This document shows, piece by piece, positions 1 to 64,000 of a stretch of DNA of 64,000 nucleotides (positions are counted from its first letter, which is position 1; the number at the start of each line of letters is the position of its first letter). This DNA is from Winogradskyella sp. (GTDB lineage Bacteria; Fidelibacterota; Marinisomatia; Marinisomatales; AB-629-J13), in NCBI GenBank assembly GCA_964230865.1, contig CAXRJK010000110.1, forward strand, positions 391 through 64,390, read 5' to 3'. The notes under the pieces are model-generated. The model was not told the origin of the DNA and did not search any database. It was given only the letters and a program-made list of their open reading frames with translations. Both the position numbers and the translations under genes were made by a program.

Positions 1-1
1 T

Positions 2-598
2 CAAATAATAAATGAGTTAGAAGAGGGTAAGGAACGATTAAAACATATTGAAGTGGAACTGAATAAAATAGAAGTAGAAATTTATAGCTCTAAAGAAAAG
101 ATTGATTCTCTTAAAGATCAATTGTTCAAGGTTAACAACAATCGCCAGTATGATGCGCTGATGGTTGAAATTGATCATTTAAAAGAATCTATAGATAAGA
201 TGGAAACCAATGAATTGGAACGGCTCGAGGAGAAAAGTCAATTGACCGAAAAGGTTAAATCACAAGAGGAAAATCTAGAAACCCTCACAACAGATTTATC
301 TGAAAGGCGAGCAAGACTTGAATCAACCATAGCTAAATCAGGAGATCAAAAGGAAAAGTTAGAGGAAGAAAGAGCTAGTCAGCGTGATGAAATTCCGCAA
401 TCATTATTGAGTCGTTATGACCGCATAGCTCAAGCGAGAAAAGGATTGGCAGTTGTTTCCGTTAACGGATCTGCGTGTGATGGCTGTGGGGCAGCAATTC
501 CTCCTCAAATAGTCGCTTACGTAAGAACTAAATCAGGACTGCATAATTGTGATGTGTGCGGACGGTTTTTATTCTGGGAAGAAAAAAGTATGAATTAA
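2..598 (+). CDS. Coiled-coil protein with C-terminal C4 zinc ribbon (COG1579/DUF164-like), 5'-partial at window edge
   Basis: The frame is open from nt 2, with no stop before the GTG at 53 used by the ORF track. The N-terminal part is E/K/L-rich and heptad-like. The C-terminus carries a double CxxC knuckle (CDGCG...CDVCGR). Stop TAA at 596-598. Confidence 0.75.
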   Translation, partial: QIINELEEGKERLKHIEVELNKIEVEIYSSKEKIDSLKDQLFKVNNNRQYDALMVEIDHLKESIDKMETNELERLEEKSQLTEKVKSQEENLETLTTDLSERRARLESTIAKSGDQKEKLEEERASQRDEIPQSLLSRYDRIAQARKGLAVVSVNGSACDGCGAAIPPQIVAYVRTKSGLHNCDVCGRFLFWEEKSMN

Positions 599-602
599 AT
601 TT

Positions 603-981
603 GAGTCGGTTGGATGGTTGCCCTAATATTAGTATTAGGGAGGAAAGTCCGAGCACCGCAGAACAGGACGCCCCATAATGAGGGGAGTTCGTGAGAACAT
701 GGAAAGTGCAGCAGAAAATATACCGTCCACATATTGGTGGATAAGGGTGAAAAGGAGGTGTAAGAGACCCCCAGTCCCAGTAGAGATATTGGGAGCTTGT
801 AAACCCCGTCCGGTGCAAGATTAAATAGGCTTTTAGATGTGGTTCGCATCGATACATATTAATGTGTGAGAAGCGGGTAGGTTGCATGATCTCGACGGTA
901 ACGCCGAGACCAGGTGAATGACCATCTTTCAATGAATTAGTTAATTCTTGAAAACAGAACTCGGCTTACAAACCGGCTCAA
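603..981 (+). ncRNA. rnpB: RNase P RNA, bacterial type A
   Basis: Universal conserved blocks GAGGAAAGTCCGAGC (640-654) and ACAGAACTCGGCTTAC (954-969) are present. Terminal P1 helix pairs GAGTCGGTT (603-611) with AACCGGCTC (971-979): 9 bp with one G-U. The size (~380 nt) is typical. Ends are approximate (+/-5 nt). Confidence 0.9.
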
Positions 982-1350
982 GTTTCTATTATGAAATTGA
1001 AAATATTATTTGACCAATCTGACCACCTGCCATAAACAAATATAGATATGTTTATTGATACAGTTTAAAACAGGAGAAAACTCAATTAACTGAGAGAGAA
1101 TCCTTTCTTAATCTATGCATTGATAAATATTTATAATTGAGACTTTTTTAATAGACTCATATTTTTTGTAGGTAAGATAGACACATTCGGGGAAAGGAAA
1201 TTTAAACCCATTCATCACAATTAAAACGATCCATTATTATATAAAACATTTTTTGTGGGGGGATTACTTTAGTTATTGTCTCATTCGTAAAAATAAATGG
1301 GAGGGACATTATTCTATTTATTTGAACGTAAGATATATTATTTTTCACCG

Positions 1351-2343
1351 ATGAAAAGGACAAAAATCGCAGGAATCGGCTACCACGTACCCGAAAGAAT
1401 CGTTTTTAATAGAGAACTGGAAGACTATATGGATACATCTGATGAGTGGATTCGCACCAGAAGTGGAATCGAGGAACGAAGATGGGTAGAGTCAGGTATG
1501 GGGACATCTGACTTAGCTATAGAAGCTTCAAAAAAAGCAATAAAAATGGCAGACATTGACCCCAAAGCGATAGATTTAATTATTGTTGGAACCTTAACGT
1601 CAGACTATTTTTTCCCAGGTGTCAGTGCCCAGATTCAGGATGCATTGGACATAGGAACGGTAGGTGCATTTGATGTAAAAGCAGCTTGTTCTGCGTTCAT
1701 ATATTCTCTTTCCATTGGAGATCAATTTATTAAAACAGGAGAATATAAAACTGTATTGGTTGTAGGAGCAGAAGTGCAGTCTACTGCGTTGGATTTATCA
1801 GACAGCGGTAGAATGACTGCTGTTTTATTTGCGGATGGTGCTGGCGCAGCTGTTTTGACAAAAAATGATGGAGACTCAGGAATTCTTTCAACCCATTTAC
1901 ACTGTCAGGGGAAATATTTAAAGGAGCTATGGTGTGAAGGTCCTTCATCAAGGGAAAACCCAAGATTATCAATAGACATGATAAAAGAAGGCCGACACTT
2001 TCCTTCCATGAACGGGAGGGAGGTTTTTAAAAATGCGGTGAGACGATTTCCTGAAGTAATCAAAGAGGCAATGGATGCAAATGGGTTTACAATTGATGAT
2101 ATTTCTCTTATAATACCCCATCAGGCCAATGAACGGATTACTAAAACAGTGAGAAAAAAAATGGGAATTGAAAAAAGCAAGTTGTTTAGTAATATACATA
2201 AGTTTGGGAATACTACTGGAGCATCCATCCCCATCGCTCTATGTGATGCCTATGATCAAGGAATAATTTTTGATGAAGATATTATTATATTAGCAGCTTT
2301 CGGCGCAGGGTTCACATGGGCATCAGCGGCAATCAGGTGGTAA
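1351..2343 (+). CDS. fabH: 3-oxoacyl-ACP synthase III (KAS III)
   Basis: KAS III triad motifs are present: KAACSAF (Cys), IPHQAN (His), GNTTGASIP (Asn). I place the start at ATG 1351 (MKRTKIAGIGYHVPE...). The 18-codon extension from 1297 in the ORF track looks non-native. Confidence 0.85.
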   Translation: MKRTKIAGIGYHVPERIVFNRELEDYMDTSDEWIRTRSGIEERRWVESGMGTSDLAIEASKKAIKMADIDPKAIDLIIVGTLTSDYFFPGVSAQIQDALDIGTVGAFDVKAACSAFIYSLSIGDQFIKTGEYKTVLVVGAEVQSTALDLSDSGRMTAVLFADGAGAAVLTKNDGDSGILSTHLHCQGKYLKELWCEGPSSRENPRLSIDMIKEGRHFPSMNGREVFKNAVRRFPEVIKEAMDANGFTIDDISLIIPHQANERITKTVRKKMGIEKSKLFSNIHKFGNTTGASIPIALCDAYDQGIIFDEDIIILAAFGAGFTWASAAIRW

Positions 2344-2370
2344 ATAGTGTATAAAATATAGGTAAACATT

Positions 2371-3528
2371 TTGGATAAATTATTTTTTACTGATGAGCAC
2401 GCGATGCTCAGAGATATGGTGCGAGAATTTGCAAAAAATGAGGTAGAGCCAATAGCAAGAGAAATAGATAAAAAAGAAGCTATTCCTAAATACCTGATTG
2501 ATAAAATGGGAGATCTTGGAATAATGGGAATTCCTGTACCAGAAAAATACGGAGGTGCGGGGATGGATACGGTTGCCTATGTAACTGCTATTTTGGAGCT
2601 TGCAAAAGTTGATGCTTCTGTGGCCATTACTGTTTCAGCGCACACATCTCTAGGGACAATGCCAATAGTTTTATCAGGAACTGAAAGACAAAAAATTAAA
2701 TATGTTTCCAATCTTGCATCAGGAAAAACTTTAGGTGCATTTGGATTAACAGAACCGGGAGCCGGGAGTGATGCAGGAGCGACAAAAACCACCGCCGTAA
2801 GAGATGGTGATGAGTATGTGGTTAACGGGAGTAAAATATTTATTACAAACTCTGGGGTTGCGGGTTATTTAAATCTAACCGCACAGATTATTGAAAATGA
2901 ACAAAATTTAGGAGTTGGAGCTTTTATTACTGAAACAGACGTATCTGGACTTGTTATTGGCCCAAAAGAAAAAAAAATGGGTTGGAGGGGCAGTGATACT
3001 CATCAGCTTTTTTTTAAAGATATGCGTATTCCTGCAGAAAATCTTATTGGAACACCTGAAGATGGGTTTAAAACTTTTTTAAAAACATTGACCGGTGGAA
3101 GAATATCGATAGGAGCTCTTTCGGTGGGTACGGCACAAGGAGCTTATATGAAAGCTTTAAACTATGCTTGTGAAAGAGAAGCTTTTGGAAAAAAGATCAA
3201 TCAATTTCAATCTGTGAGCTTTAAACTGGCAGACATGAGAACCCAGATTGAGGCGGCAAAACTTTTGGTCTATCATGCAGCATGGATGAAAGATAATGGT
3301 TTGGATGTTACAAAGGAAGCGGCAATGGCTAAATTGTTTGCCAGCGAATGTGCAATGGATGTGACAACAGAAGCAATTCAAGTTCTTGGCGGGTACGGTT
3401 ATGTAAAGGAATATGATGTGGAACGATTTTATCGTGATGCTAAAGTTTTAGAAATTGGAGAGGGAACAAGCGAAATTCAACGGTTGATTATTTCTAAGGA
3501 AATAATAAAAAGTGTTAAAAAAATCTAA
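2371..3528 (+). CDS. Acyl-CoA dehydrogenase (short/branched-chain type)
   Basis: 385 aa with a TTG start. ACAD signatures are GLTEPGAGSD, FITNSG, and a C-terminal EIGEGTSEIQR containing the catalytic Glu region. Confidence 0.85.
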   Translation: MDKLFFTDEHAMLRDMVREFAKNEVEPIAREIDKKEAIPKYLIDKMGDLGIMGIPVPEKYGGAGMDTVAYVTAILELAKVDASVAITVSAHTSLGTMPIVLSGTERQKIKYVSNLASGKTLGAFGLTEPGAGSDAGATKTTAVRDGDEYVVNGSKIFITNSGVAGYLNLTAQIIENEQNLGVGAFITETDVSGLVIGPKEKKMGWRGSDTHQLFFKDMRIPAENLIGTPEDGFKTFLKTLTGGRISIGALSVGTAQGAYMKALNYACEREAFGKKINQFQSVSFKLADMRTQIEAAKLLVYHAAWMKDNGLDVTKEAAMAKLFASECAMDVTTEAIQVLGGYGYVKEYDVERFYRDAKVLEIGEGTSEIQRLIISKEIIKSVKKI

Positions 3529-5857
3529 ACTAAAATTTGGAAAACCTTCTCTTCGTGAAAGGTTCAATATGTTTCTTTACAGTTTTTGGCCTCAAGTTAT
3601 TATTCTATCTAGCCTGGTTTTCATTGCATCACTTTTTTTCCCCAGCGGAGAATCACTTAAATATTCTTATCAATTAAATGATATTACAAGAGAGCCTGTA
3701 ATTGCTCCCTTTACTTATCCTTTACTCAAGTCAGAAGAAAGACTAAAAACTGATTTAAATGATGCAAAAATATCTGAACCCTTTGTATTCAAGCGAAACT
3801 CTGAATTGGTACGTGAATGGACCAATCACCTTGAAGAGTTTTTTCTAATTTCTGAAGATTTCAGACACACAAAAGATCAGCTTTTAAAATCTAAAGATTT
3901 ATTATACAGGTATCGTTATGATGAAAATTATAATACTGTATTAATAGACTATAAAGCAGATAGCACAAAACTATCAGAGCTTGTCAAACAATTTGAAGAT
4001 AAGTATTCGTTTTCAGTTCAACTAGAACCCTGGAATTCATTTTTGGATGTGGAGTACCAGTTAGGACCAAGCTATGATTTAAATATTTTTGAGACCACTA
4101 TTATTCAAATTTGTAGGAATCGTTGGGCAGAAGGAATTTATGATATTTCTCTTACAGAAATCATCAGCGACAAAATTATGCTTCATCAGGGTGAAGTTCC
4201 TATTCTTGCTGAGCCTATCGAGTACAATGACCTTGAGTCTGCATGGACCAAATCAAAAATGGAACTAGCTCAGACATATCCAAACCTAGATGAAATACAA
4301 CATATAACAGGATATGCACTAATTGTTGAATTTATGAAACCTAATCTTGTTTATGATAAAGAGACAACTGAAAGAAGGCAACAATCCAAACTAGATAGGG
4401 TCCCCCGATATCAGGGAACCATTTTAAAAGATGAGAGAATTGTAGATGCTAATGAACGCATTAGTGAGGAAACTCTCTTAAAGCTTGAGTCTTTGTCTGC
4501 GGCAGTGGATGAAAAAAGGGGAAAAAAGACTAACGTTCAGGCATTTTTTAGTTTTTTAGGAAGATTAGTTGTTATTGGGTCGATTATTTCATTTGCCTTT
4601 ACATTTATTGGTATATATCGAACACAGATATTTCAGGAATGGAAAATGATTCTCCTTATTTCCCTAGTGTTTTTAGGAGAATTAATTTTAGTTCATATAT
4701 CTGTGATTCAGCTGGGTATTTCCCCATATTTTTTATTTTTAGCTGTTTCTGCAATGACTCTAACCATTTTATTTGATGCTCGAATAGGGTTTATGGGAAC
4801 AACATCTATGGCTATTTTGAATGCTGTTATGATTGGGAATAACCTCGATTTTATCATCGTTGGTTTGACTTTGTCCAGCATGGCTATGTATAACGTAAGA
4901 GAGCTCCGAACTAGAACGCAGGTTTTTACAACAATATTTTCTCTGATGTTTATCAGCTTTGTGGTTTTAATTGGCTTAGGACTATTTAAAGGGAACTCTT
5001 GGAATACAATTTGGCAAGACTTGCTCCCTCTTCTTATTACTAGTATTCTGGCTCCGGTTATAACTTATGGATTAATTGGATTACTAGAAATTGCTTTTCA
5101 AATTACTACGGATCTTACTTTAATAGAGCTTTTAGATTTTGAACATCCGTTACTCAAAAGACTTCAACAAGAAGCTAATGGTACCTTTAATCACAGTATA
5201 GTTGTCGGAAACCTTGCGGAAGCTTGTGCCAATGCAATTGGAGCTAGGTCACTACTGTGTAGGGTCGGGGCTTATTATCACGATGTTGGAAAAATGTTGC
5301 GTTCAGATTACTTCATTGAGAATCAATTCTCCGGAGAAAACAAGCATGATAGTTTGACCTATGTGATGAGTGCTAAGGCTATTAAAAATCATGTAAAGGA
5401 TGGGATAGAGTTGGCCCGTGAATATAAAGTTCCAAAAATAGTGCGAGATTTTATCCCTATGCATCACGGTACTACAAGAGTGGAATACTTTTATAGAAAA
5501 GCACTGGAGGAAGCGGGAAGCTCGGGAAAAATAGAAGAAAAAGCCTTTCAATATCCGGGCCCGAAACCAAACACAAAGGAAACCGGGATTCTAATGCTCT
5601 GTGAGGCCATTGAAGCAGCAGTTAGATCTATAAAAAATCCTGATGTTTTCAAAATTGAAGCTATGATTGACAAAATTATTAAATCGCGAATTGATGAAGG
5701 ACAATTAGATGAATGTCCTCTCACATTAGATGAATTGAAAAAAATTAAAGGGACGGTTGACGGTAATAGCGGTATGTTACCTGTATTGCGGGGGATTTAT
5801 CATATAAGAGTTGAATATCCGGATGTGGAAAATAAGCTGGAAGTTCCGGAAGCGTGA
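3512..5857 (+). CDS. 7TM-receptor/HD-domain phosphohydrolase (PgpH/YqfF-like, HDIG)
   Basis: Extracellular N-terminal region, then about 7 TM helices (roughly aa 345-520), then a C-terminal HD domain (HSIVVGNLAE...YYHDVGK...HHG). It sits directly upstream of ybeY, as in the conserved phoH-pgpH-ybeY arrangement. The start is uncertain: GTG 3512 or ATG 3569. Confidence 0.8.
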   Translation: MLKKSKLKFGKPSLRERFNMFLYSFWPQVIILSSLVFIASLFFPSGESLKYSYQLNDITREPVIAPFTYPLLKSEERLKTDLNDAKISEPFVFKRNSELVREWTNHLEEFFLISEDFRHTKDQLLKSKDLLYRYRYDENYNTVLIDYKADSTKLSELVKQFEDKYSFSVQLEPWNSFLDVEYQLGPSYDLNIFETTIIQICRNRWAEGIYDISLTEIISDKIMLHQGEVPILAEPIEYNDLESAWTKSKMELAQTYPNLDEIQHITGYALIVEFMKPNLVYDKETTERRQQSKLDRVPRYQGTILKDERIVDANERISEETLLKLESLSAAVDEKRGKKTNVQAFFSFLGRLVVIGSIISFAFTFIGIYRTQIFQEWKMILLISLVFLGELILVHISVIQLGISPYFLFLAVSAMTLTILFDARIGFMGTTSMAILNAVMIGNNLDFIIVGLTLSSMAMYNVRELRTRTQVFTTIFSLMFISFVVLIGLGLFKGNSWNTIWQDLLPLLITSILAPVITYGLIGLLEIAFQITTDLTLIELLDFEHPLLKRLQQEANGTFNHSIVVGNLAEACANAIGARSLLCRVGAYYHDVGKMLRSDYFIENQFSGENKHDSLTYVMSAKAIKNHVKDGIELAREYKVPKIVRDFIPMHHGTTRVEYFYRKALEEAGSSGKIEEKAFQYPGPKPNTKETGILMLCEAIEAAVRSIKNPDVFKIEAMIDKIIKSRIDEGQLDECPLTLDELKKIKGTVDGNSGMLPVLRGIYHIRVEYPDVENKLEVPEA

Positions 5858-6297
5858 TAAATGTTAAGATATCTATTGATTCTGATTTAATTCAAATCAA
5901 TAAAAACGTATGTATTTCTACCGTTAATTCCGTTTTATCATATAATAAAATTAACACAGGGGATATCACTATAATTTTTGGAATGGATAATTTACTATCT
6001 AGATTAAAAAAACAATACTTTGGGCTTAATCAATTAACAGACGTGATTGCATTTCGCTATAATGAAGAATCAGATGAAAAACTCGAAGGTGAAATTTATA
6101 TTAGTCTTCAAAGGGCTAAGGATAATGCCAACAGTTTTAACGAGCCACTAAAAAAAGAAATTGCAAGATTAATAATTCATGGTTGTCTTCATTTAATTGG
6201 ATTTGATGATGACACAAAAAAATCAAAGAATGAAATGACTAACTGGGAAGAAATATTTTTAAAAAAGGTTGATTGGAATTATATAATAAATAATTAA
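5854..6297 (+). CDS. ybeY: rRNA maturation endoribonuclease YbeY
   Basis: Zinc-binding motif HGCLHLIGFDD (H-x3-H-x5-D type). 147 aa. GTGA overlap with the upstream gene. Confidence 0.85.
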   Translation: MINVKISIDSDLIQINKNVCISTVNSVLSYNKINTGDITIIFGMDNLLSRLKKQYFGLNQLTDVIAFRYNEESDEKLEGEIYISLQRAKDNANSFNEPLKKEIARLIIHGCLHLIGFDDDTKKSKNEMTNWEEIFLKKVDWNYIINN

Positions 6298-6298
6298 A

Positions 6299-7081
6299 AT
6301 GACAAAGAGAACAGAAGATTCCTTTTTAAGATTGATTAAAATTGTTCAAAAACTAAGAGGAGAAAATGGATGCCCCTGGGATAAAGAACAAACCCACGAA
6401 TCCCTTCTTCCTTATTTTCTTGAGGAGGCCTACGAAGTAATTGAAGGTGTCGAGCAAGGTGATATGAATTCTTTAAAAGAAGAACTTGGCGATGTTTTAT
6501 TGCATGTCATATTTCAGGCTGATATTGCAAAGGAAAATGGAGAATTTTCAATACAAGATTCTTTGAACCATATAAATGAAAAGCTTGTCAAACGTCATCC
6601 TCATGTGTTTGGTGATAAAAAAGCGGAAGCTGCATTTCATGCTAAACAAAACTGGGAGTCAGCAAAACACAAAGAGAATAATCGTGAGTCTCGTCTTGAT
6701 GGAGTTCCTAACGCCCTTCCTGCTCTAATAACTTCTCAAAGGCTACAGGAGAAAGCAAGTTATGCTGGATTTGATTGGGAAAAAATTGATCAAGTATGGG
6801 AAAAAATAAACGAAGAAATTCAGGAGCTAAAAGATGCTGAATCAGAAAAAAATGAAACTCATATAGAAGAGGAAATTGGTGATGTCATCTTCTCCTTTGT
6901 TAATTTAGCAAGATTTTTAAATGTTTCTGCTGAATCAGCTTTGCGAAAAACCAACCGGAAATTCACCTTGCGATTTAAGGCCGTTGAAAATGAATTAAAA
7001 AAACTTGGAAAAGATATAGAGGATTCTAATTTAATAGAGCTGGAAGAACTTTGGAATAATGCTAAGAATAAGGATAGCTAG
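6299..7081 (+). CDS. mazG: Nucleoside triphosphate pyrophosphohydrolase MazG (tandem MazG domains)
   Basis: Two EExxE/D-type motifs are present (FLEEAYEVIEGV...ELGDVLLHV and EEEIGDVIFSFVNLAR). Length is 260 aa. Confidence 0.85.
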   Translation: MTKRTEDSFLRLIKIVQKLRGENGCPWDKEQTHESLLPYFLEEAYEVIEGVEQGDMNSLKEELGDVLLHVIFQADIAKENGEFSIQDSLNHINEKLVKRHPHVFGDKKAEAAFHAKQNWESAKHKENNRESRLDGVPNALPALITSQRLQEKASYAGFDWEKIDQVWEKINEEIQELKDAESEKNETHIEEEIGDVIFSFVNLARFLNVSAESALRKTNRKFTLRFKAVENELKKLGKDIEDSNLIELEELWNNAKNKDS

Positions 7082-7557
7082 GGTAAGCAATCAAACCAAG
7101 GGTCTTCATTTAAATCACCAAAAAATATTTCTTTATCTTTAGTGTCAGAAATAAGCTCACCGCATTGCTCTGCTTTTTTATACCAACTCTTACACTTTAA
7201 GTTGTTTCCGGATGCGGCGTATGCTCTTGATAAACATTCATGTGCATAAGCAAGATCAAAATCATTAAACTTATATTTTTTAGTCAAATTCCAAGCAGTT
7301 TTAGCATGTGCCAGCGCTTCTTTTCCGTTCCCTAATACTGAATAAACACGTGAAATCATCCATTCTCCTCTTTGTTCGTTAATGGGTTGAATATTTTGGG
7401 ATAATTTCCAGTGAAAGAGAGAGGCTTTGGCAAACATAAGCATTCGTTTATCATCTTGTTCTGAACGGTTTTTCTTATTCAGCAGATTCCATGTTTGGAT
7501 ATTCATTTCAATTCCCATGTATTGATGCATTTTTTGCTTTTCACTTAAATTGTTCAC
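7078..7557 (-). CDS. Conserved hypothetical helical (TPR-like) protein
   Basis: 159-aa clean ORF. The central block QRGEWMISRVYSVLGNGKEALAHA...FDLAYAHECLSRAYAASG resembles a widespread uncharacterised family that I recognise only by pattern. No catalytic motif is visible. Confidence 0.55.
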   Translation of the reverse strand: MNNLSEKQKMHQYMGIEMNIQTWNLLNKKNRSEQDDKRMLMFAKASLFHWKLSQNIQPINEQRGEWMISRVYSVLGNGKEALAHAKTAWNLTKKYKFNDFDLAYAHECLSRAYAASGNNLKCKSWYKKAEQCGELISDTKDKEIFFGDLNEDPWFDCLP

Positions 7558-7673
7558 TGTGTTCTTTTATTTTAAACGTGCTACTATTTACTTTTTAGCT
7601 AATAATTTATTTCAATGGTTGAAATTAATTAAGAGAAGATAAAAAAGCTACCTAAAGAACTACCAGGCCATTG

Positions 7674-8579
7674 TTAATCTCCTAATAACACACTACAAAT
7701 CTCAACACAACACTCTCCTAATGCCTTAAAATCATACCCCCCTTCCAATCCTAATAATAAATTGGGTTGAATTTCTAAACATTTTTTTGTCATATAAACA
7801 TAATCATCTGTAACTAAATTAATATTTGCCAGCGGATCTCTTTGGTGTGCATCAAATCCTGCGCTGATTATAAAAACATCTGGATTAAATTTTTGAATAA
7901 AGGGGAACACTTCCCTATCGAATTTATATAAATATTCCTCTGATGTTGTGCCAGCATAAATTGGAACATTCAACACATTACCATGGCTTCCTTTTTCGTC
8001 TTGGGACCCTGTGCCGGGATAGAATGGATATTGGTGGATTGAGACATAAGCTATACTTCTATAAGACTGAATGATGTGCTGAGTTCCGTTTCCGTGGTGA
8101 ACATCCCAATCAAACACAAGAACACGGTTAACATTCTTTTTATTTAAAGCATAAATAGCAGCAAGAGCAGCATTGGAAAAAAGGCAAAACCCCATCGCTC
8201 TATCAATTTCAGCATGATGACCGGGAGGACGAGATAATGCGAAAGATGAGTTTCCTCTCAATACTTCATCCACACTGTTCAGCCAGGCTCCAGCTGCTTT
8301 CAAAGCAACATCATAGCTTTTTGGGGAAATCTGTGTGTCTGCATCTATAAATCCCACTCCATGGGCACATAAAGATTTTAATTTATCTATATATTCTTGA
8401 GTGTGAACCCATTGGAGTTCCTCTTCAGTGACTTTTCTGGGAGATATCCAATTAATTTTATTTGCTTCTCTACAGGAGTTTAGTGCTGATACACAAGCTC
8501 TCAGCCTCTCCGGGGATTCGGGATGATTGACTCCAGTATCATGATTTAAAAAATCATCTGTATAAAAAATCGAAAGCAA
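7674..8579 (-). CDS. Histone-deacetylase-family amidohydrolase (AcuC/acetylpolyamine deacetylase-like)
   Basis: Class I/II HDAC motifs are present: RPPGHHAE, DWDVHHGNGTQ, SAGFDAH..DPL, LEGGY. Confidence 0.85.
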   Translation of the reverse strand: MLSIFYTDDFLNHDTGVNHPESPERLRACVSALNSCREANKINWISPRKVTEEELQWVHTQEYIDKLKSLCAHGVGFIDADTQISPKSYDVALKAAGAWLNSVDEVLRGNSSFALSRPPGHHAEIDRAMGFCLFSNAALAAIYALNKKNVNRVLVFDWDVHHGNGTQHIIQSYRSIAYVSIHQYPFYPGTGSQDEKGSHGNVLNVPIYAGTTSEEYLYKFDREVFPFIQKFNPDVFIISAGFDAHQRDPLANINLVTDDYVYMTKKCLEIQPNLLLGLEGGYDFKALGECCVEICSVLLGD

Positions 8580-8643
8580 TTTATTATCGATTTTTATAGA
8601 TAAGGAATTACCTTATCATAACATAATAATTTCATATATAAAA

Positions 8644-9063
8644 CTATTCTCCTTGCACTGTTGCAATCAAAGTTCTGCTTTTACTATGATTTCGGTGTTC
8701 GCAAAAATAAATTCCCTGCCAGGTTCCTAAAGCCAGATTACCATTAGAAATGGGAATTGATATTGACGATCCTAAAATCGACGATTTTAAATGTGCTGGA
8801 ATGTCATCGGACCCCTCAAATGTGTGCTGGTAATAGGGTTGGTTTTCTGGTACCATTTGATTGAAGTGAGATTCAAAATCTGATCTAACTGTTAAATCAG
8901 AATCCTCATTAATTGTGAGTGATGCTGAGGTGTGTTTAATAAATAAATGGAAAACCCCCATGCTGATACTATGTATTTCTTCAACTTTCTTTAACACAAG
9001 ATCTGTAATAAGGTGAAATCCTCTTGGATAAGAATTTAGGACAATTGTTTTCTGAATCCACAT
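8644..9063 (-). CDS. YjbQ/UPF0047 family protein (secondary thiamine-phosphate synthase-like)
   Basis: Family motifs are present: KHTSASLTINE, DDIPAHLKSS, LGTWQGIYFCEHR. Length is 139 aa. Confidence 0.85.
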   Translation of the reverse strand: MWIQKTIVLNSYPRGFHLITDLVLKKVEEIHSISMGVFHLFIKHTSASLTINEDSDLTVRSDFESHFNQMVPENQPYYQHTFEGSDDIPAHLKSSILGSSISIPISNGNLALGTWQGIYFCEHRNHSKSRTLIATVQGE

Positions 9064-9065
9064 GA

Positions 9066-9389
9066 TCAGATTAGAGATTTTTCCATTAGTATTCTAGTTT
9101 CAAATAGATTGTCCAATGGGTTTTCGTCTGTAATAAAGAACCCTCTGTTAAGAGAAAACTTAATCATCGTTTTATGTTTTTCTCTTGTTTTCATTCGGAG
9201 GGCAATATATCCATTTTTCACTGCCCATGATTCCTGAAATTCAGCTAATTTTCTGGCAACTCCTTTTTTTCTGAATTCAGGGAGAACGCCCCCCATCCAA
9301 CTGTAAAAACTTCCATCGCTGTAACGTTCATATCCAATTTTAAACCCAGCAGGTTCATTTTTATATTCAGCTACAAGAGAAAGATGCAT
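9066..9389 (-). CDS. GNAT-family N-acetyltransferase (annotated from first ATG; true start probably upstream, see finding)
   Basis: GNAT motif A region is present (VLPEFRKKGVARKLAEF). The reading frame continues open upstream to 9542 and encodes a GNAT-like N-terminus, but contains no ATG, GTG or TTG. Confidence 0.7.
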   Translation of the reverse strand: MHLSLVAEYKNEPAGFKIGYERYSDGSFYSWMGGVLPEFRKKGVARKLAEFQESWAVKNGYIALRMKTREKHKTMIKFSLNRGFFITDENPLDNLFETRILMEKSLI

Positions 9390-9499
9390 TACAGATCGGC
9401 ATCGTTTTACATATTCTGATATTGGATATGGAAAGTTAAATTCCGGAATATTTTGTGAGAGAGCAACACACTCTGAAAAACCTGCTTCACGGATTTGTA

Positions 9500-10747
9500 T
9501 CAGGTCTTCCTCTCTTTTTTTCTTGCTGCAGGAAAAAGGACATTATTTAGTATGAGACGATATCCTGGAGAATTTCGATGAAGAGATAGGTCAGTTGGAG
9601 GATCTCCTACAAAATGTCGATAATCCTCTGGATCATGACCCCCTAAAAATGCAAAAGCACCCTTCCCAAAGCTTCCGTGAAGATACTTCACCTGATCTGA
9701 TGCAGGATCCTCTCCCATAAGCACGATGTGTTTTTTTATTTTACTTTTGTGAAATCCGGTGGTCTGTCCCATAAATCCTTTTATAGTGAAGACATGATTT
9801 TGAGTCAGCATTGTGGGGACAGGGTCAAACTTAGCTGAAAACTCAAAAAGTGAAAAATAATCAGCTTCTGCACCTCTGGTAATAGGATTGTTGCTGGGAG
9901 GAAAATCAATATCAGAATACTCATACACCATTGGATCGGTCAAAATATTGAAATTTGTAAACGCCAGAGTTTTGGAAAAATCAAGACTGTTTTGGGCCTT
10001 TGGATCAATGGGTGTTCCATCAAACACATTGTGAACTGCATCGAAACCCTCTTCAGCTAATGCTATATCATAGGAATCTGTAGCTGAACACATTGCAAAT
10101 AGAAAACCACCCTGCCCTACGTAATTTTTAATGGTTCGTGCCACTGCCTTTTTCTCTTCATGCACAGATGGGAACCCAAGTTTAAGTGCAAGAGACTCAA
10201 AGTCTTCTTTCTGTTTTATGTACCACAAAGCAGTATGGTAGCTACGGTAGAACTTTCCATATTGACCGGTGAAGTCTTCGTGGTGAAGGTGAAGCCAGTC
10301 AATTTTACTGAGGCCATCGGTCAATACTTCTTCATCCCAGATGGTTTTATATGGCACCTCTGCATATGTCAAGGCAAGCGTAACAGCATCATCCCAAGGT
10401 TGCTTACTGGGAGGTGAATAAATTGCAATTTTGGGAGCTTTTTCCAGGAGAACTATTTCCATATTGTTTCTTTCAATTTCTCCATAAATAGAAAGTACAC
10501 TAGTTCCATCGATTAGCTCAAAGTTAACTCCCCTAAGCCTGCATTCCTTAATGATAAATGGAAATTGATCTATTAGAAAAGCCCCCCCTCTATAATTTAA
10601 TAACCACTCTACATTTACTCTTTCTGTTAGAACATGGAAAGCCACTCCATATGCTTTTAGGTGGTCTTTTTGAGTTAAATCCATAGGGATTAGAACTTTT
10701 TGAGCTAAAATCATAGATAGATTAAAAATGAGAATTATTTTTTTCAT
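9500..10747 (-). CDS. Secreted class-I glutamine-amidotransferase-like (GATase1-like fold) protein of unknown function
   Basis: N-terminal signal peptide (MKKIILIFNLSMILAQ). A nucleophile-elbow-like GGFLFAMCSATD and a downstream FLGGHDPEDY are present. From memory, it resembles FCB proteins often mislabelled asparagine synthetase B or putative GATase. It is the last gene of a tightly packed operon. Confidence 0.6.
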   Translation of the reverse strand: MKKIILIFNLSMILAQKVLIPMDLTQKDHLKAYGVAFHVLTERVNVEWLLNYRGGAFLIDQFPFIIKECRLRGVNFELIDGTSVLSIYGEIERNNMEIVLLEKAPKIAIYSPPSKQPWDDAVTLALTYAEVPYKTIWDEEVLTDGLSKIDWLHLHHEDFTGQYGKFYRSYHTALWYIKQKEDFESLALKLGFPSVHEEKKAVARTIKNYVGQGGFLFAMCSATDSYDIALAEEGFDAVHNVFDGTPIDPKAQNSLDFSKTLAFTNFNILTDPMVYEYSDIDFPPSNNPITRGAEADYFSLFEFSAKFDPVPTMLTQNHVFTIKGFMGQTTGFHKSKIKKHIVLMGEDPASDQVKYLHGSFGKGAFAFLGGHDPEDYRHFVGDPPTDLSLHRNSPGYRLILNNVLFPAARKKERKT

Positions 10748-10753
10748 TTTTTG

Positions 10754-12625
10754 TTAGCTCTTCAGTTGATTTTTTAAACTTCTGATATGGAGTCTCACAG
10801 GCTCTGACATATAGGAATTAGGATAGTCTTCCAGCATTTTATAATAAAATTGTAGTGCTTCATCGGGCCTTTTTCTAAATATTTCATAAATTTCACCTAA
10901 AAGAGTCCATCCTTTATCTGCTGACTTTGTTTCAGTTAATCTCTCAGCTAGAACTTCTGCTTCAGAAATTTGGTTCATTTTCAGATGAACCAATGCCTCA
11001 CGTAAGATAGCCTCTTTGCAGACTAAAGCTTTAGGATAGTTTTCCTGTATAAAAGCAAAGGAAGCTATAGCTTCTGGCAGTTTTTTTTGTCGGAGATAAA
11101 ACTCACCAAAGATAAACATTTTGAATGCACGTTTATCTTCTTCTGTGCCGTTTTGAAAATATGTTGAAATAAAGTTTCTCAGCTCGAGTAGATCATTTAG
11201 ATCATGTGAAACCGATTTTGTACTCTCTATTGATAGTTCGATTAGTTTAAATGCCGTGTCAATTTCTCCTGAATACAGATGGGATAATATATATTGAAAA
11301 CGAAAGTCATTGTTGTGTTTCCCAAACTTTTTAAAATATTTTTGTGCCTCATTCAAATCTCCTTTTGATAGATACATTTCACCAATTCTAAGCTGAATGT
11401 CTTTTTTTAATTTGGCTTTGGAGGGTGATTTTATCGCAGCCCTATATGATTTTAGAGCTCCATCAAAATCACTTAGCATTTTAAACTGAATTTCACCGAG
11501 ACGATGATATGCAGAAGCAGAGAAAGAAGACAGCGGCATGGAGGTAAGTAAAGAATCATACAACTCAAATGCAGAGTCCAATGATTTTACTGATATATTT
11601 TGCTGATGATAAAAGGGATCTTCAAAAAACATATTTTCTCCCAAAAATGAAACAAATGAAAGACTGGGTGATTCATTGGGAATAATATTATCTTCAAATG
11701 TTTTTCCTAGCCCTAACAATGTCTGACCCACAAAGGTGGGAGATGATTGAACGATGTTTTGACTTATAATTGTCTCATAGGTGGCGATAGCCTTTTCATG
11801 TTGGGATTCTTTTCTGAGAGAGTTAGCTAATTCTAACCAGCGATGAACATCTTTATCTGAGGGAAACCCCATATCCTGATGTTGAGAAACTGCCTTTTCA
11901 TATTGCTGAGTTTTGAAAAAAAAGTCTGCAAGCAGAGGACCAAATAATACCAAATCCTTTTTTATCCATTTATTTAAGGTCCCTACAATGAGTTCATGAG
12001 TTTCATTATCATCACTAATTAGTAAAATACGATTAGTGACCATTTTAATTTGCATTGGATGGGATGATAAATAGTTGAGATATTCTTTTAATGCTGTTTC
12101 ATAACTTTTCCTTGAAAAATGATAGTTTGCAATTTCAAGTGAGAGAACAGATGGGTCATTAAACTTTTCTCTTGCCCGGCGGATGAGGGCGTTCGTTTCA
12201 TCAGACATACCAAGCCTTATAAATAGGTAATAAAACTTTTTATAAGTATTTACCACGCCTCCATACTTTTTTTCTGAGATATCCCACTCCCGCTTAGCCA
12301 GTTTCTTGTTTCCGACTTTCCAGTATGCCTCTCCAAGATCTAGATGGGGGTCTATTTGTTGTGGATTTCTGTCTTTATAAGTTTGAATTGTAGATATAAG
12401 CTCATCATATTTTTCATCTCTAGAGTAAATCTTTTTCAGATTTGTGTAGGCTTTCTGATCATGGCCTTTATCAAGGATATCAGAATAAATTGCAATAGCA
12501 TTTTCAATTTCTCCTTTCCGCTCCATCATTCTGGCAGTCTTTAAAGCACCGGAATTATTTTGTCCGTACAAGATTACCAACAAAGTTGATGCAATGGTCA
12601 AAATGAATAGTTTATTCATTTTCAT
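10754..12625 (-). CDS. Secreted TPR-repeat protein
   Basis: Signal peptide (MKMNKLFILTIASTLLVILYGQ). Repeated 34-aa-type A/Y/L helical repeats run throughout (e.g. AIAIYSDIL, GEAYWKVGN, GEMYLSKGDLNEAQKYF). The start overlaps the upstream gene by 14 nt. Confidence 0.75.
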   Translation of the reverse strand: MKMNKLFILTIASTLLVILYGQNNSGALKTARMMERKGEIENAIAIYSDILDKGHDQKAYTNLKKIYSRDEKYDELISTIQTYKDRNPQQIDPHLDLGEAYWKVGNKKLAKREWDISEKKYGGVVNTYKKFYYLFIRLGMSDETNALIRRAREKFNDPSVLSLEIANYHFSRKSYETALKEYLNYLSSHPMQIKMVTNRILLISDDNETHELIVGTLNKWIKKDLVLFGPLLADFFFKTQQYEKAVSQHQDMGFPSDKDVHRWLELANSLRKESQHEKAIATYETIISQNIVQSSPTFVGQTLLGLGKTFEDNIIPNESPSLSFVSFLGENMFFEDPFYHQQNISVKSLDSAFELYDSLLTSMPLSSFSASAYHRLGEIQFKMLSDFDGALKSYRAAIKSPSKAKLKKDIQLRIGEMYLSKGDLNEAQKYFKKFGKHNNDFRFQYILSHLYSGEIDTAFKLIELSIESTKSVSHDLNDLLELRNFISTYFQNGTEEDKRAFKMFIFGEFYLRQKKLPEAIASFAFIQENYPKALVCKEAILREALVHLKMNQISEAEVLAERLTETKSADKGWTLLGEIYEIFRKRPDEALQFYYKMLEDYPNSYMSEPVRLHIRSLKNQLKS

Positions 12626-15600
12626 ATTGATTCATTTCATTTGATTCTTGATTTATTTCATTCATTAGTGATGACCTATTGAGGGCATTAAAATAACGGC
12701 GAATCATGGTCATGTATTCTTGAGTATATCCAGCCTGTAGAGCACGGCTCAATGCTTCGGAAGTAAGGGTAGTTCGCTGACCTAAGTCTTCTGGGAGACC
12801 AGAGGGTCCGGTAAAATTAACATTTTGAACGGCTGTTTCTGCTAAGCGCTCTTCTTTTTGTCCTTTTTGAGTCATAGATTTTTGACTGTCTAACATTCTG
12901 GAAAGAATTCGTTGCTGTCGTTCCTGGGTTTTTCTAGTATATCTTCTTTGTTTTAAATCCTTGATTACTTCGTCCATGTCTTGTCCAATTCCACTCAATT
13001 CTCCCCTTCCTTTGGACCCAGATTGGGTCATTTCTTCCATCAATTGTTGAAGCGATTTTTGTACGCCCTGTTGTTGAGAGAGCATTTTTTGCATCATGGA
13101 CTGCTGCATCCCCGCAGCCATCTGACCTAAGGCTAACTGCATTCCCTGATTATTGATTCCTTGCTGCTGTCCGGACATTTGTTGCATCTGTTGCAGGAAC
13201 TGTTCGTATCCACTTGCAGAACCCCCTGATTGCATTTGTTGTATAGATTGATGAACGCTCAGGGCTGTCTCATTTAATCCTTCCATAGCTAGATCCTGTT
13301 TGTTTTTTGCGGAGGCAGTATTGCGCTCTGCAAGGCGAGAGATAGACTCGTTCATTTCAGCGAAAGCTTTCCCCATTGCTTTTCCTATCTCTGGAGTTAC
13401 GGCAAAAGTTTCACGTGAGAGCTCCATCAGCGAGCTCATAGTTTGAGATAGCTGATCTTTTAATACTTGCTGCTGTCCGGCAAGATCTTTTACCCTTTGT
13501 GAGCTTCTTGATGTGGATGCTGTTTTTTTTCTGAGTTGTTCTTGAGATTTAGAAAGTGAAAGAACATTAGACATCACTTTTTGAAGTTTTTCTACCATTT
13601 CTGCTGATGTTTCCTGTTGAAACTGTTGTTGGATATCCATTGCCATATTTTGTAGTTGTGATAGGCCGGACAACGCAGAATTACTTGAGTTTCGAGAGAG
13701 TTGAAGCTGTTGTTGATTTAGATGTGCTGCTGTATTTTCAATATTCTGTTCAGTAGATTGAGTAATAGAAGATTCTACCATTTCATTTAAAGCCTCAGCA
13801 GTCGATGGACTAAACTCATCTGTGAGCCTTTGTGCTTCATATATTGCAGATTGAATATGATCAAATTCATCTTGAATTCTCAGTTCACTTTGTTCGTGTT
13901 TTAAAAATGTTGAAGCATCACTTTCATTTTCCATTTCCCATAACTCATTATCCAAATGATTCTGCTGTTTGGTTAATTGCTCTAGGCGTTTTGATACCTC
14001 ATTTAGTTTTTGCTCTGCTTGAATTCGTTTTAATATATCCAGAAAGCGATCTACTTCCTGTTCAATCTTGTCCATATTTTCAGCAATTTCAGATAAGGCA
14101 TTTAGCATCTCTTTTGGATTCATTTGATCAAGAATATCCTCAATATTTTTCAGATTAGACAGCATGTCTTCAGAAATAAGCTCATTGACCAATTGATTCA
14201 GTTCATTAAACTTTTCCATTAGCTCAGGGCTGAACAACTGATGTTTATCAACAGATTCCTTCAGTGACTCCATTGTCTCAGCAATATCCTGAAATTCAGA
14301 TAGCTTTTCTTTTGTTTCTTCCAGCATTTTTTTTATGGATTGCTGTTGGTTCCAATCTATTTCAGAAGATTTAATGAGATCGAGATTCACCTCTTCTAGC
14401 TGTTCTTGAAGGATTTCCAGGTCTTCAAGGTTTTCACTCATCTCTTCAATTATCCCCTCCTCTTTTTCTTCCAAACCAAAGAAAAGATCTTCCAAGGAGG
14501 GAAGTCGGGCAACAAAATTTCCAGACAGTGATTTTTTCGGTCCTGAGATCTGATCATTATCATAGAGCTCAAAATGATAGTGAACCTCGTCTTCTGGCAT
14601 GAGCATCAAATCAGACAAATCCCAGTCAAGCATTACAGATTGTTTGGGTTTATCCAAAATTAAATTAGGTACAGTAAAAACGGATATGACGGGGTCTGTT
14701 TCAATATATGCCGGACGTCGAATTTCATATCCAATCTGTAGAGTAGAAAAACCAAAATCATCTTCTACATCTAAATGAATGGGGATTATTTGATTATCCC
14801 CGAGCTCAATAATGGGAGGAGGTTCATACACAGATATCTGTGGAAACAAATCAGGAATAACCTCTAGATGATAGGGAATGGGATCACGATTGGTAATGTT
14901 TCGATTATCATAAAGATGAATGGTAAAAACACCATTTTCCTCTAAAATAAACTCTCCTTCTGCTCTCTTACCTGAAACTACAAGGGGATGATGAAAATCA
15001 TTTATTTTTAAATATGAACGAGACAGCTTTCGGTTAGATGAAAAGTTTACAGATATTGTTGTGCCTTTTAATCCCTGTACACTTGCTTGATTTGCGGATT
15101 GAATTACTGATTTAAGCCCGGAATATAATGGTGGGATAAGGGTAAGAGAAAACGATTTTATGGCAGGGCGGTCTGTGACCATAATTCTGTATTCTGGGGA
15201 GCGCACCTCCTTCCAGCTTTGCCAGAAATGCTCGGCTTTAACAAACGCTTCATAGATATAATCTTTATAAATTTCTTTGAATTTAAAATTATATTTTCCT
15301 AAAGAGTCAACAGATGCTTTTAAAAATAGTTTATCCGTTTTAACTGAATCACTTTCGACCTGTACAATAGGAGTAAGTTCCAGAAACACTGTGTCAGGTT
15401 TTGTTGAGCTGGAGACTATATCTATTTCAGCGTTGTCTCCTCCAAGCAGGTGAATATCTCCCGCTGAGGACCGCAAGTGGTAAGGTTTTGGTGCTTCAAA
15501 AGCATTGTGTGGATGCAGTAACCTGAAAACACTGTATCCCGCGGTGTCATTGAAACCTGAAAACCACACTGTTATAACTAACAGAAAAAAAAGTGTGATA

Positions 15601-16046
15601 TATTTCCATCTTATATTTACAGCAAAAATTGTTTTATGGTTTAGCTGGTCTAGAGATTTTACCACTTTACTTATAAAAGCATGTGTAAGGCCTTTGGATG
15701 AAATGTCGGAGACATCTCTTTCCAGTTGAAGTGCATTAATGACTGAATCTTTTTTTGGAAAAGCCTTACCTCCCAACGTTCTAGCTATATTAGACCACTG
15801 ATAACGACTGACCCTATTTGTTTGTATCAGAAGAACAGTGACTAATAGTCCCGCTATGATTAAAACAAAACACAAGAGAGCTGAACTCGCAACAAACACT
15901 TTAATGGCAGGAGAGAAATAAAAGACACTCTCTGTTCCTATTGCAATGATCAATAACATCAATAGGGCAGTATATCCTTTCCAGAAAAACTGAATAAAAT
16001 CCCGTTTCACTAGAGCATTTCTAAACCGCTTTAACTGATCAATCAT
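12612..16046 (-). CDS. 1144-aa membrane-anchored protein: N-terminal TM hairpin + third TM, beta-rich middle, long acidic coiled coil and Met/Gln-rich tail (possibly DUF4175-like)
   Basis: Hydrophobic segments lie at about aa 25-44, 50-74 and 147-165. A beta-rich, Ig-like-looking region spans about aa 180-510. An E/L/K/Q heptad-rich region follows at about aa 515-900. An M/Q-rich tract (QQMQQMSGQQQGINNQGMQLALGQMAAGMQQSMMQKM) precedes the conserved-looking tail ...YTQEYMTMIRRYFNAL. Confidence 0.7.
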   Translation of the reverse strand: MIDQLKRFRNALVKRDFIQFFWKGYTALLMLLIIAIGTESVFYFSPAIKVFVASSALLCFVLIIAGLLVTVLLIQTNRVSRYQWSNIARTLGGKAFPKKDSVINALQLERDVSDISSKGLTHAFISKVVKSLDQLNHKTIFAVNIRWKYITLFFLLVITVWFSGFNDTAGYSVFRLLHPHNAFEAPKPYHLRSSAGDIHLLGGDNAEIDIVSSSTKPDTVFLELTPIVQVESDSVKTDKLFLKASVDSLGKYNFKFKEIYKDYIYEAFVKAEHFWQSWKEVRSPEYRIMVTDRPAIKSFSLTLIPPLYSGLKSVIQSANQASVQGLKGTTISVNFSSNRKLSRSYLKINDFHHPLVVSGKRAEGEFILEENGVFTIHLYDNRNITNRDPIPYHLEVIPDLFPQISVYEPPPIIELGDNQIIPIHLDVEDDFGFSTLQIGYEIRRPAYIETDPVISVFTVPNLILDKPKQSVMLDWDLSDLMLMPEDEVHYHFELYDNDQISGPKKSLSGNFVARLPSLEDLFFGLEEKEEGIIEEMSENLEDLEILQEQLEEVNLDLIKSSEIDWNQQQSIKKMLEETKEKLSEFQDIAETMESLKESVDKHQLFSPELMEKFNELNQLVNELISEDMLSNLKNIEDILDQMNPKEMLNALSEIAENMDKIEQEVDRFLDILKRIQAEQKLNEVSKRLEQLTKQQNHLDNELWEMENESDASTFLKHEQSELRIQDEFDHIQSAIYEAQRLTDEFSPSTAEALNEMVESSITQSTEQNIENTAAHLNQQQLQLSRNSSNSALSGLSQLQNMAMDIQQQFQQETSAEMVEKLQKVMSNVLSLSKSQEQLRKKTASTSRSSQRVKDLAGQQQVLKDQLSQTMSSLMELSRETFAVTPEIGKAMGKAFAEMNESISRLAERNTASAKNKQDLAMEGLNETALSVHQSIQQMQSGGSASGYEQFLQQMQQMSGQQQGINNQGMQLALGQMAAGMQQSMMQKMLSQQQGVQKSLQQLMEEMTQSGSKGRGELSGIGQDMDEVIKDLKQRRYTRKTQERQQRILSRMLDSQKSMTQKGQKEERLAETAVQNVNFTGPSGLPEDLGQRTTLTSEALSRALQAGYTQEYMTMIRRYFNALNRSSLMNEINQESNEMNQYENE

Positions 16047-16054
16047 AACGATGA

Positions 16055-16714
16055 CTATTGAACCATAGAGTAATAAATAATATTTACCCCCATTTGAAGC
16101 GCTTTCAGTCTAGTTTCTTCTGGATTATTGTGAACCTCAGCGTCTTCCCATCCGTCTCCTAAATCACATTCATATGTGTATAAAACCATTAACCTCTCTT
16201 CGTCAAATATGCCCAGCGCTTGTGGAGGTTTTCCGTCGTGTTCGTGTACTTTAGGCAAGCCTCTTGGAAAGTTGTAGTAAACACTAAAGATGGGGTGATC
16301 AAATGGTAACTCAATAAAATCCCTATTTGGAAACACCCGCCTCATTTCTTCCCTAAATGAGATATCCATACCATAATTATCATCTGCATGTAGAAATGCA
16401 CCCCTAAGCAATGTTCCCCTTATTTTTACTATTTCTTCTTCAGTAAACCTTACATTTCCATGGCCGGTTAGGTATAGATAAGGGTATTGATAAAATTCCT
16501 GATCTGTAGGACGGAAACGAACCTCGTCATCTGCGACAGCTATGTTTGTGTTATCACGAAGAAATTTTAACAAATTTGGGAGGCTGCTGGGGTCACTATA
16601 CCAGTCCCCACCGCCTCCATAGTGAATCCGAGCAATGGTGAAATTTTGCCCATGAACAAAAGTAGTTATAATAAAAGCGATAACACCAAATATAAAAATG
16701 GATCGGTTTTTCAT
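16055..16714 (-). CDS. DUF4159-like secreted protein (GATase1-like fold family associated with Bat/aerotolerance-type loci)
   Basis: Signal/anchor sequence MKNRSIFIFGVIAFIITTFVHGQ. Blocks RIHYGGGGDW..DP, YPYLYLTGHG, FLHADDNYG and GDGWED match my recollection of DUF4159. Confidence 0.6.
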   Translation of the reverse strand: MKNRSIFIFGVIAFIITTFVHGQNFTIARIHYGGGGDWYSDPSSLPNLLKFLRDNTNIAVADDEVRFRPTDQEFYQYPYLYLTGHGNVRFTEEEIVKIRGTLLRGAFLHADDNYGMDISFREEMRRVFPNRDFIELPFDHPIFSVYYNFPRGLPKVHEHDGKPPQALGIFDEERLMVLYTYECDLGDGWEDAEVHNNPEETRLKALQMGVNIIYYSMVQ

Positions 16715-16821
16715 TGTGAGTTTCTATGGTTTTTATAAATAAAGGTTCCTTTTTATCATTCATTTATTGCATAAAACTAGAAAAGCAGACATCTTTAACC
16801 TTAATAAAATTAACATTGTAG

Positions 16822-17940
16822 TTAGAGGAGGTGGGCATATCGAACTAGAAACACAACTTCCTGAGATATTACTTTTATAACTCCAGCTGTTGGTACAGCA
16901 AAAAGCATTCCCAGGGGTCCCACAACGGTCCCACCTATAAATAGTGAAATCATAACAAGCATGGGATGAAGGCCCACACTTTCTCCTACCAAAACCGGAG
17001 TAATAAAATTGTTGTCGATTTGCTGTACAATTACAAACATCAGAATAATATCAAAAATGAAAAACGGGGACGGAACTAAATTAAACATGAGGTGAGACAA
17101 AGCAGATTCGCTACCTAAATTATTCATTATAGCGATAAGGACAGCAGGGACCATTCCCACAAAAGGCCCTACCATGGGGATTAAATTAGAAAGCCCAGCA
17201 ATTATTGAAATAAATACAATCAGTGTAAGGTTAGCTCCATACAGATTTAATATAAACAGCCCTATAAATGATAAAATCGCAACACTAGAAGCAGCTAGAA
17301 ACTGTCCGGTTAAATATCGGGACATTTGCATCTCTATATTGTGTATGATTCTCACACCCACCTCAAAATATTTATTGGGTACTAGGGCAACCAAGGTTCG
17401 ACGGAAATGATGATATTCAACGAGCAAAATAAATGTAAAAACAAGGATTATGGCGGTCAGAAAAATAAAATTCACACCGCTTTTTGCGATTGAAAGGATC
17501 TGTTGTATAAATCCCGAAATAAAAGTTTGTATTCTCTCGGCTAATTGAGGAGTTTCTCCATCACTCATTGATGAAAACCCCGGAAGAGATGAAACAGTAC
17601 TTTCGTACATACTATTTAAATCATTTACATAGTTTTCCTCAGTGAGTCTAAAATAAAACTCAGATGACTGCTGAAACATTCCGGAGGCAAAACCAAAAAG
17701 AAATCCAAAAACTAATATAAGGACTCCGCTCATAACAAAAAATGTACTGAACAATCTACTGTTTATCTTTCGCTCTAAGGTATCTACTGCAGGGAGGAGG
17801 ATTGTTGTAATAAGAAAAGCAAAGACAAGAATCACTACCATTTTTGATATATAGGGCCAGGCAAAATAAACCACACAAACCCCAAGGATAAAGATGGTAA
17901 GGGTATAAAACTTTTCTACAGTTTGTAACTTGGAAGTCAT
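16822..17940 (-). CDS. AI-2E family transporter (PerM/UPF0118)
   Basis: Polytopic membrane protein of 372 aa with about 8 TM segments. It carries the family block NLIPMVGPFVGMVPAVLIA and a C-terminal GPLGMLFAVP. Confidence 0.85.
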   Translation of the reverse strand: MTSKLQTVEKFYTLTIFILGVCVVYFAWPYISKMVVILVFAFLITTILLPAVDTLERKINSRLFSTFFVMSGVLILVFGFLFGFASGMFQQSSEFYFRLTEENYVNDLNSMYESTVSSLPGFSSMSDGETPQLAERIQTFISGFIQQILSIAKSGVNFIFLTAIILVFTFILLVEYHHFRRTLVALVPNKYFEVGVRIIHNIEMQMSRYLTGQFLAASSVAILSFIGLFILNLYGANLTLIVFISIIAGLSNLIPMVGPFVGMVPAVLIAIMNNLGSESALSHLMFNLVPSPFFIFDIILMFVIVQQIDNNFITPVLVGESVGLHPMLVMISLFIGGTVVGPLGMLFAVPTAGVIKVISQEVVFLVRYAHLL

Positions 17941-18443
17941 ACAGATCCTGAGCTAGTCTCAGTTATTTCCTCACTTGTTTTTCTGAGTCGCGCTGATATA
18001 ATCTTCGCAAGGTTGAACAAAATTTTGTTTCCGGTTTCAGGGCTTCTTTTTGAAAGAGATTGAAGGTCAGGACGTAAAAATGCTAACATAAGACAGTCTT
18101 CGTGTGCGATGGCAGTTGCGCTACGAGTATCAGAATCTAATAGTGATAGCTCTCCGAAAAACTCACCGTTTCCTAAAAGTGCTAATGTTTTTTTTGTTTT
18201 CTGTTTATCTTCAGTAAATATTTTAATTTTCCCAGAGAGAATAATAAACATCCCTTCTCCCGGAGCATGTTGTTTAAAAACAGTTTCACCAGATTTATAT
18301 CGTCTTTTATGTACCAGGTTTTCTATTTCACGTATTTGTTTATTTGTCAGTTCATGAAAAACAGGTATTTGTTTTATGACTGTTTTGGTAGGGTTTTCCT
18401 GCTTATACCAATGTGCAAAAAGGTTTTCCCACAGCGCTTTCAT
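17937..18443 (-). CDS. Stand-alone cyclic-nucleotide-binding domain protein
   Basis: cNMP-binding signature GEFFGELSLLDSDTRSATAIA. 168 aa with no HTH or other effector domain. Its stop overlaps the start of the AI-2E transporter by 4 nt. Confidence 0.8.
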   Translation of the reverse strand: MKALWENLFAHWYKQENPTKTVIKQIPVFHELTNKQIREIENLVHKRRYKSGETVFKQHAPGEGMFIILSGKIKIFTEDKQKTKKTLALLGNGEFFGELSLLDSDTRSATAIAHEDCLMLAFLRPDLQSLSKRSPETGNKILFNLAKIISARLRKTSEEITETSSGSV

Positions 18444-18626
18444 TATATTATCTCCAAATCCATATTATAAAATAGACACAAGAATAAAGGGGAGTCAAGG
18501 TGAGAGGAAAATACATGTTTCTTTTCTTGATATGATAGAACAGAGTGATTAAAAAAATGAATTTAAATAATATAGTTCAGCTCTAAACTAATTCACAGTT
18601 TTACAAAACAGAATGAGTCGGTAACT

Positions 18627-19820
18627 TTGACTATGTTACAAAATGTGAAAAATGTTATTTTCATGTTATCCATACTTTCTCTTGTTTTGCCTCAAAGAGA
18701 TTATGATGAGGAGCTGGAATATCAAAATAAATCAATCAAATCTTTGAAAAGGGAGATAAAATCTCTGCAAGATAAATTAAAAACAATGTCTGCTCAGGAA
18801 AAATCTTCATCAAATAAAATAATTGCCCTTGAAAAAGAAATATATTTGATAGATAGACTAATCTCTGAGCTGGCCAATGAAGAAAAAAACACAAGAAAAA
18901 TGATTACTGACACAGAGAAAAAACTTACTAATCAGGATGATAGCTTACTGCAATTACGTGAGCGCTATAAAAAAAGAGTTTTAAAGGCCTATATTGATGG
19001 GAGACCATCTGATTTTGATAAATTATTCAGTCCTGTGGCCTGGAGACAGTCTGTTTACAGAAAAGAATACCTTAAAATTATTTCAGCAAAAGACGACAGT
19101 ATCAGAAGATCTATAAAGACCCTTTTAATAGAAATTGGTCAGGATAAATTAAATCTTGAGGCTGGGCTAAGAAAAAATATTTATCTGAACAGAGAAAAAT
19201 CAAAACAGAAAAAAGAGCTAAAACAAAAAAAATATAGCCGTGAAAAACAACTGGCTTCTCTCAAGATAAATAAGGAGGAGATGACAGAATATTTAAAAGA
19301 AAAGTCTAAAGGTCTAAAAGAGTTAGAAGAAATTAGAGTTGCCATTTTAGAGGATAAAGCACGATTTGAAAGGGAAGAGAGAATCCGCAAACAGCAGGAG
19401 GTGTTAAGGTCAAAAAACTTTGCACAGCTTAAAGGACAGCTCCCCTGGCCCATTGATGGAAAAGTTGTTACTAAATTTGGAAGACAATGGAACCCAAAAT
19501 TAAAAACGACGACGGAATATCCAGGGGTTGATATTCGGGGGAAGGTAGATATGCCGGTGCAAACAGTGTTGAATGGGATAGTGGCCACAGTCACATATCT
19601 ACGGGGATATGGAACGACCGTGATCATTGACCACGGAGGAGGTTATTTTACAGTTTACAGCCAACTAAAAACCCTAAAAACCAACGTTAACAGTGAGGTG
19701 CAATCGGGAGACGTGATCGCTTTTTTGGATGAATCAAGTTCAGAGCATGGTGCTGTCCTTCATTTTGAAATTTGGGGAAACGGTCAAAAGCTTGATCCTG
19801 AAAAATGGCTAATAAAATAA
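18627..19820 (+). CDS. Coiled-coil M23 peptidase-domain protein (EnvC-like murein hydrolase activator)
   Basis: Signal peptide, then a long K/E-rich coiled coil. The C-terminal LytM/M23 domain reads GVDIRG...YGTTVIIDHGGGYFTVYSQL...LHFEIW. The start is TTG 18627 or ATG 18633. Confidence 0.85.
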   Translation: MTMLQNVKNVIFMLSILSLVLPQRDYDEELEYQNKSIKSLKREIKSLQDKLKTMSAQEKSSSNKIIALEKEIYLIDRLISELANEEKNTRKMITDTEKKLTNQDDSLLQLRERYKKRVLKAYIDGRPSDFDKLFSPVAWRQSVYRKEYLKIISAKDDSIRRSIKTLLIEIGQDKLNLEAGLRKNIYLNREKSKQKKELKQKKYSREKQLASLKINKEEMTEYLKEKSKGLKELEEIRVAILEDKARFEREERIRKQQEVLRSKNFAQLKGQLPWPIDGKVVTKFGRQWNPKLKTTTEYPGVDIRGKVDMPVQTVLNGIVATVTYLRGYGTTVIIDHGGGYFTVYSQLKTLKTNVNSEVQSGDVIAFLDESSSEHGAVLHFEIWGNGQKLDPEKWLIK

Positions 19821-20947
19821 CAATCCCCGATATCTTAAAAGCTCAGCCCATGGTTTGGGATAAACTTTCTTCCATTTACAATTCTGGAAGAATAGGAACC
19901 GCATACTGTTTTTCCGGACCATCAGGGTGCGGAAAGCAGGGTATGGCTTTAGCGTTCGCAGCCTTGATGAATTGTGAGAATCCTGAAAAATTCCCAGACT
20001 GTAAGTGTCTTTCCTGCACACGATTTAATACTTTACAGCACGAACATTTACATTTGATTGTTCCTTTGCCAGCCTTGTCACAAAACAGTGAGAATACTTT
20101 AGATAGGAAAGGTGTGGATTTTTTTACCAAGGAATTGGAAAAAAAGAGAAACAATTTATTTCATAAGATAAGAATTCCCAAATCAACCCGCATTGTTCTG
20201 CAGTCTATACGCAATTTGAGAAAATCACTTTATTTAAGATCTACATTAAAGGGAAGAAAAACCGCAGTGATTTTTGAATCAGATTTGTTGGGCATCGGTT
20301 CAGGAGAATCTGCAAATGCTCTATTAAAAATTTTGGAAGAACCTCCCCAGTCCACCACCCTAATTTTAGTGACAGATTTTAAAGATAATCTTTTTCCAAC
20401 AATTATTTCCCGCTGTCAACACATTCAATTTCCCTCGCTGGAGGATAATATAGTTGAAGGAATGCTAAAAGAAAAAGGAATTGACGATGAAAAAATTAAA
20501 TGGATTTCATTCCTCTCTGAAGGTAATTTTGTCACAGCTAGTAACATCGCAGATAAAAACTGGGAAGAAATAAACACTTTTTTTGATTTTATTTCAGATT
20601 TTATGGTAGCGGATGACTATAAAAAGCTGTACAAATTTGCGTCCGACTATACAAATTTGTCACGAACCAACACACCTGAATTTCAGTTTCATTTTTATCT
20701 GATTCAGCGTTGGCTTATAGGGGCACTCCACTTGAAAAATGGCATTCATGATAGCCTGACCGAAACGAGCCTTGGTATAGGCATAAACCGATTCTTATCA
20801 CGCTATCCTAGTGTTAATTTATATGAATTAAATATGCTGGTGGATTCAGTGTTAGAAGGCCTTAGTCGGAATGCCAACATGGCACTATTATTAACTAATT
20901 TTATTATTCAACTACAGAAGGAATTAAGCAAAACAAATACATCATGA
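19805..20947 (+). CDS. holB: DNA polymerase III delta-prime subunit
   Basis: P-loop-like GPSGCGKQ, a zinc-module CxxC region (C..CKCLSC), ANALLKILEEPP and the SRC motif (ISRCQ). Confidence 0.8.
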   Translation: MANKITIPDILKAQPMVWDKLSSIYNSGRIGTAYCFSGPSGCGKQGMALAFAALMNCENPEKFPDCKCLSCTRFNTLQHEHLHLIVPLPALSQNSENTLDRKGVDFFTKELEKKRNNLFHKIRIPKSTRIVLQSIRNLRKSLYLRSTLKGRKTAVIFESDLLGIGSGESANALLKILEEPPQSTTLILVTDFKDNLFPTIISRCQHIQFPSLEDNIVEGMLKEKGIDDEKIKWISFLSEGNFVTASNIADKNWEEINTFFDFISDFMVADDYKKLYKFASDYTNLSRTNTPEFQFHFYLIQRWLIGALHLKNGIHDSLTETSLGIGINRFLSRYPSVNLYELNMLVDSVLEGLSRNANMALLLTNFIIQLQKELSKTNTS

Positions 20948-22440
20948 ACTATAAAAAATTTTATGTAACCACTCCCATTTATTATGTAAATGACAAACCC
21001 CATATCGGCCACGCATACACTACTATTTTGGCTGATGTTCTCACCCGGTATCAAAGAAATTCAGGGATGTCATCTTACTTTCTAACTGGTCTAGATGAAC
21101 ACGGACAGAAAGTACAGCAGGCAGCGGAAAAAAGAGATATTGAACCTCAAAAGCATTGTGATGAAATGGCACCAAGGTTCGTGGAGCTGTGGAAAAAGCT
21201 TCACATTTCATATGATGATTTTATTCGAACCACCGAAAAAAGGCATAAGACCATAGTCAGTCAAATTCTCCAGGAGGTATATGAAAAGGGAGATATTTAT
21301 GAAGATGAGTACGAAGGACTTTATTCAGTTTCGGAAGAACGTTTTATTACAGAAAAAGAAGCAGAAAGCGGAGAGTTTCGGGATATCAAAAAGCTCAAGG
21401 AAAAAAATTATTTTTTTAAAATGAGCCACTACCAGCATAAATTAATAGAACATATAAACTCCAATCCGGGATTCATTCAGCCGGAGCATCGAAAAAATGA
21501 AGTGCTTGGATTTCTTCAAAAACCACTGAATGATCTCTGTATCTCACGTCCTAAATCCCGCCTGAACTGGGGAATTGAACTGCCCTTTAATTCAGATTAT
21601 GTAACATATGTCTGGTTCGATGCTCTCATCAATTACATCTCTGCAATTGGGTTTGGAAAAAAAGAAGACGAATTTCGCAAATGGTGGCCTGCCTCCTGTC
21701 ATTTAATTGGAAAGGATATTTTGACCACCCACTGTGTTTATTGGCCCACTATGCTCATGTCCATAGGCGTTGAATTACCAGAGTCTATTTTTGCTCACGG
21801 ATGGTGGCTCAGCGGAGAATCAAAAATGAGCAAGTCGCTGGGCAATGTAATCAATCCAATTGACCTGATTGATGATTACGGTGTAGACCCGGTGAGATAT
21901 TATCTTATGCGGGAGATGGTTCTAGGGCAAGATGCAAAATTCACAATGGACTCTTTTGTAAAGCGCTACAACAGCGACCTAGCCAATGACTTTGGAAACC
22001 TTTTGAGCAGAGTGTCAACGCTAATGAAAAAGAATTACGATGGAAAAATCCCAAAAACCGGTCCTCTCACCATAAGCGAAGAGGAGATTCGTACAACGGG
22101 AGAGTTGTTGATAAGTACAGTGGAGGCAAAAATTTCATCGATGGAAGTGAATGAAGCAATTGAGGAGATTTTACAGTACGTTCGAAGGGTGAACAAATAT
22201 ATGGAGGAAAAAGCTCCCTGGAAACTGGTAAAGGAAGACAAAGAGAGTGCAGGAACCGTATTGTACACAGCCGGCGAAGCCCTGCGTATCAGTGCTGTTT
22301 TACTATCTCCGGTAATGCCTAACAGAACGGAAATTTTATTAGAGGCACTAAATGCAAAAGGGAGAGATTTAAATTGGGGAGGACTAAGACCCGGTAGTGA
22401 ATTGAAAGATCACAAGCCCCTGTTTCCCAGAGTCAAATAG
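20944..22440 (+). CDS. metG: Methionyl-tRNA synthetase (short form without C-terminal tRNA-binding domain)
   Basis: HIGH motif (PHIGHAY) and KMSKS motif (KMSKSLGN). ATGA overlap with holB. Confidence 0.95.
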   Translation: MNYKKFYVTTPIYYVNDKPHIGHAYTTILADVLTRYQRNSGMSSYFLTGLDEHGQKVQQAAEKRDIEPQKHCDEMAPRFVELWKKLHISYDDFIRTTEKRHKTIVSQILQEVYEKGDIYEDEYEGLYSVSEERFITEKEAESGEFRDIKKLKEKNYFFKMSHYQHKLIEHINSNPGFIQPEHRKNEVLGFLQKPLNDLCISRPKSRLNWGIELPFNSDYVTYVWFDALINYISAIGFGKKEDEFRKWWPASCHLIGKDILTTHCVYWPTMLMSIGVELPESIFAHGWWLSGESKMSKSLGNVINPIDLIDDYGVDPVRYYLMREMVLGQDAKFTMDSFVKRYNSDLANDFGNLLSRVSTLMKKNYDGKIPKTGPLTISEEEIRTTGELLISTVEAKISSMEVNEAIEEILQYVRRVNKYMEEKAPWKLVKEDKESAGTVLYTAGEALRISAVLLSPVMPNRTEILLEALNAKGRDLNWGGLRPGSELKDHKPLFPRVK

Positions 22441-22441
22441 G

Positions 22442-22885
22442 CTAGCTCCCCCAAATATACCAAAATAAAAAAGAAGCCATTATTCCAAGAGGATAACCAA
22501 GTGGTACTATTTTACGCCCCCCGATTTTTACCCATGGATAGTAATCTGTAAATTCAGACCAGAACTCCCTAAACTTCACAGCAGGGTTTACAATAAAATA
22601 GACAAAATCTTCTATAACCAACCCTGAGAGATAAGCACTCATAAGTATACCAAATAACTTTGTATCCCACCCGAAAATGACAAGAGGAAGAAACAAGAAC
22701 AATGGAAGCATCACAATAAATAGATAAAAATGGTAGGCGGGATAAACGTATCCACCCGGCAGTTTTATCTGCCAGCCCAGCTTACGGTGGTGCCATGGGT
22801 TCCGCCCTTCTACATAACCTTCTACAAAAGAAAGGGCAGTCATGGCAAGCCAGACACAAAGAAATATTTTAGCGACAGGGTACAC
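22442..22885 (-). CDS. Small polytopic membrane protein, unknown function
   Basis: 147 aa with about 4 hydrophobic helices, rich in aromatic residues. No recognisable motif. Confidence 0.5.
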   Translation of the reverse strand: MYPVAKIFLCVWLAMTALSFVEGYVEGRNPWHHRKLGWQIKLPGGYVYPAYHFYLFIVMLPLFLFLPLVIFGWDTKLFGILMSAYLSGLVIEDFVYFIVNPAVKFREFWSEFTDYYPWVKIGGRKIVPLGYPLGIMASFLFWYIWGS

Positions 22886-23002
22886 AATTGAAATTTAGCA
22901 AATTAACAAATTTATTATATTGTTTTTATTTTTTATCTGATCCTTACTAAAAAGTATATTGCACTGTGTTTTTGATTTGCTCAATCTACTGCACCGCATC
23001 TT

Positions 23003-24238
23003 TTAGAGTTCTGTTTTTATAAAATACAATGTAACACTAAAAGACAGGATAAAATAAAAACCCATTATAATTGAAACGTAATTCGGTGAATTAAACCATG
23101 TTAAGTCGCTTATTATAATCAGAGCCATTCCTATAATGAGTTTAATTCCTTCAGAATACATTCCAAAGTTGCTTTTATCTAAAAGGGAGGTATAGCCAAA
23201 AACATGGAGAACCAAAAATAATGCATAAAGTAAAATAGCAGGTGTACTATTGAAAGAGATGATAAAGAACAAATGAAACATGAGCCCTAATCCAATGAAC
23301 ATTTGCGTCCAAGACCAAAAGATTAGCCGGCGGGAGTTTTCGGTTTCATATTTAATTTGTTTCCGTGAAATTTCGATGCTTTTAATTGGATATTTATTAG
23401 AAACATCTTCTGGCCTCCACCCTGTAGGCATAAACCAGATTTTAAATTTGTCCAATAAGTTTTCAGTGCGTATAGCATCCTTTATCAACTGCCAGAGGTG
23501 TTTAAAATTGATGAGTATGGGGTTCCAGGTATCTGCGGGCCTAAGAATACCATAGACAGGCTTTACATCCGGTAGTTCCGACTGAAATGACCCAAACAAC
23601 TTGTCCCAAATAATAAATATCTGACTGTAGTTTTTATCAATATATTCGGGATTAATAGCATGGTGAACCCGGTGATGGGACGGAGTAACGATGACCTTTT
23701 CAAGCCAGCCCATTTTATCAATTAGACGAGTGTGATACCAGAACTGCATAAATAAGTGAATTGGGCCAATTACGGTAAAAATGTGCTGTGGAATTCCAAG
23801 GAGAGCTGCTGGAATCATAAAAACAGCTGCGAATTTCACTGTGTCAGAGATGGACTGTCGTAGAGCGCAGGAGAGGTTAAATTCCTCACTGCTGTGGTGG
23901 ATGATATGGCGGTTCCAAAAAATATTCACCCTATGGTTCAGTCTGTGGATCCAATAGCCAGCAAAATCCTCAATCACAAATGCTATGAGCACAGCCAGCC
24001 ACATTGGCTCAAGTTTGTAGATGGTTAGGTTGTTCACAAGCCACGAATAACTGATGAGTATAAACCCAAAATTTATTCCGTTTCGGAGGGTATTGGTTGC
24101 ACCTGAGCTTAGGCTTGAAATCATATCAGCAGGATGGTTGACCTTAATTCCCATTCTCCCTGCTGCTATAGCTTCAATTCCTATCAAAAGCAGAAAGATA
24201 GGAATGGCGAACATAAGAGATATGACATAGAAACTCAT
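23003..24238 (-). CDS. Fatty-acid hydroxylase/sterol desaturase superfamily enzyme, alkylglycerol-monooxygenase-like, with extra C-terminal TM domain
   Basis: Di-iron histidine boxes are present: HRLNH, HIIHHSSEEFNLSCALRQS, HHRVHH. About 120 extra C-terminal residues form roughly 4 TM helices. The HHSSE(D/E)(Y/F)NLS.ALRQS block resembles eukaryotic AGMO/TMEM195, from memory. Confidence 0.75.
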   Translation of the reverse strand: MSFYVISLMFAIPIFLLLIGIEAIAAGRMGIKVNHPADMISSLSSGATNTLRNGINFGFILISYSWLVNNLTIYKLEPMWLAVLIAFVIEDFAGYWIHRLNHRVNIFWNRHIIHHSSEEFNLSCALRQSISDTVKFAAVFMIPAALLGIPQHIFTVIGPIHLFMQFWYHTRLIDKMGWLEKVIVTPSHHRVHHAINPEYIDKNYSQIFIIWDKLFGSFQSELPDVKPVYGILRPADTWNPILINFKHLWQLIKDAIRTENLLDKFKIWFMPTGWRPEDVSNKYPIKSIEISRKQIKYETENSRRLIFWSWTQMFIGLGLMFHLFFIISFNSTPAILLYALFLVLHVFGYTSLLDKSNFGMYSEGIKLIIGMALIIISDLTWFNSPNYVSIIMGFYFILSFSVTLYFIKTEL

Positions 24239-24240
24239 TT

Positions 24241-25956
24241 TTATGGAATCTTACCTACATAAAAGTTAAACAGTAAATCCTGACCAAAGTCTGGTTTAAA
24301 TTCATGGATAGTATCGCCTGAGGTGGTTAAGAATCTTATTTGTCCGTTTATTCCGACCTTTTCCGGTGCGCTGTTTCTGTACCACCAGTGTCTGGAGATA
24401 CCATCTTCCATGTCATCTTTGAACAAAAATTGATAGAAGCCTTTTTTCAGCTCTATTGGAAAATAATATTCAGTGGAATCTTTGAAACTATCTTCTGCAA
24501 AAAGTACTCTTCCTTTTACATCAGATAGGGTGAAGGAGTTTTCCTGCGCTCTGTTCACATTGTTTGTATGGATATAGAGAGTGAACTCATGGGGGAATTC
24601 TTTCGGTAGTGGTACCGTGGATGTAAGTCTATTGTTTTGGGGGTTTTCATCCTTTTGATCATTGGGGCGTTTTGCCAGAACTTCAAAAGATTGATTTTTC
24701 TTTAATCCTTTCCACTGTGGTATAGAAAGAACTATCTCTTCTTCTTCAAGAAACAATAGATTTCCTGACCAATTATAAATTGATTTTTTTCCATTTTTCA
24801 GTCCGTAATGAAATTTCACAGTTTTTAGATCATACTCACCGGAATTTCTGATGAGAACCCTTGGGTTGGCTAATGTTGGATTGATCCGACTGTATTTATC
24901 TTCACTGCTGGGTGCAATTATCTCTACAATTTCAACGTCATTTTTAAAGTTAGGTTTTCCGTAACTGACGAGCTGGTGAGACATGCGGAGGTTTCCGTTT
25001 CTTTCTCCGTTGTCAAAATAATTTTGAACGCTGTAATCCAGATAAATTGTATCTCCGGGGTTTACATAGGGAGTCAGCTCAAATTCGTATTCATCCACTT
25101 TGGTACCCGGACACCAACCGGCCCTGTCAAAGGGCCAAGTTCCGCCTTGAGGATAAATAGGATTATTCCCGCAGTCCTTCCACACATTCCAACGAAAGAC
25201 TTCCCAGTTGTTTAGGTACCAGGTGTGGGTTTTGCTGTCCCACTCACAGCAGTTGCGTGGACCCTCATGGCCATGTCCGGAAATGACAGATTTAATTTTA
25301 TATCCTGAAGCATCAGCGTTAAGTATGATCTTCTTTTTTGTAAAAACAGAGTCATCGGCAAGTTCTTTATATTTATAATTTCCATAGGGATAAATATTTT
25401 CTACGCTCAAAATATTCCTCTCAGGTTCTCCGCTGATGAACAAGAATTTCAGATCCAGTAATTCCTGATTGTTACCTACGATGAGTTCACGGTTTCCTCT
25501 TAGGATGGGAGCATAGTCCGTCATATCATATGTCCATTCCCAGCCCTCTTCTCCTCCAAGGAAAAGGCGTTTTCCATAGGGAGTGACAAAACTGCCAATG
25601 CTGAAAGTTTCAGTTGTGTCGCTCTCCGGATTATTAATAAATGTATTCCAAATGTAATCCCATTCCCCGCAGGGATATTTATCGCCTTTGGTTAGAGAGT
25701 CGCACTTTAAAGTCTGAACCATGGTGATCTTTGACCAATTTTCTTCAGTTTTAGGAAATTGAACTCTGGTTTTATATTGGGCGTTCCATCCTTCCGGGCT
25801 GGGTGTTTCAAATGTGATTGGATGCAGTGTTAGAGTGTCAGCACCGGAGGAAGAGGATAGTTGTTCTTCTGTAATGCCGGAACAGCTCATCATGATAAAG
25901 GCATAGGATAAGAATAACCATACTTTAATTAACACTGAATAATATATTATTTTCAC
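24241..25956 (-). CDS. Lipoprotein with PNGase-F-like (peptide-N-glycosidase F-related) domains
   Basis: Lipobox FIMMSC. The blocks ITMVQTLKCD...CGEWDY and SGHGHEGPRNCCEWDSKTH...GWCPG resemble the two jelly-roll domains of PNGase F family proteins (GHG...CxEF/W). The assignment is from memory, with no search done. Confidence 0.45.
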   Translation of the reverse strand: MKIIYYSVLIKVWLFLSYAFIMMSCSGITEEQLSSSSGADTLTLHPITFETPSPEGWNAQYKTRVQFPKTEENWSKITMVQTLKCDSLTKGDKYPCGEWDYIWNTFINNPESDTTETFSIGSFVTPYGKRLFLGGEEGWEWTYDMTDYAPILRGNRELIVGNNQELLDLKFLFISGEPERNILSVENIYPYGNYKYKELADDSVFTKKKIILNADASGYKIKSVISGHGHEGPRNCCEWDSKTHTWYLNNWEVFRWNVWKDCGNNPIYPQGGTWPFDRAGWCPGTKVDEYEFELTPYVNPGDTIYLDYSVQNYFDNGERNGNLRMSHQLVSYGKPNFKNDVEIVEIIAPSSEDKYSRINPTLANPRVLIRNSGEYDLKTVKFHYGLKNGKKSIYNWSGNLLFLEEEEIVLSIPQWKGLKKNQSFEVLAKRPNDQKDENPQNNRLTSTVPLPKEFPHEFTLYIHTNNVNRAQENSFTLSDVKGRVLFAEDSFKDSTEYYFPIELKKGFYQFLFKDDMEDGISRHWWYRNSAPEKVGINGQIRFLTTSGDTIHEFKPDFGQDLLFNFYVGKIP

Positions 25957-26048
25957 TTTTAAAAGTTATAAATAGTTTTTTGGTTTAATCCTCTTGTTTT
26001 TACGCATTATTTTCAATTCCAAATTTAATATGAATAATCTAATAAATA

Positions 26049-26807
26049 ATGCTCACCGATACACATTGCCATTTATACTACCAAGACTTAAAGAATAATC
26101 TACCAGAGATAATCCAACGGGCAGAAAGTTTAGGCGTAAGTCGGTTTATTTGTGTTGGGACAAATATGACTGACTCTTTGGAATGTCAAAAATTATCAGA
26201 ACAATATGATCAAATCTATTTTTCTGCTGGTGTTCACCCACACGATTCAAAAGATGCATCCGATGATTATTTAGATCAGATCAAAAATTTTTCTCATTAT
26301 GATAAAATGGTTGCAGTTGGAGAAATGGGATTGGATTATTTCAGAAACATCTCTCCACCTGAGATTCAAAAACAAATATTACGAGAACAAATGCAACTAG
26401 CGGATGAATTGGAAAAACCGGTTATCTTTCATAACAGGGATGCTGATGAAGATGTTATTAAGGTCTTGAAAGAATTTCCTGATGTTGTAGGTGTTGCACA
26501 TTGTTTTTCAAGCAATTTAGAAACCGCAAATACATTTTTAGATATGGGATATTACATTTCATTTTCTGGAAACTTAACATTTAAAAACAGCCATTTGCCT
26601 GATGTAGCAAAAGAAATTCCCTTGGATAGGGTACTAGTTGAAACAGACTCTCCATTTTTAAGTCCTGCTCCCTTCAGAGGTAAGCAAAATGAACCAGGAA
26701 GAACCCGGTTTGTAGCAGAAAAACTTGCCGAAATTCATGATTTGACCTTAAAAGAGATAGCAGAGAATACCTCTAAAAATACAGACACACTTTTTCGAAT
26801 AAATTAA
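26049..26807 (+). CDS. TatD-family metal-dependent hydrolase/DNase
   Basis: N-terminal DTHCHL, internal GEMGLDY, HCFS and a C-terminal ETDSPFL. Confidence 0.9.
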   Translation: MLTDTHCHLYYQDLKNNLPEIIQRAESLGVSRFICVGTNMTDSLECQKLSEQYDQIYFSAGVHPHDSKDASDDYLDQIKNFSHYDKMVAVGEMGLDYFRNISPPEIQKQILREQMQLADELEKPVIFHNRDADEDVIKVLKEFPDVVGVAHCFSSNLETANTFLDMGYYISFSGNLTFKNSHLPDVAKEIPLDRVLVETDSPFLSPAPFRGKQNEPGRTRFVAEKLAEIHDLTLKEIAENTSKNTDTLFRIN

Positions 26808-26850
26808 ATATAATTATAGAAGAGAAAATTAATTTATAAGGATTAACATA

Positions 26851-27615
26851 TTGACAAAGTATTCTCATCCATTCAGAAAAAAATGGGGCCAAAACTTTCT
26901 TGCAGATCAGAATCTGTTGAACAGAATAGTACGCACAATTCAACCACAAGGGGAGGATTCAATTTTAGAGATAGGACCAGGTGAAGGTGCACTAACTGAA
27001 TTAATCTTACCCTATGTTAATGAAATGGCTAGTGTAGAAATTGACCCACTGTTAATTGATTACTTAGGCAAAAAGTCTAATTTCAAGGACCTTTCACTAG
27101 TTCATGGAGATATTCTTCAGCAGAGCATTGAAGACCTTCCAATTTCCAATCCTGTTCGGATTGTGGGAAACATACCTTATAACATCACCTCACCGATTGT
27201 CTTCTGGCTAATTGAACAGCTAGACTTTTGGAGCGACGCTTTCATTATGATGCAGAAAGAGGTAGCAAAGCGATTTTCTGCCGAACCCTACACAAAAGAC
27301 TATGGAAGACTCACAGTGGTAACGGGGGTATATTTAGATACAAGATATTGTTTTAAAATTCCTCCTGATGTATTTATTCCCAAACCAAAAGTAGATTCCG
27401 CTTTTGTACACTTCACAAAAAAAAGCAACCCTATCATTTCTGATGAAAAATATATAAAATTTAATAAATTGGTGACAGCTGCTTTTTCACAGAGACGAAA
27501 GATGTTGAAAAACACATTAAAAGGGTTTGGTATACTTCAGGAAGCCTACCCCAAAATTGATTTGAACCGGAGACCTGAAACTCTTACCATAGAAGAGTTT
27601 GCCTCTTTGATTTAA
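26851..27615 (+). CDS. rsmA: 16S rRNA (adenine1518/1519-N6)-dimethyltransferase
   Basis: KKWGQNFL motif, SAM-binding EIGPGEGALT, and NIPYNITSP. TTG start. Confidence 0.9.
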   Translation: MTKYSHPFRKKWGQNFLADQNLLNRIVRTIQPQGEDSILEIGPGEGALTELILPYVNEMASVEIDPLLIDYLGKKSNFKDLSLVHGDILQQSIEDLPISNPVRIVGNIPYNITSPIVFWLIEQLDFWSDAFIMMQKEVAKRFSAEPYTKDYGRLTVVTGVYLDTRYCFKIPPDVFIPKPKVDSAFVHFTKKSNPIISDEKYIKFNKLVTAAFSQRRKMLKNTLKGFGILQEAYPKIDLNRRPETLTIEEFASLI

Positions 27616-27637
27616 AATATAGATGAATTATAATAAT

Positions 27638-27669
27638 TTTGTTCTTTACTAAAAGAATTATTATATTTG
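27638..27669 (+). promoter_or_regulatory. Candidate Bacteroidota-type sigma-A promoter (TTTG-N20-TATATTTG) upstream of the sigma factor gene
   Basis: TTTG lies at 27638-27641 and TATATTTG at 27662-27669, a match to TAnnTTTG with a 20-nt spacer. It sits about 34 nt upstream of ATG 27703. Confidence 0.4.
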
Positions 27670-27702
27670 CCGACTTTTCTATAAGGGAAAATATAAAAAA
27701 AT

Positions 27703-28557
27703 ATGGCAAAAGTAACGAAAGCAGTTAATGAGTCCAATCGGAGTTTGAGCCGGTATCTCGAAGAGATTGGAAGGTATGAACCACTTCATCCTGACCGGGA
27801 AGTTGAGCTAGCTCAACAGATTAAAAAGAACGACCGTCGTGCATTAAAAGAGCTAGTGCAGGCCAATCTACGGTTTGTAGTCTCTGTTGCTAAAGATTAT
27901 CAGGGGCAGGGTCTACCCTTGACTGACTTGATAAACGAGGGTAATTTAGGATTAATAAAAGCAGCAGGAAGGTTTGATGAAACAAGAGGATTCAAATTTA
28001 TTTCCTATGCAGTTTGGTGGATTCGCCAGTCTATTTTGCAAGCGCTAGCAGAGCACTCCAGAATTGTTCGTCTCCCGTTAAATCGAGTGGGGACCATCAG
28101 TAAGATTACCAAAACCGCACAGAAGATTGAAGCAGAAATTGAGAGAACTCCTAATGAAGAAGAATTAGGTCGCCAACTCGAGATGACACCGGAAGAAATT
28201 TTGGATGCAATGAGGATTTCAAGACGCCATCAGTCTTTGAATGCTCCATTCAGGGAAGGTGAAAAAAATGCACTTTTGGATGTAATCGAGGATGAAAACC
28301 AATTATCACCTGATACTAATTTAATGGGTGAATCGCTTAAAGATGAAATTCGCCAATCACTCACAACGCTCCAAAAACGTGAGAGAGATGTGATTCAGAT
28401 GTATTTTGGAATTGATATGGATTATGCCCTTACTCTCAATGAAATTGGGGAGGAGTTTAATCTGACCAGGGAGCGGGTTAGACAGATAAAAGAAAAAGCG
28501 ATACGAAGGCTGCGCCACAGGTCACGCAGTAAAATTTTAAGAACATATCTCGGTTAG
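27703..28557 (+). CDS. rpoD: RNA polymerase sigma-70 family factor, probable primary sigma (short, lacks region 1.1)
   Basis: Regions 2-4 are present: [69 protein letters not shown]. The 284-aa length matches Bacteroidota-type SigA. Confidence 0.85.
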
Positions 28558-28563
28558 AGGAGG
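28558..28563 (+). promoter_or_regulatory. Strong Shine-Dalgarno (AGGAGG within GAGGAGGAAAG) for rpsU
   Basis: A perfect AGGAGG lies 8 nt upstream of the TTG start at 28572. It is the strongest SD I found in the window. Confidence 0.5.
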
Positions 28564-28571
28564 AAAGCCAA

Positions 28572-28766
28572 TTGATTGAAGTAACAGTAAAGGATGGAGA
28601 GCAGATAGAACACGCCCTGAGACGCTTTAAAAAGAAATGGGAGCGTGCGGGAGTACTGCGTGAATTAAGAAGAAAAGCATTTTACATTAAGCCCAGCGTT
28701 ATTAAACGAGTGGAGCGGGAAAAAACAATGCGCAGAGTTGCGAGATTATCCAGAATATATCGTTAA
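28572..28766 (+). CDS. rpsU: 30S ribosomal protein bS21
   Basis: 64-aa basic protein [42 protein letters not shown]..., a typical S21 sequence. TTG start. Confidence 0.9.
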
Positions 28767-28790
28767 GAATAAAAAGAAATTCTGTTTTGA

Positions 28791-28821
28791 AAAAGGCTCG
28801 GTGTTCCAACCGAGCCTTTTT
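28791..28821 (+). terminator. Rho-independent terminator after rpsU
   Basis: A perfect 12-bp stem pairs AAAAGGCTCGGT (28791-28802) with ACCGAGCCTTTT (28809-28820). The loop is GTTCCA and a T5 run ends at 28821. Confidence 0.8.
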
Positions 28822-28832
28822 AATTTTCAGCT

Positions 28833-30179
28833 ATGATTTTAGAGAGTATTTCCGGCGTAAGAGGTCTCACATCCTCATCATTCACTCCAGACGCTGTACG
28901 GAAATACGCAGCTGCGTTTCACCAATACTGTGAATCCGGAGCTCTGTTTGTTGGGAGAGATTCCCGGTCAACCGGAGACACGCTACAAGACGTTGTGATT
29001 GAAGAGTTGTCTTCATTTGGTAGGGATGTATTTGTCTGCGACATCGTTCCAACGCCGACCGTTCAATTTATGGTAGAACATACTGAAGCAGTAGGCGGAA
29101 TAGTTATTACAGCAAGCCATAATCCTTCAGAGTGGAACGGACTGAAGTTTATTAGGTCTGATGGTGTTTTTCTTTTTCCAGAAGATTGTGATACATTATT
29201 TCGGACAGCTAAATCCAATAGCCAACCTACAAAAGAAACAGGCTCTTTCGGTATGATACTTCGAGAGCCTAACGCTATACAGAAGCATATTATTCATCAG
29301 ACATGCCTCAGCTGTATCAATCTAAATTCTATTAGAGAAAAAAATTTTAAAGTTGTAATTGATGCCTGTAATGGCGCTGGATCTGACGCACTTCCGGAGA
29401 TGTTAGATGCCTTAGGATGTGAAGTGACCCCAATTAATTGTGATACAAAAAAGGATTTTCCCAGAGGGACAGAACCATTACCGGAAAACCTTGAATCTCT
29501 TTGTAGTGCAGTTTTAGAGAATAGAGCTGATATTGGTTTTGCGACTGATCCTGACGCCGACCGATTGGCGATTGTGTCAGAGAAAGGAATCCCACTTGGA
29601 GAAGAGTACACGCTAGTTTTATCAGCGGAAGGATTTTTAAGATCTGTGGAGTGGGGATGTGAAACCTTTGTGGTAAATCTTTCAACATCGCTTGCTTTGG
29701 AAAAGCTGGCAGAAAAGTATAGATCAAAAGTTGTTTATACCCCTGTTGGAGAGGTAAATGTAGTTCAAAAAATGCTTTCAACTAAGGCAAAGCTGGGAGG
29801 TGAAGGAAATGGAGGGGTCATTTTAAAAGAAAGTCACCTAGGAAGGGATTCTCTAACTGGGGTTACCATGGTTTTAAATAGGTTAGCCCAAACAGAAAAA
29901 CCTTTGAGTTCAGTTTTTCAATCACTTCCTCAGTTTGTTATCAAAAAAGATAAAGTTGAATTGAAGGATAGTGACATGAATGTTTTAGTAGAAAAATTAA
30001 AAAAACAGTTTCACGGTTGCAGAATTAATGAGTCAGATGGTATTAAATTCACATGGGATAATTCGTGGGTTCATTTTCGAAAATCAAATACAGAACCTAT
30101 TTTAAGAATATATTCGGAAGCAGAAAATGAGCCTGAAGCAAATCAACTTATTAACACCGCAAAAGAAATAATAATGTAA
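28833..30179 (+). CDS. Alpha-D-phosphohexomutase family enzyme (PGM/PMM; candidate phosphopentomutase by context)
   Basis: Active-site serine loop TASHNPSEWNGLKF, metal loop FATDPDADR, and sugar loop GGEGNGG. The gene ends 1 nt before deoC. Confidence 0.85.
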   Translation: MILESISGVRGLTSSSFTPDAVRKYAAAFHQYCESGALFVGRDSRSTGDTLQDVVIEELSSFGRDVFVCDIVPTPTVQFMVEHTEAVGGIVITASHNPSEWNGLKFIRSDGVFLFPEDCDTLFRTAKSNSQPTKETGSFGMILREPNAIQKHIIHQTCLSCINLNSIREKNFKVVIDACNGAGSDALPEMLDALGCEVTPINCDTKKDFPRGTEPLPENLESLCSAVLENRADIGFATDPDADRLAIVSEKGIPLGEEYTLVLSAEGFLRSVEWGCETFVVNLSTSLALEKLAEKYRSKVVYTPVGEVNVVQKMLSTKAKLGGEGNGGVILKESHLGRDSLTGVTMVLNRLAQTEKPLSSVFQSLPQFVIKKDKVELKDSDMNVLVEKLKKQFHGCRINESDGIKFTWDNSWVHFRKSNTEPILRIYSEAENEPEANQLINTAKEIIM

Positions 30180-31079
30180 ATGCCAATCGTTTCAAATAAA
30201 TTCAACCAAAGAGTAGATCAGATTGGCTCTAGTGAAAGAGTTAAGAGATTGTTTTCAAGGAGTATAAAAAAAGAATCAAAATTTAAAGCGCTTCACTTAA
30301 TTTTATCCATGATTGATCTGACAACGCTTGAGGGAAAGGACTCTCCTGGTAAGGTTCGTCAAATGTGTTATAAGGCTGCACATCTTCATGATGATTTTCC
30401 TAATCTCCCTTGTGTAGCCGCGGTGTGTGTATATCCAAATCTAGTGAAGGTAGCTAAAGATGCCCTTGTAGGAACGGGAATTAAAATAGCTTCAGTCGCT
30501 ACGGGCTTTCCCAGCGGTATGGCTACAACAAAAGAAAAAATTATAGAAGTAAGAAAGGTTGTAAAAGAAGGTGCTGACGAAGTGGATATGGTAATATCTA
30601 GGGGGGAATTTTTACGGGGGAATTTAGATTTTGTTTCTGAAGAGATAAGCGCTGTAAAAGAGGCATGCGGTGGTGCACATTTAAAGGTTATTTTAGAAAC
30701 AGGAGAGCTTGAGAGTCTGGATAATATTAGAGAGGCAAGCTTTTTAGCGATGGAGTCTGGTGCAGATTTTATAAAGACAAGTACTGGAAAAATTGCACCT
30801 GCCGCTGAGCCCACAGCTGTTTTAACAATGCTGGAGGCAATTAGGGATTATTTTAATAAAACTGGGAAACGAGTTGGAATGAAACCAGCTGGAGGCATAA
30901 GTACCGCAAAACAGGGGATTCAATACTTGGTAATGGTTAGGGAAACCTTGGGCCATCATTGGCTCACTCCTGATTTATTTCGATTTGGCGCAAGCTCTCT
31001 TGCAAATGATGTGCTTATGCAAATTGTAAAACAATCAAAAGGTATATATCAATCGCCCTATTATTTTTCAGTGGATTAA
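30180..31079 (+). CDS. deoC: Deoxyribose-phosphate aldolase (long, DERA-like form)
   Basis: Class I aldolase with the Schiff-base lysine block DFIKTSTGK, plus DMVI and the GMKPAGGI phosphate-binding end. Length is 299 aa. Confidence 0.9.
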   Translation: MPIVSNKFNQRVDQIGSSERVKRLFSRSIKKESKFKALHLILSMIDLTTLEGKDSPGKVRQMCYKAAHLHDDFPNLPCVAAVCVYPNLVKVAKDALVGTGIKIASVATGFPSGMATTKEKIIEVRKVVKEGADEVDMVISRGEFLRGNLDFVSEEISAVKEACGGAHLKVILETGELESLDNIREASFLAMESGADFIKTSTGKIAPAAEPTAVLTMLEAIRDYFNKTGKRVGMKPAGGISTAKQGIQYLVMVRETLGHHWLTPDLFRFGASSLANDVLMQIVKQSKGIYQSPYYFSVD

Positions 31080-31094
31080 CATATTAATAATAAA

Positions 31095-32561
31095 GTGAAT
31101 AAATTACTGAAAGACCAATCGAAAGAGCGCTGGGAATATTCACCAGCGCTTGAAAGCACAGACCATATTCAATTAAAAGAGAAATATGACCTGTTTATAA
31201 ATGGTGAATTTTGTCCGTCTGAATCCGAGAAATATTTTGAAACTATAAACCCTGCGAACGAGAAAGTAATTGCTCAAGTTGCATATGCGTCAAATAAAGA
31301 TGTGATAAGGGCGGTAAGCTCTGCAAAAAACAGTTATAACAAATATTGGTCTAAACTAAAACCGTCAGAAAGAGGAAAATATATTTTCAGGATTGCCCGG
31401 TTGATAGCAGATAGAGCCAGAGAGTTTGCTGTTATCGAAACTATAGATGGCGGAAAGCCTATCCGGGAATCAAAACAGGTGGATGTTCCGCTTGCAGCAG
31501 CTCATTTTTTTTATTATGCAGGTTGGTCCGATAAGCTTCAGTTTGCCTTTCATGGTAAAACGCATAACCCTTTGGGTGTAGCAGGACAAATCATTCCTTG
31601 GAATTTTCCTCTTCTCATGGCTGCCTGGAAAATTGCTCCTGCGTTAGCTGCTGGAAACACAGTTGTTTTAAAACCAGCAGAAACAACCCCATTGACCGCA
31701 ATGAAATTAGCAGAAGTAATTCAGGAAGCAGACCTACCACCTGGAACTGTAAATATAATTCCAGGCGATGGTGAGACCGGAAAAAATCTGGTCCAAAATC
31801 CAGAAATAAATAAGATCGCATTTACCGGGTCTACAGAAATAGGAAAATTTATTCAAAGCTCATTAGCTGGGTCCTCAGTGAAATATACTCTTGAGCTAGG
31901 GGGAAAGGCTGCTAATATTATTTTTAGGGATGCACCAATTGATCAATCAGTGGAAGGTATTGTTAACAGTATTTTTTTTAATCAGGGACATGTTTGTTGC
32001 GCAGGGAGCAGGCTTTTTATTCAGGAGGGAATAGAAGGAGAGATTATTGATAAATTAAAATATCGAATGGAATCGCTGATTTTGGGAGATCCTCTGGATA
32101 AAAATACAGATATTGGTGCAATCAATTCAAAAGCCCAGCTTGAAAGGATAGATCATTATGTGAGAATAGGACAAGAAGAGGGAGGAAAAATTTTTCAGTC
32201 ATCATGCTCAATTCCTGACAAAGGATATTGGTTCCCGCCCACCTTATTTACAGAGGTATCTCAGTCTCATAAGATAGTTCAGAAAGAAATATTTGGCCCT
32301 GTTTTAGCTATACAAACTTTTCGAACTCCTAAGGAAGTTATAAATAAGGCAAACAATACTCCGTATGGACTCTCTGGTGGGATTTGGACTGATAAGGGTT
32401 CTAAAATATTCAAGATTTCAAAGGAAATTCAAGCAGGAGTTGTATGGGCAAATACATTTAATAAGTTTGACCCCTCATCTCCGTTTGGAGGGTATAAGGA
32501 AAGTGGAATAGGTAGAGAAGGAGGACTGCAAGGTCTTTTACCATATGTGAGCTTGGATTAA
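31095..32561 (+). CDS. NAD(P)-dependent aldehyde dehydrogenase
   Basis: All ALDH motifs are intact: PWNFPL, FTGSTEIG, catalytic Glu in LELGGKA, and catalytic Cys in FFNQGHVCCAGSR. GTG start. Confidence 0.9.
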   Translation: MNKLLKDQSKERWEYSPALESTDHIQLKEKYDLFINGEFCPSESEKYFETINPANEKVIAQVAYASNKDVIRAVSSAKNSYNKYWSKLKPSERGKYIFRIARLIADRAREFAVIETIDGGKPIRESKQVDVPLAAAHFFYYAGWSDKLQFAFHGKTHNPLGVAGQIIPWNFPLLMAAWKIAPALAAGNTVVLKPAETTPLTAMKLAEVIQEADLPPGTVNIIPGDGETGKNLVQNPEINKIAFTGSTEIGKFIQSSLAGSSVKYTLELGGKAANIIFRDAPIDQSVEGIVNSIFFNQGHVCCAGSRLFIQEGIEGEIIDKLKYRMESLILGDPLDKNTDIGAINSKAQLERIDHYVRIGQEEGGKIFQSSCSIPDKGYWFPPTLFTEVSQSHKIVQKEIFGPVLAIQTFRTPKEVINKANNTPYGLSGGIWTDKGSKIFKISKEIQAGVVWANTFNKFDPSSPFGGYKESGIGREGGLQGLLPYVSLD

Positions 32562-32564
32562 TGG

Positions 32565-33428
32565 ATGGCTAATCAAATTAATATTAAGAAAACACGCAAA
32601 CTGTATATCAATGGAAAATTCCCCCGATCGGAATCTGAACGGTATATTGCGTGGATATCATCAGACAATAGTGAGACAATTAATATTGCACGAGCATCAA
32701 GAAAAGATTTTAGAGACTCTGTTAGGTGTGCGAGGGGTGCTCTAACCAATTGGAAAAATAAAACAGCTTATAATAGGGGCCAAATAATATATAGGATGGC
32801 AGAAATGATGGAAAGCAGGAAAGAACAGCTTATTAGAGAGCTGATCTTGGGAGGAGCTGTGAAAAACATAGCCAAATCTGAAGTTGAAACTACAATTGAT
32901 TATCTGGTTTATTATGCGGGATGGGCGGATAAGTATCAGCAGATTTTTAGCTGTGTGAACCCGGTGGCTCAACCTTTCTTCAGCTTTACAGTCCCTGAGC
33001 CAACAGGGGTTGTCTCCGTTCTATGTCCAAACCAACTTCACCTCAAATATACTGTGTCTGTGCTCTCTTCCATTATTTTATCTGGCAACACAGCTGTACT
33101 TCTTTATTCTGAAGACAACCCACTTCCAGCCTTAACATTGGCAGAAATTATTCATACTTCAGATGTCCCTCCGGGGGTTATAAATATTTTGACAGGGAAG
33201 CGGGAAGAGCTACTGGAACAGTTTGCTTCTCATATGGATGTAAATGCAGTTATTTATTGCGGCGAAAATCAGGAGGAAATAAAAACTATTCAAAAGTTCT
33301 CTTCAGTCAATGTAAAACGTTGCCATATTTTAAAGGATAGGAATTTAGAAAACACCCTGAACGATGGACCCTACACAATTCTAAGGACGGTGGAGATGAA
33401 AACAACGTGGCACCCCGTTGGGATATAA
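32565..33428 (+). CDS. Truncated, degenerate ALDH-like protein (cofactor-domain only; no catalytic domain)
   Basis: It aligns by eye to the first ~270 aa of the upstream ALDH (LYINGKF, YYAGWADK, SGNTAVLL, PPGVINILTG). However, PWNFP is replaced by PNQLH, GSTEIG by GENQEE and ELGG by ILKD. The protein stops at 287 aa, 7 nt before the next gene. Confidence 0.7.
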   Translation: MANQINIKKTRKLYINGKFPRSESERYIAWISSDNSETINIARASRKDFRDSVRCARGALTNWKNKTAYNRGQIIYRMAEMMESRKEQLIRELILGGAVKNIAKSEVETTIDYLVYYAGWADKYQQIFSCVNPVAQPFFSFTVPEPTGVVSVLCPNQLHLKYTVSVLSSIILSGNTAVLLYSEDNPLPALTLAEIIHTSDVPPGVINILTGKREELLEQFASHMDVNAVIYCGENQEEIKTIQKFSSVNVKRCHILKDRNLENTLNDGPYTILRTVEMKTTWHPVGI

Positions 33429-33435
33429 TAAGAGT

Positions 33436-34821
33436 ATGGTAAAAAAAGGGGAAATTCTTAATCTAGATATTGACTCTCTGGCCTATGGCGGAAGAGGTGT
33501 TGCACGTCACGGTCAATTTGTTGTTTTTGTTGACAAAGCTTTGCCCTCTCAAAAAGTTAACGCTCTGATCTATAAAACCCGAAAAGGGTATGGTGAAGCA
33601 AGAATCCTTGATGTTTTATCGGAATCTAATGGGAGAGTAGAGCCAGTGTGTGAACATTTTTCATATTGTGGAGGCTGTTCCCACCAGCACTTAGAGTATT
33701 CGGAGCAGCTCACCCAGAAAAAAAATCAGGTTAAGGATATTTTCATGAGACAGGCTGGAATAAATAATTTAGAAATCACTTCAATGATTCCTTCTGAGAG
33801 TGCCTATCATTACCGAAACAAAATGGAATTTACATTTTCTAGCAGAAGGTGGAGATTGCCTGATGAACCCCTCCAAAAACCAGCGGACTATGCTCTAGGA
33901 CTTCATATTCCAAAACGGTGGGATAAGATACTGGATATAAATAATTGCCATATACAGCAGATGAAGGGAAATGATATACTTAATTTTGTGAGAGAGGAGT
34001 CCAAAAAGCTTAATATCAAACCCTACAACCAAAAAACACATATAGGATTTTTAAGACATCTTGTGCTTCGTTTTGGAATAAACACTGGCGATATCATGGT
34101 TAATATTGTTACCTCTTATGAAGATACCGAATTGTTGACTCCATTGGTTAAAATACTTGTTTCAAAATTTCCTGAAATAAATTCCGTTGTCAATAACATT
34201 AATACCAAAAAGGCAGATACTGCATATGGAGAGTGGGAGAATACCCTTAGTGGACAATCTTACATTGAAGAAAAAATAGGTGATTTGACTTTTGAAATAT
34301 CTTCAAATTCTTTTTTTCAAACAAACACTTTACAAGCTGAAAATCTTTATGAAACTATTCTAAGTGGCGCAGACCTTTCCGGTACAGAAACTGTTTTTGA
34401 TTTTTATTCAGGCACTGGAACCATTGCTCTATATTTAGCAAGACATGCACGGGAAGTAATTGGATTTGAGGCCGTTGATACAGCAGTAGAAGATGCTCTT
34501 AGAAATTCGGTTATAAATGGAGTTGGGAATGTTAGGTTTATCCGAAAGAATTTGGAAAAAAGAATTCAAGATTCCACTCTTCCTGCCCCCGACGTGATCG
34601 TTGTTGATCCTCCCCGGGCGGGGCTAGTCGGAAAGGCTATAGATAGCATACTATCGTATCAAGCAAAAAAAATAATTTATGTGTCTTGTAATCCGTCCAC
34701 TCAGGCTAGAGATACTGTTTCAATATTAGATAAAGGCTACGCTTTGAAATCAATGACACTGATTGATATGTTTCCTCACACACCTCATATTGAGACAGTG
34801 GCAGTTTTTGAGGGGGAATAA
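33436..34821 (+). CDS. rlmD: 23S rRNA (uracil-5)-methyltransferase RlmD/RumA family (TRAM + Fe-S + SAM MTase)
   Basis: TRAM domain (GRGVARHGQFVVFVDKALP), Fe-S cysteines (C..HFSYCGGC), SAM motif DFYSGTGT, DPPRAG, and the nucleophile region YVSCNP. ATG 33436 is preferred over TTG 33418. Confidence 0.85.
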   Translation: MVKKGEILNLDIDSLAYGGRGVARHGQFVVFVDKALPSQKVNALIYKTRKGYGEARILDVLSESNGRVEPVCEHFSYCGGCSHQHLEYSEQLTQKKNQVKDIFMRQAGINNLEITSMIPSESAYHYRNKMEFTFSSRRWRLPDEPLQKPADYALGLHIPKRWDKILDINNCHIQQMKGNDILNFVREESKKLNIKPYNQKTHIGFLRHLVLRFGINTGDIMVNIVTSYEDTELLTPLVKILVSKFPEINSVVNNINTKKADTAYGEWENTLSGQSYIEEKIGDLTFEISSNSFFQTNTLQAENLYETILSGADLSGTETVFDFYSGTGTIALYLARHAREVIGFEAVDTAVEDALRNSVINGVGNVRFIRKNLEKRIQDSTLPAPDVIVVDPPRAGLVGKAIDSILSYQAKKIIYVSCNPSTQARDTVSILDKGYALKSMTLIDMFPHTPHIETVAVFEGE

Positions 34822-34878
34822 CCATCTACCTTATTCTAAGTAAAAATTTGAATGTATATTAGTTGAATTACCTACCAA

Positions 34879-37518
34879 ATGGAAAACCTAAAAAAAATAT
34901 TTTCACCAGAGTTAATCGAGAAACAATGGTATAGCTATTGGCTTAAAAAGGGATATTTCAGGGCGTCTTCTGACTCTGAAAAATCTCCTTATACCATCGT
35001 GATTCCTCCTCCAAATGTTACTGGAATTTTAACCATGGGACACGTTTTGAACGCTACAATTCAGGATGTCCTCATAAGAAAATCAAGAATGGAAGGGTAT
35101 GAAGCGTGCTGGATCCCCGGGACAGATCATGCATCTATTGCAACAGAAGCAAAAGTAATGACAATGCTTCAGGAAAAAAACATTAAAAAAGAAGACCTAA
35201 CTAGAAATGAATTTTTAAATCACGCATGGGACTGGAAAGAGAAGTATGGTGGAATTATAATTCAACAGTTAAAAAAACTGGGTTGCTCCTGTGACTGGGA
35301 GCGAGAGAGTTTTACAATGGATGCTGAATATTCGAGGGCAGTTTTAGAGGCCTTTGTAAAGTTGTATGAAAAAGGATTGATTTATAGAGGGCATAGACTG
35401 GTGAATTGGTGCCCTGTTTCGCAATCTGCAATAAGTGATGAAGAAGTGATCCATAAGGAAATGCAGGGAAAGTTATGGACAATTCGTTATCCTTTAAATG
35501 GTGAGGATGGAGCAATAGAGGTGGCAACTACGAGGCCAGAGACCATGCTGGGAGATACAGGGGTAGCGGTAAATCCTCAGGATGATAGATATAAAAAATA
35601 CATTGGGAAGACTATAAATCTACCACTAACGAACAGAGTTATTCCTATTGTAGGAGATGAGTTTGTAGATCCAGAATTTGGAACTGGATGTGTTAAAGTT
35701 ACCCCTGGACATGACCCTAATGATTTTGAAATTGGGAAAAGACATAATCTAGATTTTATTAATATTATGAATCCTGATGCATCTCTCAATGAAAACGTAA
35801 TTGATAAATACAGAAATTTATCACGAGAAAAAGCCAGAGAAAAGATACTAGAGGAATTGAATGATAAGGGTTTTTTAGTGAACCAAAAGCCATACATTCA
35901 CAATGTAGGCTTCTCGGAACGAGGTTCAGTACCTATTGAATATTATCTTTCGGAGCAATGGTATCTCAAAATGAAGACATTAGCTGAGCCTGCACTGAAG
36001 GTTGTCGAGGAAGGTGATATAAATTTTCACCCCTCCCATTGGGTAAAAACTTATAACCACTGGATGAAAAACATTAAAGATTGGTGTATAAGCAGACAGT
36101 TGATATGGGGTCACCAAATACCTGTCTGGTATAAAAAAGGGGAAAACTCTAATCTTCCAGAAAACATCCATGTATCAGTGAATGGACCGGATGATCCTGA
36201 AAACTGGGAACAGGATGAAGATGTGTTAGACACATGGGCAAGTTCTTGGATTTGGCCTTTTGGGGTACATGATTGGCCTCAAAAATCAAGAGATCTTGAA
36301 GCATTTTATCCAACAACCGTTTTGGTTACCGGTCCGGATATCATATTTTTTTGGGTTGCAAGAATGATTATGGCAGGAAAAGAATTCATGGGAGAAATTC
36401 CATTTAAAGATGTTTATTTTACGAGTATTTTAAGGGATGAAAAGGGGAGAAAACTTAGTAAATCATTAGGAAACTCTCCTGACCCATTGGATTTGATAGA
36501 TCAGTATGGTGCTGATGCGATTCGCTTTAGTATTTTAATGATTTCTCCACAGGGAATGGATGTTTTATTTTCTCCTGAACGAATGGAGTTGGGAAGAAAT
36601 TTTATGAACAAGCTGTGGAATGCAGCGCGATTCGTGAAAATGAATACCTCCTCTCTTGAAACCATTCCTGAACTGGGTGAAGTTGAACATGAGTTTCAAT
36701 TGCCAGAGAAATGGATAACCAGCAGATTGCATATCACAATTCAAAATGTGAATAGACATATTAATAACTTTCGATTTAATGAAGCTGTAAAAACAATTTA
36801 TGACTTTACTTGGAGTGATTATTGTGATTGGATGATTGAAATTTCTAAAATTTCGCTCTATGGTGATGACTTAAATAGAAAAAAGTGTGTACAGACTGTT
36901 GCAGTTTCAATTTTAAGACAGGTGTTGTGCCTACTCCATCCATTTGCGCCATTTATAACAGAGGAGCTATGGCACCATTTTAAAACTAGTGATGAAGGTG
37001 ATATTATCAAAACCCCTTGGCCAGTGCACGATAAGAATAAAATTGATAGTGATGCAGAGCAAACCATGACGGTTCTACAAGAGGTGATTACATCGGTACG
37101 TTCTATACGTAGCAGCATGGGTGTTTCCCCAGGTAAAAAAGCAGACTTAGTTATTAGAGTGAAGGATGGATTTCTAGCTAAAAACTATGAATATATTATT
37201 AAGTTCCTCGGTGGAATAAGTTCAATCCAATCGGGAGAAAACATTTCAAAACCTCCTAACTCAGCCACCGCGGTTGTAAAAGGGATGGAGCTGTTTATCC
37301 CGCTAGAAGGATTAATCGACGTCAATCTTGAAAAAGAGAGATTAGAGAAGAGAAAACAAGAACTAACAAGACACTATGAATCGGTGCAAAGAACATTGAA
37401 AAATAAAAAGTTTTTAGAAAAAGCACCCCCACCTGTTGTAGAAAACGAGAAAAAAAAATTAGAAGAAATGAATTTAGAATTAGAAAAACTCACATCTAAC
37501 CTGGAGATGCTGAATTGA
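34879..37518 (+). CDS. valS: Valyl-tRNA synthetase
   Basis: HIGH-type motif (PNVTGILTMGHV), KMSKS-type motif (KLSKSLGN), a CP1 editing domain and a C-terminal coiled coil. Length is 879 aa. Confidence 0.95.
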   Translation: MENLKKIFSPELIEKQWYSYWLKKGYFRASSDSEKSPYTIVIPPPNVTGILTMGHVLNATIQDVLIRKSRMEGYEACWIPGTDHASIATEAKVMTMLQEKNIKKEDLTRNEFLNHAWDWKEKYGGIIIQQLKKLGCSCDWERESFTMDAEYSRAVLEAFVKLYEKGLIYRGHRLVNWCPVSQSAISDEEVIHKEMQGKLWTIRYPLNGEDGAIEVATTRPETMLGDTGVAVNPQDDRYKKYIGKTINLPLTNRVIPIVGDEFVDPEFGTGCVKVTPGHDPNDFEIGKRHNLDFINIMNPDASLNENVIDKYRNLSREKAREKILEELNDKGFLVNQKPYIHNVGFSERGSVPIEYYLSEQWYLKMKTLAEPALKVVEEGDINFHPSHWVKTYNHWMKNIKDWCISRQLIWGHQIPVWYKKGENSNLPENIHVSVNGPDDPENWEQDEDVLDTWASSWIWPFGVHDWPQKSRDLEAFYPTTVLVTGPDIIFFWVARMIMAGKEFMGEIPFKDVYFTSILRDEKGRKLSKSLGNSPDPLDLIDQYGADAIRFSILMISPQGMDVLFSPERMELGRNFMNKLWNAARFVKMNTSSLETIPELGEVEHEFQLPEKWITSRLHITIQNVNRHINNFRFNEAVKTIYDFTWSDYCDWMIEISKISLYGDDLNRKKCVQTVAVSILRQVLCLLHPFAPFITEELWHHFKTSDEGDIIKTPWPVHDKNKIDSDAEQTMTVLQEVITSVRSIRSSMGVSPGKKADLVIRVKDGFLAKNYEYIIKFLGGISSIQSGENISKPPNSATAVVKGMELFIPLEGLIDVNLEKERLEKRKQELTRHYESVQRTLKNKKFLEKAPPPVVENEKKKLEEMNLELEKLTSNLEMLN

Positions 37519-38867
37519 AAAAATCACTATTATTTTTATTGACCTTAAATTTAATCTATGGACAAAGTATCAATGCTAGTTTAACAATGTATAAAAATGG
37601 TATTACTATGGTAAGGCAGCCTGTTTTTTGGAATACTTCTGAACGAGAAAGTCAAATAAGCTATTCATTGGTCCCAAATCAATTATATCCGGAAACGCCT
37701 TTCCTCTCATTGGGAGGGAACAAAAAAATTATATCACAACGGCTTAATAATAATATATTTTCCAGCGAGAAATATTTTATATCTAATCTTGGGAGTATTG
37801 TAGAAATTTATCTTAAAAATGGAAAGTCTGTCGATGGAACATTAGTTGAGTTTAATAGTAAATCGGTCACTATTCAGGGTAGGTCATGGATAAAAATGAT
37901 TCCACGAGATGAGCTGGCAATGGTTTCGGTAAAGGATAAGGTGAAGGATGTTCAATTCAGGCCCAAACTAGAGTGGGGTATTAAAGGCGCTACCTCTGAA
38001 TTTATAAGAGGTAGCCTTTTGTATATGACAGGAGGAATAACTTGGAAAGCAGTTTATAGGCTGATTACAAGTTCAAATGGAGAATCAGCGCGGCTTGTTT
38101 CAGAGGCTCTGGTTTCAAACGACACTGATTTAGATTTTGTAGATTCTCAGTTAAAACTAGTAGAAGGAGATCTAAATAAAGCGTCTGTACAACGTCCGGT
38201 TAAATATGCATCACATTTGGTGCAAGGCATGAGAGTTCAGGAGGAGTCTATTAATAACAATGTTGGAGAAGTTCCCCTAGGAGACTATTATGTTTATCCC
38301 ATTGCAGATAATATTTCTTTGACTCAAGGTGAGATGATGACACTAACTCTGTATCCTGAAAGGGATATATCATTTAGAAGAACATACATATTTGAAAACC
38401 GTGAAAGGCAGAAAAAAGAGGAACCACTAGAAGTGGAAATAGAAATCGCAAATACAGAGGAGAATAATTTATCTATCCCATTACCAGCTGGAAGAGTAGA
38501 AATATATTTAAACACTCCAAAGGGAAATGTGGAGTTTATTGGAGAGGATAATATTAGACAAACCCCGAAAGGCGAAAAAGCTAAAATCATAGCTGGAAGA
38601 GCTTTTGATGTTATTGGAAAACGAAAGGTTGTAGATTATGACAGGCAAAGGAAAAGTGAGGAAGCATCCATTGAAATTGAAGTAAAGAATAAAAAAAGAG
38701 AAGCAATAGAAGTAAAAATAATTGAGCACATCAATGGTGACTGGGTTATAAAAAATACAAACAAACAATACATTAAAGAGGATGTGGGGACTATTTATTT
38801 TCCAATATCAATTCCTGCTGATGATTCAGAAATTATACTTTACACTTACAAGAAAGAATGGAAATAA
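37515..38867 (+). CDS. Secreted DUF4139-like protein (TIGR02231/mucoidy-inhibitor-A-like family)
   Basis: Signal peptide MKKSLLFLLTLNLIYGQ. The block GGITWKAVYRL...ALVSNDTDLDFVDSQLKLVEGDLN resembles the DUF4139 core. The start (TTG) overlaps the valS stop by 4 nt. Confidence 0.5.
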   Translation: MKKSLLFLLTLNLIYGQSINASLTMYKNGITMVRQPVFWNTSERESQISYSLVPNQLYPETPFLSLGGNKKIISQRLNNNIFSSEKYFISNLGSIVEIYLKNGKSVDGTLVEFNSKSVTIQGRSWIKMIPRDELAMVSVKDKVKDVQFRPKLEWGIKGATSEFIRGSLLYMTGGITWKAVYRLITSSNGESARLVSEALVSNDTDLDFVDSQLKLVEGDLNKASVQRPVKYASHLVQGMRVQEESINNNVGEVPLGDYYVYPIADNISLTQGEMMTLTLYPERDISFRRTYIFENRERQKKEEPLEVEIEIANTEENNLSIPLPAGRVEIYLNTPKGNVEFIGEDNIRQTPKGEKAKIIAGRAFDVIGKRKVVDYDRQRKSEEASIEIEVKNKKREAIEVKIIEHINGDWVIKNTNKQYIKEDVGTIYFPISIPADDSEIILYTYKKEWK

Positions 38868-38963
38868 TTATGGATTAAAAGACTCTGAGATCTATATAGG
38901 TTTTCTAAAATTAATCCGATACTTTCAAAGATTTCATCAACGTAAATTTGGAGAGACAGCTGT

Positions 38964-41045
38964 ATGAGTCAGTTAACACTTTCCTCTTCATTAACCTATA
39001 TCAAAGGTTTGGGCCCTGTTCGCACAAAAGTTTTATCTGAAATGGGTATACAAACAGTAGAAAACATGTTGTATTATTTCCCTCGTAGATACTTAGACCG
39101 CACGACAGTAAGTCAAATATGCCATTTAGAAAAAGATAGATACTGTACAGTAGTGGGTACTGTCCAGGAAACCACTATTAGAAATATGGGAAGAAAATCT
39201 TTGTTTGAGGCAACTCTATACGATAACACAGGGCAGGTTTCATTAGTATGGTTTCACGCAGTATCTCTAGTAAAAAAAATGTTAAAAAAGGGTGACCGAC
39301 TAGCGGTAACAGGAAAAGTAGGTTACTACAGAGGATTTCAAATGACTCATCCCGAGTGGGATAAACTCAACAGCAACGAAGACCCAATAAATACACAAGC
39401 CATTATTCCAATTTATCCGTTGACACAAGAGCTGAGGGAAACTGGATTAGATCACAGGAGATTGAGAAAGGTAATCTCAAATATATTGGATTCTATTTCT
39501 GTAATTGAAGATTATCTTCCGAAAACGGTGTTAAAAAATTATCAACTATCTCCGTTGTTTTATTCAATAAAAGAAATTCATTTTCCATCTAATGAATCTG
39601 GATTGAAAAATGCAATATATAGACTTAAATTTGATGAGCATTATTTTCTTCAGTTACTCATGGCAATGAGAAAAACATCATTTGAAGGAACTTCCTCTAA
39701 ACCTTTGGAGGAAAAAGGTAATAATATACGATCTGTATATGAGAACCTTGAATTTAGACTTACACTCTCGCAAAAAAAAGTTGTTGAGGAAATTCTGAGT
39801 GATATGGAACAATCTTCCACAATGAACCGGTTGCTACAGGGGGATGTTGGCTCGGGGAAGACTGTGGTGGCAGTTCTTGCTGCATGTGTTGCGGTAGACA
39901 GCGGGTCTCAGTGTGCTATTATGGCACCAACAGAAATATTGGCAGTCCAACACTTTGAATCATTTCAAAAATTCACAAAAACCTCTCCGCTATCCTGTGA
40001 ATTACTTATAGGTGACACACCTCAAAGAGAAAGAATTACTATTTTAAAGAAATTGAGTGAGAATAAAATAAATATTATTATTGGAACCCATGCTTTAATT
40101 CAGGAGGATGTATATTTTAATTCGCTTGGATTGGTCATTGTAGATGAGCAGCACCGGTTTGGTGTTGATCAAAGAAACAAACTCACCTCAAAAGGACCTA
40201 ACCCACATTTTTTAGCGATGACAGCTACTCCAATCCCTAGAACTCTTGCAATAACTTTTTATGGTGATATGGATTGTTCAATACTTAATGAATTGCCGAA
40301 ATATAGAATGCCAGTAATTACAAGAGTGGTTCAACCTGAAAGTCTGAATAAGGTTTACCAATATATGGGAACTGAAATGAAAAAAGGCAGACAGTGTATG
40401 ATTGTTTATCCTTTAGTAGAGAAAACTGAAAAATCTGACCTAAAAGCGGCTGAAGAAAACTTTAAAAAGCTATCAAAAGGTGTATTTTCGAACTTTTCTA
40501 TTGCACTTATTCATGGACGTATGAATAAGGAAGAAAAGTATAGGGTAATGGAAGAATTTTCAAATAATAAATTTCAGCTATTGGTATCAACAACGGTGAT
40601 AGAGGTTGGGATTGATGTGCCAAATGCTACAGTCATGGTTGTGGAACATGCAGAACAATTTGGATTAACGCAGCTCCACCAACTGAGAGGAAGAGTAGGA
40701 AGGGGAACTGAAAAGAGTGTATGTGTTCTGGTGCAAAGAAAATTTACCGATTCGGGTTTCAAGCGGCTAAAAATAATGGAAGAAACAAATGACGGATTTA
40801 AAATAGCTGACGAAGATTTATTGATGCGTGGTCCTGGTGCATTTTTTTCTTCAAAACAAAGTGGATTTATAAAATATAGAATAGCAGACCTTGTGAGAGA
40901 TAAAACCATCATTCAACGGGCGAGAAAAGCTGCTTTTGATCTCATTGAGAAAGACCCTCATCTTAGAAAAAAAGGTCATGATGGAATCCGAAAAAAGTTT
41001 ACAAAAGAATATCGGGATATGCTTATAGATTTAAAGCTTAATTGA
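38964..41045 (+). CDS. recG: ATP-dependent DNA helicase RecG
   Basis: N-terminal wedge/OB domain. Helicase motifs I (GDVGSGKT) and II (DEQHRFG) are present, followed by MTATPIPRT, QLHQLRGRVGRG and the TRG region. Confidence 0.9.
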   Translation: MSQLTLSSSLTYIKGLGPVRTKVLSEMGIQTVENMLYYFPRRYLDRTTVSQICHLEKDRYCTVVGTVQETTIRNMGRKSLFEATLYDNTGQVSLVWFHAVSLVKKMLKKGDRLAVTGKVGYYRGFQMTHPEWDKLNSNEDPINTQAIIPIYPLTQELRETGLDHRRLRKVISNILDSISVIEDYLPKTVLKNYQLSPLFYSIKEIHFPSNESGLKNAIYRLKFDEHYFLQLLMAMRKTSFEGTSSKPLEEKGNNIRSVYENLEFRLTLSQKKVVEEILSDMEQSSTMNRLLQGDVGSGKTVVAVLAACVAVDSGSQCAIMAPTEILAVQHFESFQKFTKTSPLSCELLIGDTPQRERITILKKLSENKINIIIGTHALIQEDVYFNSLGLVIVDEQHRFGVDQRNKLTSKGPNPHFLAMTATPIPRTLAITFYGDMDCSILNELPKYRMPVITRVVQPESLNKVYQYMGTEMKKGRQCMIVYPLVEKTEKSDLKAAEENFKKLSKGVFSNFSIALIHGRMNKEEKYRVMEEFSNNKFQLLVSTTVIEVGIDVPNATVMVVEHAEQFGLTQLHQLRGRVGRGTEKSVCVLVQRKFTDSGFKRLKIMEETNDGFKIADEDLLMRGPGAFFSSKQSGFIKYRIADLVRDKTIIQRARKAAFDLIEKDPHLRKKGHDGIRKKFTKEYRDMLIDLKLN

Positions 41046-41048
41046 GCT

Positions 41049-42296
41049 TTACTCATGTCGCAACGAAGCCACAGGGTCAAGAGTAGCAGCTCTCCAAGCC
41101 GGATAACTACCAAATCCAATACCGATAATTGAACATACAACCAATCCAATGAAAGCCCAATCTAATGGAATTACAGCGGGGATATCAAATAGAATTGAAA
41201 CTATGTTTCCCGCAGTGATTCCTAATATTATTCCAGTAATTCCACCAAACTCACTCAGAAAAACTGATTCCATTAAAAACTGCGTTAAAATATCCTGTTT
41301 TGTTGCACCAATTGCTTTACGAATACCTATCTCTTTTATTCTTTCTGTTACAGATACTAGCATGATATTCATTATTCCAATACCTGCAACAACAAGAGCG
41401 ATAATACTTATTGATAGTGCAAATAATTTTATTCCATCTGTAAATCCAGAGAATGTTTCAATCATTTCATCGCTTGTAATTATCTCAAAATCATTTTCTT
41501 CTCCGGGCCTTACCTTTCGTAAAGATCTCATAATTCCGATTGCTTCTTCTCTGGTCTTTTCATAATCATTCTCAGATGGGGATTCAATGTTTATACTTAA
41601 TGTGGTAAATTTATTTGAGAATTTTTGGAGATAATTTGTTATTGGAATAGCAATATAATTATCTTGGCTCCTCCCAAAAGCCTCTCCCTGCCTTTCAGCA
41701 ACACCTACTACATAATAGTTAAGACCCTCAATCTGTATTTTTTTTGAAATTGGATCCTCAAAAGGAAACAATCTATCAACAACATCCATACCAAGAATGC
41801 ACACATTACGAGAATATCTTATATCATCTGGGGCTAAATTTCTGCCATCACTAATATAGGTTTTAAATATTCTCAGACTTCCTTCATCTCCCCCAAAAAG
41901 CTCAACATTATTTTTTACTTTTTTATCTTTGTATTTTACATTTCTTACTGAACTGGCTTCACTCACGCTTATCAAAACTGGTAGTTTTGCACGGTCTTTC
42001 AATTTTTTATATTGGTCATAGTCTATATTTTTTCTATTCCTGTATTTTTTATCATCATGTCTAAAATGAATATCTGGATATTTTTGAATTACAAATGTAT
42101 TCGCTGCAAACACATTTAGTCCAGAGGCAACTGATGACTCAAGAGTTCTAATTGCGGTCATTACACCCACTACTGAAAACACACCGATACTTATACCAAG
42201 AAGTGTTAGAATAGAGCGAAGTTTGTTTTGCTGAATGGCATCAATTGCCATCCAAAAACTTTCTTTAAGAATGTTTTTTAGATTTCTAAAAAACAT
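41049..42296 (-). CDS. ABC transporter permease, FtsX/MacB-type (paralogue 2)
   Basis: N-terminal TM, a large periplasmic domain, and a C-terminal FtsX 3-TM bundle (ERIKEIGIRKAIGATK). Confidence 0.85.
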   Translation of the reverse strand: MFFRNLKNILKESFWMAIDAIQQNKLRSILTLLGISIGVFSVVGVMTAIRTLESSVASGLNVFAANTFVIQKYPDIHFRHDDKKYRNRKNIDYDQYKKLKDRAKLPVLISVSEASSVRNVKYKDKKVKNNVELFGGDEGSLRIFKTYISDGRNLAPDDIRYSRNVCILGMDVVDRLFPFEDPISKKIQIEGLNYYVVGVAERQGEAFGRSQDNYIAIPITNYLQKFSNKFTTLSINIESPSENDYEKTREEAIGIMRSLRKVRPGEENDFEIITSDEMIETFSGFTDGIKLFALSISIIALVVAGIGIMNIMLVSVTERIKEIGIRKAIGATKQDILTQFLMESVFLSEFGGITGIILGITAGNIVSILFDIPAVIPLDWAFIGLVVCSIIGIGFGSYPAWRAATLDPVASLRHE

Positions 42297-42298
42297 TC

Positions 42299-43510
42299 TT
42301 ACTCATACCTTAGAGAATCAATCGGATCAAGCTTAGAAGCCTTGTAAGCAGGGATAAACCCTGATACAACACCCACAAATATACTCATGACTATTGAAAA
42401 AATAGATAAACCCATAGGCAGCGTTGATGGAAAAATTTTATTAATAAATATACTCGCTATATATGCAATCATAAGCCCTACTAAACCCGCAACCAAGCAA
42501 ATTGTAACCGCTTCCATCAGAAACTGGCTCAGTATCATTCCATTGGTTGCACCTATTGCCTTTCTTACTCCAATTTCTTTTGTTCTCTCTTTCACAGTCA
42601 CAAACATAATATTCATTATTCCGATTCCGCCAACAATCAGAGATAAAAGAGTAATAAAAAACCCTGTGCCACCAATTGCAAATTTTAGTGTATTATATTG
42701 GGATTCGAAAGCTTTTGTCTGGTTGATTGAAAAGTCACTTTTCTCGCTTGGCTTTAGGCGTCGTAATTGTCTCATTATTCCTGAAATTTCATCTAGCCCT
42801 TCGCTGACTTTATCCTCAGGAACTTTAACACTTAAACGCATCCACCCTCTTTTTGAAAATATTCTATTAAACGCACCAAGAGGAAGTACTGCCTGTTTAT
42901 CAACACTAAAAAAACCTAAAAATTTCCCCTGCTTTTCTAGAACTCCAATCACCTTAAACTTTACATTGTCTATTTTAATATATTGACCAATTGGATTATC
43001 ACCTTCAAAAAACGCTTCTTTTATACCGTGTCCAATAATGGTAACTCTTGAGCCAGACCTGTCTTCACTTTCGGTAAAAAACCTTCCCTGTTCTATGTTC
43101 GTGCTTATGGTTTCCATATAATCTTCATTTGTTCCAAATATCTCTGTCTGCGTTTCCTTATCTTTATAAGCGAGCGAAGCACCACGCTGCATTACAGGAC
43201 TAACTGCAAGAGCATATTTTGAGCGTTGTCTTATTTTTTCAACATACTCTGAACGCAACCGAGGCCTGTTTTTTACCTCCCACCATTCCATATCACTAAA
43301 CCACTCATAACGGCTTATATGCAGTATATCTTTCCCAAGCCAAGACATACTGTTTTCAAATGAACGGTCCAATCCAGAAATTAATGTACCCATCAGTGTA
43401 ACAGAGAGAACCCCAATGACAATCCCTAATGCGGTTAAGATTGACCTAGTTTTGTTTGCGAATACAGAACCAATTGAAATTCTGAAATTTTCAAAAAATA
43501 AAGAAAACAC
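42299..43510 (-). CDS. ABC transporter permease, FtsX/MacB-type (paralogue 1)
   Basis: Same architecture as its paralogue (ERTKEIGVRKAIGATN). It is 2 nt from the downstream paralogue and overlaps the ATPase gene by 1 nt. Confidence 0.85.
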   Translation of the reverse strand: MFSLFFENFRISIGSVFANKTRSILTALGIVIGVLSVTLMGTLISGLDRSFENSMSWLGKDILHISRYEWFSDMEWWEVKNRPRLRSEYVEKIRQRSKYALAVSPVMQRGASLAYKDKETQTEIFGTNEDYMETISTNIEQGRFFTESEDRSGSRVTIIGHGIKEAFFEGDNPIGQYIKIDNVKFKVIGVLEKQGKFLGFFSVDKQAVLPLGAFNRIFSKRGWMRLSVKVPEDKVSEGLDEISGIMRQLRRLKPSEKSDFSINQTKAFESQYNTLKFAIGGTGFFITLLSLIVGGIGIMNIMFVTVKERTKEIGVRKAIGATNGMILSQFLMEAVTICLVAGLVGLMIAYIASIFINKIFPSTLPMGLSIFSIVMSIFVGVVSGFIPAYKASKLDPIDSLRYE

Positions 43511-44193
43511 TATTTTCTTTTTGTATCATCAGTAATTTTTCCATCAAAAAGACGGATTGTCCGCTTCGCGTGTTGTGCAATTACATCTTCATGCGTAACA
43601 AGTATAATTGTATTGCCCTGAGAATGTAAATCATCAAAAATCCCCATTATTTCATGTCCGCTCTTTGAATCAAGATTTCCGGTAGGTTCATCCGCAAGAA
43701 TGATTGATGGTTGATTAACACGAGCTCTAGCTATGGCGACTCTTTGGCGTTGCCCTCCTGATAGTTCGTTTGGCTTGTGATACATTCTGTCTTCTAGACC
43801 TACATCTTTCAATGCTTTTGATGCCAATTTAATTCTTTTTTCTTTCTTAATATTAGCATATACTAGAGGGATCTCAACATTTTGTAAAGCACTGACCTTT
43901 GGTAGAAGGTTAAAAGTCTGAAACACAAAACCAATTTTTCTATTTCTTATGGAAGCGAGCTGTGCGTCATCCATAATATGCACTTCCTCACCCTCAAACA
44001 TATAAATACCAGAAGAGGGGGTATCAAGACATCCTATCATATTCATCATGGTAGACTTCCCTGAACCAGAGGGGCCCATAATAGCCAGATATTCATTGCT
44101 GTTTATTGTTATATCCACTCCATCAAGCGCTCGTACCTCTTCACCACCTACATTATAAATTTTATATATATCATTAAGATTGATTAATGACAT
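43510..44193 (-). CDS. ABC transporter ATP-binding protein (MacB/LolD-like)
   Basis: Walker [10 protein letters not shown], signature [14 protein letters not shown], and Walker [12 protein letters not shown]. Confidence 0.9.
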
Positions 44194-44234
44194 GATATGA
44201 TAGACTCGGCTTTAATTATTTTAAAAATATTAAT

Positions 44235-45479
44235 TTAATCAGAGTTTGATGATTCTTTATATTTGACCTTCACGCCGTGTTGCAGTTCTTTACTTAGTGC
44301 TCGATATCTACCAGTTACAATCAATTCATCTTCTATCAGCCCGGAAAGAACTGAATACTGATCTTCACTTGATAAACCAACATCAACGGGTCTGACCAAT
44401 GCGTACTTTTCTCCGCCTAATGCTTTTTCATCCTTAAAGTTGTCTACCAGAACAAAAACTACATCCAAGTTTTTCTTTATATTTGAATAACTTTCATATA
44501 CATCATTTTCATTCCATTTTTTATTATCATGCCTTAGTTCTTTATAATTTTCCGGCCTTGAGGTAAGCGCTTTGATTGGGATAGAAAGAGTATTTTTAAT
44601 TGTTTCAGTAATAATATTCACAGTACTACTCATTCCTGGTCTAATTCTTTTGGGTGGATCAAGAATCTTGACCTTTACTTTAAAATTTGTAACCTGCTCT
44701 TGAACGCCCATATTTAAAGACTGTGCGGTATGGGCAATTTCGCTTACCAAACCATAGAATACGGTGTCTGAAAAAGCATCAATCTCTATTTCAGTAGTGT
44801 CGCCAACATCAATGTTGATAACATCATTTTCATTGACATTAACTAATACTTCCATTTGACTGAGGTCGGCGATAGTCATAAGGACCATAGGGTTAAACAT
44901 TCCACCAACTGCCATTTCTCCTTTTTCTTTAGTTAGGCTTGTTACGATTCCATATTTTGGAGCAGTTAAACGGGTTTTCGATAGTTCGTCTTCCGCTCTT
45001 AATAGGCTTGCTTCCGCTTGATCAGACTGACTCAAAGCAATTTCATAACTAGTTTCAGCTTGTTCCAATTCCTGCTTAGAAATTAATTTTTGTGAGTACA
45101 AAGCTTTAGTTCTATTAAGAAGTGATTCTACTTTACGTAAATTAGCTGATGCAGATTTTACTTGAGAAAGAGCCTGATTATAAACTGGTCTATACTGTTT
45201 TTCATCAATGCTTATAAGGTGCTGTCCCGATTTTACTGTGTCACCTTCGTTTACCGTTATTTCAGTAATCCACCCCGTTATTGTTGATGTTATCTGAACC
45301 TCTTCTTCGGGCTGAATTTTTCCACTAGCGTTAACTTTATGTATAATTGTTGTTCGTTTTACTTTTTCAGTTTCAACGCTGATTGTGTCATCCTTTGAAC
45401 GATTAAAATACCATATCATTCCAAAAACCATTATTAATAATGGTATCCACACCTTTTTTTTCTTAATAATAGAAAGCAT
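44235..45479 (-). CDS. Periplasmic adaptor (HlyD/MacA membrane-fusion protein)
   Basis: N-terminal TM anchor, lipoyl-like halves, an alpha-hairpin (LSQVKSASANL...AEASLLRAEDEL) and beta-barrel domains. Confidence 0.85.
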   Translation of the reverse strand: MLSIIKKKKVWIPLLIMVFGMIWYFNRSKDDTISVETEKVKRTTIIHKVNASGKIQPEEEVQITSTITGWITEITVNEGDTVKSGQHLISIDEKQYRPVYNQALSQVKSASANLRKVESLLNRTKALYSQKLISKQELEQAETSYEIALSQSDQAEASLLRAEDELSKTRLTAPKYGIVTSLTKEKGEMAVGGMFNPMVLMTIADLSQMEVLVNVNENDVINIDVGDTTEIEIDAFSDTVFYGLVSEIAHTAQSLNMGVQEQVTNFKVKVKILDPPKRIRPGMSSTVNIITETIKNTLSIPIKALTSRPENYKELRHDNKKWNENDVYESYSNIKKNLDVVFVLVDNFKDEKALGGEKYALVRPVDVGLSSEDQYSVLSGLIEDELIVTGRYRALSKELQHGVKVKYKESSNSD

Positions 45480-45487
45480 ATTTCCCT

Positions 45488-46831
45488 TTAGTTTATACCA
45501 AAATCCGGAGTGAGTTCACCAGTTAATGATTGAAGTGAAGCCAAATAGATCCAAAAATCATATTTCAAGTTAACCCATCCAGTTTTTGCTGAGTTTAATG
45601 ATACCTGTGCGTCAAGCACCTCCAAAATAGAAGCAGCACCTAGAGCATATCGCTCCTGAACAAGGCTTAAATCCTCTCGGGCAGATTCCACTACTTGTGA
45701 TTGAATTGGAAGAATTTCTATATGGTAATTTAAAATATCCAATAAGTCCAATGCCTGCACATCAAGATTTTCTTTTAAGGTAGTATAATCTTCTGTACTC
45801 TGATGCCACTCTATTCTTTTTTGTTCAATCTGGGTAGATATACCGTTTCCCATATAAATTGGAATAGAAAGAGATAAATTAACGCCTAAATTCCAATCGT
45901 TTTTCAAATTGTTAACCCAATCCCCGTAAGTCTCTCCAACAGCTGAATAATCTAGCCCTGCGCTTATAGAGGGCATCCTTATTCCTTTTGCTATTAAATA
46001 GTTTAGCTTTGCAGCTTTGGTTCGATTTTTATTACTTAAAACAGATGGATTATTTTCTTCAATTGCTTTTACAACTACTTCTTCTTTGGGCAATATGTAA
46101 GTGAAAATATCATGGGTAAAGTCTGTAAACTCTTCACCAGAGTCTGATATCCCCATTGCATTAAAGAGATTCCTTCTTTTATTTCGTAGACTTTGGTTAG
46201 ATCTGAGAATTTCTGATTGTGCCTGTCCCTGGATAACTTTCCCTTTTAACAGGTCAGTTTTTTTTACTGCTCCAATATCAAATTGGGTTTTCACTAGTTC
46301 CAATTGGTTTTCTGAAAGGGAGAGATTCTGGATAGCGACGTCTCTTAACTCTTTTGCCTTAAGGAATTCAAAATAACTGATAATCACATTTTGAATTAAC
46401 TTTAGCTTTGCAGTGCTATAGTTTAAGTTTGAATTTTCAAAAAGTATTTTTGCCTGTCGTATTTGATTTAGTGACTGACTTCCATCATATAGTTTCTGTG
46501 TGATTGAAATTCCAGTGGATAGATAACGAGAGTTATTGAATGATGAGGTATCCATTTTGAGTTCATTATAATCCAGAATAAACGACTCTCTTTCAGGAAA
46601 GTAAGTTCGATTCACTCTGCCTGTAAATCCAATTGAAGGTAGTACGCGGCTGTAGGAGTTTTTTAAGGATTGTTCTGCTATAGATACCCCTGACATAGTA
46701 GATCTCAAAGTGCTTTTATTCTTTAATCCCCTATAAATGCACTCTTTTAGTGACAACTCTTGTGGAAATAAAAATGAAAGAAAAGCAATATTTAAACAAA
46801 TTATTTTCATGGAATAATCATTAAGCTTCAT
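45488..46831 (-). CDS. TolC-family outer-membrane efflux protein
   Basis: Signal peptide and two OEP-type repeats with long helical segments. It is the first gene of the efflux operon. Confidence 0.8.
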   Translation of the reverse strand: MKLNDYSMKIICLNIAFLSFLFPQELSLKECIYRGLKNKSTLRSTMSGVSIAEQSLKNSYSRVLPSIGFTGRVNRTYFPERESFILDYNELKMDTSSFNNSRYLSTGISITQKLYDGSQSLNQIRQAKILFENSNLNYSTAKLKLIQNVIISYFEFLKAKELRDVAIQNLSLSENQLELVKTQFDIGAVKKTDLLKGKVIQGQAQSEILRSNQSLRNKRRNLFNAMGISDSGEEFTDFTHDIFTYILPKEEVVVKAIEENNPSVLSNKNRTKAAKLNYLIAKGIRMPSISAGLDYSAVGETYGDWVNNLKNDWNLGVNLSLSIPIYMGNGISTQIEQKRIEWHQSTEDYTTLKENLDVQALDLLDILNYHIEILPIQSQVVESAREDLSLVQERYALGAASILEVLDAQVSLNSAKTGWVNLKYDFWIYLASLQSLTGELTPDFGIN

Positions 46832-46941
46832 TTTATCTTAGGGATGAAAGAAAAGTTCCTATTTTTATATGATCTATAAACGATTAGAACTTTTTTATAA
46901 AATATAGGTCAACTATAAAATATATTGTTTACTTAACTTCA

Positions 46942-48357
46942 TCAAACAAGAGAGTCTCTATTTTGCAATATAAATGCCTTAGCGTCATCATAACTGTTTT
47001 CAATTTCACCATTTAATATTGCTTCTTCAATTGCAGTTTTAATAGCACCCACCTTTTCTCCAGGAGTGATTCCAAATATTTTCATTATTTCATCACCTCT
47101 AACCGGCGACTGAAATGATTTCATTTCATCTAACTCTTGCACATTCTCCATTCGTTTTTCTACACGTTCAAAATTACGCATGTATTTTTTTACAAGCTTT
47201 GGGTTTTTGGTGGTGATATCTGCGCGACAAAGGGTCATAAGTTCATGTATATCTTCCCCTGCTGCAACCATAAGCCTCCTGACTGCTGAATCAGTCACTC
47301 CTTCTTTTGCCAAGGAAATAGGTCTTAGGTGAAGAGCTGTCAATTTCTGTAAATAAACACTCAAGTCATTGGATAATTTCATTCGTCTTGCAATTTTCCG
47401 AACAATTTTTGAGCCAATAAAATCATGTCCATAAAATGTGTATCCCTTTTTATCATGAATTCGCCGGGTATTTGGTTTAGCAATATCATGAACCAAAGCT
47501 GCAAAACGCACTCTTGTTTTTTTGGTTAATTTTGCAGCGTTATCTACTACTTGTAGGGTGTGAGAAAAAATGTCTTTATGATGCCATTCGCTGGTTTGCT
47601 CAAGTCCAAACATAGCATCAATCTCAGGAAATACATATTTCATTAATCCGGTTTTCTGAAGGAGATTAAGTCCTATGGATGGTTTGTGACAGGAAAGTAT
47701 TTTCAAAAACTCTGCAGTAATTCTTTCCCAAGATACAATCCTGATACGGTCGGACTTAAAAACCATAGAGTCCCTTGTTTTTAAATCCACCTTCATATTC
47801 AGTTTTGCAGAAAAATAAGCAGCTCTCATCATTCTAAGTGGATCATCAGAAAAAGTTTTTTCCGGGTCAAGGGGGGTTACCAATCTCTTTGCCTGTAAAT
47901 CTGCAATTCCTCCAAAAGGATCAGTCAGCTCACCAAATCGCTTTGGATGTAAGTCAACTGCCATCGCATTAATAGTAAAATCTCTTCTCAATAAATCGCC
48001 TTTCAGGTCTGTATATTTAATTTCATTGGGTTTTCGTGAATTTTCTGAATAAGACTCTGTTCGGGCTGAGGCGACCTCCAGAGGAATCTTTTTGAAGGGG
48101 ATCCTAGCTGTGGAAAATCGGTGAAAAGGGACAATTGTTTTTACATTCAATTCGTCAGCTAATTTACGAGCAAACTTTATCCCATCACCTACAACCATGA
48201 AGTCAATTTCGGCTATATCCCTACCCAAAAATAAATCCCTAACGTATCCTCCTACTACATACACCTCTATATCTTGGGAAGCACCCAATTCCCCAGCTAG
48301 GCGCAACACTTTTAATACACTTTGTTTATCTTCTATTAATTGACTTATGTTTGACAT
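46942..48357 (-). CDS. cca: CCA-adding tRNA nucleotidyltransferase / poly(A) polymerase family with HD domain
   Basis: Nucleotidyltransferase head (VVGGYVRD...DF), RRDFTINAM, and HD domain (HTLQV...LVHDIAKP). Confidence 0.8.
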   Translation of the reverse strand: MSNISQLIEDKQSVLKVLRLAGELGASQDIEVYVVGGYVRDLFLGRDIAEIDFMVVGDGIKFARKLADELNVKTIVPFHRFSTARIPFKKIPLEVASARTESYSENSRKPNEIKYTDLKGDLLRRDFTINAMAVDLHPKRFGELTDPFGGIADLQAKRLVTPLDPEKTFSDDPLRMMRAAYFSAKLNMKVDLKTRDSMVFKSDRIRIVSWERITAEFLKILSCHKPSIGLNLLQKTGLMKYVFPEIDAMFGLEQTSEWHHKDIFSHTLQVVDNAAKLTKKTRVRFAALVHDIAKPNTRRIHDKKGYTFYGHDFIGSKIVRKIARRMKLSNDLSVYLQKLTALHLRPISLAKEGVTDSAVRRLMVAAGEDIHELMTLCRADITTKNPKLVKKYMRNFERVEKRMENVQELDEMKSFQSPVRGDEIMKIFGITPGEKVGAIKTAIEEAILNGEIENSYDDAKAFILQNRDSLV

Positions 48358-48549
48358 GGTGAAAATTACTTCTGTGTTGCTATTCTATTTTCTAAGAAAA
48401 ATTATTTAGAATTAAACTTTTCTAATAAAACATTAATTAATCGATAGAGACAAACTCATATAATATTTTCATATTTACTATTTAAATATTGATGGTGTTC
48501 AATAAAATCTTTCCCTTGCAGAAAATAAAATAACCCTCTATCTTTAGAT

Positions 48550-49401
48550 ATGAAGTTTTTGAAAAAACCTCTATTACTAGTATTATCAGTACTGGTTTCA
48601 GCTACACTAGCTCAGTATGGAAACATTCAGGTATCTTTCGATGATAGGCTTTTAAAGGGTAATGAACGTCAAATACTGCTTTCTCTTGATTCAGAATTAA
48701 TGCGGTTTTATAAAAACACTAACTGGGATAGTGAATTTTCTGATTTATCCATTCCCCTATCTATCCATATAGTATTTGAAGGGGTTGCCCCAAAGGGAGC
48801 CGTACAGACAGTTTTAGCACAAGCTCTGTTTACATCAGGTAATGACCAGCGATATTATGATAGCGGTGTCCAATTTATCTATAATGATGCAGGAAGTATT
48901 TATTTTGACCCTGTTCTGTTTGACCCTATGTCCAGTTTTTTTGCTTTTTATGGTTACCTTATTTTAGCTTCTGAAATTGATACTTATATTCCCATGGGAG
49001 GAAATTCTCATTATGAAACAGCTAGAAATATTGCTATTAGAGGTAATTCGTCTGATTATTCCCGTGGCTGGAAAGACCGCCTCCAGCTTAGTGATATAAT
49101 ATCAGAAAACTTTGGTTTAAGGAAGGCTAAATTTGCATATTATTATGCTTTGGAATTACTTCAAGATGGAAAGCTGGAGCGATCTGTTGAGGAATTTAAC
49201 AATATGATTTCAGGGCTGGATGAGGTGTATGACAGATTTCCACGGGAAAGATACACTCTCTATTTTTTGAATAACCACGCCAAAACTCTGGCGAACTCTT
49301 TGTCAATGTTGGGGAGGGATAAAATTCTTCAAACCCTTAAAGAATTAGACTCTGACAATGAGGAGATTTATGATTCTGCTTTTGTAAAAATTTCACGGTA
49401 A
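48550..49401 (+). CDS. Secreted DUF4835-like protein
   Basis: Signal peptide MKFLKKPLLLVLSVLVSATLAQ. The block MSSFFAFYGYLILASEIDTY resembles the DUF4835 family of Bacteroidota, from memory. Confidence 0.45.
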   Translation: MKFLKKPLLLVLSVLVSATLAQYGNIQVSFDDRLLKGNERQILLSLDSELMRFYKNTNWDSEFSDLSIPLSIHIVFEGVAPKGAVQTVLAQALFTSGNDQRYYDSGVQFIYNDAGSIYFDPVLFDPMSSFFAFYGYLILASEIDTYIPMGGNSHYETARNIAIRGNSSDYSRGWKDRLQLSDIISENFGLRKAKFAYYYALELLQDGKLERSVEEFNNMISGLDEVYDRFPRERYTLYFLNNHAKTLANSLSMLGRDKILQTLKELDSDNEEIYDSAFVKISR

Positions 49402-50456
49402 GTTTTTTTCCCCAGTATATAGTGTTCCAATACTACACTGCCCTTAAATAGTTTTTTTATAATTTCACTTTCTTTTCCAGCTTTTAAAGATTTACTTTTT
49501 CTCCGTTTTTTGATAATTAGGTGAGGATGAAATAACAGCCAAAATAACGCCATGAATATTGCTGCCATATGTCTCCAATCAAATTTTGATAGTGAATATA
49601 TAAAAGCGATATTTTCAAGAATGATACGAATAGGTAAAAGATAAATAGCTAAGGGGAAGGAAAAATTACCGCACAACATATAAAGAGAATTTCGGTGATT
49701 TAAATAATATTTTTTGAGTGTATACATAGGAAGGCTTACTGCATTTTTATGATAGACAACACTTTTAGGTTCTACCCACACATTATATCCCAGCATCTGT
49801 AGTCTCCAACAGAGGTCAATCTCTTCCATATGAGCGAAAAAGGTTTTATCAAACTTTCCAGCTTTAATAAAAAGATTTTTTCTCACAATCATAGCTGTAC
49901 CTGAAGTCCAAAAGATTTTTTCTGGATTGTCATACTGCCCCTTATCTAATTCCTGTTCAAGAAAAAGACGCCCCCTTGCAAAGGGAAAACACAGAATATC
50001 CATGTGCCCTCCTGAACCTCCTGCATAATCAAATAAATTCTTCTGGTAATAATTAAGTATCTTTGGCTGAACTGCGGCAGCAGATTTATTTTCATCTAGA
50101 TGATTCACTAATGGCTCAATCCATCCCTCTTCATGAGTTGTATCATTATTTAAAAACAGTAGATATTTTCCGCTAGCTTTACTTACTCCTATGTTGCAAC
50201 CTTCTGCATACCCATTATTTATCTGGTTTTCTATAAGAATTATTTCGGGGAATTGTTCTTTGATTTTCTGAGAGCTATTGTCTTCTGATGCATTATCAAC
50301 AACAATAATTTCGTAATTTGGATATGAGCACTTTTTTATCGATAGCAGGCACTCTTCTAAGATCGGAAAATTGTTCCAGTGAGGGATTATTATAGAAACA
50401 AGGGGGTATGTATCAGATGATCTCATTTGAAAAAGTTGTGTATAGCTTTGAGACAC
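49368..50456 (-). CDS. Family-2 glycosyltransferase with C-terminal membrane anchor
   Basis: GT-A motifs are present: SIIIPHWN, VDNASEDNS, FLNNDT, and an acceptor-side EEIDLCWR. Two hydrophobic helices lie at the C-terminus (FSFPLAIYLLPIRIIL, AAIFMALFWLLF). Confidence 0.8.
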   Translation of the reverse strand: MSQSYTQLFQMRSSDTYPLVSIIIPHWNNFPILEECLLSIKKCSYPNYEIIVVDNASEDNSSQKIKEQFPEIILIENQINNGYAEGCNIGVSKASGKYLLFLNNDTTHEEGWIEPLVNHLDENKSAAAVQPKILNYYQKNLFDYAGGSGGHMDILCFPFARGRLFLEQELDKGQYDNPEKIFWTSGTAMIVRKNLFIKAGKFDKTFFAHMEEIDLCWRLQMLGYNVWVEPKSVVYHKNAVSLPMYTLKKYYLNHRNSLYMLCGNFSFPLAIYLLPIRIILENIAFIYSLSKFDWRHMAAIFMALFWLLFHPHLIIKKRRKSKSLKAGKESEIIKKLFKGSVVLEHYILGKKTYREIFTKAES

Positions 50457-50485
50457 AGAAGAAAATATCTTCCGGAATTACACAT

Positions 50486-53401
50486 TTAATTTTTCAAATC
50501 ATCCAGCATTTTACGGGCAGTATTATCTGTAGGATTTCGGCTGATCCAGCCACTCAGCACTTCTTCAGCTTTTGAATCCTCTCCTGCTCCCTGATAAGCC
50601 AAAATAAGAGATGAAATAATTTCTGGATAAGTAGATTCCCACTTTTTCCAAGATTTTTTAGAAATACTGTTAGGATTTTTACGATGTGATTCTTCTAGAC
50701 TTAGATAGTGACTATTTAGCTCTTCAAAGATTTCGATAGCTTTTTCAAAGTCTTTTATATCCTGCATATAAATTTGACCAAACTGAATTTTATCATCCAA
50801 AGTAACTCTTTCCTTGGAAGTTAGGTGATCTAAGATAGACCGAAATTTATCTTTTTCACCAACCTGGCTATATATTTGCCCAATTTGAAAGTACAGGTCG
50901 TTGGATTGTATTGGAATAGTTTCCTCTGGAATATTATATGCCATTCTATCTAACACCTCCAACACTGTCATTCTTTCTACTTCTGCAGAAACCTCACTTC
51001 CTTCCTTAAGCTTCAAATCTTGGTAATTAAAATAATGGTGAACCGCTAACTGAAGATATGCACTACGATAATTTTGAAGCAGACGAATGATTTGATCATT
51101 ATAGTGAACATTTTTGTTCATAAGGTTTCGAAATAAATACCCTGGCTGATAATCATACGACCAGCCGAGTGCAGCTGGATTAATAGCTGTCGGAGAATAA
51201 TCATGGAACCATGTAGAATCACCTAATACTGTCATCAGATTTTTATACATTTTTTCAGGGTTAATGTTTTCCACCTTCTTGTTATTTAATTTGAATGTAA
51301 GCCCTTCCATTGATAAATAATTATCCAATCCAATTTTATTGGAAGGAGAAACAGTTACAGCGAAATATATAGGGAATTTCCATTTTGAATCACTAATAAT
51401 CTGCATAATCATTATATCTTGAACTTTCAGCGCCTGCCCTGCATAAGTAGGTTTTACCTTCCATGTGATTTGCTCTTCCGTTCCATGTGGCAGAGTAACA
51501 TTTCTTGTTTTCCACGGGGCAAGCCTTGTAGCAATCCTGTCTATATCTTCATCTCCAAGAAAAATAAATTGCTTTTCTTTTGGCCTCAAATCTCTCAACT
51601 GCTTGATATACCAGGCAGTATTAAGCAGGCTTAAATTTACAACGGTAACATCTTTTCGGACGTTTTCCACTTCCTGCAAATACCATAATGGGAATGTATC
51701 ATTATCTCCATTAGTAAAAATAATCCCATCCTGCTCACAGGACTGTAGCATATTATAGCTCATATCCCAGGCGACATAATTTCCACTACGGTCATGTTCA
51801 TGGTAATTTGCTCGAAGCATAACAAATGGAACCAATATCAATTGAATTCCGATTACAAAATAGGTTAAGTGATGTCTCCAGGGTTGAGCTTTAAAATATT
51901 GGTTACACTTTTCTAAAATAGCTGACCCACCGATACCAACCCATACAGCAAAAGCCAGAAAACTTCCCACATAGGAATAATCTCTTTCACGAGGTTGTGG
52001 GTTATCTTGATTTAAATAAATTATAATAGCAATTCCTGTCATAAAAAATAAGGTAAAAAGAGAAAACGCCTGTTTTTCATCACGATAAAAGTGATAGAAC
52101 ATTCCACCGATACCTAATAAAAAGGCAAGGGGGAACCCAAACTGGGTCCAATCTACACCATCCTCTCTGGAATTTGCCCCCATTGGGGATACTGTTGAAT
52201 CTACTGAGGGCCCCCTACCGGCAAATTGCCAAAGAAAATATCTCCAGTACATTTTTTTGACCTGATAATTCCAAAAATAAGACCACTGTTTATCCATATT
52301 GTACAGCATATATTTCCGGTTTTGAGACGCTGAATAATCGTAGTTACTGTTAGGGCTTCCCACAACTTCATGTTTTGCAGGTAGCCCTTTGTATCTTCTT
52401 GGGAATCGTCCTACTGCACCATATTGTTCTCGTTCTAGATAGGAAATTGCAGCAGCTATGGTCTCTGGATCATTTTCATCAATGACAGGGTCCTGTCCCG
52501 AGCGAATGAAAATAATCGAATAACTCGAATATCCTATAAGGATTAGTACCATAGATGTAAAGACCGTGGACAGCAATTTCCTTTTCTCTCTAATGGCCCA
52601 AATCATTGCTCCAAAAATAATTAACACTGTGATGCAGACCCCCGTGAGCCCAACTAAAACCGCCAACTTTGGCAACCCTTTTATTATGCCATTATGAATA
52701 ATAAGAAAAGTAAATCCTGTAATGCCTGTTGTAATAAGAAAGGTTTTCCAATCGAAGGGCAGCTTCTTAAAATAAATAATCAATGCGATAAACGGTAAAG
52801 CGAGCAAGTTTAATATATGCACGCCGGTGGCGAGTCCTAGTATATATGCAATTATTAAAATGTATCGTTCGTTCCCTGGCTCATCAGCTCGTTCTGCCCA
52901 GTGGAGAATAAGCCATGCAACAATAACAGTAAAAAAAGTACTCATGGCATACACTTCAGCCTCAACGGCATTGAACCAATGGCTGTCTGTAAATGCAAAT
53001 GTAAGAGAGCCAATAAGAGCTCCACCAAACGCAATTGAAGCATCAGAAATTTTATTTATTCCTCCTCTCCAATGTGAAACAAATTTAACTATAATTAGAT
53101 AAAGGAGCATCACTGCCAAAGCGCTCACTAGTGGTGAAATTAAATTTACACGAAAGGCAATGTCATCACTAAACGGAAGCATAGAAAAAATCCGCCCTAT
53201 GATTAGGTAAAGGGGACTACCGGGTGGATGTGGCACCCCCAGCGTATAAGAGGTAGCAATGAACTCACCGCAATCCCAAAATGATACAGTTGGAGCCATT
53301 GTTAGGTAATAGACAAAAAAGGAAAAAACCAGCACAAAGCCAGCCAAAATCCTATTCCATTTAATCCAAGGGTAAGCTATCATGTCTGTTCCTCTGAACA
53401 T
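50486..53401 (-). CDS. DUF2723/TMEM260-like GT-C-fold membrane glycosyltransferase with C-terminal TPR-like region
   Basis: The N-terminal block SFWDCGEFIATSYTLGVPHPPGSPLY parallels the GDSGE...LGVAHPPGYPL block of TMEM260/DUF2723. About 11+ TM helices occupy the first ~520 aa, followed by a large soluble C-terminal half ending in TPR-like helices. An alternative start at ATG 53383 makes an ATGA overlap with the upstream stop. Confidence 0.7.
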   Translation of the reverse strand: MFRGTDMIAYPWIKWNRILAGFVLVFSFFVYYLTMAPTVSFWDCGEFIATSYTLGVPHPPGSPLYLIIGRIFSMLPFSDDIAFRVNLISPLVSALAVMLLYLIIVKFVSHWRGGINKISDASIAFGGALIGSLTFAFTDSHWFNAVEAEVYAMSTFFTVIVAWLILHWAERADEPGNERYILIIAYILGLATGVHILNLLALPFIALIIYFKKLPFDWKTFLITTGITGFTFLIIHNGIIKGLPKLAVLVGLTGVCITVLIIFGAMIWAIREKRKLLSTVFTSMVLILIGYSSYSIIFIRSGQDPVIDENDPETIAAAISYLEREQYGAVGRFPRRYKGLPAKHEVVGSPNSNYDYSASQNRKYMLYNMDKQWSYFWNYQVKKMYWRYFLWQFAGRGPSVDSTVSPMGANSREDGVDWTQFGFPLAFLLGIGGMFYHFYRDEKQAFSLFTLFFMTGIAIIIYLNQDNPQPRERDYSYVGSFLAFAVWVGIGGSAILEKCNQYFKAQPWRHHLTYFVIGIQLILVPFVMLRANYHEHDRSGNYVAWDMSYNMLQSCEQDGIIFTNGDNDTFPLWYLQEVENVRKDVTVVNLSLLNTAWYIKQLRDLRPKEKQFIFLGDEDIDRIATRLAPWKTRNVTLPHGTEEQITWKVKPTYAGQALKVQDIMIMQIISDSKWKFPIYFAVTVSPSNKIGLDNYLSMEGLTFKLNNKKVENINPEKMYKNLMTVLGDSTWFHDYSPTAINPAALGWSYDYQPGYLFRNLMNKNVHYNDQIIRLLQNYRSAYLQLAVHHYFNYQDLKLKEGSEVSAEVERMTVLEVLDRMAYNIPEETIPIQSNDLYFQIGQIYSQVGEKDKFRSILDHLTSKERVTLDDKIQFGQIYMQDIKDFEKAIEIFEELNSHYLSLEESHRKNPNSISKKSWKKWESTYPEIISSLILAYQGAGEDSKAEEVLSGWISRNPTDNTARKMLDDLKN

Positions 53402-53769
53402 TTAGGGTTTTCATTTTCTGTTGATTTTTCCTGACTGTCTTTATTTGTTTCAATATTTTCACTCGCAGAAGTGGAGAATTTTTCTTCCTCAGAGCTTTCT
53501 GTTTGTGACTTTTCGTTAATGTAGTTCGATTTTAATTCGCTCAGGATTTGACTTAAATATTGATCTTCATTATCAGATAAATTTCCATCCATTCTTTTGT
53601 ATAACATATCAACCATATCAATATTCATTGAAGCACCTTGTATATCCTTTTCAACTTTATCTGTAATAGGATTTTTTATTTTACCAAGCGATATCCATGT
53701 TGAGTGAACCAACGAAGATATAAGCTGGTCAAACAGCTGTTGTTCTGTCAATTTACTTTCTAAAGGCAT
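53380..53769 (-). CDS. DUF1844-like small acidic protein
   Basis: The block FDQLISSLVHSTWISLGKIKNPITDKVEKDIQGASMNIDMVDMLYKRMDGNLS resembles the DUF1844 core (LG...P.TG....DL..A...ID.L..L..KT.GNL). It has an acidic C-terminal tail. Confidence 0.55.
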   Translation of the reverse strand: MPLESKLTEQQLFDQLISSLVHSTWISLGKIKNPITDKVEKDIQGASMNIDMVDMLYKRMDGNLSDNEDQYLSQILSELKSNYINEKSQTESSEEEKFSTSASENIETNKDSQEKSTENENPKCSEEQT

Positions 53770-54031
53770 TTACAATTCCATACGTATAAAAAGAATAATG
53801 GTTTCACAGATTTCAAAGAAATTCTTTGATAAAATCAGGCCAAGAATTTAATTGTTTCCAATCATTTGGTATAAAGGGAATATTTATATTATACACTTCC
53901 ATTATATTTTTTTATAATACTCAAATTCAACACAAAATTCCCTCAAAACTAACAGCGCTATCGGGTTAATTTTGACACTATATTTGTTTTATTATGATGA
54001 ATGTTTACTAAAGATATTAAAATAGAAAAAT

Positions 54032-54730
54032 ATGAAAATTGGTGTTATACCAGCAAGGCTTCACTCAACACGTCTGCCAGAAAAAATTCTGCTTCCCATA
54101 GCGGGAGTTCCTATGATTGTAAGGGTGTATCAACAAGCCGTAAGGGCTAAGTCGCTGAATAAGGTCATTGTTGCTATTGATGATAAAAAAACGGAGAAAG
54201 TATTGAACCGATATGGTATAAGCGGGATAATGACAGGTAAACACCATTCGTCCGGGACAGACAGGGCTGCAGAAGCTGTTCGAAACGAAGATGCTAAAGT
54301 TATAGTAAATATTCAGGGTGATGAACCTGAAATAGAACCAGAACTAATTGATGAAATCGTTGATTTGTGTGAAGAAAAAAATACTGAAATCGCGACTGCA
54401 GCCTCTACAGAACTGAGATCTGATGAGATTTTAGATAGGGATGTGGTTAAGGTTAAGATAAATAAAAAAAACTTTGCTACATCCTTTCTTAGACGACCGT
54501 TTTCAGAAAAGGAGATTTTTCGTCATATTGGTATTTACGGCTTCAAGAAAAATATTTTAGATACATTTACCTCCCTCCCCCCTTCAAAAAACGAGGTAAA
54601 TCAAAAATTAGAACAATACAGAGCTTTGGACAATGGAATTAATATACGCATTTTGGTTACAGACTATAGGGGCCGTGGTGTGGACACAATGATGGATCTA
54701 AAACGAATGGAACTAAAATATGCCTCGTAA
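54032..54730 (+). CDS. kdsB: 3-deoxy-manno-octulosonate cytidylyltransferase (CMP-Kdo synthetase)
   Basis: IPARLHSTRLPEKIL, GVPMIVRV and NIQGDEP motifs. Confidence 0.9.
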   Translation: MKIGVIPARLHSTRLPEKILLPIAGVPMIVRVYQQAVRAKSLNKVIVAIDDKKTEKVLNRYGISGIMTGKHHSSGTDRAAEAVRNEDAKVIVNIQGDEPEIEPELIDEIVDLCEEKNTEIATAASTELRSDEILDRDVVKVKINKKNFATSFLRRPFSEKEIFRHIGIYGFKKNILDTFTSLPPSKNEVNQKLEQYRALDNGINIRILVTDYRGRGVDTMMDLKRMELKYAS

Positions 54731-56348
54731 ACCAGTGAAATATATTTTTGTTCTTGGAGGAGTTATGTCTGGCCTTGGGAAAGGCATTGCTGCATCTTCG
54801 ATTGGGTACCTCTTAAAAAGCGCTGAAATGAAGGTCACAATTTTAAAATTAGATCCATACCTTAATATAGATCCCGGCACAATGAATCCATATCAACATG
54901 GAGAAGTTTTTGTGTTGGATGATGGCTCAGAAACTGACTTGGACCTAGGGCATTATGAACGTTTTATTGATGTGAACATGGCAAAACAAAACAATGCAAC
55001 TGCAGGGCAAATATATAGCACAGTCTTGGACAGAGAGAGAGCGGGAGATTATCTTGGGGAAACTGTGCAGGTAATTCCTCACATAACGGATGAGATTAAA
55101 ACAAGGATCATTGATGTAAACACACCCAAAAAATTTAATATTGTTATTTGTGAAGTAGGAGGAACTGTAGGAGATATTGAAAGTCTTCCCTTTATGGAAG
55201 CTATTCGGCAACTATCAGTAAAGGTTGGATACCACAACCACATGATTGTTCATGTTACTTTGTTGCCCTCAATTAGAGCAAGTATGGAGGTTAAGACAAA
55301 GCCTACTCAGCATTCAGTAATGAAGTTAAGAGAAATAGGTCTAAGTCCGGATCTAATCCTGTGCCGCTCTGAAGTTCGGATAGAAAAATCTGTAAAAGAA
55401 AAGATTGCTCTTTTTTGTAATGTTAATTCAGCCCACGTTATTGAAGGTCGGGACGTGAAAAGTATTTATGAAGTCCCCCTGCTTTTGAACAAACAGAAAG
55501 TAGGAGAATTGATATCTAAACGTCTGGAGTTATCTGGGACTCCAGACGTTTCAGCAATGAAAAACTTTGTTCATCATTATAAAAATCCAGCTCACAGTGT
55601 AACTATTTCAATGTGTGGTAAATATACAGAGCTTCCAGATGCGTATAAAAGTGTTTTGGAAGCATTTATACATGCGGGAGTAGAAAATGATGCAGGGGTT
55701 AACATTAATTGGGTATCAGTAGAAAATATTCATACCCTGGAACAATGTGAAAAATCATTTCACCCTGTTGATGGAATTCTTTTACTTCCAGGTTTTGGAA
55801 AACGAGGATCAGAAGGAAAAATGTTGACATGTCAATATGCTAGAGAACAGAAAGTCCCTTTTTTAGGAATATGCCTTGGGCTTCAGTGTGCTGTTATAGA
55901 ATTTGCAAGAACGGTTTGTTGTTTGGAGGGTGCAAATAGTACTGAGTTTTCTCCCAAAACACCTCACCCGGTAATAGACCTAATGGAATCCCAAAGAATG
56001 ATAAAAAGGAAAGGCGGTACCATGAGATTGGGGGCATATAACTGTGAATTGAAAATAGATAGTAAGGTATACAATGAATACGGTATGAAAAAAATATCAG
56101 AACGCCACCGTCACAGATGGGAGGTAAACAACCGCTATCGCACAAAGCTAGAAAAAGCAGGGCTTATTTTTTCTGGAATAAACCCAGAATTAAACTTGGT
56201 GGAAATAATAGAGCTGAAAAATCATCCATGGTTTGTGGGCTGCCAATACCATCCCGAATTAAAAAGTAGGGCCTTGAAAGCACACCCACTGTTTCGCGGA
56301 TTCATTAGAGCTGCCGTTAGCCAGAGCAAAGGAGAATTTACAGTATGA
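54720..56348 (+). CDS. pyrG: CTP synthase
   Basis: N-terminal GGVMSGLGKGIAASS, and a GATase domain with GICLGLQ plus the HRHRWEVN/YHPE region. It overlaps kdsB by 11 nt. Confidence 0.95.
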   Translation: MPRKPVKYIFVLGGVMSGLGKGIAASSIGYLLKSAEMKVTILKLDPYLNIDPGTMNPYQHGEVFVLDDGSETDLDLGHYERFIDVNMAKQNNATAGQIYSTVLDRERAGDYLGETVQVIPHITDEIKTRIIDVNTPKKFNIVICEVGGTVGDIESLPFMEAIRQLSVKVGYHNHMIVHVTLLPSIRASMEVKTKPTQHSVMKLREIGLSPDLILCRSEVRIEKSVKEKIALFCNVNSAHVIEGRDVKSIYEVPLLLNKQKVGELISKRLELSGTPDVSAMKNFVHHYKNPAHSVTISMCGKYTELPDAYKSVLEAFIHAGVENDAGVNINWVSVENIHTLEQCEKSFHPVDGILLLPGFGKRGSEGKMLTCQYAREQKVPFLGICLGLQCAVIEFARTVCCLEGANSTEFSPKTPHPVIDLMESQRMIKRKGGTMRLGAYNCELKIDSKVYNEYGMKKISERHRHRWEVNNRYRTKLEKAGLIFSGINPELNLVEIIELKNHPWFVGCQYHPELKSRALKAHPLFRGFIRAAVSQSKGEFTV

Positions 56349-57160
56349 TAAATCCTGTAGTTATAGATAGGATAAAATTTGATAGTAACACACTACCAAT
56401 TATTGCAGGCCCTTGTGTTATTGAGAGTAGAGAGCACTGCCTTAGGATGGCTGAATCCATCTTAGAAATAACACAGAAACTTGACCTACCCTATATTTTT
56501 AAAAGTTCTTATGATAAGGCAAACCGGACATCCATAAAATCCTTCAGAGGACCGGGATTGGAAGAAGGACTTCAAGTTCTTCAGGATGTCAAATCAGAAG
56601 TTGGCGTTCCGGTTTTGACAGATATTCACCACCCAAGCCAGGCTGCTAGAGTAGCAGAAGTTGCAGATATTATGCAGATTCCTGCATTTCTGTGCAGACA
56701 AACAGATTTACTCTTAGCTGCCGGAAATTCCGGGCGTACAATCAATATAAAAAAAGGGCAATTTGTTGCACCATGGAAAATGGAATCGATAGTTCAGAAA
56801 ATTGAATCTACTGGTAATAAAAATATTTTATTAACAGAAAGGGGAACTACTTTTGGTTATGATAATCTGGTAACAGATGTCCGATCAATCAGTATGATGC
56901 AGAAAACTGGATATCCTGTGATTTTCGATGCAACCCATAGCGCTCAAGTTCCAGGGAAATCTGGAGGTGTAACCGGAGGTATGAGAGAATTTATACCAGT
57001 TCTTGCCCGCGCTGCTACAGCAGCAGGTTGTAACGGATTATTTTTGGAGGTTCATGATAATGTGAATAAGGCAAAATCAGACGCAGCAACTCAGTGGCCC
57101 TTGGATAAACTTTACGATCTTTTAGCAGTAATAAAACAAATCCATAATTCATTGTATTAA
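56345..57160 (+). CDS. kdsA: 2-dehydro-3-deoxyphosphooctonate aldolase (Kdo8P synthase)
   Basis: AGPCVIES, FKSSYDKANRTS and DATHSAQ motifs. ATGA overlap with pyrG. Confidence 0.9.
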   Translation: MINPVVIDRIKFDSNTLPIIAGPCVIESREHCLRMAESILEITQKLDLPYIFKSSYDKANRTSIKSFRGPGLEEGLQVLQDVKSEVGVPVLTDIHHPSQAARVAEVADIMQIPAFLCRQTDLLLAAGNSGRTINIKKGQFVAPWKMESIVQKIESTGNKNILLTERGTTFGYDNLVTDVRSISMMQKTGYPVIFDATHSAQVPGKSGGVTGGMREFIPVLARAATAAGCNGLFLEVHDNVNKAKSDAATQWPLDKLYDLLAVIKQIHNSLY

Positions 57161-57696
57161 TGATGAAAGAATCTCTTAATAAGATTAAGCTAATTATTTC
57201 TGATGTAGATGGAGTTCTGACAGATGGAACCATATTAAAAGGGTCTGAAAATATAGAGTTTAAACGGTTTTGTGTTCAGGATGGGACCGCGGTGGTTATG
57301 GCTAAAACTGCTGGCTATTTACTCGCATTCATTTCAGGGAGATATTCGCAGGCAACAGAGGCTAGATTAAAGGAGCTAAAAGTTTCAGATATTTATAACG
57401 GAACATTGAATAAGCTTATTCCATATGAACTACTGAAAGAGAAATATAATTTAATAGATGAGGAAATTGCTTATATCGGAGATGATTTGATTGATATACC
57501 AGTGATGGAAAAAGTAGGACTGCCAGTGGCAGTTCAGAATGCATATCCACAAGTAAAAGAAAAAGCAAAGTACGTTACGAAAGCCTACGGAGGTGTAGGC
57601 GCTTATAGAGAATTTATAGATTGGATTTTAATGAAATCCGGCAAATATAATCAATGTTTGGAAGAATTGAAAGTAAAGATGATGAATGAATCATAA
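57160..57696 (+). CDS. kdsC: Kdo8P phosphatase (HAD superfamily)
   Basis: HAD motif I DVDGVLTDG and motif IV GDDLID. Length is 178 aa. Confidence 0.85.
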   Translation: MMKESLNKIKLIISDVDGVLTDGTILKGSENIEFKRFCVQDGTAVVMAKTAGYLLAFISGRYSQATEARLKELKVSDIYNGTLNKLIPYELLKEKYNLIDEEIAYIGDDLIDIPVMEKVGLPVAVQNAYPQVKEKAKYVTKAYGGVGAYREFIDWILMKSGKYNQCLEELKVKMMNES

Positions 57697-58247
57697 TGAT
57701 GTCTAAATATTTAATGAAAACTTTAATTTGTATAATACCATTAGTTTTTTCCGCTTGTGTGTCAAATACTACGGTCGAGGAATATGAACAAAAACGATCG
57801 AATAGGCCTGACCAAGAAAGCTGGGATATAACTATTACTATGACAAACGAAGGGTTAGTACGGGCAGTAGTCCAGTCGGGATATTTAAAGAAGTTTCAGC
57901 AAAGAAGTTTCATCTTTCTAGAAGATAGCGTTTCAGTCGATTTTTACAATGATTCAGAAGTTCATACAACCCATCTTACATCTATCAAGGCAGAAATAAA
58001 TGAAAAAAGTAATTTTATGCGCGCTATGCATTCAGTTGTAGTTAAGTCAGATAGCGGAGCTACTCTTTTCACAGATACCCTAACATGGAATCATTCAGCA
58101 CAACGAATATTTACAGATGATACTGTTATGGTAGTAACGGAGAAAAAGGACACACTAAACGGAGTAGGCTTTGAATCTGATATAGAGATGAAGTACTGGA
58201 AAATTCTGAAACCATCCGGGGTTACAGAAAGGATAATTGATGGCTGA
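57696..58247 (+). CDS. lptC: LptC-like periplasmic/lipoprotein component of LPS export
   Basis: Lipobox-like LVFSAC, about 180 aa and beta-rich. The position between kdsC and lptB is the canonical lptC slot. The sequence itself is only weakly diagnostic. Confidence 0.5.
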   Translation: MMSKYLMKTLICIIPLVFSACVSNTTVEEYEQKRSNRPDQESWDITITMTNEGLVRAVVQSGYLKKFQQRSFIFLEDSVSVDFYNDSEVHTTHLTSIKAEINEKSNFMRAMHSVVVKSDSGATLFTDTLTWNHSAQRIFTDDTVMVVTEKKDTLNGVGFESDIEMKYWKILKPSGVTERIIDG

Positions 58248-58974
58248 CAGACACAAACTTGAAGCGAGAAGTCTCCATAAGCAATACGGGAAAAAATGGG
58301 TAGTACGTGATATAGATTTGGACCTAAAGCAAGGAGAAATAGTCGGTTTACTGGGGCCTAATGGTGCGGGAAAAACAACTACATTTTATATGATTACGGG
58401 AATGATTAAGCCAACAAGTGGACAGATATTTTTAGATAAAATAAACATCACAAGTGACCCTATGTACAAACGCTCAAGAATGGGAGTTGGATATCTCTCA
58501 CAGGAGCCTTCTATTTTTGGGAAGTTATCGGTTGAGGATAACCTGAGACTTGTTTTAGAATTAACCGACCTATCTAAATCAGAGCAGGGGGAAAAAATCA
58601 ACACTCTTCTTGAGGAGTTGTCTATCTCTCATTTAAGGAGCAGCAAGGGAGGGAATCTTTCGGGAGGAGAACGACGCCGTGTAGAGATATGCCGATCTCT
58701 TGCAATCAATCCAGATTTCATATTATTGGACGAACCTTTTGCAGGTGTAGATCCCATAGCAGTAGAAGAGATTCAATCTATTGTTCGGTCTCTAAAGGAA
58801 CGTAATATAGGTGTATTAATTACAGACCACAATGTTAGAGAAACACTATCAATTACTGATAGATCTTATCTACTCTTTGAGGGTAGAATTTTAAAGTCAG
58901 GGACTTCGGATGAATTGGCAAATGATCCAGAAGCTCGGCGTCTTTATTTGGGTAAAAAATTCAGTTTGAATTAA
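58237..58974 (+). CDS. lptB: LPS export ABC transporter ATP-binding protein
   Basis: Walker A GPNGAGKTT, signature LSGGERRRVEI, and Walker B LLDEPFAGVDP. It lies immediately upstream of rpoN. Confidence 0.9.
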   Translation: MMADRHKLEARSLHKQYGKKWVVRDIDLDLKQGEIVGLLGPNGAGKTTTFYMITGMIKPTSGQIFLDKINITSDPMYKRSRMGVGYLSQEPSIFGKLSVEDNLRLVLELTDLSKSEQGEKINTLLEELSISHLRSSKGGNLSGGERRRVEICRSLAINPDFILLDEPFAGVDPIAVEEIQSIVRSLKERNIGVLITDHNVRETLSITDRSYLLFEGRILKSGTSDELANDPEARRLYLGKKFSLN

Positions 58975-60317
58975 TGGCACGTCTGGAACAAAAACAAACA
59001 TTAAAGCAGACACTTTCTCCCAGGCAGTTACTACAGGCAAGATTGCTTCAATTGAATTCTTTATCTTTGGAATCTTACATTTTGAATGAGTTGGAATCTA
59101 ATCCAGTATTGGAGTCAGTAGATCATGAGTCAGAGATGGAAGAAGAATTAGTTGATGAAGATAATTCACTAGATATGAATCCTCTTGACCATGAATATGA
59201 AATTATACAGCCAATAAGCGAAGAAAAAAGTCTCTTAGATCTTCCTATTCCGGACAAGCCAGATTTTATGGAAATACTCATTAAACAGCTAGACGATTAT
59301 TCTCTTAGTGACCTAGAACGAACTCTGTGCGAAGAGATCATTTGGAATGTTGATGAACGTGGATATCTAGCTGTTGAGCTCTCTATGATAGCAGATAGAT
59401 TTGACCTCAGAGAAGAAGACCTTTACCATTTATTGGATCTTGTAAAAAATCTTGACCCCAAAGGAATTGGTTCTCGTAATTTGAAAGAATGTCTTCTTGC
59501 TCAGTTGGATTGCAACTCAGATTCTATCCCCTATTTAGTTATAAAGGAATGCTATGAGGATTTTATTCACAAAAGATTTGAAAATATACAGAAAACACTT
59601 AAGTGTAATCAGGATGATTTAAAAAAATCATTAGAACAAATAGGAAAATTGAACCCTCATCCCGGCGAGGGGAAAATAACCGGTAAAGAAAGAGTTGTGA
59701 TCCCAGACATTATCATTCATAGAAGAGATAAGAAATGGATAATCAGAACAAACGACAGAGGAATTCCAGAACTCGTAATCAGTGAAATGTACAAAGATTT
59801 ATCTGCAGCAAAAACAGTTACTGGAAAAGATAAAATTTTTTTAAATAAGAGTATAGACAAGGCTGATATGCTTATTCAGGCAATACACCAACGAAGACAT
59901 ACTTTAACAGCTGTCATGGAATCAATTATATTCAGACAGCCAAAGTTTTTCGATGGAGAAATTAATATTTTGGAACCAATGAAACTGCAAGACATAGCAG
60001 ATGAAATCAGTGTAGATATTTCCACAGTAAGTAGAAGTACCAGGGGGAAATATGTGGACACACCTTTTGGTGTTTTTGAGTTAAAATCGTTTTTTACAGG
60101 AACGGTTGAGTTGAAAGATGGTCAAATTGTAAGCAACAAGGAGGCCAAGCAAGCTCTGAAGGATTTAATAGAACTTGAGGATAAAAAAAATCCTCATACA
60201 GATGAACAAATACTATCATTAATGAAAGAAAAAGGATATCCATTGGCACGTAGGACAATTGCAAAGTATCGGATGCAATTAAATATCCCTGTAGCACGTT
60301 TAAGAAGAATTATTTAA
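58974..60317 (+). CDS. rpoN: RNA polymerase sigma-54 factor
   Basis: Gln/Leu-rich region I (LKQTLSPRQLLQARLLQL), an acidic region II, and the C-terminal RpoN box ARRTIAKYR. TAATG overlap with lptB. Confidence 0.9.
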   Translation: MARLEQKQTLKQTLSPRQLLQARLLQLNSLSLESYILNELESNPVLESVDHESEMEEELVDEDNSLDMNPLDHEYEIIQPISEEKSLLDLPIPDKPDFMEILIKQLDDYSLSDLERTLCEEIIWNVDERGYLAVELSMIADRFDLREEDLYHLLDLVKNLDPKGIGSRNLKECLLAQLDCNSDSIPYLVIKECYEDFIHKRFENIQKTLKCNQDDLKKSLEQIGKLNPHPGEGKITGKERVVIPDIIIHRRDKKWIIRTNDRGIPELVISEMYKDLSAAKTVTGKDKIFLNKSIDKADMLIQAIHQRRHTLTAVMESIIFRQPKFFDGEINILEPMKLQDIADEISVDISTVSRSTRGKYVDTPFGVFELKSFFTGTVELKDGQIVSNKEAKQALKDLIELEDKKNPHTDEQILSLMKEKGYPLARRTIAKYRMQLNIPVARLRRII

Positions 60318-60333
60318 GAAAAGGAGAAAATGA

Positions 60334-61311
60334 ATGGCTAATCGTAGGATAATAATTGGAGACAAAGAGTATCAAATCCCAGAAAGACTTTTATCGCTCG
60401 GTATTACACCAGTCTTAGGAATTGGTTTTTTTCTTTGGCTGGCAACCGGATTTTATCAGGTCGGACCTGATGAAGTAGGAGTTGTACAAAGATTTGGGAA
60501 GGTAAGCCGGGTTGTACAATCAGGGTTGCGATACCATTTCCCATATCCAGTTGAGACTGTTAATACACCAAAGGTTACAGAAGTAAAACGGATTGAAATT
60601 GGATTTAGAACAGTTGGGAAAAATCAATTTCGTACTGTAGAGAGAGAAAGTATTATGCTTACTGGTGATGAAAATATTGTTGATGCGGAAATGATTGTCC
60701 AGTACAAACTGAAAGATCCTGAAGCATACCTTTTTAACTTTGTCCGTCCTGTACTCACAGTAAGAGAGGCATCAGAGGCATCATTGAGAACTATTATTGG
60801 TCGACACGGGATTGATAAAGCACTTACAGCGGGTAAATTGATGATTCAAGAAGAAACTAAAACGCTTCTCCAGAGTATATTAGATAAATATGATTCAGGG
60901 ATACAGGTGGTCGCTGTACAGCTTCAAGATGTTTCGCCTCCTAAATCTGTTATTGCAGCTTTTAAGGATGTTGCATCTGCTAAGGAGGATAAAAATAGAT
61001 TAATCAATGAAGCAGAGGGCTATAGAAATGATGTCATCCCAAAGGCAAGAGGTGAGGCTCAGGCAATGATTAGAGAAGCCGAAGGCTTCAAGGAGGCTAG
61101 AATGAAAAGGGCCGAAGGTGATGTTGCAAAATTCAATTCTATGCTAAAGGAATACAAAAAGGGAAAATCCATTACAAAAAAACGTTTATATCTTGAAGCA
61201 ATGGAGGATATACTTCCGGGGGTTGAAAAATTCATCGTTCCTGATGGCGAGGGGGGTAATTTGCTGAATCTATTAAACTTGACAGGTAAAGAGAGCGGAG
61301 GTAAAAAATGA
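60334..61311 (+). CDS. hflK: FtsH protease modulator HflK (SPFH/band-7)
   Basis: N-terminal TM, an SPFH domain and a coiled C-terminal region (EAEGYRNDVIPKARGEA). Confidence 0.85.
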   Translation: MANRRIIIGDKEYQIPERLLSLGITPVLGIGFFLWLATGFYQVGPDEVGVVQRFGKVSRVVQSGLRYHFPYPVETVNTPKVTEVKRIEIGFRTVGKNQFRTVERESIMLTGDENIVDAEMIVQYKLKDPEAYLFNFVRPVLTVREASEASLRTIIGRHGIDKALTAGKLMIQEETKTLLQSILDKYDSGIQVVAVQLQDVSPPKSVIAAFKDVASAKEDKNRLINEAEGYRNDVIPKARGEAQAMIREAEGFKEARMKRAEGDVAKFNSMLKEYKKGKSITKKRLYLEAMEDILPGVEKFIVPDGEGGNLLNLLNLTGKESGGKK

Positions 61312-62156
61312 AAAAGCTAGGAATTGCACTTATCTTACTAGGTAGTATAATTTTTTTCTCAACAGTATTTATCGTTGATATGACTGAACAGGTTGTTATT
61401 CTTCAGTTTGGAAAGCCGGTAAAAACGATAAAGGAGCCTGGATTGCACTTCAAACTGCCTATACCTATTCAAACTGCAACTGTGTTTGATAATCGGCTAT
61501 TAGAATACGATGTTCCCCCTGAGGAGATTTTAAGTAAAGATAAAAAATCTCTTATTGTTGATAATTATGTTAGGTGGAAAATTGTCGACCCGCTTCTTTT
61601 CCTTCAGACGGTACAAGCTATTCCTACTGCTATAACTCGATTAGACGATATTGTTTACTCAGAATTGAGACGGGAATTGGGAACTCATAATATGAGTGAT
61701 ATTATCACAGAAAACCGTGAAATCATTATGAAACAAGTCACCCACAACAGTAAAGTTGCCACTTCACCTTATGGAATTGAAGTAGTTGATGTACGGATAA
61801 AACGTGTAGATCTACCAAAGGAAAACGAAAAATCAATATATGCAAGAATGGAAGCAGAACGAAAAAGACAAGCTAACAAGTTTCGTTCTGAAGGAGAGGA
61901 AGAGGCTCAGAAGATCCGTGCCACAACCGAAAAGGATAAGACCATCATTCTAGCTAATGCTTATAAGGAATCTCAGCAGATCCGCGGTGAAGGAGAAGCG
62001 ATTGCTCTAGAAATATATGCAAAAGCGTTTGGAGCAGATCCAGATTTTTACGAATTTGTACGCACACTCGAAACATATAAAAAAATCATCGATGAGAAAA
62101 CAACTCTAGTGCTTCCATCAGATAGTGATTTGTTCAAATTAATAGGAAATCGATAG
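61308..62156 (+). CDS. hflC: FtsH protease modulator HflC (SPFH/band-7)
   Basis: N-terminal TM and an SPFH domain. ATGA overlap with hflK. The block EAERKRQANKFRSEGEEEA is present. Confidence 0.85.
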   Translation: MKKLGIALILLGSIIFFSTVFIVDMTEQVVILQFGKPVKTIKEPGLHFKLPIPIQTATVFDNRLLEYDVPPEEILSKDKKSLIVDNYVRWKIVDPLLFLQTVQAIPTAITRLDDIVYSELRRELGTHNMSDIITENREIIMKQVTHNSKVATSPYGIEVVDVRIKRVDLPKENEKSIYARMEAERKRQANKFRSEGEEEAQKIRATTEKDKTIILANAYKESQQIRGEGEAIALEIYAKAFGADPDFYEFVRTLETYKKIIDEKTTLVLPSDSDLFKLIGNR

Positions 62157-62720
62157 ATGAATCGGTCTGGGGAAAAATATCCCTCAATTCTTTCCACAAC
62201 TATTCTTGGTGTTCGATATAAAAGAAAAGCAGCCCTTGGTGGAGATGGACAGGTAACATTTGGAGATATGGCACTAAAGCAGAAAGCTGTCAAAGTCCGA
62301 AAATTTTATTCAGAAAAAGGAGTTGTTCTCAGCGGCTTTGCTGGAGCTGCTGCAGATGCACTGACTCTCTTTGAAAAATTCGAAGGAAAACTGGATGAGT
62401 TCAATGGAAATTTAAAACGATCGGTCGTTGAGCTGGCCAAAGAATGGAGGACGGATAAATATTTGCGCCATCTGGATGCATTGTTAGCACTTATGGATAA
62501 ACGGTCTAGCTTTATATTATCTGGTGACGGAAATGTCATAGAGCCGGATGGTCCCATTATTGCCATAGGCTCGGGTGGAGGGTATGCTCAGGCGGCAGCG
62601 ACGGCCTTGATGCAATCTACAAAACTTAATGCGTCTGAAATTGTGAAAAAATCGCTGAATATTGCATCTGAAATATGTATTTATACCAATGATTCAATTA
62701 CAGTAATGGAGACAGAATGA
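62157..62720 (+). CDS. hslV: ATP-dependent protease subunit HslV (with 13-residue N-terminal extension before the catalytic Thr)
   Basis: TTILGVRY...GGDGQVTFG...GSGG motifs. The start ATG immediately follows the hflC stop. Confidence 0.9.
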   Translation: MNRSGEKYPSILSTTILGVRYKRKAALGGDGQVTFGDMALKQKAVKVRKFYSEKGVVLSGFAGAAADALTLFEKFEGKLDEFNGNLKRSVVELAKEWRTDKYLRHLDALLALMDKRSSFILSGDGNVIEPDGPIIAIGSGGGYAQAAATALMQSTKLNASEIVKKSLNIASEICIYTNDSITVMETE

Positions 62721-64000
62721 ACTCCCTGACACCAAAACAGATAGTTAAGGAATTAAATAGATACATTGTGGGGCAGAAAAATGCTAAAAGAGCTGTTGCA
62801 ATTGCACTAAGAAATAGATGGAGAAGACAGCAGATCTCAGATGCAATGAGAGATGAAATCGTTCCCAATAATATAATCCTGATTGGTTCCACAGGGGTGG
62901 GGAAAACAGAAATTGCCAGACGATTAGCTAATTTAGCTAATGCACCTTTTTTAAAGGTGGAAGCAAGCAAGTTTACAGAGGTGGGGTATGTAGGGAGAGA
63001 TGTTGAATCAATCATTAGAGATTTGATGAATAGTGCTGTAAATATGGTCAAACTTGAACAGGAAAGGTTGGTTATAGATCAGGCAAAAAAAATGGCAAAA
63101 CAAAGGTTAGTAAATTTACTTTTTCCTGGAAACAGTGTTAAAGCAGAAAGAAGGCAATCTAAAGAAGCAGAAGATAGATACAAAAGAAATCGTGCAAAAA
63201 TATTGGATAAACTTGAAGGTGGAGAATTGGAAAATCGATATGTTGAATTAGATGTTCCAGAAGAAAACTTTCCTATGATGCAGGTGTTTGGACCAATTGG
63301 TTTAGATGATATGGGATCAAATATTAAAGATATGCTTTCCAATGTACTGCCATCAAATAAAAAACAAAGAAGAATGAAGGTATCAAAAGCAAGAGAAATC
63401 CTAATCGATATGGAGGTTCAAAACCTTTTGGATCGTGATGAAATTATTCGCATTGCTAAAGATCGAGTTGAAAATAACGGAATTGTATTTTTGGATGAAA
63501 TTGATAAAATTTGCGGTAATGAGCGAAGCGCAGGCCCAGATGTGAGTCGAGAAGGCGTACAGAGAGATTTGTTGCCTATTATTGAAGGCAGTACCGTCAG
63601 CACAAAATATGGGTCGGTTAACTCAGACCATATATTGTTTGTTGCTGCTGGGGCATTTCATGTGTCAACACCGTCTGACATGATTCCAGAGCTACAAGGG
63701 CGCTTCCCTATTCGTGTCGAAATGGATAAGCTTAGCACTATAGATTTTGTTAAAATTCTTACTCATCCTAAATCAGCTCTAATTAAGCAGTATCAGGCCC
63801 TCTTGAAAGCAGAGGGAGTAACCTTGACTTTTGAAAAACTAGCAATAAAGGTTATCGCTGAATATGCGACGGAAGTCAATACAAAAACGGAGAACATTGG
63901 TGCTAGGAGGCTTCATACCATCATGACAACCTTACTGGATGAGTATATGTTTGAAAAAGTAAAAGGCAGAACACCGAATGGGGAGCTAAAAATAACTCCA
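62717..64000 (+). CDS. hslU: ATP-dependent protease ATPase subunit HslU, 3'-partial at window edge
   Basis: Not in the ORF track because no stop lies within the window. Translation from ATG 62717 gives MNSLTPKQIVKELNRYIVGQKNAKRAVAIALRNRWRRQ..., with Walker A GSTGVGKTEIARRLA and FLDEIDKI. ATGA overlap with hslV. The frame is open to nt 64000 (428 codons). Confidence 0.9.
   Translation, partial: MNSLTPKQIVKELNRYIVGQKNAKRAVAIALRNRWRRQQISDAMRDEIVPNNIILIGSTGVGKTEIARRLANLANAPFLKVEASKFTEVGYVGRDVESIIRDLMNSAVNMVKLEQERLVIDQAKKMAKQRLVNLLFPGNSVKAERRQSKEAEDRYKRNRAKILDKLEGGELENRYVELDVPEENFPMMQVFGPIGLDDMGSNIKDMLSNVLPSNKKQRRMKVSKAREILIDMEVQNLLDRDEIIRIAKDRVENNGIVFLDEIDKICGNERSAGPDVSREGVQRDLLPIIEGSTVSTKYGSVNSDHILFVAAGAFHVSTPSDMIPELQGRFPIRVEMDKLSTIDFVKILTHPKSALIKQYQALLKAEGVTLTFEKLAIKVIAEYATEVNTKTENIGARRLHTIMTTLLDEYMFEKVKGRTPNGELKITP

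Follow-up and report, generated by a model that had tools for sequence, protein, structure and literature searches.

The four-gene block P1-P4 of a marine Marinimicrobia (SAR406) bacterium is best explained as an operon encoding the extracytoplasmic part of a MoxR/DUF58-associated (Bat/Cmd-type) envelope system, here split from its cytoplasmic ATPase module; we give this explanation about an even chance of being correct. The block was found in a 64-kb stretch of DNA (the window), and its features are listed in Table 1. In view of its physical linkage to MoxR-DUF58 genes in Latescibacterota and in Gemmatirosa, described below, it looks, from sequence comparisons, like half of such a system, the ATPase half being unlinked or lost in Marinimicrobia.

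Table 1. Features of the four-gene block (positions in the window; aa, residues of the encoded protein).
Feature	Position	Strand	Basis or composition
Upstream intergenic region, presumed promoter region	16715..16821	-	107 nt, AT-rich; putative assignment
P1, 219 aa, exported DUF4159 protein	16055..16714	-	ORF, Pfam, hydropathy, alignment
P2, 1144 aa, inner-membrane-anchored DUF4175-type giant	12612..16046	-	ORF, Pfam, conservation
P2 TM hairpin, two helices, aa 17-80	15807..15998	-	Kyte-Doolittle hydropathy
P2 third TM helix, aa 140-165	15552..15629	-	Hydropathy
P2 three tandem beta-sandwich (Ig/MG-like) domains, aa ~190-515	14502..15479	-	AF2, Foldseek, conserved columns
P2 E/Q/L/S-rich segment, aa 521-930, presumed helical or coiled-coil stalk	13257..14486	-	Composition
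P2 low-complexity segment, aa 931-1030	12957..13256	-	Composition: Q 26%, G 14%, M 12%
P2 conserved C-terminal module, aa 1031-1120	12687..12956	-	Conservation profile
P3, 623 aa, exported TPR protein	10754..12625	-	ORF, Pfam
P4, 415 aa, exported, un-modelled FCB family	9500..10747	-	ORF, hydropathy, AF2, alignment
P4 Cys220 codon (A-M-C-S-A), nucleophile-elbow position	10088..10090	-	Translation, AF2, alignment
P4 His371-Asp372-Pro373-Glu374 (GGHDPED), candidate triad His/acid	9626..9637	-	Translation, AF2, alignment

The ORF coordinates gave an 8-nt gap at the P1/P2 junction, a 14-nt overlap of the P3 start with the P2 stop and a 6-nt gap at P3/P4, as stated in the original prediction for these four minus-strand genes. 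That prediction also held that all products are exported or membrane-anchored, three of them by signal peptides, and hydropathy agreed with it: all four proteins have a predicted N-terminal export or anchor segment, which in P1, P3 and P4 is a single, signal-peptide-like hydrophobic segment (aa 4-24 in P1). Promoter-like sites were rarer than in shuffled sequences and terminator-like sites were within about 1 sd of the shuffles; the 107-nt region 5' of P1 contained only weak sigma-70-like matches. P1-P4 most likely form one operon.

P1 matched DUF4159 (PF13709) over the entire profile (positions 1-202 of 202, E 2.7e-64), which bears out its earlier description as DUF4159-like. The family belongs to the GATase1-like clan and has 'ADD' at the place expected for the nucleophile; the motifs TGHG, HEHD and DLGDGWED are conserved in the alignment. 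P1 would be a soluble partner in the periplasm, its GATase1-like fold devoid of a nucleophile and its conserved His/Asp/Glu clusters suggestive of ligand or metal binding.

The DUF4175 assignment proposed for P2 held: PF13779 was matched above its cut-off (E 1.4e-10, 40.3 bits versus 27.3), at aa 305-481 only and over only a fifth of the profile. The NCBIfam model TIGR02302 was not reached. P2 is conserved over its full length, with 20-50% identity across phyla. Using Kyte-Doolittle hydropathy (19-residue window, threshold 1.6 or above), the TM hairpin announced for this protein was recovered, together with a third helix that the original prediction had missed; a K/R-rich loop (aa 76-139) precedes it. 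Basic residues at the N-terminus (K6, R7, R9, K14, R15) suggest an N-in orientation; with three TM helices, the positive-inside rule would place everything from aa 166 to aa 1144 in the periplasm. For aa 166-530, the AF2 model comprised three beta-sandwiches (pLDDT 86.6), which in Foldseek gave generic matches to tandem Ig/macroglobulin domains; in this region motifs such as DDFG are invariant and 'DND..SGPK' is mostly conserved. The following segment (aa 521-930) contains 1% Pro and showed only weak matches of the Rad50/SMC type, as is usual for coiled coils. Scored in blocks of 40 aa, the C-terminal module ranks near the top of P2 in conservation (mean top-residue fraction 0.55-0.56); aa 481-520 alone scores higher (0.57). 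P2 would combine a three-helix inner-membrane anchor, three Ig-like domains reaching into the periplasm and a periplasmic stalk of about 600 residues, helical and Q/G/M-rich, that would serve as a scaffold. P3 matched TPR_6, TPR_14, TPR_16 and other Pfam TPR families, and reached the cut-off of no named TPR family in NCBIfam.

P4 matches no Pfam or NCBIfam family and has no sequence relative in the PDB. The family to which it belongs is very conserved, has never been described and is mis-named: over 8000 homologues were found (1522 clusters at 50% identity), P4 is 57-78% identical across phyla, and NCBI calls P4 and many of them 'asparagine synthetase B'. The AF2 model (pLDDT 89.2, pTM 0.89) consists of an N-terminal alpha/beta domain and a GATase1-like core. 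Its best PDB fold matches were all GATase1-like domains, namely STM3548 (2gk3), the GH42 middle domain, lin1909 (3fij) and the SpuA/PuuD gamma-glutamyl-polyamine hydrolase (7d53), with Foldseek E-values of 2.7e-5 to 8e-4 and probabilities of 0.99-1.0, TM-scores on the query being low (0.28-0.35). In AsnB itself, the glutaminase domain is of the Ntn type (class II), a fold that differs from that of P4. Apart from the NCBI name, nothing favoured a role of P4 in central metabolism, as asparagine synthetase B or as glutamine amidotransferase, with the clustering being incidental: no asparagine-synthase or GATase model was matched, P4 has a predicted export signal, some homologues carry T9SS tails, and synteny between the P3 cluster to which the window protein belongs (C1) and P4 is kept in about 40 loci. 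This candidate was refuted in practice, and its chance of being right is negligible.

The class-I-amidotransferase-like reading of P4 in the original prediction was upheld by this fold and by the invariance of Cys220 and His371, which lie in the two motifs that it had singled out, FAMCSATD and GGHDPED; both motifs are present. In the AF2 secondary structure, Cys220 lies between strand 215-219 and helix 221-231, in a small-x-Cys-x-small elbow, and HDPE comes after strand 363-368. Cys220, H371, D372, P373 and E374 were each found in 64/64 genome homologues from about 10 phyla, in which H155-H156-E157-D158 is also invariant. P4 shares with the class I glutamine amidotransferase-like hydrolases named above a Cys that opens a helix after a beta-strand, and a His-x-Pro-Glu motif that comes after a late strand. 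Unlike them, P4 has HDPE and not HPE, and carries long insertions and an additional N-terminal domain; it is exported, lacks a synthase partner and shares no sequence-level similarity with them. Judging from the model and the invariant residues, P4 is the probable Cys-His enzyme of the system.

Alternatively, all four proteins could be structural, P4 using its fold for binding or oligomerization, as does the GH42 middle domain or DUF4159, with the Cys and His being structural or metal-binding. Several of the best P4 fold matches are indeed non-catalytic (GH42, GNB/LNB phosphorylase), P1 belongs to the same fold clan and has no nucleophile, and the HDPE acid is out of the canonical H-P-E register. 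Many domains with a GATase1-like fold, DUF4159 included, have no catalytic function. We consider this improbable: the conservation of P4 is extreme, an invariant Cys in a strand/helix elbow combined with an invariant His is a pattern typical of active sites, and the loss of the Cys in a few divergent homologues (replaced by N in P0145) resembles pseudo-enzyme offshoots.

Gene neighbourhood profiling had been proposed as a test of the prediction, and the four-gene synteny was found to recur across phyla. The full block was present in 12 loci with strict thresholds. Counting also three loci in which the TPR gene is divergent (L025, L052, L058) and two in which the block is truncated or partial (L012, L030), the number of loci is at least 12 to 17, from Marinimicrobia, Krumholzibacteriota, Latescibacterota, Eisenbacteria and unclassified MAGs. 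Since this arrangement is kept across phyla, the block is more than a chance assembly, and the original view of a unit of undescribed function fits such a conserved, co-oriented set of exported and membrane proteins. The four genes are not always found together: Calditrichota and Ignavibacteria have P3-P4 loci that lack P1-P2, and in Flavobacteriia P4 is not linked to DUF4159, each standing alone beside housekeeping genes, so physical partnership is not universal.

The P4 family was seen in FCB-group phyla only, which is the range of type IX secretion, and some blocks have a neighbour that encodes a PorZ-like propeller, a C25 peptidase or a protein of CHU_C/Por_Secre_tail type; in L030 such a gene is inserted between P2 and P3. 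P4 might then be exported as T9SS cargo or work as a surface enzyme, with P1-P3 serving as FCB-specific accessories for its export or anchoring. Six divergent P4 homologues (P0123, P0124, P0129, P0132, P0133, P0139) do end in a Por_Secre_tail sorting domain, and P3 showed a very weak similarity to PorW/SprE (E 9e-4, 17.9 bits versus a cut-off of 250). Nevertheless, the window P4 and all 64 core-group homologues end in KKxxKT and have no sorting domain, a sorting tail marks cargo rather than a component, P1-P3 all scored below the cut-offs of the T9SS component models, the T9SS-type neighbours vary by locus, and no T9SS core gene was found among the window ORFs (ORF list; Pfam for unassigned ones). 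A T9SS module is therefore very unlikely.

The original prediction had noted that the usual partners of such genes are missing, and MoxR, DUF58 and BatA/vWA were indeed not found in the window, using the ORF list, Pfam on unassigned ORFs, and phmmer with the Gemmatirosa MoxR, DUF58 and BatA proteins against the six-frame translation. With phmmer, they were also not found in the flanks of the syntenic loci outside three Latescibacterota loci; these flanks were at most 10 kb long and are silent on what lies farther away in each genome. In most of these phyla, then, the system might do without the ATPase. In the three Latescibacterota loci, by contrast, same-strand MoxR genes follow P4: the order is P1-P2-P3-P4-MoxR-DUF58 in L035 and P2-P3-P4-HEAT/PhyH-MoxR-DUF58 in L025, MoxR being an AAA_3 protein in both, and MoxR comes directly after P4 in L014. 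MoxR is retained after P4 even where an integrase/RM insertion has replaced P1-P3.

A second linkage was observed on plasmid 1 of Gemmatirosa kalamazoonensis (NZ_CP007129.1, ~731.7-756.4 kb), in the order TPR/Peptidase_MA, DUF4159, MoxR, DUF58, BatA_N(TIGR02226)+vWA, DUF4175-like giant. The DUF4159 protein is a clear P1 homologue (27% identity, tblastn E 7e-13; Pfam DUF4159 E 1.3e-44), and the giant is a clear P2 homologue (P2 HMM E 8e-81, BLASTP 9e-20), with colinear Ig-like and helical parts. These two genes, neighbours in the window, lie on either side of MoxR, DUF58 and BatA/vWA in Gemmatirosa. Both clusters include a TPR protein, but that of Gemmatirosa is encoded upstream and is not specifically related to P3, and there is no P4 in the Gemmatirosa locus.

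These linkages speak against the self-contained machine of the original prediction, an autonomous, ATPase-independent periplasmic complex in Marinimicrobia for which a MoxR-DUF58 neighbourhood would be optional or ancestral. The absence of the partner genes from the window and from most flanks is what such a complex would lead one to expect. The Pfam-scanned upstream neighbours, which in selected loci include SecDF, PriA and the T9SS-type proteins mentioned above, are also unrelated and differ between loci, and in Rhodobacter sphaeroides the TIGR02302 gene RSP_0730 and the MoxR gene RSP_1024 occupy separate chromosomal positions (PMC9275681). Weighed against the Latescibacterota and Gemmatirosa arrangements and the short reach of the flanks, a self-contained machine appears unlikely, although it is the most credible of the alternatives.

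The outer half of a MoxR-associated system, the reading that we prefer, can be compared with the cmd and Bat operons. We take cmdC and cmdD of Rhizobium to be members of the TIGR02226/DUF4159 and TIGR02302/DUF4175 families; P2 falls short of TIGR02302. To our knowledge, the cmd operon, which belongs to alpha-proteobacteria whereas the window block belongs to the FCB group, includes no P4-like protein, and the B. fragilis Bat operon lacks DUF4159, DUF4175 and P4. The Rhizobium leguminosarum cmdA-cmdD genes (RL3499-RL3502) encode a MoxR-like ATPase, a DUF58 protein and two membrane proteins (PMC5700661). Their mutants have envelope and shape defects and show genetic interactions with TtpA. This periplasmic TPR protein, of 621 aa in Brucella, is similar to P3 in size and location (PMC5700661; bioRxiv 10.1101/551135). 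The TIGR02302 gene of R. sphaeroides is in the CenR envelope regulon (PMC9275681), and an Azorhizobium deletion alters exopolysaccharide, according to the mention of Sato 2016 in PMC6842974. By analogy with these alpha-proteobacterial phenotypes, the block might have a role in envelope maintenance. The Bacteroides aerotolerance (Bat) operon, like its homologues in spirochaetes, comprises MoxR, DUF58, BatA/BatB vWA, BatC/BatE TPR and BatD proteins and has no established mechanism (PMC5700661; see also PMC3557215). The proposed system would share its general design: a MoxR AAA+ ATPase, a DUF58 protein, TPR proteins, and proteins that are anchored in the membrane and have large extracytoplasmic parts; unlike Bat, the window proteins have no BatA_N, vWA or BatD domain in Pfam.

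The MoxR-associated envelope system is poorly understood, and no member has a known mechanism. If the products of the block form a complex, P3 would be a TPR adaptor that positions or presents P4, and P4 would most likely act on an envelope component as a Cys-His hydrolase, amidase or transferase. This FCB-specific P3-P4 pair would extend the Bat/Cmd-type envelope system in the FCB group and be its output.

The four minus-strand genes of the block, P1 to P4, are tightly packed. The ORF coordinates place an 8-nt gap between P1 and P2, a 14-nt overlap between P2 and P3 and a 6-nt gap between P3 and P4, in agreement with the original prediction. The block is flanked by an AT-rich spacer of 107 nt 5' of P1 and by a spacer of 110 nt 3' of P4. 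In a search for internal splits of the unit, promoter-like sites were rarer than in shuffled sequences, and terminator-like sites were within about one standard deviation of the shuffles. P1, P3 and P4 each have one N-terminal hydrophobic segment, with a K/R-rich n-region and small residues before a Q; by hydropathy, these segments look like Sec signal peptides. The window is about 37% G+C, and the nearest relatives of P4 are from marine metagenomes and belong to Marinimicrobia (also called Neomarinimicrobiota, Fidelibacterota or SAR406), an abundant uncultured ocean lineage.

Coordinates of the P1-P4 genes and of other features observed in the window and at related loci
Feature	Sequence	Position	Strand	Length
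P1, DUF4159 protein	window	16714..16055	-	219 aa ORF
P2, DUF4175-type giant	window	16046..12612	-	1144 aa ORF
P3, TPR protein	window	12625..10754	-	623 aa ORF
P4, GATase1-like-fold protein	window	10747..9500	-	415 aa ORF
YjbQ/UPF0047-like gene	window	8644-9389	-	
Protein with peptide-N-glycosidase F C-terminal domain	window	24241-25956	-	571 aa
Methylase and integrase region 5' of P4	OZ242311.1 (L014)	2782-7707		
PycTM domain protein	L025	16390-16941		
DUF4159 gene next to dihydrofolate reductase gene	NZ_CP015623.1 (L081)	11968-13155		

Two other genes of the window were recorded. A YjbQ/UPF0047-like gene directly follows P4 in the same orientation, an arrangement also seen in Marinimicrobia and Calditrichota (L001, L002, L003, L009, L011, L020, L060 and L079), sometimes with a small GNAT-like gene; in Flavobacteriia, too, a YjbQ/UPF0047-like gene is found close to P4. 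Both labels, YjbQ and GNAT, were read from sequence, and the unit may extend past its four genes. Elsewhere in the window, a peptide-N-glycosidase F C-terminal domain (PF09113, E 2.2e-16), unusual in a marine free-living bacterium, was identified in a protein whose hydrophobic N-terminus is followed by a Cys and which is a possible lipoprotein.

P1 matched the Pfam DUF4159 model (PF13709) over profile positions 1-202 of 202 (E 2.7e-64; 216.9 bits vs a gathering score of 25.9), and its precomputed family assignment was also DUF4159. In the P1 alignment the motifs TGHG, ADD, HEHD and DLGDGWED are invariant or nearly so, and Cys is absent. P2 matched Pfam DUF4175 (PF13779; 40.3 bits vs a gathering score of 27.3) only between aa 305 and 481, which correspond to profile positions 192-363 of 825, and gave no match at E <= 0.1 with NCBIfam TIGR02302, the alpha-proteobacterial full-length model. 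Single-sequence and profile searches of P2 against PDB chain sequences returned nothing meaningful. P3 consists of TPR repeats (Pfam) and scored far under the cut-off of every named TPR family, including PrsT, YbgF, BamD and PorW.

Proteins of the TIGR02302/DUF4175 architecture start with two or three TM helices and continue into a long extracytoplasmic tail that includes low-complexity sequence rich in Gln and Gly. P2 fits this description, as it has TM helices and a Q/G-rich tail. Hydropathy identified a two-helix hairpin (aa 17-80) and a third helix (aa 140-165), the latter additional to the hairpin seen in the original prediction. The N-terminus is basic and the loop at aa 76-139 is K/R-rich; therefore, by the positive-inside rule, aa 166-1144 are expected to be periplasmic. 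AlphaFold modelled aa 166-530 as three tandem beta-sandwich domains (pLDDT 86.6), and the Foldseek matches of this model were generic tandem Ig/macroglobulin domains. The beta-sandwiches are followed by about 410 aa rich in E, Q, L and S with 1% Pro, then by aa 931-1030 (26% Q, 14% G, 12% M) and by a conserved C-terminal module. P2 is conserved along its full length, at 20-50% identity.

The literature is almost silent on the P1-P4 families: 'DUF4159' was found only in the Pfam paper, searches by family accession gave incidental mentions only, and the matches to 'DUF4175' concern AdvA of Acinetobacter, which has only the N-terminal TM part in common.

P4 had no match in Pfam, NCBIfam, PADLOC or PDB sequences, by single-sequence or profile search, and no GATase or peptidase C26/C56 model was matched by its sequence. 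A defence-system origin of the block was rejected, PADLOC giving no match for any of P1-P4. The P4 family is nevertheless large, with over 8000 homologues at the 90% cluster level and 1522 clusters at 50% identity; about 1500 such clusters thus stand without a Pfam or NCBIfam model. Many of these homologues are named 'asparagine synthetase B' at NCBI. Asparagine synthetase B combines an Ntn-type glutaminase domain with an Asn_synthase domain; neither was found in P4 (Pfam, NCBIfam), and this identity was rejected. Judged from these domain searches, the name is a propagated misannotation without support, and the present analysis of P4 corrects this widespread naming error.

The AlphaFold model of P4 is confident (pLDDT 89.2, pTM 0.89), and its best PDB fold matches are all class-I-amidotransferase-like (GATase1) domains (E 3e-5 to 8e-4): STM3548 (2gk3), the GH42 middle domain, GNB/LNB phosphorylase, lin1909 (3fij) and SpuA (7d53). 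These matches are weak to modest, with TM-scores near 0.3 on the query and near 0.5 on small targets; they point to a core of GATase1-like fold, to which P4 adds an N-terminal alpha/beta domain and insertions. In the model, Cys220 (A-M-C-S-A) lies between a strand (215-219) and a helix (221-231), a place that in this predicted structure is the nucleophile-elbow position, and His371 of the GGHDPED motif comes after strand 363-368. GATase1 enzymes carry H-P-E after the corresponding strand; the acid residue of the HDPE of P4 is out of this canonical register. A comparison of 64 full-length homologues (57-78% identical; about ten phyla) shows 100% conservation of Cys220, His371, Asp372, Pro373 and Glu374 and also of His156, Glu157 and Asp158; His155 is conserved in 63 of the 64. 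A Cys/His/acid triad is a putative feature of P4, as read from the model; in one divergent relative (P0145) Asn replaces the Cys. A purely structural role of P4 is considered unlikely. When P4 was considered as a GATase1 enzyme, no cytoplasmic synthase partner was found for the protein, which carries an export signal by hydropathy. HHalign of P4 with P1 gave only a 16-column match, covering a helix and the 'GGFLxA' strand before the elbow, with a probability of 23%; this match is compatible with a shared fold and is no evidence of homology.

The C-terminus of the core group of P4 proteins is KK-x-x-K-T-COOH in 64 of 64 sequences, and P4 of the window ends in KKERKT. In a divergent subgroup, a type IX secretion sorting domain comes directly after a related K-x-K-T motif. 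These sorting tails, together with T9SS-type neighbours at some loci, could be read as a link of the whole block to type IX secretion; however, the tails make those P4 proteins cargo rather than components, and P4 of the window has no C-terminal Por_Secre_tail or CHU_C sorting domain.

With one genome per species, at least 597 loci encode P4 relatives. Among the best 80 (L001-L080), all labelled loci belong to FCB-group phyla: Marinimicrobia, Calditrichota, Latescibacterota, Ignavibacteria and Kapabacteria, Krumholzibacteriota, Eisenbacteria, Zixibacteria, Cloacimonadota and Bacteroidota. Six-frame ORFs of these 80 loci were searched with HMMs made from the window proteins and related sequences. 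The original prediction depended on the four genes staying together in related genomes, and such synteny is present: P1-P2-P3-P4 recurs colinear in 12 loci, six from Marinimicrobia (L001-L004, L006, L007), two from Krumholzibacteriota (L026, L066), one from Latescibacterota (L035), L016, and the unclassified L032 and L061. In three more loci the block includes a divergent TPR gene (L025, L052, L058), and two have P2-P3-P4 with no P1 seen (L012, at a contig end, and L030). Only P3-P4 was present in 14 loci (Calditrichota, Ignavibacteria, Balneola and one Marinimicrobia), this class being confined to loci with an upstream flank long enough to rule out P1-P2. P4 was alone in 23 loci from Flavobacteriia, Sphingobacteriia, Kapabacteria and others (the HMM class of 26 minus L025, L052 and L058).

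In Ignavibacteria, clpX separates P3 from P4 and is co-oriented with them, a P3-clpX-P4 order that is stable in 10 of 10 loci (L022, L029, L031, L033, L036, L044, L049, L056, L062, L072). In Flavobacteriia, P4 comes after dnaB and the DUF4159 gene is separate, after holA-rsmE. The locus arrangements indicate that the four-gene block is real and old, yet made of two separable pairs, P1-P2 and P3-P4. Three contigs (L007, L023, L030) are labelled 'uncultured Lentisphaeria' or 'uncultured Alphaproteobacteria' and encode P4 proteins 60-70% identical to that of the window; L007 has the full block, L030 most of it, and L023 only P3, about 4 kb upstream of P4. These labels are probably bin-level taxonomic errors.

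MoxR AAA+ ATPase, DUF58 and BatA/vWA genes are absent from the 64-kb window, as the original prediction had stated; this was checked with the ORF inventory, Pfam searches of unassigned ORFs, and phmmer, in which the MoxR, DUF58 and BatA proteins of Gemmatirosa were compared with six-frame translations of the window and of the 80 loci. Pfam found no BatA or VWA domain in P1-P4, and phmmer detected BatA homologues neither in the window nor in L001-L080. MoxR/DUF58 matches occurred in exactly three of the 80 loci, all from Latescibacterota. In all three, MoxR (AAA_3) is downstream of P4 on the same strand, and DUF58 adjoins it in L035 and L025. The order is PriA, PorZ-like propeller, P1, P2, P3, P4, MoxR, DUF58 and suf genes in L035; P2, P3, P4, HEAT/PhyH protein, MoxR, DUF58 and suf genes in L025; and P4, MoxR, MurD in L014. 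In L014, a Latescibacterota chromosome, an Eco57I/TaqI-type RM methylase and a phage-type integrase are found upstream of an intact P4-MoxR pair, at the place of P1-P3, which suggests that a mobile-element insertion displaced part of the block. In L025, a protein with a PycTM (Pycsar effector) domain is encoded a few genes 3' of the MoxR-DUF58-sufB stretch.

A tblastn search of plasmids with P1 returned two records only. One is plasmid 1 of Gemmatirosa kalamazoonensis (L082), where the order is TPR/Peptidase_MA protein, DUF4159, MoxR (AAA_3), DUF58, BatA_N (TIGR02226)+vWA and a 1268-aa giant. This giant is clearly homologous to P2: the P2 HMM scores it at E 8e-81, and BLASTP aligns the two proteins colinearly over aa 281-649 (9e-20). 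Like P2, it did not match TIGR02302; the TPR protein has no specific similarity to P3. In one phylum, then, a classical MoxR-DUF58-BatA cluster is bracketed by homologues of P1 and P2; in a second, Latescibacterota, the entire P1-P4 block is physically linked to MoxR-DUF58. The other record, plasmid pCRULAC1 of 'Corynebacterium crudilactis' (L081), has a DUF4159 gene adjoining a dihydrofolate reductase gene within an IS26/IS6/Tn3 mosaic that also contains aph, sul2 and aac(3) resistance genes. The encoded DUF4159 protein is 88-99% identical to Flavobacteriales (Crocinitomicaceae/Taishania) proteins; the fragment looks like a captured piece of flavobacterial chromosome, possibly the source of the dfr gene.

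The original prediction saw in P1-P4 a self-contained envelope machine of a kind not described before. A real undescribed unit is borne out; self-containment probably is not, given the MoxR-DUF58 linkage in Latescibacterota and Gemmatirosa. An ATPase-independent, self-contained complex would agree with the flanks (up to 10 kb) of block-carrying loci outside Latescibacterota, where phmmer found no MoxR or DUF58, with the unrelated upstream neighbours found by Pfam (SecDF, C25 peptidase, T9SS-tail proteins), and with the TIGR02302 and MoxR genes being unlinked in R. sphaeroides (PMC9275681), but we consider it rather unlikely. Most likely, P1-P4 are the extracytoplasmic half of an envelope system of the Bat/Cmd type (Bacteroides aerotolerance; Rhizobium cmdA-D), a type associated with MoxR/DUF58.

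MoxR/DUF58 clusters with membrane partners, such as Bat and Cmd, are found in many phyla and have envelope, stress and virulence phenotypes; we know of no mechanism for them. CmdC and CmdD are presumably DUF4159 and DUF4175 proteins. Like Bat/Cmd-type clusters, the window block has a TPR protein (P3) and a large extracytoplasmic membrane-anchored protein (P2); unlike them, the window lacks MoxR, DUF58 and a BatA_N/TIGR02226 or vWA protein. The Rhizobium cmdA-D operon encodes a MoxR-like ATPase, a DUF58 protein and two membrane proteins, and its mutants are defective in envelope and morphology (Vanderlinde, 2011, as reported in PMC5700661). A genetic interaction links the cmd operon to TtpA, a TPR protein of the periplasm that has 621 aa in Brucella (bioRxiv 10.1101/551135) and matches P3 in size and location. 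The CenR envelope regulon of R. sphaeroides includes a TIGR02302 gene and a MoxR gene (PMC9275681), and deletion of a TIGR02302 gene in Azorhizobium alters exopolysaccharide (Sato, 2016, as cited in PMC6842974).

In such a system, P2 would be a scaffold anchored in the inner membrane and spanning the periplasm, and its cytoplasmic loop (aa 76-139) would be the sole part able to contact a cytoplasmic MoxR/DUF58 module. P1 would be a periplasmic partner of GATase1 fold, devoid of a nucleophile and carrying His/Asp/Glu clusters, P3 a TPR adaptor, and P4 the probable catalytic component, predicted to act on a substrate in the envelope as a Cys-His hydrolase, amidase or transferase.

The two DUF families and the mechanistically opaque Bat/Cmd system type were already known. 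What is new is that P1-P2-P3-P4 recur as a block, that this block is physically linked to MoxR-DUF58, and that P4 is recognised as an exported and extremely conserved GATase1-fold family that has an invariant Cys/His pair and no existing model. An extracytoplasmic set of DUF4159, DUF4175, TPR and P4 proteins recurs, is joined to MoxR-DUF58 in one phylum and includes a candidate enzyme. We also put forward, as a speculation with the odds against it, that P4 founds a new family of exported Cys-His GATase1-fold enzymes, strictly conserved across the FCB superphylum, and is the catalytic output or client long sought for Bat/Cmd-type MoxR/DUF58 systems, delivered or activated in the envelope by the DUF4175 stalk, DUF4159 and the TPR protein. 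Since P4 homologues exist in cultivable, genetically tractable Bacteroidota (Pedobacter, L077; flavobacteria), this hypothesis is directly testable. The block is a conserved piece of Marinimicrobia envelope biology and, if P4 is such an output or client, it would provide the first testable biochemical activity for the widespread, mechanistically opaque systems of the Bat/Cmd type.
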